From: Anthoceros angustus
Lineage: Eukaryota > Plantae > Anthocerotophyta
Reading direction: 5' to 3'
DNA length: 64,000 bases
NCBI GenBank assembly: GCA_010909165.1
Contig: MU008215.1
Span: forward strand, 248,001 to 312,000
Under the pieces are notes generated by a model. It was not told the origin of the DNA and searched no databases. It saw only the letters and a program-made list of their open reading frames with translations. Both the position numbers and the translations under genes were made by a program. Positions 1-64,000 of the stretch are shown piece after piece. Within the stretch, counting starts at the first letter, position 1. Each line of letters begins with the position of its first letter.

Positions 1-332
1 ACACGATGTATCGGTCCATAAAGGATGTGGTGAACTGGAAGATGCACGCCAGGTTTTTGACAGCATGGCCACAAAGGATGTGGGACACCCTAAATTGTCT
101 AGAGCTCCTTGGATCTCGAAAGAGAAAAAGGATTGAGTTAAACATTGTCTTTATTGCAAGGAAGAAGATTTGGGCAGCTCTTGCGGAGATCATGTCAAGA
201 TGGTACGTCGCATGTTTGCAAATGTGGTGAACTGGAAGATGCACGCCAGGTTTTTGACAGCATGGCCACAAAGGATGTGGTGAACTGGAAGATGCACGCC
301 AGGTTTTTGACAGCATGGCCACAAAGGATGTG
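1..332 (+). other. Mosaic of short PPR S/P-motif fragments and MULE fragments
   Basis: gtggtgaactggaagatgcacgccaggtttttgacagcatggccacaaaggatgtg (PPR, same as in the genes further on) occurs 3 times. It is interleaved with pieces matching MULE sequence at 838-910 (+) and about 2854-2880 (-). Confidence 0.6.
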
Positions 333-1800
333 TTGAACATGAAGCGACAAGTGGAAGCGGGTGAGTGGAAACTAGACCGATGATGTAAAGTCCCGAGATG
401 TGGCTCAAAGTGAATGCCGACCTTATCTTCCATAGATCGTAACCTCGTGAACCTTTTGTTTTAGGGTTGCAAACTCCTTTCATGCGGCAGATGTTCATCA
501 AGCATGATAACAATAGTGTTTTAGCCATGGACGCCACATTTGGTATGAACAAGTATAGGTACTACTTATTTACGGTGATGGTTTTTGATCAACACCTTAA
601 TGGTATTCCAGTTGCTTGGGCACAGGAGCCTACTATACTTTCTTTGGTGTCATGGTTGACGCAGCTCCGGCATGTCGCTCTTACAACATGTGCAACATGG
701 GTCCCTAGTTGCTTCCTAGTTGATGATTGTTTAGCAGAGATAGGTGCCTTTAAACAGATATGGGGGGCCAACATACATGTTGTGTTGTGTCTATGGCATG
801 TAAGGAAGGCCAAACCTTTTAAAGAAGGTAAAGTGCATTATTGCAAGGAAGAAGATTTGGGCAGCTCATGATTATGTAGAGGCCATAATACGCAAGATGG
901 TACTGTCGCATGGGGTAAGGTATTGTTAGAGTTCTTCTACAAGGAGTGGCATGGAAGTCAACTAGCCTTTGTTGAGTATTTCAAGAAGCATTGGGGTGAC
1001 TCTATAGGTATTATTCTTTGCCCAAAGTGCACTAGTTTTTTGTGAAGGGTTGCTTGAATGGATGTTCACATGGTGTCGGTGTGTGTAATAATGTTTCGCA
1101 TTTCTTTATGCCATAGTGGTTGAAGAAGCAGGATCTTTCCCATCCGGACAAGATACCACATCCGCCTCTGAGGCCTTTCATCGATTCTTGAAGGAAAAGT
1201 ATCTTTTACCAAGCGCGTTGCGGAAGGCGTATGGATTGGCTTCGCATCAACTTGTGAACGAGGTAGCACGACACTGGTACCTTGATTTCACCAAAATTTG
1301 GAGGTTACAAGCGAATTTAAAACTCGAGAAGGTATATGAGCATGTTTTGTCTGCGAGCACCATCCTGCATTGGCCGTCATATTCTGCCTATAGTTGGGTC
1401 TTTGCTGCATAGCATGACCTCCGAGGATAGTGACAAGGTTCGCCATCCGCCCTCGGAGGAGGCGAGGCCGAGGGGCAGGCGAGGCCGAGGGGCAGGCGAG
1501 GCCGAGGGGCAGGCGAGGCCGAGGGGCAGGCGAGGCCGAGGGGCAGGCGAGGCCGAGGGGCAGGCGAGGCCGGGAGGGCTTGAGGACAGGCGAGGCCGAG
1601 GCGCCTGGGCGAGGCCGAGGGGCAGGCGAGGCCGAGGGGCAGGCGAGGCCGAGGGGCAGGCGAGGCGCTTGTCGTTGGTGAAGGAAGCGGAGGAACGAGA
1701 TGGGTGCCAAAATCAGAGATCATTTGCGGTATTCTTGAGAAAGAGAAGCATGCCCCATTCCCACAATGTGGGCAGAAATGTTGAATAGGATGTTGCACCA
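333..1800 (+). mobile_element. Mutator-like (MULE) transposase core, frameshifted
   Basis: ORF 467-871 has MDATFGMNKYRYYLFTVMVFD...GIPVAW...FLVDD...LCLWHV, the MULE DDE core. It continues in frameshifted pieces (YFKKHW, TTSASEAFHRFLK) to about 1430. Confidence 0.8.
1461..1666 (+). repeat. 17-bp GC-rich tandem repeat (gaggccgaggggcaggc)n, about 11-12 units
   Basis: Directly visible; one degenerate unit near 1570-1610. Confidence 0.9.
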
Positions 1801-2099
1801 ATCGATAGGACTAAGCAGAACCTTGCCCACACGGTTGTATGCATATACTTGTTTTGCGCTCGGATTGGGTATTATGATAATTTGTGAAACATGCTAGTGA
1901 AGGAGTCCAGGCTATACAAGGCCAGACATAGTCTGAACAAATTTCTCAGCCCTCGATTGCAAAATTCCTCAGCCCTCAGCCCAATTTCTCAGCCCTCGGT
2001 TGCAAATGTATAAGAGGCTGCACTCATACACACAAGCCTTTACAGACTTCACCAAACAGAAACAAGCCTTCAACGATGACAAAACAAAGGCATCACAAA

Positions 2100-3070
2100 G
2101 TAAACATTTTTTTCTTCTTCGGTCTTGAGCGTTCTTCAATGCCCTTGAAACGCACTAACCGGTTGGTCCCGTCATTCGGAACAAACTCCTCTAATACCGG
2201 TTTACTGCTTGAGGCCTTGTCCACCTAAGCTGCAACCTCCCTAATATGATGTTGTGCTTGTTCCATTATTGCGCAGACCTCAAACAAAATAGCAGGCTTG
2301 GCTTCCACAATGCTTGGAATACCCATGCAGATTGCATCCAAGTCTCGACGTCGTTTCAGCTTCAACTCCTCCAAGCTACTTGGGTTGATGGGAAGAGGTG
2401 TGACCACAGCATTGCCGAATTGCGCCGTTGTATCCTGAACATGATTACCATGTGACATCTCATTCTCCGGAACAAGATTTAGGTCAGGTAATGTTCTTCC
2501 TTCTTTTTGTGCCCGAACATAAGATCCATTGGTATACCAAGCAAGGCAAAATAACTGAAAAGTATGTTCAAATATACCACATACCTGTTGCACCTTCACA
2601 ACATGTTTGCAAATGAATCCTTTCTGCCCCATCCCATAAGTACAAAGTGCCCATGGAAGGCCGAGGACGCGCCGTACCCTCCACGCCTTCTTCACGAAGG
2701 CAATCGCTCCTTGCCGTTAGTTTGAAACACCCCGCCGATTCATACTCCTCGCGCGCGGTTCTAAAATCAAGCATGGTTGGTTTACATCTCAACCTCGTTG
2801 TGGTGGGTGCGCATCGGGTTGTCGTCTTTGGGCAAAATATGGCAGTGACATCCTGTATGGACCGGTACATGGTGTTGTGTTTAAAGTATACCATGATGAG
2901 AGAGAATCGTGAGGGGCGAGACATGGCATGCCGCGCCAGATTTTACACGCGCGAAGCATTGATTGCTTCGGAGATTGAGACGCAGGCATGGTAAACGGTC
3001 TATGCCAGATGCATCTCAAACGTGCGGGCTATGCATGTGTTGTCCGTCTATAGTGACTCGATAAAAAGGA
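2100..3070 (-). mobile_element. MULE transposase C-terminal part with SWIM zinc finger
   Basis: ORF 2225-2695(-) contains LCTYGMGQKGFICKHVVKV, a CxC-x(n)-CxH SWIM pattern with the second Cys degenerate. Confidence 0.65.
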
Positions 3071-3875
3071 CGTGCTCACCTACATATGGGCTATTCTAAA
3101 TCGATGGTGATTTAATACAAAAGGACGTGCTCACATACGCATGGGTTATTCTAGAGTCAATCCCTCAAGCATGCGGTATAGTTTCTCACAATCCCTCTAG
3201 CATATGATACAGTTTCCCACAACGTCATGGGCTATGCTACAGCTGCAAATAGTAAGAGGCCAAGGCAAGCATCAACATCCTCCACATCAGCTTGCATTGC
3301 ACACACATGACCAAGAGGTGTTGTGCGATCGAGAGTCGTCGTACCAATCACGGTGTGGCGAAGGCGACCTTTAATTTTGAGGGAACAAGCGCTTGAGCAA
3401 GTCAGTACCAATCACCAGAGGGGTGGCCAGAAGGCCGAGATAGTGGGCTGAGGGAACAAGCGCTTGGCTTGCTCCTGTATGGAATCCCATTGCATAGAAA
3501 ATAAATGTACAGAATCCCATTGCATACTGAATTGAAAACTAATATATAAGGGTGACTAAGGTATCCCCTCACATGCCTACGTTATGGCTACAGCCTCGTA
3601 ACTTGTAAAAGTCCACATCTCCCCATAGTTGGCACACAGTTCCCTTGATGCCCGGCTTCGTATGCTTGAGCATTTATGGCTTGCCCAGCCTCCGAGAATG
3701 TTACATATATAGATATTACATATATAGATATTATATTGTGGATAAGGCTAAGCCAGTTATGGTTACCAAAATGTCGTTAGGGTTATATATAAAAAGAGAA
3801 CTCATAACTCAATTTTGTATTCAATCATTTTTATTGCAAGTTCTTCTTGGTAGTACGCTCCTTGCTAAATGAATA

Positions 3876-3888
3876 TGGTATCAGAGCC
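3876..3888 (+). promoter_or_regulatory. tRNA-iMet primer-binding site
   Basis: tggtatcagagcc immediately after an AT-rich LTR. Confidence 0.85.
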
Positions 3889-5714
3889 AGAATTGGCTGT
3901 TTTTAAGACATCCTGACGATGCCAAGACAGGGCCGTCCTAGTAGAGGTCCTCATCAAGGTAGCGGAAGCAAGTCCGAATTTTGACCTCTGATAGTTCGCC
4001 TGGTATGAAGAAGGGTCCTTTCTTATCGGAATGTCCCTGCCTGCTAACTTGCGCACGGCTCGAGCGCTTGTCCACAAAATTCCTCAGCTAGAGATAGGGA
4101 TAATCCTCTTCGTAGAGATCGAGAACTATTTCAACAATCAAGTACAGGGGTGAGGGCAAAGGTCGTCCTCCCCGTCTCCCGCGAGCGACCCAAGTCATAA
4201 TTTGGACCTCTAGCTACTACTTGACCTAATTCATGGCACTGTAGCTCCTCGTTCCCTGCATCGAAAATTAAATGTAGTCAGAGCACTTTTGACAAGTCTT
4301 ATGATGCCGTTACAAGAGTGGAGAAGACCCTTTCACATGTGCTTTCCAATCAGGAGTTGTTGAAGAACCAAGTAGAGGATATCAATTTCCTCTTAGGGAG
4401 CGCGATCTCTTCAACTTCTATGACAATTCAATAGCAAATTAGTGAAGTGGGTGATTTGATGGGAAAAGTCGAGCTTGAACGTCAATGAAAGGAAAGAAAT
4501 CACCTAACCTCGCCATCCGGCGTTGATCACAATAATCCCTGACTACATTTGCTGCACTGCGCAGGAGCGGCGAGAGTTGGGATGGCGAGAGGTGAGGCAC
4601 CGCGGGTCTTGTGAAATAGGGCTGGTGACTTGCCCATGTCAGCCAGGCGACCAATGAGCTCGGCGATATCTGCAATCCCTTGCATCCCCCTCTTCTCAAG
4701 AGAGATATCAACCGCCATGTCATTTCTTTGAACCGAGAATTGATGGTTAGATAGGGTTTCTTTTTGCAAACTAAGTAAAACAAAATGGAATGTTGTTGAA
4801 CCATTGCATTATGTAGGATGGTCACTTCCCTGTTTGATGGTTGACTCTTTGCTGCCTGCGAGGTCCATCTGCTTGCTAGGATGCTAGGAGGAGGTCGATG
4901 CTAAGGCAGGGCTAGGACAGTCACATACACACTCCTTGTGTATGCGTCCATCCCAGCATCGCCTCGCATTCCCCCTCCCTGCATCATGATAGTTACAGGT
5001 TTTCTAATCACATTTAGGCTAGAGTCAGGGCTTCTTCTTTGCGTCATAACTAATGGCACCTTCAAGAAACCTGATTTTGCCAGCAACCTCCTCCTACACA
5101 AGCAAACATGGATAAATGGAATCAACTAAATTCCACCGCTATAGCCTTGCTAATTAGTGGGCTACAAGCAGATCTCGTACCTGATGTCCAGTTTTTGCAG
5201 TGCCAAAGAAATTTGGGAGCATCTTGCTTCCATATACCGTTTTAAGAACATTCTTACCTATGTGCCGTCAGGCAAGAATTTTACGGGTTGCAAATGAGGG
5301 AGGGAGACAGAGTGGCTGTACACATCACCAATTTCCGCCATCTTCAATCCCAGATTATTGACCTGGGCTGCAAAATGGAAGAAGTGGAGGTCGTTGCCGA
5401 GCTACTTAGTAGCCTTCCCCCATCTTATCAGATTTTTGTCTTTTCTCAGAATGGCCTGATTCGTCTCGCTCAACAAACTGTGTCGTCTAGAGGCACCTCC
5501 ACACTCAAGCTCGCGGATGTGGTAGGCGCACTGTACTAGGAGGAGCAAGGAACGGATGTTAGCCTCTTGCGGACCTAAGGAGAAACAAGACAAAGTCCTT
5601 GCAGCACGCTTCAAAAACCAAGGGAGGCAAAGGCACATCACGTGGAGGATATGGGGACCATGGTGCAGGTTCTTCCTCTGAACAGCGTCTGAGTAGAAAG
5701 AGGTCTCTCCAGTG

Positions 5715-6958
5715 ACCCCTTTTCGCACACGGACTTCCACAAACCCCAAATTGCATGCTCAAAAATCCGCACTAAAAACGGCTGTTTTGGAGAGTTTAGG
5801 TCTTATTTACGCGTGCACAAACGTATTTGATTTTAAACTTTATCCAATTTTGAGCTTTCTTAAAAGAAGGTCATTCTCACAACCGGCACGTATACAAACA
5901 TTTAGAGTTTTTAGGGCTTGCTGTAATTCTGGTGCGCAAACTTGTTTGCGCACCAACCTTTCATTCATACCAGTCAATCTTAAGACTATACTCTCGCTCT
6001 GGGAAATTTACAGGACTTTATTTCTTAGACATTGGAACAATAATATCTTCGTTGACTTGATGCTCTTGATCGGCATGGAATGCGAGAATGAGAATGGCAT
6101 GGTTTGCACTTGGAGCTAGGCCCATGCCAAACGTCTCAAGATTCAAAAGATGCAAAAGGTTCTCACTACCAGTTCAAAGTTTTAACCACTAGAAAAAAGA
6201 TGAGGGCTGAGTAAAGATAAGAACATATCCACATTAGGGAGATGCACAAAAAAGGTTGAAAACGTCGAAAGGAACCATTTAAAACAACAAAATATCAAAA
6301 AATACCCAAAAATTCAAAAGAATATCAAAATTTTTGGACTTTTTTGGGATTTTTTGCTCTTTTTTCCATTGGATGAACCGTCTGGGAATGCACTAGAAGG
6401 CATGAACCATATGGGTCCATGCTCCTAGGCCCTTCTTGACCTTAGGTGCGCGCACCTGGGCCCCCTTGCCCCTTGGTGCACGCACTTGTTCACCCAGCTA
6501 GGCCCTCCTGGTATGTTTGACGATAACCCGGAACTAGGTCACCGCCGAAAGAGACGGAAATACCATAAAGGATAAAAAGGGGATAGGGTGTTCTTCGTCG
6601 CATTCGGGCATAGGATAGATGTATGAGAGCAGTCTAGGTGAACCTCCTCCGATGTCTACTACTTGCTATTTCGTCGGCAATTCCGGCATATCCTCAGACC
6701 TCCAAAAGGACATGTTTCCCCATTAGAAGATCATCTATTGCGTTCTTTTTGCACAGTGCGCGCACAAGTTTGCACATAGCGTTGTACCAAGCGCGCACTT
6801 GTGCGCGCCTAGGCCCCCCTGGAATACAAAAACATAGAGAACCACACAAAATGCAGAAACTACGGACATGACGAATTAATGGAACAATGAGGTCACTAAC
6901 CCTTCATCACGCCGACTAAATCGCCATGAATCTAATTAGAAGGCGCCAACTTGGTGTA
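5715..6958. other. Unclassified ~1.25 kb non-coding insertion within copia F gag
   Basis: gag-like reading stops near 5710 and resumes near 6960. The block has no recognisable protein motif, TIR or TSD. Confidence 0.4.
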
Positions 6959-7206
6959 AATGACTTGATAGGAAGTGGAACTGGAGCTGAGAATGCCAGA
7001 AACTGATGGATGAACACCTACAAAAAACAACAAAAACCAAACCAACTTGAGTTTTTGGCAAAATAGGGTTGGGATTTTTACCAAAACCCCTTTTGATAGG
7101 AGAAACCCCTTTCTACATGAGTCTCCACCAAAAAGGACAAGGAACTGCAACTAGTGTGATGTTGCCGGCCATTGGGCATGCGAGTACCATAAGAAGAAGG
7201 TAGGAG

Positions 7207-9080
7207 TGACAAAGTAGCCCTCAAGTATAAACTGTTTTCAGCACAGGAGCATGCTAGAGGGTGATTCCATGAGATGGAGAGAATAACGAATGAATTAAGT
7301 AGAGAACAAAATTGTATATGTACATGAGTAACCTAACTAACTCTAAACATAAGTTATATCATTAACCTTGATAATTTATATATCCTCAACACTCCCACTT
7401 AACCTGGAAGGGTTAAACCGAAGCACTGAATAGCATGAGAGTGACGAGACTATCACGAGAACGCTGTTGAGTGCAAGCCAGCTAACAAAGCGTACAAGCA
7501 TGATGGCGGTGGAGATGGCCGAAGAAGAGGTGATGAACACCAAAGGAGTGCTCATGCTAGTTGTTGCAGCTATCGCCGTGATGGTAGCACTCGACATTGT
7601 GCAAAGGATGGCTCGAACAAAGAACTATGGACTGCCCAGCCAGCGGAAGAGGCCAAAGATGGCAAAGGTGGAAACAGGACAGTCCAGCTCTCATCCCGAC
7701 CATTAGCGGCTGTGACTAGAGTCGGCAAGCGAAGCACCACCATCTGCAAAAGAAAAACACCTCACCACAACAGACAGAAACTTGTTGTGGCACGTGTAGG
7801 CTGCCATGGATAAGTGCGATAAGCTGAAAGATATTCTCCACGCATCAAGTGCAAAAGAAGCGGAACTGGAGGAATTGTTGACGTTTCCGCCAAGCCCATA
7901 TGCCAAAGGTCAAATGCTCACCAATATTGAGTATAAAGATATAATCCAAGGTCTCATCACACTACAACAAGTAGGGGGGTCTAGTAACAGTAAGAGTAAC
8001 ATTCCCGTTCACGGTCTGCAAAGGCGTTACAAAAATCCCACATTCCCTACTCACCAGGTGCATGGGCAAGGGTGGTCTATGGTACCGGGTTAATTGATCA
8101 CTTGCGGCTATGACATGAGGAAGGCGACTGTCACGCTGAAGAAGAAGGGCCGTGAAGAGGACTCCCACTGAAGGTAGGGAAACTGCAAAAGAACTACTAC
8201 CTGAAGCTCGGGATTGTGTATTCTGTTGGAGTTTCATCCACTGAGCAGCTGACAAACACATGCTAGTGTATAGGGCATGGCGAACAAGGCCAGGGTGCAG
8301 GTGTAGGATCAACGAAGCAAATTAGGGGCCTTGTTTCATATGGGCCATGCTAGGAAGTTGGTGTGAGAAGGCTGGAGTAATCTATCAAGCCAAGACCTTC
8401 TACATGAATGTAATGCTTATGCTTGGGAAGTGATTTAGTCAAAATATTTGTTGTGTTGGCATCTATGTGAACATAAGTGGGCTGCATAATACCTCTTGTT
8501 GTAACATCTCTAACATAATGGTGTTGTATTTCAATGTGTTTGGTCCTGGCATGGACTTTGGAGCGCTCAATTAACAAGGGCTAGGGCTGATTGGTTATCA
8601 CAAAACAGAATGGTAGATGCTGCTTGTGCTGCATTCACAAAGGTTAGAACAGCTCGCTCCCATTCAACTTCTTTGGCTGCATGTGTCAAGCATTTATACT
8701 CTGCTTCAGTGCTAGAGAGGGCAATACTTGTCTACTTTTTGCAAGCCCAATTAACAGCAGCATAAGATAAGAGGAAGGCATAGGTGGATAGGCTCTTACG
8801 TGAATCGCCATCGCATGCCCAATCCGCATCAGCAAAACCATGTAAGGTAGGGGCTAATCCTGTTCTTTTGCAGCATAGACCAAGGTAGTGGGTACCCTTC
8901 AAGTATCTAAAAACACGCTTGACTGCTTCCAATGATTGCGGCCAGGGTTCTCTAAAAACTGTGAAGCATTGTTAACAGAGTACATGATGTCCGGTCAACA
9001 TGGTAATATTTGAAGGGGCTGAATATACATCAAGCGGCTTCATAGGCCAATATATTCTGAACGGGGTTTGTGATGGGTAT
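7207..9080 (-). mobile_element. Ty1/copia family D, 3' part (RT end, RNase H, 3' region, PPT, 3' LTR)
   Basis: ADADWACDGDSRKS...WACKK and HARTKHIEIQHHY...NILTKSL (RNase H). PPT at 7392-7400 (aagtgggag on -). LTR TGTTGAGG...TTTGTCA at 7207-7391. Confidence 0.85.
7467..8093 (+). pseudogene. Antisense 3' ORF of copia D (hydrophobic N-terminus, MARTK motif, coiled coil), three in-frame stops
   Basis: ORFs 7467-7706 and 7806-8093 are in the same frame. They are separated by TAG, TGA and TAG codons. Homologous to ORF 24306-24785. Confidence 0.65.
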
Positions 9081-9934
9081 CAAATCGGTTCTATGCTACA
9101 TTGATAGCGGAAAACACCAAAAAAATTATGGTGTACAACATATGGATAATAGGATCCATGGATGACGTTTGAGACAAGAATGGTCTGCACGCCGACACAA
9201 TACATGATTCCAAGGGAATGGAGACCCATGTCGTAACAAAGTGCATAGAAGCAGAACTTATGAAGACGTGGGCTATAGTAATTGTGGTATTTATGTACGT
9301 CGTCATGTTCTTGCCAACCCATAAACTATAATGCATGCACTTTCAGAAAAGGGAATCCATCGGATGAACACCTCGCAAAATACAGGATACCGTATTCTTA
9401 GTCGGGTGAGAGGGTAAGGGCGCCGGCATGCCGGCGCACTAACGCCATGTTCACTTGCTTATTCGAATATGCAAAGACAAAGGGGCCGCCAGTCTGCCCA
9501 AAGCGATGCAATAGTGAACTGAATTCTTTGTCTGCTTGGTCCACATGGGCGGAGCAACTTAGTTTTTATCCCCGCGTATCCTGTTTTTTGAGCAACACGC
9601 CTCAAACTAGGGTTGGGGAAACTATGTGTGATGAACCCTAAGGATTGGGGATATCTACTTCACTGCGAGAATGTTCAATGAAGGAAGGGATCCGTTTCAT
9701 GTAGTGGGGGCCCCGCATGCCGTTCCCAATAACATATTCTTTTTTATACGGGAGATCCTAAATTCACTCACAATCTGATACTACGCTCGCGTCTTCCCAT
9801 TGAACCTTATAGGAGACAACACCATCCAATAGATCTTACTTATCTTGCACCAATCAACAAAATAACCTCCTCACTCTTCGCCTGACTCTAAACCTTCTTC
9901 CTCGATCATGATTACTTCATCACCATCATCCTCG

Positions 9935-10609
9935 CTATCGATAGGTGCATCTAGGGTGGAGGGTACGATGTGAGGACGAAGAGCACTCAATTTCTCTCTG
10001 ATCGCTTTCTTGTGCTTTTGAAGGGAAGTATGTAGGGGAATACTTTCTCAGGTCTGATAGCGACATAGCAGCACCTGTGAAAGGCGAGGCGGAAACAGGT
10101 TTCAGGCCTTCGAACATCTAGAAGCTTTTCGTTTGCAAAACCATTATTGTGTATTATGGGTTCAAGCTGACATTGAGGAAACATCTTTCAGCGGCGTTGA
10201 GGTGGATGCCAACAACCTTGGCCACCCAGAACGCCCTGTTGTGAGTGTCACCCTCACAATACGCTACAATGAATATACCTTTTTTAATCTCCATGATGTC
10301 ACCATTCATCCTCTCCACTTCCTCTTCACGTCGTTCAACGTTTTGATATGCTCCCAGGTGTATGTCTCGTTGTGGTACATCCCGCAATAATGCTTCATCC
10401 AGGAGAGCTTCCTCCGGAACCTGCAAGGGAGGCACATTTGCTTCTGCCGCTCCCCTATCGTACCGATACCACGGGTTTTTCAAAACAAGCCCGATGTTAT
10501 GGTCCACAATCATTGCGATCCCCTCTTGATCCTTCCAGAATTCATCCCTTCGTACTCGGTAATTACACTTTGCTAGTGGTCTTACCATTGTAAATGTAGA
10601 AGGTAGCAC
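9935..10609 (-). pseudogene. Degenerate coding fragment of unknown family (possibly a DNA transposon ORF)
   Basis: 151-aa ORF with protein-like composition and GIFIVAYCEGD...FWVAKVVGI motif, continuing in other frames. Truncated by copia A at about 10610. Confidence 0.35.
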
Positions 10610-10614
10610 ATTGG

Positions 10615-13600
10615 CGAGGAGGTGAGCAGGAAAATATGGAACCTTCCAAAGGTTCCGGTGCCCTCATAGTGAGAGGGAGGTCCTGCGAAGGGAAACAGCC
10701 GGAAGCTTTTCGTAGCAAATCTAGTAGTCGTAACAAGAATGTGGAGTGTCACTATTGTCACAAAGGGTCACTTCAAAGAGAGTGCGAGAAGTTCAAAAGG
10801 ACCAAGGAAAAGAAGAAGCGGGGCGACAAGAAGGCGACTTCGCATCGAGTTGGAAGAGTTAAACTACATTGAGGACGGAGATGTCCTTATCTCTTCTTAC
10901 TTGAATCTTGCACAATTAACCCGTGGATAGTCATTTATTACGCAATTGGATAATTGACTCGGTGCATCTTTCCATGTTACTCCTCATAGAGTGGTTTAGC
11001 GTATGATGCTACAAGGAAAGGATCGTTAGGCTTGGAAATAACTATGCATGCGGATCGCAGCGAGGTGATGTGCAACTCAAGTTTGACAACGGATCTTCAT
11101 TCATCTTTGAAGGGCGTTAGGCATGTTCGAAGTTGACAAAGAGCATGACAGCTTGGATGATGCTGTTACCACCGTTTGGTTTGATCACTTGGAAGATCTC
11201 CAAAGGTTCTCTTGTGTTAGCTCGTGGATCGAGTGTGGCACTTTGTACTCACTTGTAAACATCACAAAGATCATGTGATCTGTGACAGAGCAACCAAATG
11301 TTTCCTTGTGGCATTGCGGTTAGGACATATGTCTCGAGAAGGGAATGAAGGTTTTATCTCGCTCGTTATATCCTGTTCTTAACTTCTCGATCTCTCGATG
11401 TGTGAGCCTTTGTTTATATGGGAAATGTATAAAATCATCACATCGAACACGAGGTAAAGTAGGAGTAAACCTCTTGAGTTGGTTCACGTGATGTATGTGG
11501 ACCTATGCTCTTGCATCATTAGGCGGTCTCCTATTTTGTCACTTTCATAGATGATTTCTCACGCAAGGTGTGGGTTTATCCTTTGAGGAAAAAGGATGAA
11601 GTTACGGCGGTGTTTGAAATTTGTCACCCTTGTAGAGAATCGCCGCCACCGATTGAAGTGTCTAAGGACGTATAATGGTGGAAGTATGTTCGAAAGCTTC
11701 ATCATTCGTGATTCCAAGGAATCAAAGAGAATTGATCACAGATACTCCTCCACAAAATGGTGTGGTGGCGGATGAGCAGAACCATTCGAGGAGAGGATGC
11801 GAGTTTGTTGTCAAACTACGGATTGCCTAATGGGTTTTGGGCGTATGGTTCATCAGCTCATCTTATTAATGATCTCCTAATAAGGTCATGATGAGCAGAA
11901 CCATTCGAGGAGCTATGGTCCGAAAGAAACCATCCTACAAGCATCTGCGAGTGTTTGTGAGGCATACCGCCATGTTCCAAAAGAGTTTGGGACAAGTTGG
12001 CACCTAAGTCCAAGAAATGTATTTTTCTTGGCTATGGTGATTCCGTGAGATGGGATACCGTTTGTGGGATCGAGGCTAGAAAGGTTGTTCGTACTAACGA
12101 CGTGTTCTTCAATGAGAACAAGATGCACGGAAGCCTACTCCAACCGTGGAGGTGCGAAGGGTGATCTTCAAGAAGATGGACATGATCATCATGGGCGGGT
12201 TGATAAGTGGTAATGTGTGTGAGCACATTCCTCCACCGATAGATGAACCAAGAGTCGAACAAGCACCTATAGAGGTGCTCGTGCTCAGAGGTCGTGCAGA
12301 TTACACGACCGATATGATCCATCTGGATTATGTTATGCCGACAGATTGGGGAACCCTCTTCTTACAAAGAGGCCATGTCAATGAGTAACAAAGTGGGAGA
12401 AGGCCATGCGATCGAAATGAATCATATAAGAACCAAACTTGGGAGTTGGTTCCGCTGTTTAAGGATAAGAAGGCACCACTGCAAATGGGTGTACAAGATG
12501 AAGGTCATACCTTGATGGCAAACCAAAGTACAAGGCACGATTGGTTGCTAAGGGTTTCAAGCAAAACAACTGCATTGACTTTGATGAGATTTTCTCACCG
12601 AGTCAAAATGACAACTTTGCGATGTGTTCTTGCTTGCTGCCGTGGAATGATATGGAACTTGTAGATGGATGTCAAGACGGCATTCTTGCATGGTGACCTT
12701 CAAGAGGAAGTCTACATGCAAAGAACCAAGGTTTTGTTGAGAAGGGCAAAGAGCATCCGTGCAGTGTTGAGGAAGAGCCTTTATGGTTTGAAAAAGCACT
12801 GAGAGTGGTATCACAAGTTCCACTCATTTATGCTTTCTCAAGGCTACAAGCGTGGCGATGAGGATCATTGCCTATAAAGCAAGCTAAGGATCAAAGCTTG
12901 CTCATTTTGATCCTCTATGTGGATGATATGCTAATTGTCGAACAAGATCGATGAGATTTTCTGAAGTCAAAGTTGAATGCTCACTTTGAAATGACAGACT
13001 TGGGAGGCGAGCCATATACTTGGCATGCGATTGAACATATAAGCGCCCGCTTTATTTGTCCATTTTAATACATTAACGAGGTGCTTCAACGTTTCAACAT
13101 GGAGAAGGGAAGCCATTGGGTACTCCATTGCCTCCATATGTGAAACTTTCAAGCGGATTGCCCAAGCTACGAGGAGGACAAAGTCGAAATGGAGAAGGTC
13201 CCATACTCATCACCGTAGGGAGTTTGATGTATGCAATGATTGCTACACGCCCCGACATTGCCTTTGCAGTGGTTAGCGTTTATGTCAAACCACAGCAAGA
13301 AGCATTGGGAGGCGATAAAAGGAGTTATGAGGTATCCGAATGGTACAAAAGCTTTGTGCATATGTTTTGGTAGTGAAGATGCATGTGTGGTTGGGTACCA
13401 CGGATCTCGATTATGCGAGGATATGGACAAAAGGAGGTCCACATCGAGTTATGTCTTCACGCACCGGAGGGGCTCATGGCGATCTCGCTTATCGGCATTA
13501 CGCTATCTACCAGGCCGAGTATGTTGCGACAGCGGGGCTTGCAAGGAAGCCATATGGCTTGCCTGCTTAGTGGGAGACTTGGGGATCAAGGTTGAGTCGC

Positions 13601-14115
13601 TGTTGCATTGTGATAGCAGTGCTATCCAATTGGCAAAGAATCCGATGTTTCATGCGAAGACTAAACATGTGGATGTGAAGTATCACTTCATTCGAGAGGT
13701 GACGACAAGAGGGTACAACTTGTCAAGGTTCACACCACCTGTAACCCCGCAGATATTCTTACCAAGGGACTCTACTTGAGCAATTTGCACAAGCTCGGAC
13801 AGCGATGGGCATGAGGTAGTCCATTCTTCACGAAAGTAAATTGGCCTTTAAGTGAGAGGTTGTAAGGGTATTAAAGCCCAATGTACTTAGACTAATACAC
13901 TTAGTCTAAGTTAGGTGTCGATTAAGTATCATTAGTTTAGAAGCTAATCACTAGGAAGCTTCTTGTGCTCCTTCCTAGGGGCTTCTTGTGGAGCTTCCTA
14001 GGGAGCCCTGGAGGTATAAATACCCTCCAAGCCTCATCTCAAGGTGAGAGAGTTACACTTGCCTCCTCCTCTCCTCTCCTCTTTCCACCATCATGGGCTA
14101 CTATACGATCCGTCA
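10615..14115 (+). mobile_element. Ty1/copia family A (Tnt1-like), 5'-truncated, with 3' LTR
   Basis: ECHYCHK zinc knuckle, WIIDSG protease, LGHMS pre-integrase, integrase, [10 protein letters not shown] and LYVDDM RT, and FHAKTKHVDVKYHF RNase H, all heavily frameshifted. PPT aagtgagaggt and LTR TGTAAGGG at 13861-14115. Confidence 0.9.
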
Positions 14116-14486
14116 CATATGAAATATGACATGCCCATAGATGGCATCCTGGACTTATGATATGCATGATGGATGCATGTGAACAAATGTGAGATGTGTG
14201 ATGGACATACATGAATGTGTATATGTATACAAGCACGCATATAAATGCATGCATTATGGCATGTGCGTATATATGTTTGTATGGGCGACCATACCCAGGT
14301 GAGGAAAGTTGATAGGCATGAGCATGAGTGTTGGAATGCCATGTGGACGATGGTTAAGGTTGAGGGTTGAGGGTTTAGGGTATATGGGTAAACAATAAAT
14401 AGACCGTTAAATGATCGTTGGAGTGAATGAACACTAGCAAAAGATACGAAAGGTGGCAGCGGCTCATTAAATGAGCGGGCGGAGGA

Positions 14487-14704
14487 CCGGCAAGGGTAGT
14501 AAGGAGCGTTTTCTACAAAACCAGCAAGGAGTGTTATCTACAAAGCGTATAATGCAATCCAAAGTCATTTAATTGAAGGTAGCCAGATGGTCTCCGCCCC
14601 GGCAAGGGTAGTAAGGAGCGTTTTCTACAAAACCAGCAAGAAGTGTTATCTACAAAGCCTATAATGCAATCCAAAGTCATTTAATTGAAGGTAGCCAGAT
14701 GGTC
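14487..14704 (+). repeat. Direct tandem duplication, period 112 bp
   Basis: ccggcaagggtagtaaggagcg...ggtagccagatggtc at 14487-14592 and 14599-14704, near-identical. Confidence 0.9.
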
Positions 14705-15210
14705 CTAAAGACTCGCCTAAGCTCTTTTGACACAAATGGGTGTCTTGCCATCCCCATGGTGGCTTAATATTTTAGCATTCGCGATTAGAGCTAAGTATAT
14801 GAAGTCACGCCAGTTTCTGCCTAGACTAGATATGCATTTAATCATTTGCGGAAATTAGGGATAGGTGTATGGACTAAGAGTAACGGCACTGGTGAAATAA
14901 GGTAGAAAGGTGAAAAGTTGAAAAAGGTAAAAAGCTAAGTTAGTAGCTGCCCTGTTAAGAAGATGCATGTGTTGCATGCTTCATGAAATCTCTTGTTAGA
15001 AAGGAATTGCTACAGCCACAAATGAAGAGTCGCCTAGAGGACTCTTAGTGATCGTGGTCCGTAAGAATCCTAGATTTAACGATTGCCTAGTTAAGGTCAG
15101 TCATGGATATATAAGGCTAGAGCAAGGGCTTTGAGGAACAAGTTACAAGTGGGACTCACTCTTTGAGAGAGCAGTGCAAAGCGCCTGCAAGCCTGTTTGA
15201 GAGAGTCAGG

Positions 15211-15267
15211 GGTTTAGGGTTTAGAGATTAGGGTTTAGGGTTTAGGGTTTAGGGTTTAGGGTTTAGG
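15211..15267 (+). repeat. Interstitial Arabidopsis-type telomeric repeat (TTTAGGG)n, about 7-8 units
   Basis: ggtttagggtttagagattagggtttagggtttagggtttagggtttagggtttagg. Confidence 0.9.
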
Positions 15268-15662
15268 CAAGAGGCCATGAGATAGCCGATTCCATCGTTG
15301 TATTATTACAATAAGAGCAAAAGACCCTCGAGGAGGTGGCTCATGCAGTCGCCGCGACGCCGGGTACTTGAAGACTAGTGCTGTGTTGTGAGGTTGAGAG
15401 CGTTGAGAATCGTGCAAGTTTCTTGTGGAGTGAATTGGCGAGGTTCTAGACCGCTGGGAAGCCAGCACTTGTCGCTTCCTTACTAGCTGCGCAGTGAGGG
15501 GTGTTACTCTAAGGCTAGTTTTTGTCTAGGCTATGTAGGACTTTCTAGAACGTCATGTGACTTGATAGCCATGACGGCCATGCAGCCCATGGCGCGATAC
15601 CCTCTTTCAAACTTCTTTTGAGGGTGTCCGGACTCAGGCTTATCTTTGCCTAGGCTATGGAG

Positions 15663-15729
15663 CAGGGTGTCATTTTGACCGAGTACTAGCTCAGTCCCCG
15701 GGACCGCCTAGCCTGGCTACGCTCGGTCC
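15663..15729. mobile_element. Truncated terminus of the hAT-like MITE family also seen at 47250-47681
   Basis: cagggtgtcattttgaccgagtactagctc is the reverse complement of the right end of the 47250-47681 element. Confidence 0.75.
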
Positions 15730-15766
15730 TAGAACGTCCTCCATAGTATGGAGGACGTTCTAGGAC
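15726..15766. repeat. Perfect 20-bp-arm palindrome with 1-nt loop
   Basis: gtcctagaacgtcctccata-g-tatggaggacgttctaggac. Confidence 0.95.
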
Positions 15767-16261
15767 ATGTGATGTGACTTGATAGCCATGATGGCCATGC
15801 AGCCATGGCGCGACACCCGCTTTCAGACCTCTCAAAAGTTTCGCACTCCCCACTGCTGCAACGAGGATACTTGGCCGGACGAGTCAAGTAAGATATCCTA
15901 GTAAAGCCTTGTGGGCACGATTGCTTCAAACATGGCCATCCACCTGGAAAACATGAATGGGGCTCTCCGTGGTATCTCTTTGGCATGGAGCTTAGATGCT
16001 CCTTCTTTCTCTTTGGCATGCATGCGCTAGGATTCTAATGGAAAGCCGTATGATTTTTGATGAATTTCACCTTACAATTACACATGCCTCGCAATTTGTT
16101 TTTCATAGCACACCAGTCGATGTAGGCACCTAACACACGTGCTTACATGTTGCTTAGCCTATAGCACCCGTGCTAGCTCGCATGGTGTGGTCATGCACAG
16201 TATCTGGTCTTTCTGGCATAGTCTGTTGTTAGACTCATCGTCCGGCAGGGGTCCCTGACCG

Positions 16262-19200
16262 ATGGCCACATTATGGCAATCGGACCCGTTGTCGACCCAG
16301 AACATTGCAATTGGTATGTGTATAGGGATCCGACCAGGAGCTCCCGCTCACCTCATCATAGGGAGCCAAGCCCTGGCAAACAAAGCCTCCAGGTTCAGCA
16401 GTGTAAGGAGCCCAGCAGTCCCGCTTCCGATATCGTGTGTGGGTAGGGACGGGTTTTCCAGCGATGCCGGTCGTTGCCAGGAGCAGGAGCAGGAGCACTT
16501 GTGGCAACAATTTTTTCTGGATCCTACCCTGTGGTGGGACAACAGACGAGATGGGAAGAGCTCCCGTTCCCCTGACTTCCGGCGTAAGGGGTCCGGCGAG
16601 GTACTGTGGTTAAAGAACATGTCTAAGCCAGCTTGGGTTGACGAGAAGCTCGTTTCCTTGGATATGCACATGGGTCACGGCGCCTCTCCGTCCAACTCGA
16701 GCTCTCGAGATAATCCTGAACTTGGGAGACGTGCAGAATCCGAAATGGGCTCCAGATGCAGCAGTGTAAGGAGCCCAGTGCTTCCACATCCGAGAAAACG
16801 TCTGGGTGGGGACGGGATTTCCAACGATGGTCGTCGCCAGGAGCAGGAGCACTTATGGCAACAATTTTTTCTGGACCCTACCCTGTGGTGGGATAACAGA
16901 CGAGATAAGAAGAGCTCCCGTTCCCCTGACTTCCGGCATAAGGAGTCCGGCGAGGTGCTGTGGTTGAACAACATGTTCAAGCCAGCTTGGGTTGATGAGC
17001 AGCTCGTTTCCTTGGATATGCAGATGGGTCATGGTGCCTCTCCTTCCAGTCAGCTCTCGGATAAGCCTGAACCTGGCAGGCGTGCAGGATCGGAAATGGC
17101 GTCGTTACGGCTGTAACCGTGAGCACGTTCTGTCAGCAGGGGAAGCTTTCTGAGGCCGTTGGAGCCCTGGAATCTCTGGCCAAGACAGACTCCGCTGTTT
17201 CTCAGTCTCTGTTTTACACCGTGCTGAAGCTGTGTACAGCCAAGAAGGATTTGGTTGTGGGGCGTCGCGTTCATGATCTCACTGCCAAACTTGGGTACGA
17301 GTCGAGTGCATTCTTGGGGAACCATATCTTGCGCATGTATGCATGTGGAGGTAGGCTGCAGGAGGCCATGGATGTGTTCACCAGGGTGGGCAAACCAGAT
17401 GTCTTCATGTGGTTTTCCATAATCTCTGCACATGCTAAGCATGGGAAACCTAAGGAGGCCATACAACTGTACCATGAGATGCGTAGGTCAGGAGTGAAGG
17501 GGAATGGTCACGTCTTTGTAGCTGCGCTTCAGGCTTGCGCACTTGCTGCCGACTTGGAATCTGGCAGAAAAGTGCACTCTGATGTGCTGCACAGTGGCAC
17601 TCCTACTGACATGTTTGTTGGGAACTGCCTCGTGGACATGTATGCAAAATGTGGCGAACTGAAAGATGCACACCAGGTTTTTGAAAGCATGGCCAAAAGG
17701 GATGTGGTGACATGGACGGCGCTGATTGCTGGGTATGCACAGCAGGGGCTCGGCAAGAGGCGCTTGTTGTGTATGGACAAATGGAGCAGGAGGGCCTCAT
17801 TTTGGCTAACCATGTTACTTTTGCTTGCCTTCTGAAGGCCTGTGCAAGCACTGGTGCCTTACAGAAGGGCAGGCAGCTGCACTCACAGATTGTGAAGAGG
17901 ACTGCTGGATGACGGTGGGCACCTGCCTGGTGGACATGTATGCAAAATGTGGTGAACTGGAAGATGCACGCCAGGTTTTGACAGCATGCCACAAAGGATG
18001 TGGTGACATGGACCGCCCTGATTGCTGGGTATGCACAGCAAGGACTCGGCCAAGAGGCGCTTGTTCTGTATGGACAAATGGAGCAGGAGGGCCTCATTTT
18101 GGCTAACCATGTTGCTTGCCTTCTGAAGGCCTGTGCAAGCACTGGTGCCTTACAGAAGGGCAGGCAGCTGCACTCACAGATTGTGGAAGAGGACTGCTGG
18201 ATAATGTAGTGTGGGCACCTGCCTGGTGGACATGTATGCAAAATGTGGTGAACTGGAAGATGCACGCCAGGTTTTGACAGCATGGCCAAAGGATGTGGTG
18301 ACATGGAATGCCCTGATATCTGGGTATGGTACTTGTGATGAAGGTCACAAGGCACTAGCTTGTTTTGAGGAGATGTTAGTTGCCGGTATTCAGCCTGATG
18401 ATACTTTACTTGCCTTCTAGTAGCATGCAGTCATGAGGACTGGTCCACGAGGGTCGCAAGCACTTTGATTCCATGGCTGAACAGCATGGCATCAAACCTA
18501 CTATTGAGCATTACACCATGATTGATCTTCTTGGGCGTGCAGGCCATTTAGATGAGGCAGAGAAGATGCTATTATCATGTGAGGGCCAAAGTAATGTTGT
18601 GGGCTTGAGGTCTTTGTTGAATGCCTGCAAACGTCACGGGGATATAGAGAGGGCGATGTGGTGTTTTGAAAGCATTGTTAGGCTGGACCTCAGGAGGCGC
18701 CTGCGTATGTGCTCATGGCCAATGCCTACGCAGATGCAGGTAGGTGGACCGATGTAGACAGGATTGAAACACAGAGAAGGGCAGCAGGAGCTAGCAAGAA
18801 ACCTGCTGTGGCGACAATTGAGGTGAAAAACGAGGTACACCGATTTCTGGTGGGAGAAAGGAGACAGGATATTGCGCTCAAGGCAGAGAGCACGAATGCA
18901 CGTCTGAAGCAGGAAGGAGGCCACGTAGCTCACACGAAGTTGGTCTTGAAGCCACTGTGTGAGAAGGACAAAGAAGAAGTGCTTTGTGGGCATGCCGAAA
19001 AGCTGGCCTTGGCGTTTGGACTCTTGAACACACCGAGTGGGACACCTCTGGTGGTAACGAAGAATCTGCGCATGTGCAGTGACTGCCACAGTTCCACGGA
19101 GATCATGTCAAGGCTTGAACAGAGAGACATTGTTGTAAGGGATGGGTACCGTGTGCATCGATTCGCAGTTGGTTGTTGCAGTTGTAAGGGTCGACTTTGA
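16262..19200 (+). CDS. PPR gene 1: transit-like leader, 2x OSB-type PDF motif, PLS PPR array (~14 motifs), E1, E2, DYW:KP (GRL end); putative U-to-C editing factor
   Basis: ORFs 16262-17116, 17119-17835 and the following pieces join into one intronless frame after single-base corrections. Motifs: [15 protein letters not shown] twice, [74 protein letters not shown]. Confidence 0.88.
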
Positions 19201-19299
19201 GAATAATGAAGAACTAGCAGTGCTGTAGTGCTGACGGTTGTTATCATGATCTATGTATTTGTCTCTTTTCCATCCCACGTTAAGTCATATTTTCAGTCC

Positions 19300-20421
19300 T
19301 GTTACAGTCCGCTGTCCCTCAAGTAACGGACACCGCCCAAAAAAAGTAAGTCAGGGTTCCGCCTGTAGGATGTGGGGACGGGTTAAGGGGCCAGCGTGCT
19401 CCTAGCTGACACACGTGAACATATGGATGCAGTCTTACCGTCTTACCTCGTTGGTACCGTAAGACTGATCGGTAGGTAGTAACAAAACACTAGCATACCT
19501 TCACTTCACACTCGGTCACCTCATGCAGACAGCCATGACCGTTTTGATGCTCGACTGCACAAGAACACTACCATATGCTACCTGAGGAAAACAGGCTTTG
19601 ATCCCGATGCTTAGTCCACAAGTAGTGACTCGCGCTCACAACACTCATGGTAGAACGTGCCTTGCCAAATACCATGCATACACAATAAGGCACTTCTCAA
19701 ACACACAACGAGGCTTTAAATGACAAAACAGCAAGGAATGCCAAACCAAATGGCACGAGGGATGGCTCATCAGCCAACTCGATGCACACAAAAACCCTGT
19801 GCGCATTGAGCAAGCCTAGCACGGCCTAGCACACTTGGCACACTAGCACGCTTACCAAGCCTAGCACACTAAGCCTTGCATGACCTAGCATCGCCTAACT
19901 TGCCTAGTAAGGTTATCAATCCTAGTACGCCTATTTAGCGCACACAAGAGATCATAGCTTGTAAAAATAGAAGAGAGTAGCTTGCACGTCGTGGCATAAA
20001 CACACTCTCCCTACGAGAACAACATGCAAATTCCTCGTACATCGCTCTCGGAGTCATAGCTTTGGCTCTTCACAACACTCTTGCATTGCATATCTAGAGG
20101 ACAAGCTATGATCTCAGCTTGTCCTCTGTGAAAGGGTCTATATGTACTAGCCCTTGGCATTGGCATATTCCTAAGATATCCTATTGGCATCAGCATATGC
20201 CGAAAATATCCTAAGAATACACTATAATATGCAAGAAATATGCTGAAGCATATTATTTGTGCTTACCCACTTAGCTATTGCTAACCATGTTTAATTAACA
20301 CTAATCAATGTTTAATTAACATAAGAGCTTTAGACTAATTAATACTAATTACTTAAGGATAAGTAATTAAATTAATTAGCATTAATCAAACACTAAACCC
20401 AAGTGCTTAGATTAGTGTCAC
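19300..20421. mobile_element. Putative Gypsy-type solo LTR
   Basis: Begins tgttacagtccg and ends tagtgtcac(g). Internal ctagca-rich and taattaa-rich tracts. No matching TSD found. Confidence 0.35.
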
Positions 20422-20653
20422 GCGGCATGATGACCTCCATATCCATACGCGGACGACAAGAAGGAGTTCACCCATCTCACCGACCAACCCGACTCGCTCT
20501 CACACCGTTACTTGTGGTGCATGATGGCCTTGGTCCGCAAGCATTTGAACAAGCAAGACCATGTGCTCAACGAGGTTAACATGTGTGAGAGGCGAATGAG
20601 TGTCTTGGAGGGGGAGGTTGGGGGTTGGGAGGCTGAAAATTTCAAGGCCTACC

Positions 20654-21130
20654 TGTGACACGACTTTCGCTGACGACTAGCCGGGCGCGCACTAATCCCG
20701 TGTCGTTGCAGTAAGGGGTCCGTTCCCTAGGGAATGATTTGTCCCGTTTTTGCACGCTCATGGCTCGTTTTCCACCCCATCGTTGGGGAGGGTATCTATC
20801 GGGGACCCCAACACAGTCGTTGCCACTTCCTAGTTACTTCTATGCGTCCACCGGACAGGCCCGGCATAGCCAAACGTTTAAGGACTCGTTTGCGTCCGTT
20901 CCTACTAGTCCGTCTTACACTCCGCTCCTCTCCGTCTCTCCTACCGTGCTCACTACACACATTATCAGGGGAGAATCACGGGTGGGTCTGCGTGGGCTAC
21001 GGACCTCCTCAATCGTCACCAGGTTTCCACCCTTGTCCGAGCTCTGCACGCCCTCTAGGGGTTCAACTAGTCACGCCCGCTCCGATCCCCCAAACGTCGG
21101 GCCACCGTTCGAGAGGAGCAGGGGTCCGTG
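20654..21130 (+). mobile_element. LTR-like repeat, homologous (inverted) to 33145-33657
   Basis: Shared blocks such as gccgggcgcgcac..atccc.tgtcgttg, aaacgtttaaggactcgtt.gcgtccgt and terminal gggtccgt. Confidence 0.65.
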
Positions 21131-21141
21131 TGAAGGATCGG

Positions 21142-21525
21142 TGACAAAGTAGCCCTCAAGTATAAACTGTTTGACAGGGAGCATGCTAGAGGTGATTCCA
21201 TGAGATGGAGAGAATAACGAATGAATTAAGTAGAGAACAAAATTGTATATGTACATGAGTAACCTAACTAACTCTAAACATAAGTTATATCATTAACCTT
21301 GATAATTTATATATCCTCAACACTCCCACTTAACTTTGGAAGGGTTAAACCAAGCAATGAATAGCATGAGAGTGACGAGACTATCAGAACGCTGAGTGCA
21401 AGCCGCCTAACAAAGCGTAAGCATGATGGCGGTGGAGATGGTCAAGAAGAGGTGATGAACACCAAAGGAGTGCTCATGCTAGTTGTTGACTATCGCCGTG
21501 ATGGTAGCACTCGACATTGTGCAAA
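21142..21525 (-). mobile_element. Second copy of copia D 3' LTR, PPT and start of antisense ORF
   Basis: Near-identical to 7207-7610; LTR at 21142-21322. Confidence 0.9.
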
Positions 21526-23969
21526 TTGCTCGTAGAGTCCCTTGGTAAGAATATCTAGGTTCGCGGTGTGAACCTTGACAAGTTGTACCCTCTTGTCGTC
21601 CAACACCTCTCGAATGAAGTGATACTTCACATCCACATGTTTAGTCTTCGCATGAAACCTTGGATTCTTTGCCAATTGGATAGCACTCACATGCAAACCG
21701 CGACTCAACCTTGATCCCCAAGTCTCCCACTAAGCAGGCAAGCCATATGGCTTCCTTGCAAGCCTCGATTCTTTGCAACATACTCGGCCTCTGTGGTAGA
21801 TAGCGTAATGCCTGCAAGCGAGATCGCCATGAGGCGCCCCTCCGATGCATGAAGACATAACTTTGATGTGGACCTCCTTTTGTCCATATCCCATAATGCA
21901 TCATGTACCCAACCACACATGCATCTTCACTACCAAAACATATGCACAAAGCTTTTGTACCATTCGGATACCTCATAACTCCTTTTCGCCTCCCAATGCT
22001 TCTTGGGTTTGACATAAACACGCTAACCACTCCTTGCAAAGGCAATGTCGGGACGTGTAGCAATCATTGCATACATCAAACTCCCTACGGTGATGAGTAT
22101 GGGACCTTCTCCATTTCAGCTTTTGTCCTCCTCGAGCTTGGGCAATCCGGCAGAAAGTTTCACATATGGAGGCAATGGGTACCCAATGGCTTCCCTTCTC
22201 CATGTTGAAGCGTTGAAGCACCTGTTAATGTATTAAATGCAGACAAATAAAGCGACGCTTATGTCTGCTCCGACGAATACGCATGCCAAGTATATGGCTC
22301 GCCTCCCAAGTCTGTCATTTCAAAGTGAGCATTCAACTTTGACTTCAACGAAATCTCATCGATCTTGTTCGACAATTAGCATATCATCCACATAGAGGAT
22401 CAAAATGAGCAAGCTTTGATCCTTAGCTTGCGTATAGAGGCAATGATCCTCATCCTTCGTTTGTAGCCTTGAGAAAGCATAAATGAGTGGAACTTGTGAT
22501 ACCACTCTCGGTGCTGTTTCAAACCATAAAGGCTCTTCCTCAACCCGCACACCGATGCTCTTTGCCCTTCTCAACAAAACCTTCTTTTGCGTAGACGTCC
22601 TCTTGAAGGTCACCATGCAAGAATGCCGTCTTGACATCCATCATACAGTTCCATATCATTCACACAGCAAAGCAAGAACACATCGCAAAGTTGTCATTTT
22701 GACTCTTGGTGAGAAAATCTCATCAAAGTCAATGCACGGTTGAAACCCTTAGCAACCAATCGTGCCTTGTACTTTGGTTTGCCATCAAGGTATGACCTTC
22801 ATCTTGTACACCCATTTGCAGTAGTGCCTTCTTATCCACGGAACCAACTCCCAAGTTTGGTTCTTATGCAGTAATTCATTTACATTGCATGGCCTTCTCC
22901 ACTTCTCTTTGTTACTCGTTGACATGGCCTCTTTGTAAGAAGAGGGTTCCCCACAATCTGACATGACATAATCCGATGGATCATACATCGGAGGTCGTGT
23001 AATCTGCGACCTACAGCAGGCACCTCTATAGGTGCTTGTTCGACTCTTGGTTCATCTACGGTGGAGGAATGTGCTCAGCACATTACCACGTATCAACGCC
23101 CATGATGATCATGTCCATCTTCTTGGAAGATCACCCTTCGCACCTCCACGGTTGGAGTAGGCTTCCATGCATCTTGTTCTCATTGAAGAACACGTCGTTA
23201 AATGCGAACAACCTTTCTAGCCTCTGGATCCACAAGCGGTATCCCATCTCACGAATCACCATAGCCAAGAAAAATACATTTCTTGGACTTAGGTGCCAAC
23301 TTGTCGAAACTCTTTTGGAACATGGCGGTATGCCTCACGCACTCGCGGATGCTTGTAGGATGGTTTCTTTCCACCATAGCTCCTCTGGAACCTCATCAAT
23401 GACCTTATTAGGAGATCATTAATAAGATGAATGCGATGAACATGATACGCCCAAAACCATTAGGCAATCCGAGTTTGACAACAAACTCGCATCCTCTCAC
23501 GAATGGTTACATTCATCCGCTCGCCACACCATTTTGTGGAGGAGTATCTGGTGATCAATTCTCTTTTGATTCCCTTGGAATCACGGAATGGGAAAGCTTT
23601 CGAAACATACTCTCCACCATTATACGTCCTTAGACACTTCGGTGGCGGTGATTCTCTACAAGGGTGACAAATTTACGAAACATCGAACTTCATCCTTTTC
23701 CTCAAAGGATAAACCCACACCTTGCGTGAGAAATCATCTATGAAAGTGACAAAATAGGAGGCACCGCCTAATGATGCAGAGGCATAGGTCCACATACATC
23801 GTGAACCAACTCAAGAGGTTTACTCCTACTTTATTTGTTCGATGTGATGATTTTGTCTGCTTCCCATATAAACAGCGCTCACACATCGAGAGATCAGAGA
23901 AGTTAAGAACAGGGATATAACCAGAACGAGATAAAACCTTCATTCCCTTCTGAGACATATGTCCTAACC
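21517..23969 (-). mobile_element. Copia family A internal region (pre-integrase, integrase, RT, RNase H)
   Basis: MSQKGMKVLSRSGY...CERCLYGKQ, LILILYVDDMLI and FHAKTKHVDVKYHF; homologous to 11320-13790. Confidence 0.9.
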
Positions 23970-26488
23970 TGTTGCTAAAGCGGAAGCTTATTGTAAATTG
24001 ACAAGAATGAATTAATTACAAAATTGTATGTCTTTTATACTTGTGACTTGTGTCCGTTCGCTTAACCTAAATAGCATTAAGTAACTACACATTAATCTGT
24101 GTTAGGGTAAACAATATAACCCTTAACACTCCCACTTAGCCGTAGACACAGATTAAATAGGAGAACCCTAACATCATTGTCTAGGCTAGCACGGGTTACC
24201 CCTTAACCAAACGGAAAACAGCTTATTATTATTCCCACTGCTCGCGAGTTGCATGTGCTCTGACGATTGCCATTCTCAGCTTGTCCGAATTGAAGGCTGG
24301 GAGCGATGGAGCTATTCCTGATCGCCCTTATAAGCGTGTTCGCCATGCTGATTACTTGCAGAGTTGAGGCGGTGATCACCGAAATGGCTCGAAGCAGGAA
24401 CCGTGCCCTGTCCAGCCAGAGGCGTCCTCTCGCGCAACACCCTGAAGCAGAGCCTCCTAGCTCAGATTCGCTGGAATCCGACACCACTGAGGAATTCTCT
24501 CTTCCAATTGCACAACGACGACCGACTGTGGCCAGCAGGAGCATGTTCCGACATCTTCATGCTGTGCTCAAAAAGTGCGAGGAGCTGGACCTGGCCCTAA
24601 AGGAAACAAGTGGCAGGCTGAATGAGCTACGGGACTTGGTTTCTCGCAGACCTAATCCAGATGACCCTGAACACCCCTTATCAGAGTCAGAGTGCAAGCT
24701 CATGGTGGAGGAGCTAATCCAGCTGGGTTACGTTGCAGAGGTTGACGGTGGACAACCTTACAGCCCCGCTCATGTGTACTGGTAAGTGAGGGGGAACTTC
24801 TTTCGTGCATACAGTCTACGATTTGTGACTGACATGTGAGATTCATCCACTAAACTGTCTGCTGCCTACATGCAAGCAATTCACGACTAGTTCTCGACAG
24901 GGAAGCTTCATCCACTGAACTACTTGCTGTTGTTACCACCTGTGACAGGAAAGACGATGACGGCAAGATATTTAGAAGGACAGGGTGGAAGCCTGGACCA
25001 CCCATTGACACCAGGCCCGTAGAGCCCTTCTAGATAGTCATGTCATTCAGTCCTCCTGTAAGCAAGTGTTGGCCTCATTTTGTAGTGGGAGTGGGCATGA
25101 CAAACTCCTTCAGTCCGAGAGCTGCAACATGCTTGTAGTGCTTCACTTTGGGAAGCCCTTTTGTCAAGATATCAGCAGTATTGCTGTCTGTATGTGTATA
25201 CTCAACCTTGACCACTCCTCTTTCTGCAGTATCACGTATGTAGTGATGATATAATTCAATATGTTTGGTACGTGCATGAAATCTCGGGTTCGAGACCAAG
25301 GCAATGGCACTCATGTTGTCACAGAAGAGCTGGGTTGGATCTGTCTGAGATAAGTGCACATCTGCCAGGAATTGTCGTTCCCATTCGGCTTCTTTACAAG
25401 CATCTGTTAACGCTTTATACTCCGCTTCAGTGCTTGAAAGTGCTAACGAGGCTTGCTTCTTGCATGACCAGTTGACAGATCCAGATGCTAACTGAAACAC
25501 ATAAGCCGAAAGGCTGCGTCTTGTATCTGCATCCAAAGCCCAGTCTGCATCAGCCCAGGAGGTAAGTACCATCTGCTTTAGCCCACTGGCTGTGTAGTGT
25601 AAACCAAGATGAATGGTGCCTTTAAGATAACGATAAATCCGCTTCACAGCAACCCAATGTGCTCGACCAGGGCTCTTGAGGAATTGGCTAACGATACTGA
25701 CAGCATAAGAAATGTCTGGGTGAGTCCAGTTGGCAATAAGGCCGCAACCTCGGCCGGGGTACGAATATAATCTCTGGCTGCTTTGGAACATGTCTCATCA
25801 ACTTTTCTCCCACTGCTGAGGGAGTGGAGACAGGACGAGCAGAATCAAGGCCGAACCTTTTAAGAATCTCCTTAAGGTACTTGGTTTGATGTAACACAAT
25901 GGTACCAGCAGCCCTGTCATGGAGACTTTGAATGCCGAGACAAAACTGCAGCTCTCCTTGATCGGTCATTTCGAACTCTGCTCGAAGCATGTCCTTGGCT
26001 TTATTTAACATAGCTGTGCTGTTGCTTAACAGAATGGCGTCATCAACATAGAGGGCTAGGATCACGAAGAAGTCACCTTCAGCAAAGTAGAAGACATTGG
26101 AGTCTGCCCCAGACTGCACAAAGCCCATCTTTTTTTGGTACTTCATAATACGCCTATACCAAGCCCTTGGGCTTTGCTTTAAACCATACAGAGTTTTCAA
26201 AAGCTTACATACGCGTTTTGGCCACTTAGGATCGACAAAGCCCTCTGGCTGCTCCATGTATATAACTTCCTCAAGCTCGCCATGGAGAAACGCAGTGCAT
26301 ACATCCATTTGGTGAACCTCGAGGTCATACTCAGCAGCCATAGCAAGCAGGATGCGGATGGATGGAGGTTTCACAACAGGAGAGAAAGCCTCCCCATAAT
26401 CCACACCAGGTATTTGGCTAAAACCTCGTGCAACTAACCGAGATTTATAGCGAGCAATTGTACCATCAGACTTCGATTTTGTCTTTCA
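23970..26488 (-). mobile_element. Ty1/copia family B, 3' half (RT, RNase H, antisense ORF, PPT, 159-bp 3' LTR), nested in family A
   Basis: Two 238-aa ORFs: FSPVVK...MDVCTAFLHG...LYVDD and WADADWALDADTRRS...FHARTKHIEL. PPT at 24129-24139; LTR TGTTAAGG...TAGCAACA at 23970-24128. Confidence 0.9.
24306..24785 (+). CDS. Intact 159-aa antisense ORF in the 3' region of copia B
   Basis: ATG-to-stop ORF between the RNase H stop (25075) and the PPT. Hydrophobic N-terminus, MARSR motif and heptad-like region; homologous to 7467-8093. Confidence 0.65.
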   Translation: MELFLIALISVFAMLITCRVEAVITEMARSRNRALSSQRRPLAQHPEAEPPSSDSLESDTTEEFSLPIAQRRPTVASRSMFRHLHAVLKKCEELDLALKETSGRLNELRDLVSRRPNPDDPEHPLSESECKLMVEELIQLGYVAEVDGGQPYSPAHVYW

Positions 26489-27661
26489 CATTGAAGTACC
26501 TTGTTTTGACAATGTTAGCATGATAGTAGATCTAGCAAGCTCATCCAGTCCGCCACTCATCTTGTCATACTACGGTTTGGGCTTTGGGCTTGATGCGCTT
26601 TTACGCACTAGAACATTATACACTTGTTCTTTCGAGAAGTTAGTACCATCTAACCGATATTGAACATGGCGTTTTCGATGATGAAGACATCATGACTCAA
26701 AAATCGTCTGAGATAAAACACTCGACTCGCCGGAAAAGTCAAAAGAAAACGATCCGTCGCGTATTTTGCGTTGACTATTCCACGATTCGCGCGAATATTT
26801 GAATTTTCGCTCACCGCACTCACCCGTTCGGCGCACTCTGTCTTTGCCGCCCGCCCGGCTGCCCACGCGCGCGCGCGGCGCCCCACCGCGCCCGCCGCAG
26901 CCACGCCCGCCGCCCGCCCGGCCCGCCGCGCCTGCGGCCAGTCGCACCCGCCCGCAGCGCCCGCGCCTGCGGCTGCGTAGCGGCCCGCGCGCCACTGCGC
27001 AGCGCGCCGCGCCCGCCGCGCTGCGCGCCCCGGCGGCGCCGCGCGCGCCGCGCAGGCGCCGCGCCTGCGCGCGCGCGGCGGCGCGCGCGCCACCGCTGGC
27101 GGCAGCGCGCCCGCGCCCAGCGGCCGGCGCGCTCGCGGCCAGCGCCCCTTGCGGCGCCCGCCCGCGCGCGCTCCGCGTCGCGCCGCGGCCGCCGCGGCGC
27201 GCGCTGCCGCGCGTCCGCGCGCCGCGGCGCCCGCCCCACGCGGCGCCGCAGCCTCCGTGCCCGCGGCCCGCCGCGCCACGGCCTCCCGCGGCGCCGCGGC
27301 TCGGGGTGCCTTCGGCCTCATCCGCTCGCGGCTGGCGTTGCGCCCGCGATCGGCGCAATTCCGTGCTGCCGACTGCGGCTAGAAAATTCTAGCATCACAA
27401 CACAACCAAACCTAGCTACGATACCGGTTGAAGGATGGTGTGGCACATGATGGTGGAAAGAGGAGAGGAGGAGGCAAGTAGCTCTCACATTGAGATGAGG
27501 CTTGGAGGTATTATACCCTCAATAGGAACTCCCTAGGAAGCTCCACAAAGCCCCTAGGAAGGGCACAAGAAGCTTCCTAGTGATTAGCTAAACTAATGAT
27601 ATGGCACCTAACTTAGACTAAGTGTATTAGTCTAAGTACATTGGGCTTTAATACCCTTACA
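26489..27661 (-). mobile_element. Copia family A 5' LTR, degenerate PBS, GC-rich leader and gag N-terminus
   Basis: LTR at 27429-27661 matches 13861-14115 and 30372-30627. ccggtatcgtagc follows as a degenerate PBS. gag fragments MSSSSK...RLDGTN...LDELARSTIMLT at 26490-26690. Confidence 0.8.
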
Positions 27662-29570
27662 TCCAGATTCAATATGTGGTTTTGGACTCGGGAGCAACCG
27701 ATCCATATTTGTTATGGCGAGGCTTTTCTACTTTCATTCCCTCACCTGATTTACATCACTTGTACTCTGGGTGATGGTGCAATCAAGGGATCGATCATCA
27801 TAGAGCTTCCAGATTCCTCTACTCTCACCCTCTCAGGTGTGCTTTTTGTGCCCTCTATGACTAAAAACTTAATGTCCGTCCTCAAGCTCACAGGAAGAAC
27901 ATTCTTGTCGAGTATGTTTTGATCATCTGGAGCTACATTACTCCTTTCGTAGTCCGTCGGATGATATTTTCTCTTGTACCCGTTCCATCTCTACTTGTTG
28001 AGCGTTCGGTCGATCATAGCACCTCAATCGCTTATGTTTTCATGATTCTTCAGCCCTCTCTCCTACACAACTAGCTGGCACTGTAGATTGGGGCATGTCA
28101 ATTTTCAACGGCTTTCTAGTCTAGTTAATTCCACAGTGTACAGAGATTCCTTAGTTTTTTCTGTTGATTCTCATCCGATCTGTGACGCTTGTCAAACTAG
28201 TAAGGCAATCTCTCAACCTTACAAAGATAAGTTCTTGTCTAGAGCTCCTAGTCTTCTTCACACAATACACAGTGATATCTGCGGCCCGATGTCCACCCTG
28301 TCTTTTGGTGGTGGTCTCTACTTTATCACCTTTCTGGACGAATGGAGCCGATACTGTACTGGGTACTGTCTACATTTTGCATCACAAGAGTGAAGCCTTG
28401 GACACTTTTAAGCAGTACCTTATAATGGCTCAGCGTCAGACTGGAGCTCAGGTTAAACTCCTATGAACGGACAATGGAGGCGAATATGTCAGTCATGCTT
28501 TTGCGGACTTTTGTGCTTCAGAGGGAGTTCTACATCGTACTGATTCCCTATACTCCGCCGAATGCTTTTTGGCGGAAGAACGATTCGGAGGCTACACTGG
28601 GTTATCTTTTTCGGGTTCTTGGTGAGGCCTTATGGCACTAATTATGTTCAAAATTGCCTTCCTTCTAAAGTTAGGACTTCTCACACCTTATGAGCAATGG
28701 ACCGGTAAGAAGCCTGACACACCGTATTGCGGATTTTGGAGCCCCCTGCTTCTTATGTTCCTTGTAGGTTGCGTCACAAGTTGGATCCTAAGGCGGTTCG
28801 TCGTGTTTTCATCAGCTATTATTACGAAGTTAAGGGCTATAAACTATTTGACCCCGGTACCCGACAGGTTACTCTTTCCCGTAGTGTTGTCTTTCATGAG
28901 AATGCCCTTCTTTGTCATCATGCTTCTGTTTTATCTCCTGGTGTCTCTCCTTTTTTTCCGACCATCCATGGCATTGATGATTCCCATGACTATTCCGAAG
29001 ACCCTCCTGATGTTTTCGTGTTTTCCTTTGACGAGTCTCCTTCTTCGGCTTCAGGGGGGGGATCTCACACCTGTCATTTCAACCCAGGAACCTACAACAC
29101 CTGTTCTTAAGCCTGAGCTTACTCCTAGTGCACCCTTGGAAGCCGTAGACGTTGTTCCTCCTATAGTCCCTATTTCTTTTGTTCCTCATGATACCCATGT
29201 TTCTCTTGTTCTTCGTCGTTCCTCCCGCACTCATCGCCCTCGTACTGAATGGCTCGACCCTCCTTTTGTTGCTGGAGTTGTTTCTTCCCATCCTGTGTCT
29301 TTTGATACCTCTGAACCTGTTACATATCAAGAGGGTATCACCGGCCCTGAAGCAGAATATTGGAAACAGGCTATTACTTCGGAATATGATTCCCTCATTG
29401 CCAACCAGACTTGGAAGTTAGTCGATTTACCCAAAGGTCGCAAGCCAGTTGCTTGCAAGTGGGTATTTAAGAAGAAGCTAAATACTGATGGGAGTGTAGG
29501 TCGATATAAGGCTAGGCTTGTTGCTAAAGGATATAGTCAGGTTGCTGGCCTAGATTATAATGAGACCTTT
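27662..29570 (+). mobile_element. Ty1/copia family C internal fragment (protease, integrase, RT start)
   Basis: WFLDSGAT (frameshifted), WHCRLGHVNF, IHSDICGPM, LDPKA and WKLVDLPKGRKPVACKWVFK...[12 protein letters not shown]. Confidence 0.85.
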
Positions 29571-30627
29571 ATTTGTCTCAGACGGAATACATTAGTGCTT
29601 CAAGCGTTTCCAACATGGAGAAGGGGAAACCATTGGGTACTCCATTGCCTCCATATGTGAAACTTTCAAGCGGATTGCCCAAGCTACGAGGAGGACAAAG
29701 GGAAATGGAGAAGGTCCCATACTCATCGGTGTAGGGAGTTTGATGTATGCAATGATTGCTACGTCGACATTGCCTTTGCGATGGGAGTGGTTAGCGAGTT
29801 TATGTCAAACCGGCAAGAAGCATTGGGAGGATAAAAGGAGTTATGAGGTATCCGAATGGTACAAAAGCTTGTGCATATGTTTTGGCATGTGTGGTTGGGT
29901 ACGAGATCTATTATACGAGGATATGGACAAAAGGAGGTCCATCGAGGTTATGTCTTCATGTGCCTTTGGAGGCGATCTCATGGCGATCTAGTTTGCGATC
30001 GTGCATTACGCTATCTACCACAGGGCCGAGTATGTTGCGACAAGCGAGGCTTGCAAGGAAGCCATATGGCTTGCTCGTTTAGTGGGAGACTTGGGGATCA
30101 AGGTTGTTGCCAGTGTTGCATTGTGATAGCAGTGCTATCAATTGGCAAAGAATCCGATGTTTCATGCGAAGACTAAACATGTGGATGTGAAGTATCACTT
30201 CATTCGAGAGGTGTTGGATGACAAGAGGTACAACTTGTCAAGGTTCACACCGGCCAGAACCTGCGATATTCTTACCAAGGGACTCTCTACGGAGCAATTT
30301 GCACAAGCTCGGACAACGATGGGCATGAGGTAGTCCATTCTTCTGAGTAAATTGGCCTTTAAGTGGGAGGTTGTAAGGGTATTAAAGCCCAATGTACTTA
30401 GTAATAATACACTTAGTCTAAGTTAGGTGTCGATTAAGTATCATTAGTTTAGTGAAGCTAATCACTAGGAAGCTTCTTGTGCTCCTTCCTAGTGGCTTCT
30501 TGTGGAGCTTCTAGGAGCCACATTGGAGGTATAAATACCCTCGAGCCTCATCTCAATGTGAGAGAGATCCATTGCCTCCTCCTCTCTCTCCTCTTTCCAC
30601 CATCATGTGCCGCCACACGATCCTTCA
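29571..30627 (+). mobile_element. Copia family A 3' fragment (RT end, RNase H, PPT, 3' LTR)
   Basis: FHAKTKHVDVKYHFIREV; PPT aagtgggaggt at 30361-30371; LTR at 30372-30627. Confidence 0.9.
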
Positions 30628-31119
30628 GTGAGGATTGGAGGAGGAAGGAGGAAGCTTAGGAGCTGATCCTTTCCTCTTCTTAAGCCGCCTCTTCTTCCTC
30701 CTTCTCCCCAACTCGGTATTCCCATTCCTCGCTAATCGAATGGCTCTAGCCGGCCTTAGTCTCGCTGCAGTGTACTTCCATTTTTCGGACAATCCGCTCC
30801 ACAAACCAATCCCTTTTGCTCTTGTGAGTACCCAGGTGGGTGGACCGCGCCCGCGGCCGGCGCCAGACACAGCCCCGCGTTCAGCGGTGCCGCGTGCCGT
30901 CTTGCCCGCCGCGCCCGCGCCGCGCCAGCGGCCCGCGCCCGTGTCGCCGCGGCCTCCGCTTGACGGCCCGCACGCCTGCCCGCACGGCCTTCTGCGCGCC
31001 GCCACGGCCTGGCCCCGCGGCGGGCTGGCGTCGCCAGCTCGAGGCCTTGCCTCGCTCACTGCCCTCGTGGCTCGCGACTGCTGGGCGTTCGCAACTCTGC
31101 GATATGGATCACCGCAATT

Positions 31120-31273
31120 ATACCCTCCACGGGGCTCCCTAGGAAGCTCCACAAGAAGCCCTGGAAGGAGCACAAGAAGCCTAGTGATTAGCTTCAGCTA
31201 AACTAATGATACTTAATCGACACCTAACTTAGACTAAGTGTATTAGTCTAAGTACATTGGCTTTAATACCCTT
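31120..31273 (-). mobile_element. Partial family A LTR, inverted relative to 30372-30627
   Basis: cttagactaagtgtattagtctaagtacattggctttaataccctt is the reverse complement of the LTR-A start. Confidence 0.85.
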
Positions 31274-31274
31274 G

Positions 31275-33657
31275 TGGTTCCGTGGGGCCGCCATTGCCCT
31301 TCCGCTCCTTGCGCGTCCTTTCCACCCTTCAGACGCCTCCTCCGCCTCTTGCCACCTGCTGGCAAAGGCAAGGGCACGGGCGGCCTGGCGCCGCCATGTA
31401 GGCAATCCCCGCCTGCCAAGGCCGAGTCGTGAGCTGCACTGATGTTGTTGTAGGTTGCTGGCCCGCCGAGTTGCGACAACCGCCCCATCCCACGCTTCTT
31501 TTCTCGCTACGGATGCTCGGGGCACCAAGAGGAGAGATGCGGGATGTCTTCCCACACTTCGGGTGGCGAGGGGGTCTCTGCTCCACGATAGAGTCCGGAA
31601 TCCTCCCGCCTCCTCTTGACCGCTTGTTCGACCGACGGCCTCCGCCTCCCTGCTCTCCCTTCCTCTCGCGCCTAGGGCGCCCCTTCCGTAGTGCCCGCTC
31701 CTCTTCCCCCTCCTTCAGGAGGTTCATGTGCCCCACACATGAATGAGAAACGGCGATAACGCCGAGGGAGGTGGCTTCTCGCTCCTCAACTTGCGGGCCT
31801 CCTGGTTGATGCAGGCGAAGATTATCCTGCCCCAGTCGGCGCGTTTTCCCTTCTATAGGTCGTGGAGGAACACCAACACATTATCCCCAAGGTGGTCCAC
31901 CTTGGTGAGCATATTCCAGTGGACGATAATTTTCGCCACTAATCGCACCCTCCTATCCAGGAAGTCCGACATCAGCCACCCGTTTGAGGATCGCTGCGTT
32001 CCGGGTCGCAAGAGGGCCGCCCTGGCCGCTTCCACCTTCCCCTTCACCTTCGTGACCCGCACTACCTCCCACTTCCTCCGGCTTGTAGATCGCCTCAGGA
32101 CCTCCACGGCCCACCTCCCGGGTCCTCCCACGAGTTCTTGATCGGACCTCCTTGTTGGCCGCTGCCATCCCGCGTACCCCACTAGGTGACGCCAAAGGTC
32201 CGATACCGGAAAATGTCCGGTGCCATTCCTCCACCGCCTCCTCCGCCTCCGCCCACGGACGTCCGGTAGCGCCAGACGATGTTGCGCCCACCAAGCGCCA
32301 TGGCTCCCACACCTCCGCCGCTTTCTTGGGTCCCATCCTCGCCTTCTGCTCGCTGAGACTTGAGGCTCCACACCGCTTCACACAAGCACAATGCTTTCAC
32401 CAGTCCAAGCCGAGCTGGAAGGTGCCGAGCGCCGAAAAGACAACGCAGAGCCGGTGGTCCGAGCGCGCGAGAGAGCGAAAAATCGCCAGGTTGTTTGAAA
32501 GAATGACCTCCGCCTCGCCTTCCGCCGAGAGTAACCATCGCGCTGGAAGGGCGGCTCTTCGCCGCTCAGAATCGCTGTGAGGCCTCGCATGGCTTACTTC
32601 CCCGCCCCACGCCCGCTTTCACGCCTTACGCCGCAGATTTAGCCTTACCGCCGGTACCCTGAGCGTGAATACCGCCATAACCAAGCCACGGCAACCCTAC
32701 GGTCCGGTTTGCCGCATGCCTGCCTACCACTCAAGACTGGCCCACCGTGGCTTCGCCCGCCTAAATCACGCCCAACTTCTAAGTTACTTTACTTGGCGAG
32801 ATTTATCCTGGCCTCCTTGCTCCCGGAGTGGTCCGACTTATCCCGATACCCTGCAGGGTCCAGAAGTTCTTAGAGGTGCTCAAATCCTTCCGCCTACTCC
32901 GAGTCTCGCCTACTCCGAGTCCTTCATTTACCCGAGTCCTTTCGCTTACCCAGAGTCCCTCTCACCACTCGAGTGCACCGAGTACAATTGAGTACTCCGA
33001 GCTTATTTCTTCCTTCCCGCCTTGTTTTCTACCCGCATCACGAAAAACAAACCTCACTGCTTCCTACCCATGTATGGCGAGTCCGTGGTCCACGTCACCG
33101 AAAGGTGCAATTACGAGCCTCGGAGAGATCGATCAAGGTCCCGTGACGGACCCTAACGTGGTGGTGTGGTGTGAGGGACGATCAGAGACCCTTGCTCTTC
33201 CAGCAGCGTCTGACGCCGGACGGACCGACGCTGTGAGCTGGGAACTCCGGGAGAGCGTGTAGAGCCCAGACGGAGAGGCCCGGCGGAACGACGGAGGAGG
33301 TCCGGACCACGCAGCCCACCCACTTTTTCCCAAGAAGTGATGAGCGTATTGAGAGTGGTGAGGAGAACGGACTAGACGGACGAGGAACGGACTGATAGGG
33401 TACGGATGCGAACGAGTCCTTAAACGTTTGGCCACACCGGGCCTGTTCGGTGAACGTTAAGAGCAATTAGTCGTAGAACTGTGTACGCGTGCGCTTGAGT
33501 CCGAAACGGTCACGACGTTGAGGTGAGAATCGGTTGAAAACGTGCCAAACGGAGCCTATCATTCTCTTGGGAACGGACCTCTTGCTACAACGACATGGGA
33601 TTGTGCGCGCCCGGCTGGCCGAAAGTCGCTACCATGATCCGCGGTCAGTCCTAATAC
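31275..33657 (-). mobile_element. Gypsy-like retroelement fragment: LTR-like end (33145-33657), leader with ccgagt repeats, degenerate extra ORF
   Basis: TG start at 33657(-) and homology to 20654-21130. Frameshifted ORF MGPKKAAEV...KGKRADWGRIIFACINQEARKL...SALSPFLIH resembles plant retrotransposon accessory ORFs (recalled, not searched). Confidence 0.45.
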
Positions 33658-33740
33658 AAGATGTTGGTAACATTAACTAGCACTTGTTCCAAGCGATCCG
33701 GGCTATAAGTTCAGCCGATTCATAGGCTTCAAACCGTAAT

Positions 33741-34647
33741 GTGGCTGCATGGACAGGAGACAGCACTCATGCTCTCATCTCGGCGTACGAGGAGGTGTAT
33801 GTCAACCATCTTCACAAAGGGAACCTTGCCTCCCACCACTGGGACGCTATTGCACTCATGATTTCGTCCTCTTGCATGGGATTTGTGCCAACAAGTCTGC
33901 AATGTCGCAACAAAATGGACTCCCTCAAGAAGCAATATAAGCAAGAGACCAAAAAGCTTGGCATGGGAGTGTATGCTTCTGAGTGGGCTTTTTGGGAAGC
34001 CCTGCATTCCTTCATGTCAGACAATCCAAAGGTGGTAGGAATGCCTAACTCGCATGATCCAGGCTTTGTGGATTTAACTGAGACGCATGTTTGTGAAGGT
34101 GTGGCATCTGGGATGTCTACGGTGTGTGAGTCATCACACACTCACAACCAAAGCAAGCTCCCTCCCGCCTCTTCTCCTCCTCCCATCCCCACCCCTACAA
34201 CTCCCGTTAGCCCTACCTCCTCTACATCCAAGGACAATCACTCTTGTGATTCACCTTTCACTCAAGTGACAAAGCTCAAAGGTGTTACAGCGAAGAAGGA
34301 CCAATTTTCCAGAAGCAAGTTCTATTAGTGAACAATCAGGTTCTCCAACCCGATCTCGCAGGAGAGAGACACCTTTTGAATACATTGGTAGTTCCTCCCC
34401 CTGCTCCTCTCAGCCACCTTCAAGCATACTTGACCAGTTGTGTGACAAGCTTCAAGAACTGAAGGTTCAAGTCTGGTTCACAAAGCATAATGTGGACAAC
34501 CTGTTGACACAACAACAACACATTTCTACGCGGTGTGAGAAAGACATGTTGGCCATCTCACAGCAAGCAACGAAGAGTAACATGCAGGCTGATGAGATTG
34601 CTAACATGAAGGAGCAGTTGGCAATGCTCAAATCCCCTCAACCCTAG
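33741..34647 (+). CDS. Myb/SANT-like (trihelix-type) domain, Ser/Pro linker and coiled-coil ORF immediately upstream of copia E gag (one frameshift)
   Basis: WTGDSTHALISAY...KGNL...HWDAIA...QCRNKMDSLKKQYKQE...SEWAFWEAL. Continues in ORF 34282-34647, which ends about 30 bp before the gag ATG. Confidence 0.75.
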
Positions 34648-34648
34648 A

Positions 34649-37600
34649 GTGGGTATTACAACTCCAGCATCGATCATGGCTGCAGCAGCATCGACTTCAA
34701 ATTGCCTGCAGGACAAGGACAGGCTTTCGCCTCACAACTACGATGCATGGAGTTTTAGGGTACGATGTATCCTTGAAGATAAAGGTCTCATGGATATTGT
34801 AGATGGCACTTTTCCAGAAAGAATTACAAGAGAGGATTCAGGCAAGAAGGATACTCAAGGAAATGTCATCCATTGGACAATGACAGAAGACGTTGATTGG
34901 CATAAACTGGATAGGAAGGCCAAAACGATATTAGTTGCTTCTGTGTCCCAAGAGATGATACCCCATATCAAGTTGACGTTTATCGCAGTAAATGTGGACG
35001 CTATCAAAAACATATGAATCAAAAGACATAATGTCGAGGTAGCAAAGAACGCAAAGATTTCCACCCAAGATGAGGGAGAATGATTCAGTTGAGAGTCATC
35101 TAGCCAAGTTTCGGGCAGCAAGGGCAAAACTGGCTTCTTGTGGTGTTATCATTTCTCAATCAAGAGCAGCAGTGCAACTCTTAGCCTCATTGCCTCCTAG
35201 CTATGAACAGTGGAGTTCTAGCCAACAGGCGCTGTTCAAGTACCTGCAACATCAACTACACCTGCCACTTCTAGCCTTACAGTTCATAAGTTGGTCGGTG
35301 CCTTGCTACAGGCTGAAGCCAGTCGGAAAATAAGCAAGGATGGATCCAGTTCTTCTCACAAACAGAGTGATACTGCACTCTTTATCGGTCGTGGACGTGG
35401 TCATGGCCGAGGACGAGGTCGAGGTGGATTCGGACGAGGTCGAGGACAAGCGTTTCTCGCTAGCTCCACACCGTCAGGGAAGAAACCAGAGTTTGTAATT
35501 ATTGCAATAAGCGTGGGCATTGGATCAAGGATTGCAGGAAACGAAAAACAGATGAAGGAGGCAGATCAAAACTAGGTGAAGCAAATGTAACAGGAGTTGC
35601 ACGTTCTTCCACACCTGGCTTGTTGTTTACATGTCTCACCTCTGTATCCAAGAATTCACATAGATGGTTCCTGGACAGTGGGGCATCTAACCACATGTGT
35701 TCTCAACGAAAGTACTTTGCTACCTATCAGACATCACCAAAGTGTCAAGGTCATGCAGTGGTACTTGGAGACAACTCTCAGCTTGCAATTAAGGGATCTG
35801 GGAGTATCACAGTTCGTTTGCACAATGGAGACTTGCTGCAACTTGAGAACACTTTGCATGTACCAGCTTTGACTAAAAACTTGGTCAATACTATGGTCTT
35901 ATGCAGAGAAGGAAGATACAGAGTTACCTTTGAAGGGACAGAGTGTGTTGTGACACATCTGTCCACTTCCATGGTGGTTGCTCGTGGTAAGCCACTGTAT
36001 GATTTGTACCTACTTGACTTCTTTTCAGTGACTCCTCCTGCAACAGCCCACACAGCAAATGTTAGACCGTCACCTAGCAATGCATTTCGATGGCATTGCC
36101 ACTTGGGCCATCCCAACTTACAAGCTATGAGGAGGCTACTTAAAGAGAAGATGGTCACGTGGTTCGGAATCGACTTACCGGCCTTGGAGCTGTGTGTGGC
36201 ATGTGTCCATGGTAAGCAATTCAAATCTCACTTCGGCAGTGGGAGACCACGGAAAGCTTCAGATACTCTTGATCTGGTGCACACTGACATATGTGGACCA
36301 ATGTCCACTCCCTCATGGGGAGGTGCACGTTACTTTGTAGTATTTGAAGATGATCGTACTCACTTCACTATAACTGATCTGTTGAAGCATAAGAGCCAAG
36401 TGTTTGACAGTTTCAAAAAGTATCTTGCCTATGGCCGAGAGATGATGGTGAAATGCATTCGTTCTTATAACGGCAAGGAGTACCTGTCACAAGCATTTCA
36501 GGAGTTCTGTCAGGAGCGTGGCATTACTCGTCAGCTGACTATCCCATATCACTCTGATATGAATGGTCGGGCAGAGAGGAGACATCAAACAATGCAAGAT
36601 GCAGCCAGATCACTACTATTCCAGGGGAGGTTGTCAATCAAATTCTGGGCAGAAGCAGTGCAGGTTGCAACTTATCTTCAAAACCGGATTGCTGTTTCTT
36701 CTCTCCCTCGTGGAACACCATTTGAAGCTTGGACGGGTGCTAAGCCAGATATCTCACATCTTCGTACCTTCAGCAGTGTTGCGTATGCACAGCTAAGGCG
36801 TAAGTTCGACTATAAATCGACATATCTTCATTGGGTACACCTGTGCATTCATGGTTATAAATTGTTTGAACTCGAGTCATAGAGTGGTGTATGCCCGTGT
36901 CATGTTTGATGAGAGAATAGTCTTACAAACTGATCCCGGCTTGAAGATGTCGCTATAAGATGTCAGAAGATCCTAAACAAGATCCTCGATGTGGAGATGT
37001 TGCTGGGATCCATCTTATGTAGATGTCTTACTTGTTGATGCAGGATGGCCCGAGACCCCTGATCCAGAGCCTTTCGGTGATGATGATCATGTCCCACAAC
37101 CACCTGGTCCTCTTCATGATCTAGAGTCAGATCCTGAAGTCGAGGGTGTCGATCCTTTGTTTGAAGATGACCTTGGTCAGTCTGAGGATGAGCTATAGAG
37201 CTGCCCGACCTAAAGTGCCTCCTTAGCTCGAGTACATCGTCCTCCTGATGAGTGGGTTGAACGTCCATATCATAGTAGATTGGCATTCCAGTCACGATGA
37301 CAGACCAGTTCCTCGTCCTCTTGGTTCTGGTCCTGGTGAGTTTGTAGTTGATGTAGTTCATGGAGTGAACCTTACCGTCAACCCTGGTCACGAACCACAA
37401 ACCTATCAGGAGGCTATCACATGTCCTGAATCCACGTTCTGGAAGGCGGCTATTAAATCTGAATATGACTCTTTGATTGCCAACAATACCTGGGAGTTAT
37501 GCCCTCCGTCTCAGGGGAGGAAGATAGTTACCTCCAAGTGGGTCTTCAAGTTGAAGTATAAGGCTGATGGCACAATCTCCCGGTATAAGGCAAGACTTGT

Positions 37601-40302
37601 TGCTCGTGGATTTTCTCAAGTTCCAGGTTTGGACTATCATGAGACATTCTCTCCCGTGGTGAAATCACAGTTGCTTCGTGTACTCTTCTCCATGTCAGCA
37701 TTCTTTGGCCTGTTCATCCATCAGATGGACGTTCAAACTGCATTCTTGCATGGCAAATTGGAAGAAGAAATATTTATGCAACAACATGAAGGTTTCGAGT
37801 TTGAAGGTAAGGAGGACTGGGTCTGCAGGTTGCTGAAGACTTTATATGGCATGAAGCAGAGCCCTCGTGCTTGGTATGAGTGCATTTATGAGTTTCTCCT
37901 TGGCCTTGGCTTTGTAAAAAGTTCAGCTGATGCAAATGTGTACCTACTGCAAGACGGAGAAGATTATGTTACACTTGCACTTTATGTGGATGATTGCATA
38001 TTACTTGGTACTAATCAAATCGTGATGATTGAGCGTGTCAAAGGCTTACTGTCAGGATGATTTGAGATGGTGGATGTCGGTGAGCTGTCATACTGTTTGG
38101 GAACACAGCTCCATCGAATTCCTGCCACAGGCACATTGGTTATCCATCAGCAGAAGTATATACTTGACATGCTCTTCAAGTATAAAGCAAAGCTAGCTCT
38201 TACTCCACTTGAGTCTGGTTGCAAACTTAGCAAGAGTCAGTCCCCTCAAACTGACGATGAGAAGAGTGAGATGGCAGGAGTTCCCTATGCTCGCAAGAGG
38301 TTCTCTTATCTTCGCTCAAAATCATAGTCAGTCCGGATGTAGCACTTGCAGTGAGTATGGTGTCCCAGTTTCTGAAAGAGCCAGGTAGAACCAATTGGTC
38401 AGCTACCAAAAGAATACTTAGATACCTAAAAGGGACAACCACACATGGTGTGCACTACACAAAGAGAGCAAGTGAGAATGAACCTCTTACCTTGATAGGA
38501 TACTGTGACGCTAACTGGGCTGCAGATGTCGATACGAGAAGGTCCATGCATTTTTATTGGGGTGTCACACCGGTCTTGAAGAAACAGCATATATCCTTAT
38601 CTTCTCGAGGTCGAGTATTGGCACTTACCCATGCAGCAAAAGAGGCTATCTGGTTACGAAGGTTTTTGGCAGATCTTGGATAGCAGCAGAAAGAACCAAC
38701 ATTAATATATTGTGACAACCAATCTGCACTGGCGTTAGCTCAAAATCCTGTATATCACGCAAGAACAAAACATATTGAAGTGCACCATCACTTCGTTAGA
38801 GATGCTACTACAGAAGGACACATCAGGCTCGAATATATACCAACTGACTCCAACACTGCAGATATTCTCACAAAGTCTTTACCAAAGCTCAAACATTACC
38901 AGTTTAAGGAGTCTTTGGGAGTTCTAGAGTCAGACAGTGTCAAAATGTAACAGGTCATTGCTGCTGTGTCAATCAGAGTTCACGACGATCATGGGCAGCT
39001 ATAGGTTGCCTAGCCAGACTCAGATGAAGTATCGTCAGTTCCAAAGAACAAGGACCTCTTTTCATTCCGGCTTGCTTTGAGACGGTTTAGAAAATTTGGG
39101 TCGTAGTCAGGCTGGTTTTCTTCTTCTGAAGAGTCGTAGACTATGTCAGCCTCTCCACACATCTTGGCCTCGATATCAGAATACATGACAAGAAGAAGTT
39201 AGTGAACTAGGGCAAGAAGGCTCACACCACACAAACAAAGGGGGAGATGATTTGAGTCTGGAACTTACACTGAGAATGTGATGAAATTAGCATCTCCTCC
39301 TCCCCATCCGAACCAGCTTTTCTCACTATAACAATCCCAGCAGTGCTCGCAGTGTAGGTCCTGTGTGTTAGAGGGTCATCAACTCCGCTTCTGCCAAGAC
39401 TCTAATCCCTCCTCGTGAGATGACCTCTGGCAACCGAATGTGTCTTGGAACAAAGGAAGTCGGCAGCACAATCTTTCCTGGTCGTCCCCATCCGCTGCAG
39501 CAGTCTTGCAATCAAGGGCGACCAAGGCGTAACTCCTGTGTTACCAGCTGTCACCGACCTATGGTTTTCTAGCGAAATGTTCTTCGCGCCTCAAGTCTGC
39601 ATAGGATCTTCGCAGCCTTCTCCAATGTGTCATGGAGAATTCTGCCGGAGCCGAGAGATTTGAATCGTGCTGGATTGGACACACAGTGGTGATCTTCTAT
39701 GTGATACTTGGCCTCGCCATCGGGCCCTTGGAGCTTGAGAGGTGGCGGATCAGGCCGCACCGGAGCTCGACATTCGAGCTCGCTAGTCGAAATGAAATGG
39801 AATCGACACCGACGCTAGAGGTCGGGGAGGAGGCGTGAGACCTAGTCTTCATCATTTTGAATCAGAATGGTTTTAGGTCTAGATTTAGTTTTTCAATTAT
39901 CCCGTAATGATAATGAGTGGGAGTGTTAAATATATGCTTCCCTCATATATACTTTACATTGTACATTACATATTTGGGTTAGTGTTAGGGCTGTGTACAG
40001 TTATTAGTTGTAACCGTTTCTAGACGTTTATGTCCTTTTGACACACGCGCATAATTTATTATTCTTGTTGTGTAGGCTCTAGTGTGCATAGCCAGCATTG
40101 TGTAAAACTCTACAGGCTCCAGGCCAGCCCGGCGGCCTCCGCTACCGCCGCCGGAGAATCCCCCTCGTAGTTTGTGACCGCGAACGACACCTCGCCAGAT
40201 AGCTCACCGGAGCTGGTCGACACTTATCGTCTCCTAACTATGTTTGTGGTGTCCAGCCATTCTAGTAATGTTTTGTTGAAAGCGTCGAGAGGAGTTATCT
40301 AA
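34649..40302 (+). mobile_element. Ty1/copia family E: gag-pol, ~1 kb 3' region, PPT, 3' LTR
   Basis: NYDAWSFRVRCILEDKGLMDIVDG gag, WFLDSGASNHM, WHCHLGH, LVHTDICGP, MDVQTAFLHG, LYVDD and YCDANWAAD. PPT gagtgggag and LTR TGTTAAAT from 39924; LTR end uncertain (up to about 40302). 5' LTR not present. Confidence 0.88.
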
Positions 40303-40306
40303 ATCT

Positions 40307-40513
40307 TATGCTGAGAAACTAGCTCTGATGTTTGGTCTCTTAAACACTCTGAGTGAGACTCTAGTGGTAACGAAGAATCTACGAATGTGCCATGACTGCC
40401 ACAATTCCACGGAGATCATGTCAAGGCTTGAACGGAGACACATTGTTTTAAGGGATGGGTACCATGTGCATTGATTCCAAGATAGCTGTTGCAATTATAA
40501 GGGTCGACCTTGA
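40307..40513 (+). pseudogene. Decayed DYW:KP C-terminal fragment (GRP end)
   Basis: YAEKLALMFGLLNT...KNLRMCHDCH...DGYHVH*FQDSCCNYKGRP*. Has HAE to YAE (cat to tat) and a cga to tga stop. Confidence 0.85.
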
Positions 40514-40813
40514 GAATAAGCAAGTTTTCGAGTGTGCACTATTCCTTTTTTTCCTGGGAGTGAATGTGCTTGCTTATCTCATCTCATGGGCAACTTTCTA
40601 TAAGACTACGGGCTTTCCTTAGTAGAAGACGGCCTGATATTGGATTGTTTTCCTTCTCAATAGGTACCATACCTACATGCATATTTGCACTACGGGATCA
40701 GTATTTAGTGCAAATAATTTATGTTGATCATTGGTCGTTTGTGGCAAAGAGGTTCCACCGTTCCACCGCGACGCCCGACGGAGACGGAACTGACAAGGCT
40801 GGACTATTGGTTG

Positions 40814-40902
40814 GCCTTGGACGAGGCTGGCCTCTTTGCCTTGGACGAGGCTGACCGCTTTGCCTTGGACGAGGCTGACCGCTTTGCCTTGGATGAGGCT
40901 GG
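40814..40902 (+). repeat. 24-bp tandem repeat (gccttggacgaggctgaccgcttt), about 3.7 units
   Basis: Directly visible. Confidence 0.9.
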
Positions 40903-41045
40903 ATGTTGGCCTTCGATTGAGGTTGAGCCTGGGTTTCTCAATGTTGCAGTCTTCATTCGTGCCATGTACACATGTATTGTCATGCTATGGGGTTGACATT
41001 CAACATGTGTAACCCGGTGATGATCACAGAACACAAGCGCACCAC

Positions 41046-41105
41046 ATATATATCATGTATGTATGTATGTATGTATGTATGTATATATATATGTATGTAT
41101 GTATG

Positions 41106-41154
<49 letters not shown>

Positions 41155-41168
41155 GTATATATGTATGT
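41046..41168. repeat. (TATG)n/(TA)n microsatellite
   Basis: Directly visible. Confidence 0.95.
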
Positions 41169-41305
41169 ACACGACATACAGATAACGTAACCGGAAGCCA
41201 GAAAGAAGCGGGTTGCACGAAAGCCTGCACCTGTCTTGCCTCTTCCCAATACTGTAAGTTTTCCGTGGCATACCAACTTGGGCACTTACTACTTGTTCAC
41301 TGTTC

Positions 41306-43874
41306 TCACGGTCGACCCTGACAACTGCAACAACCATTTGCGAATCGATGCACCCGGTACCCATCCCTTACGACGATGTCTCTCTGTTCAAGCCTTGACA
41401 TGATCTCCGTGGACCTGTGGCAGTCACTGCACATGCGTAGGTTCTTCGTTACCACCAGAGGTGTCCACTCAGTGTTCAAGAGACCAAACGCCAGAGCTAG
41501 CTTCTCAGCATGCCCACAAAGCGCATCTTCCTTTTCCTTCTCACACACAGCTTCAACACCAACTTTGTGAGGTACGTGGCCTCCTTCCTGCTTCAGACGT
41601 GCATTGCTCTCTACCTTAAGCGCAATATCCTCTCCTTTCTCCCACCAGAAATCTATGTACCTGCTTATTCACCTCAATGGTCGCCACTGCAGGTTTCTTG
41701 TTAGCTCCTGCTACCATTCTCTGTGTTTCAATCCTGTCTACATCGTCCACCTACCTGCATCTGCATAGGCATTGGCCATGAGCACATACGCAGACGCCCC
41801 TGAGGGTCCAGCCTAACAATGCTTTCAAAACACCATCCTCTCTATATCCCGTGACTTTTGCAGGCATTCAACAAAGACGTCAATCCACAACATTACTTTG
41901 GCCCTCATGATGACCATGTTCTCAGCCTCATCTAAATGGCCTGCACGCCCAAGAAGATCAATCATGCAGGTGTAATGCTCAATAGTAGGTTTGATGCCAT
42001 GCTGTTCAGCCATGGAATCAAAGTGCTTCGACCCTCGTGGACCAAGTCCTCATGACTGCATGCTACTAGAAGGCAAGTAAAAGTAGCACCATCAGGCTGA
42101 ATACCGGCAACTAACATCTCCTCAAAACAAGCTAGTGCCTCTGACCATCATCACAAGTACCATACCCAGATATCAGGGCATTCCATGTCACCACATCCTT
42201 TGTGTTCATGCTGTCAAAAACCTGGCGTGCATCTTCCAGTTCACCACATTTTGCATACATGTCCACCAGGCAGTTGCCCAACACATTATCCAGCAGTCCT
42301 CTTTCCACAATCTGTGAGTGCAGCTGCCCTTCTGTAAGGCACCAGTGCTTCCACAGGCCTTCAGAAGGCAAGCAAAAAATAACATGGTCAGCCAAAATGA
42401 GGCCTTCCTCCATTTGTCCATACAGAACAAGCTCTTGGCCGAGTCCTCTGTGCATACCCAGCAATCAGGGCATTCCATGTCACCACATCCTTTGTGCCAA
42501 GCTGTCAAAAACCTGTGCATCTTCCAGTTCACCACATTTTGCATACATGTCCACCAGGCAGTTGCCCACCAAGTATGTCATCCAGCAGTCCTCTTTCGAC
42601 AATGTGAGTGCAGCTGCCTGCCCTTCTGTAAGGCACCAGTGCACAGGCCTTCAGAAGGCAAGCAAAAGTAACATGGTCAGCCAAAATGAGGCCCTCCTGC
42701 TCCATTTGTCCATACAGAACAAGCGCCTCATGTCCCAACTTGCTGCATACCCAGCAATCAGGGCATTCCATGTCACCACATTCTTTGTGTTCATGCAAAA
42801 ACCTGGCGTGCATCTTTCAGTTCACCACCATACCCAGATATCAGGCATTCCATGTCACACATCCTTTGTGGTGCTGTCAAAACCTGGCGTGCATCTTTCA
42901 GTTCACCACATTTTGCATACATGTCCACCAGGCAGTTGCCAACAAAAGTCAGTAGGAATGCCACTGCACACATCACAGTGCACTTTTCTGCCAGATTCCA
43001 AGTCGGCAATGCACAAGCTTGAAGGGCAGCTACAAAGACGTGAGCATCCGCCTTCACTCCTGACCTACGCATCTCATGGTACAGTTGTATGGCCTCATTA
43101 GGTTTCCCATGCTTAGCATGCAGGAGATTATGGAAGACCACATGAAGACATCTGGTTTGCCACCCTGGTGAACACATCCATGGCCTCCTGCAGCCTACCT
43201 CCACATGCATACATGCGCAAGATATGGTTCCCCAAGTATGCATTCGACTCGTACCCAAGTTTGACAGTGAGATCATGAACTCGTCGCCCCACAACCAAAT
43301 CCTTCTTAGCTGTACACAGTTTAGCACAGTGTAAAACAGAGACTGGAGTCTGTCTGCGCCAGAGATTCCAGGGCTCCAACGGCCTCAGAAAGCTTCCCTG
43401 CTGACATAACGTGCTCACGGTTCCAGCCGTTACGACGCCCATTTCCGATCCTGCCAGGTTCAGGCTTATCCGAGCTCGACTTGGAAGGAGGCACCATGAC
43501 CCATCTGCATATCCAAGGAAACGAGCTGCTCATCAACCCAAGCTGGCTTAAACATGCTGTTTAACCACAGGACCTCGCCGGACCCTTACGCCGGAAGTCA
43601 GGCGAACGGGAGTCTTCTTATCTCGTCTGTTGTCCCACCACATGGTAGGGTCCAGAAAAATTGTTGCCACAAGTGCTCCTGCTCCTGGCGACGACCATCG
43701 CTGGAATCGTCCCCACCCACAATTTTCGGAAGTGCTGGGCTCCTTACACTGCTGCACCTGGAGGCTTGGTTTGCCAGGGGTTGACTCCTGAGGTGAGCGG
43801 GAGCTCCTCGTAGAATCCCTGTACACACACACCAATTTGTTGGGTCCACAACGGTCCGGGCCATACTGTGGCAT
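41306..43874 (-). CDS. PPR gene 2: PDF motif, PLS array, E1/E2, DYW:KP (GRP end); many frameshifts (artefact or pseudogene unresolved)
   Basis: [15 protein letters not shown] near 43630, PPR motifs, and CGHAEKLA...CSDCH...CSCQGRP* ending at 41306. Confidence 0.78.
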
Positions 43875-44215
43875 CGTTCAGGGACGTCAGCTGAAGACTG
43901 TCAGATGAGGACTGTGCATACCACACACCTGAAGGATGGTGCATGGTCCAGGAGCAGGACGAAGACCAGTCCTTTGACTTCAGGAGTTTGCATTCACACT
44001 GAAGGAGACATGGTTTCAACATGCGGCTATTGTAAAAAGTGTTTTTAGAGACATTCATTTTCATATCCTGGACAAGAAAGTTTCATTCATCTCTCTGTTC
44101 TGATGAGGTGATCAAGAGCCATCCATGCATGTCTCAGTTACATGAGTTCAAGCATTCACCCCAAGGAAAGGAATATTCTCTGGCGTCACTTACACTGGCT
44201 AGTTCCTTCATTTTT

Positions 44216-47045
44216 TCACGGTCGACCTTACAACTGCAACAACCATTTGCGAATCGATGCACACGGTACCCATCCCTTACAACAATGTCTCTCTGTTCAA
44301 GCCTTGACATGATCTCCGTGGAACTGTGGCAGTCACTGCACATGCGTAGATTCTTCGTTACCACCAGAGGTGTCCCACTCGGAGTGTTCAAGAGACCAAA
44401 CGCCAGAGCTAGCTTCTCAGCATGCCCACAAAGCACATCTTCCTTTTCCTTCTCACAGCTTCAACACCAACTTTGTGTGAGGTACGTGGCCTCCTTCCTG
44501 CTTCAGACGTGCATTCGTGCTCTCTACCTTAAGCGCAATATCCTCTCCTTTCTCCCACCAGAAATCTATGTACCTGCTTATTCACCTCAATGGTCTGCAG
44601 GTTTCTTGTTAGCTCCTGCTACCTTCTGTGTTTCAATCCTGTCTACATCGGTCCACCTACCTGCATCTGCGTAGGCATTGGCCATGAGCACATATGCAGG
44701 CGCCTCCTGAGGTCCAGCCTAACAATGCTTTCAAAACACCACATCCTCTCTATATCCCCGTGACTTTTGCAGGCATTCAACAAAGACGTCAAGCCCACAA
44801 CATTACTTTGGCCCTCACATGACATATCTTCTCAGCCTCATCTAAATGGCCTGCACGCCCAAGAAGATCAATCATGCAGGTGTAATGCTCAATAGTAGGT
44901 TTGATGCCATGCTGTTCAGCCATGGAATCAAAGTGCTTGCGACCCTCATGGACCAGTCCTCATGACTGCATGCTACTAGAAAAAGTAGCATCAGGCTGAA
45001 TACCGGCAACTAACATCTCCTCAAAACAAGCTAGTGCCTTGTGACCTTCATCACAAGTACCATACCCAGATATCAGGGCATTCCATGTCACCACATTCTT
45101 TGTGTTCATGCTGTCAAAAACCTGGCGTGCATCTTCCAGTTCACCACATTTTGCATACATGTCCACCAGGCAGTTGCCCAACACTACGTTATCCAGCAGT
45201 CCTCTTCCACAATCTGTGAGTGCAGCTGCCTGCCCTTCTGTAAGGCACCAGTGCTTCACAGGCCTTCAGAAGGCAAGCAAAAGTAACATGTCAGCCAAAA
45301 TGAGGCCTCTTGCTCCATTTGTCCATAACAAGCGCCTCTTGGCGAGTCCTTGCTGTGCATACCCAGCAATCAGGGCATTCCATGTCACCACATTTGTGGC
45401 CAAGCTGTCAAAAACCTGGCGTGCATCTTCCAGTTCACCACATTTTGCATACATGTCCACCAGGCAGTGCCCACCGTCATCCAGCAGTCCTCTTTCAACA
45501 ATCTGTGAGTGCAGCTGCCTGCCCTTCTGTAAGGCACCAGTGCTTGCACAGGCCTTCAGAAGGCAAGCAAAAGTAAGTAGCCAAAATGCCCTCCTCCATG
45601 CTCCATTTGTCCATACAGACAAGCCTCTTGGCGAGCCCTTGCTGTGCATACCCAGCAATCAGGGCATTCCATGTCACCACATCCTTTGTGGCCAAGCTGT
45701 CAAAAACCTGGCGTGCATCTTCCAGTTCACCACATTTTGCATACATGTCCACCAGGCAGTTGCCCACCATATCAGCAGTCCTCTTTCAACAATCAGTGAG
45801 TGCAGCTGCCTGCCCTTCTGTAAGGCACCAGTGCTTGCACAGGCCTTTAGAAGGCAAGCAAAAGTAACATGGTCTGCCAAAATCAGGCCCTCTTGCTCCA
45901 TTTGTCCACACAGAATATGTGACTCTTGGCTGAGTCCTAGCTGTGCGTACCCAGATATCAGGGCATTCCATGTCACCACATCCTTTGTGCCCATGCTGTC
46001 AAAAACCTGTTGCGCATCTTTTAATGAACCACATTTTGCATACATGTCGACCAGGCAAGTGCCAACAAACCGGTTAAGAGGAATGCCACTGTGCAACACA
46101 TCACAGTGCACTTCTCTGCCAGTTTCCAAGTCGGCGGCAAATGCGCAAGCTTGAAGGGCCGCAACAAAGACGTGACCATTGGCCTTCACCCCTGACCTGT
46201 GCATATCATGGTACAGTTGTATGGCCTCAATAGGTTTCCCATGCTTAGCGTATGCGGAGATTATAGAAGACCACATGAAGGCATCAGGTTTGCCCACCCT
46301 GGTGAACACATCCATGGCCTCCTGTAGCCTACCTCCACATGCATACATGCGCAAGATATGGTTCCCCAAGTATGCATTCGAATCGTACCCAAGTTTGACA
46401 GTGAGATCATGAACTCGTCGCCCCACCAAATCCTTCTTAGCTGCTCAGCACAGTGTAAAACAGAGACTGAGAAATGCAGAGTCTGTCTGCGCCAGAGATT
46501 CCAGGGCTCCAACGGCCTCAAGCTTCCCTGCTGACATAACATGCTCACGGTTCCAGCCGTTACGACGCCCATTTCCGATCCTGCACGCCTCCAGGTTCAG
46601 GCTTATCCAGAGTGCTCGACTTGGAAGGAGAGGCACCATGACCCATCTGCATATCCAAGGAAACGGGCTGCTCATCAACCCATGCTGGCTTTAACAGATT
46701 GTTTAACCACAGGACCTCGCCGGACCCCTTACGCCGGAAGTCAGGCGAACGGGAGCTCTTCTTATCTTGTCTGTTGTCCCACCACATGGTAGGGTCCAGA
46801 AAAAATTGTTGCCACAGGTGCTCCTGCTCCTGCTCCTCGTGACGACCATCGCTGGATAACTCGTTCCAACACACACGATTTATCAGAATCGGAAGTGCTG
46901 AGCTCCTTACGCTGCTGCACCTGGATTGACTGATTGCCAGGGGTTGGTTTCCTACGGTGAGGTGGGCGGGAGCCCCCAGTACAATCCCTATGCACGCACC
47001 GATTTGTTGGATCCACAACGGGTCCGGTTGCCATACTGTGGCCAT
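44216..47045 (-). CDS. PPR gene 3: PDF motif, PLS array with 4 YAKCG S-motifs, E1/E2, DYW:KP; frameshifted
   Basis: ORF 46560-47045 has [19 protein letters not shown]; 251-aa clean PPR ORF at 45674-46429. HAEKLA and CSDCH present; GRP is restored by one G. Confidence 0.8.
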
Positions 47046-47249
47046 AGTTCAACGACCGATGTGGGAAGCTGAGGGATGAGTAACCCCGTAGGACACTTAC
47101 ACGGCTTGTAAGTGATTACGTGAGTTAGCGGTAGGGCCCAGTACAAGCTCTTGGACCCGTTTTTGCAGCAGTACAATGAGGAAATGGAAAATGAGGCGAA
47201 GGGCAGGCAGTAATTCCGCTCGTGGGTGCATGCAGGTCGCAATTCAAGC

Positions 47250-47681
47250 CAGGGTGTCATTTTGACCCCGTCCCAATGCCGGGACCGGGAGCTCGGTCCC
47301 GGTCCCGGCATGTGTTAAAAAAAACATGGGACCAGAGGTTTTTCAAGAGTCCGGTCCCCACCCTCGGTCCTCTATTACCCTCAAGGACCGAGGGTTCATA
47401 AAAGGTCTGGTTTAAAATTAGTAAATTATTTAATTTTATATCCAAGGATTTATATTTATTATGAACACATGGACATCTTATCATGGACGAAGTTTGCAGT
47501 CTGCCGGCTAGGCTGCAGTCTGCGGACTCCGCAGTCTGCAGTCTTTTATATTATTATTTATAAATTATTTATTTAATATTATTATATTTAATGACCAAGG
47601 TCAGCACGGTCCCTCGTCCGGACGAGCGTAACTAGGTAGACGGTCCGGACCGAGCTAGTACTCGGTCAAAATGACACCCTG
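47250..47681. mobile_element. hAT-like non-autonomous element (MITE)
   Basis: 18-bp TIRs cagggtgtcattttgacc / ggtcaaaatgacaccctg; 8-bp TSD attcaagc / aatcaagc (7/8 match); gggaccg/cggtccc subterminal repeats. Confidence 0.88.
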
Positions 47682-47723
47682 AATCAAGCCGATGGGAGGG
47701 TTCTCCACATATGACTGGATGAT

Positions 47724-48286
47724 GTTGCCGTGCTTATGGACGGGGTTTCATACCATGGTGCCTTTAATTTGCTCGGAACCTACACAAAGTCCCATTTATG
47801 GTTCATCATGGCGTCTACGAATAGCGGGCGTTGAAGAGGGATTCAACTTACCTACAGTCCCAACAGTTCTACGCCCTAGGGACACGACCTACCCACCGCT
47901 TCATGAACCGTCGCATCCGCTCCATCACCACACCTGCACAAACAAACAATCATGATGGACACACAATGTTGTATCTTGTAAGACACACTTAAAGAAAGAT
48001 GTTCTGCAATACATGAGATCTTGCCCATGGTATCAGAGCCGGAATGACTATGCCCCTTTCCGCATCTTCCCTAGGCCTGGCTCGAGAGGTGAAGTTCTCG
48101 ACGGTCGCCAGAGACGATGGCTCGCAACAGGGGACATCATCGACACCCAGCCCCCGAAGATGCTGCAAGCCTCCGCTATTGCACCTGCGAGCGGCGGTAG
48201 TTAGAAGTATAGAGGCGCAAGACCAAGCCTGAAATCAAGAGACTGACCTGAACTCCACGAGTTGGAGAGACGCTGTTCAAGCTACG
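47724..48286 (+). mobile_element. LTR, PBS and truncated leader of an LTR retrotransposon
   Basis: tggtatcagagcc at 48028-48040 preceded by ...cttgccca; LTR start uncertain. Confidence 0.6.
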
Positions 48287-48660
48287 TCAGTTGAAAGCAC
48301 TTCCGCCCTTCGAGGCCTCGTGGACGTCACACTTCGAAACGTTCATCCACTGGTCGAAGGCAGGGGTTCCTAGAGTGGGACAAGGCATGGACCCATCGAC
48401 TGTTGTCCAAAGGTCTGCATTCTCGAGGTGTCCTCTCATCCCGGTGGCCCAGACATCGTAATCCACGTCGGTAAACCTGTCCTTTTCTTTTATCTCAATG
48501 CCCAAACTGCCGTATTGTGTGCTAGGGTTTACACCACTACTACTTGTGCTGCTGCCAGCCCTCCGACATTCATTTGTTAGGAATTCAGGGGGCTCTTGCG
48601 GGCAGTTCTTGCTTGCGTTCCTGGGAGATGGGTCTCTCTTCAATTAGGGTCGCCAAGTGG
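48287..48660 (-). mobile_element. Copia gag N-terminal fragment
   Basis: DYDVWATGMRGHLENADLWTTVDGS matches the copia gag N-terminal pattern (Y..W...M...L....LW..V.G). Confidence 0.65.
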
Positions 48661-49639
48661 GTGTAGGCTTCAGCAGTTAATTAAAGTTGAATACAAAATT
48701 GAATGAAGTACTTTGTTAGGATTAAATTTGAATACAAAATTGAATTAAGTACTTTGTTAGGAGGTGTGACCATTTACCCTAGATATTAAATAAATTATAA
48801 ATAATAATTAGTAGGTTAAAGTAGCAAATGCTTGAATCTCTTACATTGAGGAAGAGTTCTATAGGAGAAGAATGGGCATACAACAAGTAACAAGAAGTTC
48901 TCTACACTACCGGTAATATCGTATCAGGGAAAAAATCAAATGTCAATATAATACGACTAACGTCTTCTTCATATTTTTTTCACATAATATTGAGATAAAC
49001 ACAAAATATGAGGGTAGATATGGATAGAAGAGTCACTTTGGATCTATATATCTATGCATTGCTGGGCAGAAAATATGTTTGGGAAGTTTGGGAATGAGGA
49101 CTCGGGACTCGCGTTAGCAAGAGACACACAAAGGCCTGCAAAGATAACGCAGTATCAACCTCAAAAGAAAGATCCCTTTACTTGAGTGGCAATCGCTCTC
49201 TTATACTACGTCCCGAGGGAGCGCCTTTATTACACCCCTAATTCAAGCTAATGTCCAGCTCACTATGCCCCAGCAAGTGGCTCTCCTCCTCCCTTATTTT
49301 CCCTACCTACGTCTACGGCGGTGGGGCTGTGGTTGACCATGGTTCCCCAGGCGGCAAATCCCGCTGCACTGCGAGCACCATTTGGATGATCCTTGACCCT
49401 CGGGTCGAGGCTCTTCCCTACCTCTGGTGAGCGGGCACTACTCCGGAGGCAGATCCGAGTCTGGTACGGACCCTAAGCACGGTGCTAACCCCTCACTTCT
49501 AACACGAAGGCGCGTCTCCAAAGGTGGCTTTTGCTGGATCACGTTTGGGAGTATGTTAGGGCTGCTCGGGCTCTCGCTGGGCCGGTGGCATGCTCTCGGT
49601 TTGAGAATGCCGGTGTCAAAGTGGTTGTGATATACTCAT

Positions 49640-51800
49640 ATCTTAGGGTCTAGGGAGCAAGGTTAAGGAGACTTTTGAATTCTTCTCCTCAGAGCTCTCT
49701 CGCCTGGGCTTGAATGTCAAGATCTTGGAGTGTAGGGTTTGGATTCCATTAAGTGTTTCACCCTCTTTACTATCCTCAAGAGGATATTGCATCTCCGCGG
49801 GGGCTTTGAGTTCTTAACGTCCCTAGCCTTCATATTCGAATATGTGGATGCAACGCTTTCTCAATTGGGGAACTTGCAAGTGGCGTTTGGGATCCTCTCT
49901 TTCTGCTATGTGCGTCGGCCAGGGTACCTTCTCCGAACGGTTTCTCCCTCCCCGGTTTTCTTATCTAGTCTAAGGGATTTTGAGAAATAAATTATGCAAG
50001 CGTTGGACGCCATCTTTGGCCTAGGCACCTTCGAGTGCACTACCGGGGATTTGGTGAGGCGGGAGGCATTCTTTCCTATTGCTTTTGGGGGCATGTCATG
50101 CCATGAACTGTATACACAGTGACTGATATGACACATGGGAAGTAAAGTGACAAGAACAGATAACACTGACATATGGCATAAGCCATGTGTCATGAAGTGG
50201 TGAATGAGCTCACATGGGCATGAAATGTATGCATGTATGTGCATGCATGTGGATGGATGACATATGAAATGGTATGTAGAGAGAGAATGTGCCATAACAT
50301 GCATGAGCCATGTATGTCTCTATGACGCATGTGAGGAATGATGGAATGGTGCATGAGGATGCGGACTGGTTATTTATAAAGCCATAAACAATAGAAAATA
50401 CAAATCGGGACCAAAGACCAAGGACATAAGTAATTATCTTCAAATAGGTATTATTGCCAAAGGCTAAGGATTAAATAGCTATATCCCCTAGGCGCTCACC
50501 TTTTCTTCTATTGTCTATTGGGAAGAAGGTGCGCGTAGTAGCGGGAGATAGCAAGAGCCAGAGGCTATATATATAGCTCAACACTCCAAGCTAAGTGGGT
50601 TGTTGATGTTTGTCTAGTAATGAGGTAGCTATACTTCGTCTCTACATTGATTCTTTCTCTCTTTTGTAACGTGTTGGGATCGCATTCTGGTGCAGGAGTC
50701 TCAGACCTCAGGCACGTTTTTCTGTTCGCGGGCTCTAGGCCTTTGTTAAGCAGTAGCCTCTGATCAAGCCTATAGTTAGGGGCCTTATCACTTCTATTTT
50801 TGACCTTGGATGCTGCAGCCTAAGTGTTGAACATGGCATCTAGGCATGGCAGCTCTGTTGCTTTGCAACGCGATAGGCACTAGTTTACTGGCCACGGAGG
50901 CCTCTACGCCAGCGGCTTTCCTAGGGAGCTAGGCCCTCTCTGCCCCCATCCTGGCTTCTCGTCTCTTAATCCGGGATTCGCGTATCTTGGAGGCCTTCAT
51001 CTTGGGCGTTGCGGCAAGGGCATTCCCCCTACAAGCGTTTTTAAGGTTGGCCAAGGGATCTTTATCCTCATATGGAGAGGCGCAGCTAGCCCTTCTCCAT
51101 GATTTCTCCATTCCCAGGCCCTTTCGAGCCGCCTCCGCTCTTGCTCGGGGAAGGGAGCAGGTTCCTTGCTTCTGGTCAGGCCTAGGCGTTCCGCATCGCA
51201 CTAGTAGCTTTTTCCACCATGATGAGATTTACCAGTTGGTCCGATGCTCGCTTTCTCAACATGCAGGGGCCCTCAGACAGGATCACCTGCATTCCTCACT
51301 GCGGCAAAGCACATATGGCTCACGCATGTTCTTGATGGCTAAGGAGAACGGGTTCTTTCTCTATAGAGAGCGCCCTTATACCCGACTCAATGGCGTTTCT
51401 CTAAGGGCTGACCTATTTTTGACCCTAGGAGACTAGATTTCTGTTGTTGACGTGGTTGTAACAAATCCCTTCCTGAACAATGTCTGTGAGCATGTTATCC
51501 TCAACCCTTGGGGTTGAGTGGCGGAGGGGTGCGCGACTGCAAAGGTCCAGAAGTACTCTCCCATGCAGGATGGCCACATCTTCATCCCCTTTGCCATCAA
51601 GACTCACGGGGCCATGGCCAAGGATTTTTCTAGGTTCGTCAAGGCCTGTGCCAAGGCTTACCACAATCGCAAGAATGGGGTTGGTCTCCCCCTTCATTGT
51701 ATTGTGGCTTGAAGCTTTCTTCAAGCAATGGGTATCCATCGCCCTATAGAGGGCGTTGGCGAACGTGATGCTAAGGACGGCGGCTAGCACTGGATGTGGC
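49640..51800 (+). mobile_element. Degenerate CRE-like non-LTR retrotransposon (RT C-terminal half and restriction-like endonuclease)
   Basis: LSQLGNLQVAFGILSFCYVRRPGYLLRTVSP and PAAFLGS in the RT region. HHDEI...RERP...SLRADL...VVDVVVTNP...AKVQKY...FIPFAIKTHG follows the RHD / R(P)D / D / K..KY / F.P.A.ET.G RLE pattern. Confidence 0.7.
50094..50710. mobile_element. Putative solo LTR (CATG-rich) inserted in the CRE-like element
   Basis: Starts tgtcatgcc, ends ...cctca. Flanks gggca and ggca(c) fit a 5-bp TSD if one G is lost. Confidence 0.4.
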
Positions 51801-52533
51801 ATCTTCGGTCCCTGTGGTAGGTAGGCCTTTTTCATATCCCTGACCACGAAATTCTTCGCTCTGCAAATAGTTTCGGGATGAGTGATGGCGGGGGTTAGTC
51901 CCCTTGGCTTGGTCCCTTCTGCGGGGTTTTCCCTTTTTTTCTCGGGGTAGATGGGTTTCCATTTTTTTTTTTTACACAATGTCTCCACATTCTCCGATCC
52001 GAAGTTCACAACTTCTCACCCAATGCTCTAAATTGTAGCTAGAGGTCGATAGCAGGCCTGAGCGGATGCCGTGTTGGGCATGCGCTAGAATGAGCAGCGC
52101 CACAAGTAAAGGCTGGGAACTGGCACTTGGGTAAAGGCCTGAACTGCGTTCTCCAACGGTTGGAGGATTCGATCTGGAGTCCAACCTGCCATGCGAGGAC
52201 TACATCCCAATGATGTGATTGGCCTAGAATGCGTTCGAACCGTACCCCAGTTGGACTACCACAGCATGCACGCGCTCACCGCAGACGAGAATTTTTTCTG
52301 CCATGCACCTCTTGAGGACACTATAGAAGAGCGTGTGGGAGACATGGCATCCTCGCTGCTCCAGGTCCATCTATTTGGCAACCATGTGAGACTACGTTTT
52401 GGTGTCTTTTGCCATGGGTACCCAATAAAACACCGTTTGCACTGTCCTTCAGGGTGGTGTGGTGATGCCCAGTACCTGGGCATTCTGCCGTAATCAGTTG
52501 GTAGACTCATCTTACGACAGGGGTCCATGAACG

Positions 52534-55333
52534 ATGGCCACAGTATGCCAACCTGACCCGCTTGGGACGCAACAAATTGGTTTGTGTTCAGGGATTCGAC
52601 GAGGAGATCCCTCGCATCTCGCTTTACGGAGTCAACCCTGGACAAACAATCAAACCTCCAGGTGCAGCAGCAGTGTAAGGAGCCCAACACTTCCACTTCC
52701 GAGAAAATGTGTGGGTGGGGACAGATTTTCCAGCGATGGTCGTCGCGAGGAGGACTTGTGGGAACATTTTTTTCTGGATCCTACCATGTGGTGGGACAAC
52801 AGACGAGATAAGAAGAGCTCCCGTTCGCCTGACTTCCGGCGTAAGGGGTCCGACGAGGTCCTGCGGTTAAACAGCATGTTGAAGCCACCTTGGGTTGATC
52901 AGCAGCTGGTTTCCTTGGATATGCAGATGGGTCATGATGTTTCTCCTTCCAAGTCGAGCTCTCCGGTTAGACCTGGCAGGCGTGAAGGATCAGGTACGGG
53001 CGTTGTAACGGCTAGAACCGTGAGTATGTTATGTCAGCAGGGGGAGCTTTCTGAGACCATTGAAGCCCTGGAATTTCTGGCGCAGACAGACCATGCTATT
53101 TCTCAGTCTCTGTTTTATACCGTGCTAAAACTGTGTGCATCTAAGAAGGATCTGGTTGTGGGCCGACGAGTCCATGATCTCAGTGTCAAACTTGGGTGAG
53201 TCGATGCATACTTGGGGAACCATATCTTGCGCATGTATGCATGTGGAGGTAGGCTGAGGAGGCCATGGATGTGTTCACCAGGGGCAAACCAGATGCCTTC
53301 ATGTGGTTTTCCATAATCTCTGCACATGCTAAGCATGGGAAACCTAATGAGGCCATACAACTGTACCATGAGATGCGTAGGTCAGGAGTGAAGGCGGATG
53401 CTCACGTCTTTGTAGCTGCCTTCAAGCTTGTGCATTTGCCGCCGACTTGGAATCTGGCAGAAAGTGCACTGTGATGTGTTGCACAGTGGCATTCCTTAAC
53501 TTGTTTGTTGGCAACTGCCTGGTGGACATGTATGCAAAATGTGAACTGAAAGATGCACGCCAGGTTTTTGACAGCATGGCCACAAAGGATGTGGTGACAT
53601 GGAATGCCCTGATTGCTGGGTAAGCAAGGGTTTGGACAGAGGCGCTTGTTCTATGGACAAATGGAGCAGGAGGGCCTGATTTTGGCTGACCATGTTACTT
53701 TTGCTTGCCTTCTGAAGGCCTGTGCAAGCACTGGTGCCTTACAGAAGGGCAGGCAGCACTCACAGATTGTTGAAAGAGGACTGCTGGATGACATACTGGT
53801 GGGCAACTGCCTGGTGGACATGTATGCAAAATGTGGTGAACTGAAGATGCACGCCAGGTTTTTGACAGCATGGCCACAAAGGATGTGGTGACATGGAATG
53901 CCCTGATTGCTGGGTATGCACAGCAAGGGCTCGGACATGAGGCTTGTGTATGGACAAATGGAGCAGGAGGCCTGATTTTGGCTGACCATGTGACTTTGCT
54001 TGCCTTCTGAAGGCCTGTGCAAGCACTGGTGCCTTACAGAAGGGCAGGCAGCTGCACTCACAGATTGAAAGAGGACTGCTGGATGATATACTGGTGGGCA
54101 ACTGCCTGGTGGACATGTATGCAAAATGTGGTGAACTGGAAGATGCACGCCAGGTTTTTGCAGCACAAAGGATGTGGTGACATGGAATGCCTGATTGTAT
54201 GCACAGCAAGGACTTGGCCAAGAGGCGCTTGTTGTGTATGGACAAATGGAGCAGGAGGGCCTGATTTTGGCTAACCATGTTACTTTTGCTTGCCTTCTGA
54301 AGGCCTGTAAGCACTGGTGCCTTATAGAAGAGGCAGGCAGCTGCACTCACAGATTGTCGAAAGAGGACTGCTGGATGACGTAGTTGGCACCTGCCTGGTG
54401 GACATGTATGCAAAATGTGGTGAACGAAGATGCACGCCAGGTTTTTGACAGCATGACACAAGGATGTGGTGACATGGAATGCCCTGATATCTGGGTATGG
54501 TACTTGTGATGAAGGTCACAGGCACTAGCTTGTTTTGAGGAGATGTTAGTTGCCGGTATTCAGCCTGATGCTACTTTTACTTGCCTAGTAGCATGCAGTC
54601 ATGAGGGACTGGTCCACGAGGGTCGAAAGCACTTTGATTCCATGGCTGAACAGCATGGCATCAAACCTACTATTGAGCATTACATTGCATGATTGATCTT
54701 CTTGGGCGTGCAGGCCATTTAGATGAGGCAGAGAAGATGCTTATCATGTGAGGCCAAAGTAATGTTGTGGGCTTGACGTCTTTGTTGAATGCCTGCAAAA
54801 GTCACGGGATATAGAGGGGCGTGGTGTTTTGAAAGCATTGTTAGGCTGGACCCTCAGGCATCTGCATGTGCTCATGGCCAATGCCTATGCAGATGCAGGT
54901 AGGTGGACGATGTAGACAGGATTGAAACACAGAGAAGGTAGCAGGAGCTAACAAGAAACCTGCAGTGGCGACCATTGAGGTGAATAAGCAGGTACATACA
55001 TTTCTGGTGGGAGAAAGGAGAGATGATATTGAGAGAGAGCATGAACGTCTGAAGGAAGGAGGCCACGTACCTCACACAAAGTTGGTGTTGAAGCCACTGT
55101 GTGAGAAGGAAAAGGAAGATGCTTTGTGGGCATGCTGAGAAGCTAGCTCTGGCGTTTGGTCTCTTTGAACACTCTGAGTGGGACACCTCTGGTGGTAACG
55201 AAGAATCTACGCATGTGCAGTGACTGCCACAGTTCCACGGAGATCATGTCAAGGCTTGAACAGAGAGACATTGTTGTAAGGGATGGGTACGCATCGATTC
55301 GCATGGTTGTTGCAGTTGTAAGGTCGACCGTGA
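52534..55333 (+). CDS. PPR gene 4: PDF motif, PLS array with 4 YAKCG S-motifs, E1/E2, DYW:KP; frameshifted
   Basis: ORF 52534-53199 has [19 protein letters not shown] in frame with the first PPR motif. kpavatiev-encoding DNA at about 54955; HAEKLA, CSDCH and aaggtcgaccgtga end. Confidence 0.8.
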
Positions 55334-55676
55334 GAATAATATGAAGCCAGTTCAAGTGCGTTCAAGCTTTTGTCCATCCCTATCCTGAGACATGGATGTA
55401 CACTGATCCACTCTCTCATAACAGTCACCAGAATCGAATGAATCTCTTTCAATGAAGATTTGGACAATGAACAGTCTCTGTCATGAAACTGATCAACCAT
55501 CACAGAGTCACGTGGAATGAAACTCTCACCCTTGTAGACTGGAATCCTCAATCGCATGGGTACACCTGCTTTCACCATGCCTTTCGTGTACTCAACTGCA
55601 TCCTTCAGGGTGGTGGTCACAGTGCACCTGGGCATCCTACTTTGTTAGGTCTCATCCCGACAGCGGTCCCTGAACG

Positions 55677-58240
55677 ATGGCCAGTGGCAACCGGACCGTT
55701 GTGGACCCAACAAATTGTGTGTGTACAGGGATTCTACGGAGCTCGCTCACCTCACCTCAGGAGTCAACCCCTGGCTCCGTGCAGCAGTGTAAGGAGCCCA
55801 GCACTTCCACCTGAGAAATGTGGTGGGGACGGATTTCCAGCGATGGTCGTCGCAGGAGCAGGAGCACTTGTGGCAACAATTTTTCTGGACCCTACCATGT
55901 GGTGGGACAACAGACGAGATAAGAAGAGCTCCCGTTCGCCTGACTTCCGGCGTAAGGGGTCCGGCGAGGTCCTGTGGTTAAACAGCATGTTTAAGCCAGC
56001 TTGGGTTGATGAGCAGCTCGTTTCCTTGGATATGCAGATGGGTCATGGTGCCTCCTTCCAAGTCGAGCTCCGGATAAGCCTGAACCTCAGGCGTGCAGGA
56101 TCGGAAATGGGCGTCGTAACGGCTGGAACCGTGAGCATGTTATGTCAGCAGGGAAGCTTTCTGAGGCCGTTGGAGCCCTGGAATCTCTGGCGCAGAGACT
56201 CTGCCATTTCAGTCTCTGTTTACACTGTGCTGAAACTGTGTACAGCTAAGAAGGATTTGTGGGGACGAGTTCATGATCTCACTGTCAAACTTGGGTACGA
56301 GTCGAATGCATACTTGGGGAACCATATCTTGCGCATGTATGCATGTGGAGGTAGGCTAGAGGAGGCCATGGATGTGTTCACCAGGGTGGGCAAACCAGAT
56401 GTTCATGTGGTCTCCATAATCTCTGCATGCTAAGCATGGGAAACCTAATGAGGCCATACAACTGTACCATGAGATGCGTAGGTCAGGAGTGAAGGCGATG
56501 CTCACGTCTTTGTAGCTGCCCTTCAAGCTTGTGTTTGCCGCCGACTTGGAATCTGGCAGAAAGTGCACTGTGATGTGTGCAGTGGCATTCCTACTAACTT
56601 GTTTGTTGGCAACTGCCTGGTGGACATGTATGCAAAATGTGAACTGAAAGATGCACGCCAGGTTTTGACAGCATGGCCACAAGGATGTGGTGACATGGAA
56701 TGCCCTGATATCTGGGTATGCAAAATGGTGAACTGAAAGATGCACGCCAGGTTTTGACAGCATGACAAAGAATGTGGTGACATGGAATGCCCTGATTGGG
56801 TATGCAGCAAGGCACATGAGGCTTGTTCTGACAAATGGAGCAGGAGGGCCTCATTTTGGCTAACCATGTTACTTTTGCTTGCCTTCTGAAGGCCTGTGCA
56901 AGCAGCCTGAAAAGGCACTGAGATTGTTGAAAGAGGACTGCTGGATAATGTAGTGTGGCACCTGCCTGGTGGACATGTATGCAAAATGTGGTGAACTGGA
57001 AGATGCACGCCAGGTTTTGACAGCGGCCACAAAGGATGTGGTGACATGGAATGCCCTGATTGCTGGGTATGCACAAGGACTTGGGCCAAGAGGCGCTTGT
57101 TCTGTATGGACAAATGGAGCAGAGGCCTGATTTTGGCAATGCTTGCCTTCTGAAGGCCTGTGGAAGTACTGGTGCCTTACAGAAAGGCAGGCAGCTCCAC
57201 TCACAGATTGTGGATAGAGGACTGCTGGATGACGTACTGTTGGGCACCTGCTTGGTGGACATGTACGCAAAATGTGGCAAACTGGAAGATGCACGCCAGG
57301 TTTTTGACAGCATGAACACCAAGAACGTGGTGACGTGGAATGCCCTGATCTCTGGGTACGGTTCTTGTGATCATGGGAAGACAGCACTATCTTGTTTTGA
57401 GGAGATGTTAGTTGGTGGAATTCAGCCTGATGGTGCTACTTTTACTTCCCTTCTAGTAGCATGCAGTCATGAGGGACTGGTCAACGAGGGTCGCAAGCAC
57501 TTTCATTCCATGGCAGAAGAGCATGGCATCAAACCTACGATTGAGCATTACACCTGCATGATTGACCTTCTTGGGCGGGCCGGCCAGTTAGATGAGGCAG
57601 AGAAGATGCTTTTGTCATGTGAGGGCCAAAGTAATGTTGTGGGCTTGAGGTCTTTGTTGAATGCCTGCAAAAATCACGGGGATACCGAGAGGGCAAGGTG
57701 GTGTTTTGAAAGTATTGTAAGGCTGGACCTCACGGTGCGTCTGCCTATGTGCTCATGGCCAATGCGTACGCAGATGCAGGTAGGTGGAGCGATGTAGACA
57801 GGATTGAAACACAGAGAAAGGTAGCAGGAGCTAACAAGAAACCTGGAGTGGCTACCATTGAGGTGAATAAGCAGGTACATAGATTTCTGGTTGGAGAAAC
57901 GAGAGAGGATATTGCACTTAAGGTGGAGAGCACGAATGCACGTCTGAAGCAGGAAGGAGGCCACATACCTCACACAAAGTTGGTGTTGAAGCCACTGTGT
58001 GAGAAGGAAAAGGAAGATGCGCTTTGTGGGCATGCTGAGAAGCTAGCTCTGGCGTTTGGTCTCTTGAACACTCCGAGTGGGACACCTCTGGTAGTAACGA
58101 AGAATCTACGCATGTGCAGTGACTGCCACAGTTCCACGGAGATCATGTCAAGGCTTGAACAGAGGGATATTGTTGTGAGGGATGGGTACCGTGTGCATCG
58201 ATTCGCAGATGGTTGTTGCAGTTGTAAGAATCGACCGTGA
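55677..58240 (+). CDS. PPR gene 5: PDF motif, PLS array, E1/E2, DYW:KP (KPGVA, NRP end)
   Basis: [19 protein letters not shown] in ORF 55483-56433. Clean 245-aa and 163-aa ORFs give P2-L2-S2-E1-E2 and KPGVATIEV...CGHAEKLA...CSDCH...CSCKNRP*. Confidence 0.85.
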
Positions 58241-58519
58241 GAACAATGAAGGAGTAGGTAGTGCTAAGGCGGTCACGCCAGAAAATTATCACCTTTATTT
58301 AGGGGGGTGAAAGTGCTTGCTTAGCTCCATCCCTGTCGAAACATGGACTTACATGGTTACACGATCCCACCCCTCATACTACAAGAGTGTTTGTTATGAT
58401 TGAAATTTAAGACTTGATGTAATTAAGGCAGCATGAACTATGGATTCTTAAAGGACCTCGAAAACATAACGTTTTCTGGGCACTGCTCCATGGAATACCG
58501 AAGTCGTCACCGGGCATGT

Positions 58520-58692
58520 GCATGTGTGTTCCAAGAGAACAGAAATATGTGTGTCTATGAAAAATCATGGATGACAACATCCGAACACCAGAGCGCATGT
58601 GTGTTCCAGGCGAACAGAATATGTATATGTGTGTGTATGAAAAATCTTAAAGGGGTGGAAAAATCATGGATGATAACATCCAAACACTAGAG
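58520..58692 (+). repeat. Imperfect direct duplication downstream of gene 5
   Basis: catgtgtgttcca...gaacaga..atgtgtgt.tatgaaaaatc and aaaatcatggatga.aacatcc.aacac.agag each occur twice. Confidence 0.75.
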
Positions 58693-59176
58693 TATGAATA
58701 ATTGGTCACGCGCATCCACATTTTTTAGGGTTGTGGGATAAAGAATAGTCTCCGCATAATGGGCGGAACTATTTCTGATGCCACGCATGACCACATCGGT
58801 CGGGGCTGCAGCCCAGGTGTACCGATGTCATCAACCTACTTGATGATGCACACAAAGTTTTCACGATACGCAGAAACTTTTTTTCTCTTGGGTTTAGGGT
58901 TGCGTTTAGGGTCATTTGCGTTTTTGTGCCATTGCGATGCATCTAGGCGCGACACAAAGCGCGATGTGGGTGGAGTACCTTTTACATTTGCGTTTGCGCT
59001 GCACTCATCATTTGTGTTTGCGGCACTAAGTCGTTGTTCGCAAGCATGTGGCTGCGTGTTTAGCACCGGGTGCATATAGGGCCGCTGAACATTTCTGCCT
59101 TCATATGGGGTGCGTTTCACATAGCACTAAGTATCCTGAAACAAGCTTGTACCGCAAGGACCAACACAAGAAGGGT

Positions 59177-59660
59177 GTCATGGCATGTAGAGGTCTAGAC
59201 AGTCAGGCAGTGTGTAGGGTGCGACGATGAGTGTGTGTGTGTTCGGTGTGAGTATGTGAGGAGAGGCGATGCATAGACCATAACTGCATATATGTGATTG
59301 GGATGTGATGGCATGATGGGTAGCATGTATATAGGTGTGGGATGGACATCATGGCAGCATGAGCCATGCATGCGGAGCAAGGACAAGCGCAATTAAGGCT
59401 CAGCGACGAAGATCTCTCTGGGTGCGCGGGCGCGCCGATGGCTCTTCGAAATCCGGGCCGATGTTTAAGACTGGCGGCGGTGTAGGCTAAAGGTGCAATC
59501 CGTCATTGATCATGGATTGTTGATGTCTCTGTGAGAATAGCCACATGATCCCAAGCGTTCTCAAGCATCTTGTGTGTGATTTCAGTGGTGATGTGTGTAG
59601 AAGACGGTGACCACTTGAAGTTGAGTGGATTTTTTGCACATCAACAATCCGCTGCTGACG
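59177..59660 (+). mobile_element. CATG-rich LTR-like sequence, start similar to 50094
   Basis: tgtcatggcatg start and similar ATG/CATG-rich composition; end not defined. Confidence 0.3.
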
Positions 59661-61085
59661 AAGCCGCACAAGACAGCAACGTGACTCGAAGGGCTCGAGA
59701 GAGTGGCCCAAGATTCGAGCGGAAAGATGAGAAGAGGACGCAGAATCGATGATGCAGAAACGGTGAACCGCACAGATAAGTCCATGGTGGATTACCGTGA
59801 AAGCACTTTGGATTATTCACTGCTGTTTTATGCAGGCAGATCCATTCAAGAGTGGGCCAGTCTAGCGGAGCTGGAACCGGATTTGTGGCAAAGGCTCTGG
59901 AATGAGGTGATCAATAAGCTGGCATGGTTGGCGGACTGGACGCGGGAAGGAACCGACACCAACTTTGACGGAATGCCATCCATAGTCTCTCGCAGAGGGA
60001 GGGATTGAAAGTGATGGTGTTTCTGCGGTCAGGTGTGGGAGGCAGATCCCGGGGCTTCCGAGATGCACCCTCTAGCGGCCACACTTATCCCACTCATCGC
60101 TTATCAGACGCTGGGTTTCGGCCTCCCATGAGACTTTGTGACTGGCCGGATCTTGATAAATCGGGCCACCACTACTCGCAAGCCTACTTAAGCACACTAC
60201 CTCACTTTCCAAATGCTAAGGCACCTCACGCCCTCTATAGTAGCTAGCACCACTGTACTCTGCATCACGCTAAATTTACCAAGACTCAACCTACAACGAC
60301 ACCACACACTGTGTCACGCTCTTAACAAAGAGAGTGCCCATCAAGGTGCGCCCAGTGACCCCCGACCCACACCGCACCTCAGTCCTTACTCCTAAGACCA
60401 CTCTTCCAGCTTGGTCAAGGAGCGCCCTCTTACCGCATTTGACGGATCATTCTCAGGGCTCGCCGTGGCCTCCGCTTGCTTCCTACACTCTAATTCTCCT
60501 CACAATCCTCTCAATCAACAACGCCTCTCCTTCTACTCATCTAACCTTCCTTCCTCCACAATCTTCTACTCTAACACCACTGTTGGGCTCATTAATTCCA
60601 AAGCTCTCTTTACGGCAAGACAACCGCTCGGGTCCATCCGGAATTAACGAAGTTCTTCTCAATGGCTAGTTATGTGGTTTGCTGTACCAGACAATGAGAA
60701 CCTCCAGAGTCTTTCCCCTCAGCAAATACCCTCAAGCCGAGAGTTCCTTGAGCATTGCAGGCACACACTCAAAGCAAAAACAATTCACACGCTAGAACCA
60801 GGCTCACAAGTGAGCACTGCAAAGGTGCCTGCAAAGAGCAAGCCCCTCCGCTTAGTTAGCATCCGAACTGGCCGTGTACTCCCTCTCTACCAGACACCTG
60901 CTGGTTGGCTTGCAACCGGGCACTGAAATTCTCGCACGGTGCTTAAGGACCTCAAAGAGGATGGGAGCGCAAGACAATTTATAATTTTACTTCTACAAGC
61001 TCCCTCCTTTTATAGGGAGGACCTCACAACCTCCTCTCGGGGCGCTGCCTCCTATGAAAAAATAACATATGGCATTAAGTATATG

Positions 61086-64000
61086 TGTAACCTAGGCTGA
61101 TGGGGTCTATTAGGTTTACACTATTTAAACTACAATTTACGCTTTTATGTGTATGCTCACTTATTTTATTTTATCTAAGCATTCTGGCCGCTTGTTTGCA
61201 CTTGTTCTTCGTGATACCATCATGTCAAGCTTTCTTGACTTAAATCCTCGGTTTTCATATGGTATCGAGCACATGCGCCGTGAACATGTCAGAGTTGCAA
61301 TGCCGAGGAATAAATCGAATTGTGGATTCGTGGAAGAGGAGGATTTGCAAAGACCTTCTCAAGGCCAGTTTTCTAAAGACCTCCTCGTATTCCAACCAAA
61401 GATCCTCGGATCGGGTTGAGACAAAGGTCAACGTGATCAATTGATCCTCGAGAATTATTGTGTCAAGGCCGCAATACTTCACATCAAAATTCACGAATCG
61501 CTACAACATCCACTTGTACCAGTGGACGATTGTTCAAACAAGATCATTGTTCAAGAAACCTGCTAGGCGATCTCTCAAAGACTGCAGCCTCAGACGGAGA
61601 TACCAAGACATCCGCAGCACATTGCGTGATATTCACCGAGGTACGAATTTGGAAGGAATTTTAAACGTCTGTAGACAACAATCTTTTTCTATGAGGCTGG
61701 ACTCAACAGATTTTAAAATTCATAAACTATTTGTTAGATTTTCTCCAAATTGAAGGACCGACCAAGCAATTGCGTATATCGAACATCACATTACGCCCTC
61801 CGAGGAGGAGCCACGATTGATCTAACCTGCTTTTTCTAGCATGGTGATGGTCTGTGGTTTCCAGGCGTTGCTACCCTTTTCTCGCTCCGGCTCAAGACCG
61901 CTAGTAACCGCTTTCTCAAGCCATCCATGCCCTAGAAAAGAAGTCAGAAAGTTAGTTGGTCTTTTCTAGTTCGCTAAAAGCCAAATGAAACCCTAAAAGA
62001 GTTTTCTTTAGATAACCGCCATCTGCTCGGTGGTTTTTTGTATTTATGTATGTCTCGCTAGAGACTACCTCTTTAGCTTCCTTTATCTCCATACATATTT
62101 CAGAGACGCGTTTGGGCTTTTAGGACACCTCCTCCAAGCCCACCACCTAGCCCACCCATCGCCTCCTCCCAATCCACCTTCTTTTTCCCTTTCAACTCCG
62201 CTTATACAACCGCCCATCCACAAGATGGTCGCTCCAACCTTTACAGTAATTGAAAACACAAGATGATTCAATGGAACGAAATTTGACATATGGCGTACGT
62301 GATGATGACCACTCATGCGCAAGAGGAGTATGGGGAGTCGTGGATGGATCTTACGCGAACCGCTTTTTCCTACCGGAGGATCGCAATCGAACCACTATAA
62401 CACAAGTCGATGTTGACAAATGGAACTACCAATGTTGTTGTTTTGCTCTTGATCCACGGACTTGATGAAGTTCTCATTCCAGATATGGAATCTTTGACCA
62501 AAGCCCATGAAGTTTGGAATTATTAATACATATGCCGCCAAGACGATGCTTACTAAGTGTGCAAAGACAAACAGAGTTCTACACTTTGAAGATGCGGGAG
62601 GGTGACGGTGGCTGCCCACACAAGCAAATTCTCATCTTCGCCTCCCGCCTTGCTCCTTGAACACCAAATGATCAAGAGGATGCTATTGCTCACCGCTTAG
62701 TCTTCCCGCATCATACCAAACTTTTGTGTCACTACAAAATGGGCCACTTATAGCTAGCCGTAACGTGGCACTGAACCTGTGAACCTCACCTGAGAATGTG
62801 ATATCCTATTGTATCAAGAAGAGTCGACTTGACACAATCCAGTGGCTCGAAAGGTTCGGATGCATGAGTCCTCTACACCTCACGCCAGTGGAGGTTTCTG
62901 GAGAGGGCGGAAGAGGAGGACGACCAAGATTCTCAGTCGTCCGACCACCGGTTCATCTTCTTCCTCAACCAAGAAACCCGGTAGTAATTGGTAACGTGCG
63001 GCAGGAGGGATTGCCGCAAAAGAAGGCGAGCCCGTCGTCCCAAGCCGAGGTTAACACTAAGGAAGAAAGATCTCAAATGAGAATGGAAAAGCAAGTGGTC
63101 AAGATTCTCACCATCCGCCTCTCCTCATCATCGAGCGCCTCGCAGTACCTAGATTCAGCGCAATCGCACACATTTGTAAAGACAACAAATTGCTCGCCAG
63201 CTGAAGTTTCGACCCACCAAGTCAGTCTGCCGGGTGACGAACGACGCTCAACGAGCTTACCCATCCAGTGGATCTGCACCGCTGCTTTCTTATGGCTGAT
63301 AATTCAAGGTCGCATGTGCCGTGCATCTTTATGTACCGAATGGCGAAGAATCGTCCGTCCGACTCGGCAATCCAACACAACCTGAGTTCCGCTCTATGGG
63401 ACAACTTGTGAAGTCTTCAGCATTCCTCCAAAGGAATAAAGGTATTGGCCGTGGAGTCCCCGACCGAGCTTTACCGACCGGATGTGACTTGTGAAGTTCC
63501 CATCGAGTGTTGTCATCGCATCAACTTCTCCAAAGACATTTGCCCGCAAGTGAAGGGTTATGGCATGCTCGCTTTGGGCATGTCAACAAGAATTCACTAA
63601 TAAAATGTCTCGGATCAGAATAACCATTTTATGTTTCAAAGACTTGCCCATCATGAGGCCTCGCTTTTGGCGAAGCAAAAGAGAAGCCTTTTTCCACACC
63701 ATGCCTTCGAACTTCAGCCTCCTTGACTTGGTTCATGCCGACATATCCGTAAACTGCAAACACAATCTTTAGGAGGAGCATGGTACTATCTTACAATAAC
63801 CGATGACTTCCGTTTTACTTGGACCTATACCATGTCCCGTAAGAGTGATACCTTCACATGTTTCAAGAATGGATCCTCATGGCCCGAGACAACAGTCAGT
63901 TTACTCAAATGTTTGCGAATCGACAATGGAATCAATTTCGCAACTGCATTTTGATGATTTCCTCCAGAAAATGGTATCCTTCGTCAACTCACTGCTTATA
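61086..64000 (+). mobile_element. Ty1/copia family G: 5' LTR, PBS, leader, gag, protease, integrase (runs off window)
   Basis: PBS tggtatcgagc at 61260. GVWGVVDGS gag, YLDS protease, LWHARFGHVN, LDLVHADI and LRIDNG at the window end, all frameshifted. Confidence 0.8.

Follow-up and report, generated by a model that had tools for sequence, protein, structure and literature searches.

PPR arrays joined to an independently folded domain related to nucleic acids are known from the PPR-SMR proteins (pTAC2, GUN1, SOT1) and from PRORP, which combines PPR with NYN, and several proteins of these types are associated with nucleoids or the TAC. The SMR and NYN domains lie C-terminally in proteins of the P class, whereas the PDF domain described here lies N-terminally in the PLS editing class, and neither SMR nor NYN is homologous to PDF. 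Catalogues of PPR editing factors proceed motif by motif and treat the region in front of the first PPR as a transit peptide. The PDF motif itself is known from the OSB proteins, where it is located C-terminally behind an SSB-like OB fold. By itself, the PDF of AtOSB1 binds single-stranded DNA (ssDNA) (PMC6963530), OSB1 and OSB2 bind ssDNA in preference to dsDNA or RNA (PMC4166229), and the OSBs act in the surveillance of mtDNA recombination (PMC6963530, PMC4166229, PMC13393729). Recent OSB surveys treat PDF as specific to this family (PMC13393729). The closest described editing enzymes are the PPR-DYW:KP proteins of the hornwort GRP subgroup, which are defined by a KP box, a missing xHP, a methionine before CxxCH and a GRP ending (PMC11845758, PMC9478123). 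They are the basis of the designer U-to-C editors KP2 and KP3; U-to-C activity has been demonstrated only for the designer proteins KP2, KP3 and KP6, with 22–26% editing by GRP-type designs (PMC9478123). Published descriptions and designs of GRP proteins are confined to the PLS array and the domains C-terminal of it.

The 64-kb stretch of DNA analysed here (the window) contains five tandem PLS-E-DYW paralogs with 88–91% DNA identity, each harboring a PDF motif, besides fragments (Table 1). The cluster is a hornwort-type family of PLS-class PPR editing factors, five paralogs plus fragments, with the domain order organellar presequence, one or two OSB-type PDF motifs, linker, PLS PPR array, E motif and DYW:KP. 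The linker between PDF and PPR comprises 20–40 residues and is rich in Ser, Pro and Gly. When compared to the published GRP proteins, the window genes add the N-terminal PDF. When compared to the OSBs, they share the organellar presequence and the variable number of PDF copies, but the PDF is N-terminal, has no OB fold and is followed by PPR and deaminase; while the OSBs act on mtDNA, the window proteins have the build of RNA editors. Remains of retrotransposons as well as orphan fragments are interspersed among the PPR copies.

Table 1. Coordinates of the PDF-PPR genes, their domains and related features in the window.
Feature	Position	Strand	Remarks
Gene 1	16262..19200	+	Presequence, PDF x2, linker, PLS PPR, E, DYW:KP ending KGRL; from ORFs, tblastn, Pfam
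Gene 1, PDF copy 1	16481..16690	+	70 codons, in frame; all eight family-invariant residues kept
Gene 1, PDF copy 2	16835..17044	+	Sequence used for the AF2 model
Tandem duplication doubling the PDF unit, ~350-360 bp	16387..17099	+	blastn self-hits
1-bp gap (GGG -> GG) dividing the gene 1 PDF frame from the PPR frame	17097..17099	+	
Gene 1, PLS-type PPR array	17119..18700	+	Frames 1, 3, 1, 2; Pfam PPR 2e-24; tblastn
Gene 1, E2 motif and DYW:KP deaminase domain	18709..19200	+	KKPAVATIEV, ends KGRL; DYW_deaminase 3.8e-32
Orphan C-terminal DYW:KP fragment	40304..40513	+	Ends KGRP, internal stop; self-hits, tblastn, motif scan
Gene 2	41305..43875	-	PDF ~43487-43681, frame-broken; DYW:KP ends QGRP
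Gene 3	44215..47045	-	PDF 46626-46835 inside ORF 46560-47045
Gene 4	52534..55334	+	PDF 52738-52947; ORF 52534-53199 = presequence, PDF, linker and first PPR
Gene 5	55673..58240	+	PDF 55849-56058; ORF 55483-56433 covers PDF and PPR; KKPGVATIEV; ends KNRP

An earlier note on this DNA, made from the letters only, had placed the motif at six approximate positions. A six-frame scan located the Pro-Asp-Phe codons inside all six of these ranges, at 16571 and 16925 in gene 1 (plus strand), 43602 in gene 2 and 46745 in gene 3 (both minus strand), 52828 in gene 4 and 55939 in gene 5 (both plus strand). The copy of gene 2 is frame-broken and contains one stop. The alignment of the five in-frame copies is gap-free, with 71–89% identity to the first copy and a mean column identity of 88%.

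The motif of about 50 residues carries the Pro-Asp-Phe signature as well as the flanking W..WWDNR, LW and P.W positions. In an HMM database search, a profile built from the window copies retrieved 646 proteins at E ≤ 1e-3, 181 of them at E ≤ 1e-10, and by this measure the match to database proteins is far above chance. Of the best 150 among the 646, 73 possess an OB fold like that of the OSBs; another 13 are PPR proteins whose PDF is N-terminal. The named OSB matches, such as Populus OSB1-like (3.1e-26), Euphorbia OSB3 (1.5e-21) and Amborella OSB3 (7.5e-41), are all hit at their C-terminal PDF region. An alignment of 55 PDF sequences revealed that W8, D20, R22, D32, F33, L42, P50 and W52 are invariant. 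All eight residues are present in the in-frame copies of the window, which are 40–53% identical to the ~55-residue PDF of the OSBs and keep the same W/D/R/D-F/L/P/W positions. An AF2 model of the second PDF copy of gene 1 (pLDDT 90.4) matched in Swiss-Prot only the PDF segments of Arabidopsis OSB1–4, with TM scores of 0.85–0.67 and rmsd values of 0.9–1.5 Å in a comparison of predicted structures on both sides (OSB1 183–246 with TM 0.85, OSB2 307–357, OSB3 375–425 and OSB4 293–341). The predicted fold common to both is helix-strands-helix; beyond OSB1–4 no Swiss-Prot entry was convincing, the next one having an E-value of 5 and a probability of 0.03. The motif, as the earlier note had proposed, is hence in sequence and predicted fold a genuine homologue of the OSB PDF domain.

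Searches with the fold in the PDB (Foldseek, VIA-align wide) and in BFVD gave nothing significant, the sequence profile had no match in the PDB, and Pfam holds no PDF model. With the 221-aa ORF of gene 4 as query, a 5-mer word-index search had no match, a method ill-suited to a 55-residue domain in proteins of ~900 aa; the same search with the PDF regions of P0082, an ORF on a public contig from another sample, and of the Selaginella protein returned only self-matches, few 5-mers being shared. In the ESM Atlas, fold matches comprised SSB/OSB clusters and three PPR or DYW clusters with 57–127 members. A hint at Rad52-like or phage relatives in the same resource (TM 0.40–0.68) found no confirmation in BFVD and was discarded.

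The remaining domains identify the type of protein to which this PDF is attached. Window ORFs matched the Pfam models PPR (2.3e-24), PPR_2 (5e-24), E_motif (5.8e-08) and DYW_deaminase (3.8e-32), and self-hits displayed the PLS triplet repeat of ~295 bp; with a PLS array followed by an E motif, the predicted proteins fit a PLS-class PPR editing factor. Aligned to the PG-type structures 9kfx and 7o4e, the window sequence reads KKPAVATIEV versus KKEPGCSWIEV, has a gap of four residues at xHP and keeps HAEKLA and NLRMCSDCH. The KP box of gene 5 reads KKPG, and a motif scan found the endings KGRL in gene 1, QGRP in gene 2, KNRP in gene 5 and KGRP in the orphan fragment. Like the hornwort GRP subgroup (PMC9478123, PMC11845758), the window proteins thus combine PLS array, E motif and KP box with an absent xHP, HAE...CSDCH, a methionine before CxxCH and GRP-like C-termini. 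Judged by these sequence features, which include every one that defines the group, the C-terminal domains belong to the DYW:KP type of the hornwort GRP subgroup, and the assignment in the earlier note holds. Since U-to-C editing by designer KP editors of the GRP type proceeds without a PDF module (PMC9478123), the PDF is dispensable for catalysis and accessory at most.

The PDF and the PPR array are encoded as one unit. Genes 4 and 5 keep both in a single frame (Table 1), which for gene 4 bears out the uninterrupted ORF reported earlier. P0082 is an intact, intronless ORF of 753 aa with the order PDF-PLS-E-DYW:KP, ending in GGRP, an ORF of a Pteridium transcript contains PDF and then PPR, and annotated PDF-PPR proteins exist in Adiantum, Ceratopteris, Selaginella and Diphasiastrum. 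Family contigs from other public runs match gene 1 from ~16322 to the stop codon and no further, so that presequence and PDF are part of the conserved unit, and the PDF and the first PPR are separated by a conserved distance. An SSB/OB fold, present in the 73 OSB-type matches, was found neither in the window ORFs nor in any of the 13 PDF-PPR proteins, which are therefore not OSBs. The earlier note had taken the conservation across five paralogs as an argument against a chance fusion. This argument is weak because the paralogs are recent tandem duplicates, and it is the conservation across lineages that carries weight.

The named PDF-PPR proteins all stem from ferns and lycophytes, with none from seed plants among the named profile matches, and they end in the E motif, without a deaminase. 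The fusion is thus not specific to DYW:KP or U-to-C enzymes, with which the earlier note had linked it. Only C-to-U editing is known in Selaginella moellendorffii, which has a PDF-PPR protein. In a tree of 70 columns the monophyly of all PPR-linked PDFs was borderline (p-AU 0.05); the tree thus neither demonstrates nor clearly rejects a single ancient fusion. We found no paper in the searchable literature that links PDF with PPR, and the searchable papers on hornwort GRP/DYW:KP proteins do not mention an N-terminal PDF module. The earlier view of the architecture as uncharacterised thus stands, a passing mention elsewhere being possible.

As assembled, none of the five window copies has an uninterrupted frame from start to stop. 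All change frame several times, gene 1 at least five times according to ORFs and tblastn. Gene 1 has GGAAATGGCGTC in place of the ...GGGCGT of the paralogs, a deletion private to gene 1 against its four paralogs; the single missing G of the earlier note is therefore real, but it is not the sole break in this gene. It is conceivable, and we consider it just short of probable, that the five copies are pseudogenes from a family that was amplified recently, in which case the PDF would have no present function in the window even if the architecture works elsewhere. Apart from the repeated frame changes, each copy contains 13–31 private indels (1–33 bp, mostly not in homopolymers), the copies are mixed with retrotransposon remains and orphan fragments, and GRP genes are reported to be under-represented in transcriptomes (PMC9478123). 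However, the private indels are excessive for the private substitutions (31 versus 21 in gene 2, 27 versus 67 in gene 4), and a column-defined codon analysis gave dN/dS values of 0.32–0.69 over the genes and only 0–3 in-frame stops per ~700 codons. Furthermore, near-identical family contigs from other runs contain an extra base at four 1-bp gaps of gene 1 (18186, 18210/11, 18271 and 18436). The excess of small deletions over substitutions, together with dN/dS values of 0.3–0.7 and few nonsense codons, suggests that many of the frame breaks may be assembly errors. When public runs were aligned to gene 1, only contigs of 65–96 nt from a very large family matched and both flanks had zero depth; the aligned reads hence came from family members and not from the gene 1 locus.

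What the PDF contributes to such a protein we infer from the OSBs alone. The PDF in PDF-PPR editors probably serves as an additional anchor to single-stranded nucleic acid. Once inside the organelle, it would act as a sequence-independent, flexibly tethered anchor at the 5' end of the PPR footprint and would raise the factor's local substrate affinity along one of two routes. Either it would grip unstructured transcript directly upstream of the PPR binding site, or it would hold the factor on nucleoid ssDNA, such that editing occurs near transcription. The PPR array would keep the site specificity and the DYW:KP domain would do the chemistry. The second route follows the preference of the OSBs, while a role in gripping RNA would require a shift in this preference.

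Somewhat unlikely, by our estimate, is the stricter reading that the PDF parks the factor on ssDNA at transcription bubbles, R-loops or replication intermediates, makes no contact with the RNA substrate and renders editing co-transcriptional. The sufficiency of the PDF for ssDNA binding (PMC6963530) and the ligand preference of OSB1 and OSB2 (PMC4166229) speak for it, as do the retention of every invariant residue in the PPR-linked copies and the shared predicted fold; yet the other domains of the protein work on RNA. As this reading differs from a general single-strand anchor in the ligand only, the present computational analysis does not separate the two. Such a tether was the first option of the earlier note, which also put forward a single-strand unwinding module and DNA editing as candidate mechanisms.

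We regard it as improbable that the PDF is instead a protein-protein or oligomerisation module, which would dock onto OSBs or nucleoid proteins or give MORF/RIP-like help and would not bind nucleic acids. Seedless plants are not known to have the MORF/RIP helpers, and the confinement of the named PDF-PPR proteins to ferns and lycophytes would suit such a role. AtOSB2 is moreover a tetramer, but ssDNA binding is the sole experimentally assigned role of the PDF (PMC6963530), and its conserved aromatic and basic residues suit stacking on nucleic acids. That the PDF, as a remnant of an OSB, forms its own gene or exon upstream and is joined to the PPR array in appearance only, would agree with the frame break of gene 1 lying exactly between the two, but is ruled out for practical purposes by the uninterrupted PDF-PPR ORFs of genes 4 and 5, P0082, Pteridium and the annotated proteins of four species, by the absent OB fold and by the conserved spacing.

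On the reading of the PDF as a single-strand anchor, a conserved, independently folding single-strand-binding domain before the first PPR would add a new part to the editing machinery, in a layout that spans ferns, lycophytes and hornwort-type genes. It offers a handle on how sites are found in hyper-editing lineages, with their very large PPR families, and on whether editing is coupled to the nucleoid, makes the PDF a candidate addition to designer U-to-C editors, which are still inefficient, and broadens the known range of the PDF. A more far-reaching proposal, which we hold to be unlikely, is that a large and old PLS-PPR class of seedless land plants is anchored to nucleoid ssDNA via the PDF, with editing physically coupled to transcription. 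This coupling would cover C-to-U and U-to-C editing in hyper-editing hornwort-type, lycophyte and fern lineages, with the PDF as a built-in helper, and the lack of a named seed-plant PDF-PPR protein would fit a loss of this helper there, where trans-acting helpers are used instead. Far less likely still is the extreme version in which a DYW domain brought onto ssDNA edits DNA.

The number of PDF units varies in the window and beyond. Both copies of gene 1 lie within one ORF of 284 aa (16262–17116) and arose by the tandem duplication listed in Table 1, the halves of which (16387–16748 and 16750–17099) are 85% identical in a blastn self-comparison. The dN/dS value is 0.23 between these two copies; for the PDF segment between the copies of gene 1 and gene 3 it is 0.19–0.3, which together with the values over the genes points to constraint. 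Elsewhere, some PDF-PPR proteins carry two or three PDF motifs.

[quoted passage not shown] All six PDF copies were recovered where it had placed them in a six-frame scan with the motif ...KP.WVD, distributed over five PPR paralogs that share 88–91% DNA identity in blastn with gene 1 as the query. The five in-frame copies can be aligned gap-free, with 71–89% identity. We built a profile from the window's five PDF copies and searched 1.84 billion representative proteins without a word index, which yielded 646 matches at E ≤ 1e-3, 181 at E ≤ 1e-10 and 17 at E ≤ 1e-30. Among the best 150 matches, 73 have an OSB-like OB fold in common and carry the PDF near the C-terminus, 13 are PPR proteins with the PDF near the N-terminus and the remainder are fragments or PDF-only proteins. 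Named matches include the Populus 'protein OSB1, mitochondrial-like' (3.1e-26), the Euphorbia 'organellar single-stranded DNA binding protein 3' (1.5e-21) and Amborella OSB3. Two matches display further architectures, Coptis chinensis KAF9616283.1 (1526 aa) and Kingdonia uniflora KAF6142360.1 (1160 aa): one of the pair, an annotated angiosperm protein, has PDF motifs ahead of a kinesin motor domain and the other 13 PDF motifs plus an OB fold, layouts which may be real or may stem from merged gene models.

Features of the window, with indels and substitutions private to each PPR copy
Feature	Position	Strand	Private indels	Private substitutions	Remark
Gene 1	16262-19200	+	13	100	blastn extent
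Gene 1 PDF copy 1	16481-16690	+			six-frame scan
Gene 1 PDF copy 2	16835-17044	+			six-frame scan
Gene 2	about 41305-43875	-	31	21	blastn extent
Gene 2 PDF	about 43487-43681	-			six-frame scan; frame-broken
Gene 3	about 44215-47045	-	18	52	blastn extent
Gene 3 PDF	46626-46835	-			six-frame scan
Gene 4	52534-55334	+	27	67	blastn extent
Gene 4 PDF	52738-52947	+			six-frame scan
Gene 5	about 55673-58240	+	21	82	blastn extent
Gene 5 PDF	55849-56058	+			six-frame scan
Orphan C-terminal DYW:KP fragment	40304-40513	+			...NLRMCHDCH...KGRP, internal stop
Short PPR-like fragment	52068-52352	-			antisense, just upstream of gene 4
PLS-repeat match, 80 bp	211-290	+			at window start

When 55 PDF segments are aligned, identity between the window copies and the rest is 33–53%, and the eight invariant columns (W8, D20, R22, D32, F33, L42, P50 and W52) are all kept by the in-frame copies. 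The AlphaFold model of gene 1 PDF copy 2 (pLDDT 90.4, pTM 0.76) shows a helix followed by three short strands and a second helix. Only Arabidopsis OSB1, OSB2, OSB3 and OSB4 were matched among the Swiss-Prot models, in each case at the PDF segment (TM 0.85–0.67, rmsd 0.9–1.5 Å), the next match having E = 5, and more OSB-named proteins appeared among the AFDB clusters. Structure and sequence-profile searches of the PDB retrieved no solved structure with the PDF fold or sequence. Profile search, alignment and predicted fold thus provide three independent tests that bear out the assignment, and the motif is a genuine OSB PDF domain. In the ESM Atlas, the model also resembled two phage (Uroviricota) hypothetical-protein clusters (TM 0.64–0.68 over ~60 residues) and a Rad52-family cluster (TM 0.40); such relatives were not confirmed in BFVD or PDB searches, and these predicted-fold matches might hint at where the PDF fold came from.

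Pfam matches in the gene 1 ORFs comprise PPR repeats, the E motif and the DYW deaminase domain (3.8e-32); the N-terminal part has no Pfam match, a PDF model being absent from that database. Alignment to PG-type structures and a motif scan uphold the proposed KP class of the C-terminal domain. It reads KKPAVATIEV where PG proteins have KKEPGCSWIEV, lacks four residues around xHP, carries HAEKLA and NLRMCSDCH, and ends within the family in QGRP, KGRP, KGRL or KNRP. DYW:KP domains are described as having a KP pair instead of PG, Met instead of the Val of PG proteins, and a C-terminus that varies; these marks point to the hornwort GRP subgroup (PMC11845758; PMC9478123). The window proteins are PLS-PPR editing factors to which a known domain, the PDF, has been added.

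That PDF and PPR array belong to the same gene is borne out by shared ORFs, both here and in relatives. The gene 4 ORF 52534-53199 opens with a start codon, takes in presequence, PDF and linker, and reaches into the first PPR motif; both PDF and PPR lie within the gene 5 ORF 55483-56433. The nearest outside relative (P0082, 753 aa) is encoded on a public 9-kb contig by a single uninterrupted 2262-bp ORF in the order presequence, PDF, PLS array, E motif and DYW:KP, with the C-terminus GGRP. An N-terminal PDF with a PLS-type PPR array is also annotated in Adiantum capillus-veneris, Ceratopteris richardii, Selaginella moellendorffii and Diphasiastrum complanatum, and a Pteridium aquilinum ORF with PDF followed by PPR comes from a transcriptome, so that the two share one mRNA there. 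Across PDF-PPR proteins the spacing from PDF to first PPR is conserved, the presequence is not. In the ESM Atlas, the PDF model matches one SSB/OSB cluster and also three clusters of 57–127 members named as PPR or 'DYW domain-containing'. Moreover, thousands of short public contigs (65–96 nt, ≥95% like the gene 1 coding sequence), from runs, both DNA-like and RNA, that represent at least two coded organisms, cover 16322-19207, which is gene 1 from presequence through stop codon; the gene 1 flanks have no matching contigs in the same runs. This restricted coverage places the PDF part within the unit conserved across a large family, and indicates that near-identical PDF-PPR-DYW:KP genes form a very large and transcribed family in related samples.

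The named PDF-PPR proteins of ferns and lycophytes have an E motif at the C-terminus and no deaminase domain, which makes the PDF a trait shared by a wider range of PLS PPR proteins. Hence, while the earlier note was right on the homology to the OSB PDF, the fusion to PPR and the KP type, its pairing of the PDF specifically with DYW:KP is wrong. One of the lycophyte proteins is from Selaginella moellendorffii, in which only C-to-U editing is known. In a tree of PDF segments (70 columns), the window copies cluster with P0082 (support 96/84) and are joined with moderate support by fern PPR-linked PDFs, the lycophyte ones being placed elsewhere. Enforcing a single clade on all PPR-linked PDFs costs 27.8 log-likelihood units with a p-AU of 0.05; these 70 columns neither demonstrate one ancient fusion nor clearly speak against it.

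When a PPR array binds RNA, its N-terminal repeats lie on the 5′ side of the target. In the window genes, a low-complexity linker of 20–40 residues tethers the PDF to the N-terminal end of an array that ends in a U-to-C-type deaminase. The PDF is probably a single-strand anchor without sequence preference, placed at the PPR footprint's 5′ edge and either gripping unfolded transcript upstream of the editing site or holding the factor on nucleoid ssDNA; either ligand would raise the effective affinity and leave site specificity to the PPR part and chemistry to the DYW part. The AtOSB1 PDF motif alone is sufficient for ssDNA binding (PMC6963530), and OSB1 and OSB2 bind ssDNA in preference to dsDNA and RNA (PMC4166229). 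Since designer GRP-type editors function without a PDF (PMC9478123), the module is accessory and not catalytic. In the searchable literature, the papers that use the term PDF motif, among them those on OSBs, do not mention PPR, no description ties the motif to PPR or DYW, and the word pentatricopeptide is absent from a 2026 survey of 182 OSB genes. The fusion bears on organelle RNA biology and on the design of editors.

As assembled, each of the five copies has several frame changes. The 'single missing G' noticed earlier in gene 1 is indeed a 1-bp gap after 17097-17099, absent from the other four paralogs. Private indels (13–31 per copy) are mostly deletions of 1–18 bp and mostly outside homopolymers, a pattern that resembles decay. 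The GRP subgroup is also said to be under-represented in transcriptomes (PMC9478123), which keeps a partly dead cluster plausible. Other features speak against decay: private indels are too numerous for the private substitutions, the roughly 700 aligned codons include only 0–3 in-frame stops, and dN/dS between pairs of copies is 0.32–0.69; for the PDF segment it is 0.19–0.30 (gene 1 versus gene 3 copies). At the 1-bp gaps at 18186, 18210/11, 18271 and 18436 of gene 1, near-identical family contigs from other DNA and RNA runs contain the extra base. Because of the excess of private indels, the few stops, the dN/dS values and this extra base, many of the frame breaks can be read as probable errors of assembly, the family being multi-copy and beyond short-read polishing. 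Across the five genes, the number of small, deletion-biased indels exceeds or rivals that of private substitutions (31 versus 21 in gene 2), which points to an assembly-quality problem in the multi-copy families of this genome and affects every 'pseudogene' call based on the assembly.

Pieces of the PPR family are scattered beyond the five genes. The orphan DYW:KP fragment adjoins gene 2 without a PPR array upstream and is a sixth, truncated family member. Between the PPR genes are broken Ty1-copia-type pol ORFs whose translations resemble integrase and reverse transcriptase (13240-13779, 25075-26404, 28632-29660 and 35620-38060), which locates the cluster in repeat-rich DNA. Two stretches with a GC content of 0.56–0.58 (26650-27392 and 30625-32371) contain long Ala/Arg/Gly/Pro-rich ORFs on both strands and resemble repeat DNA of low complexity more than genes.
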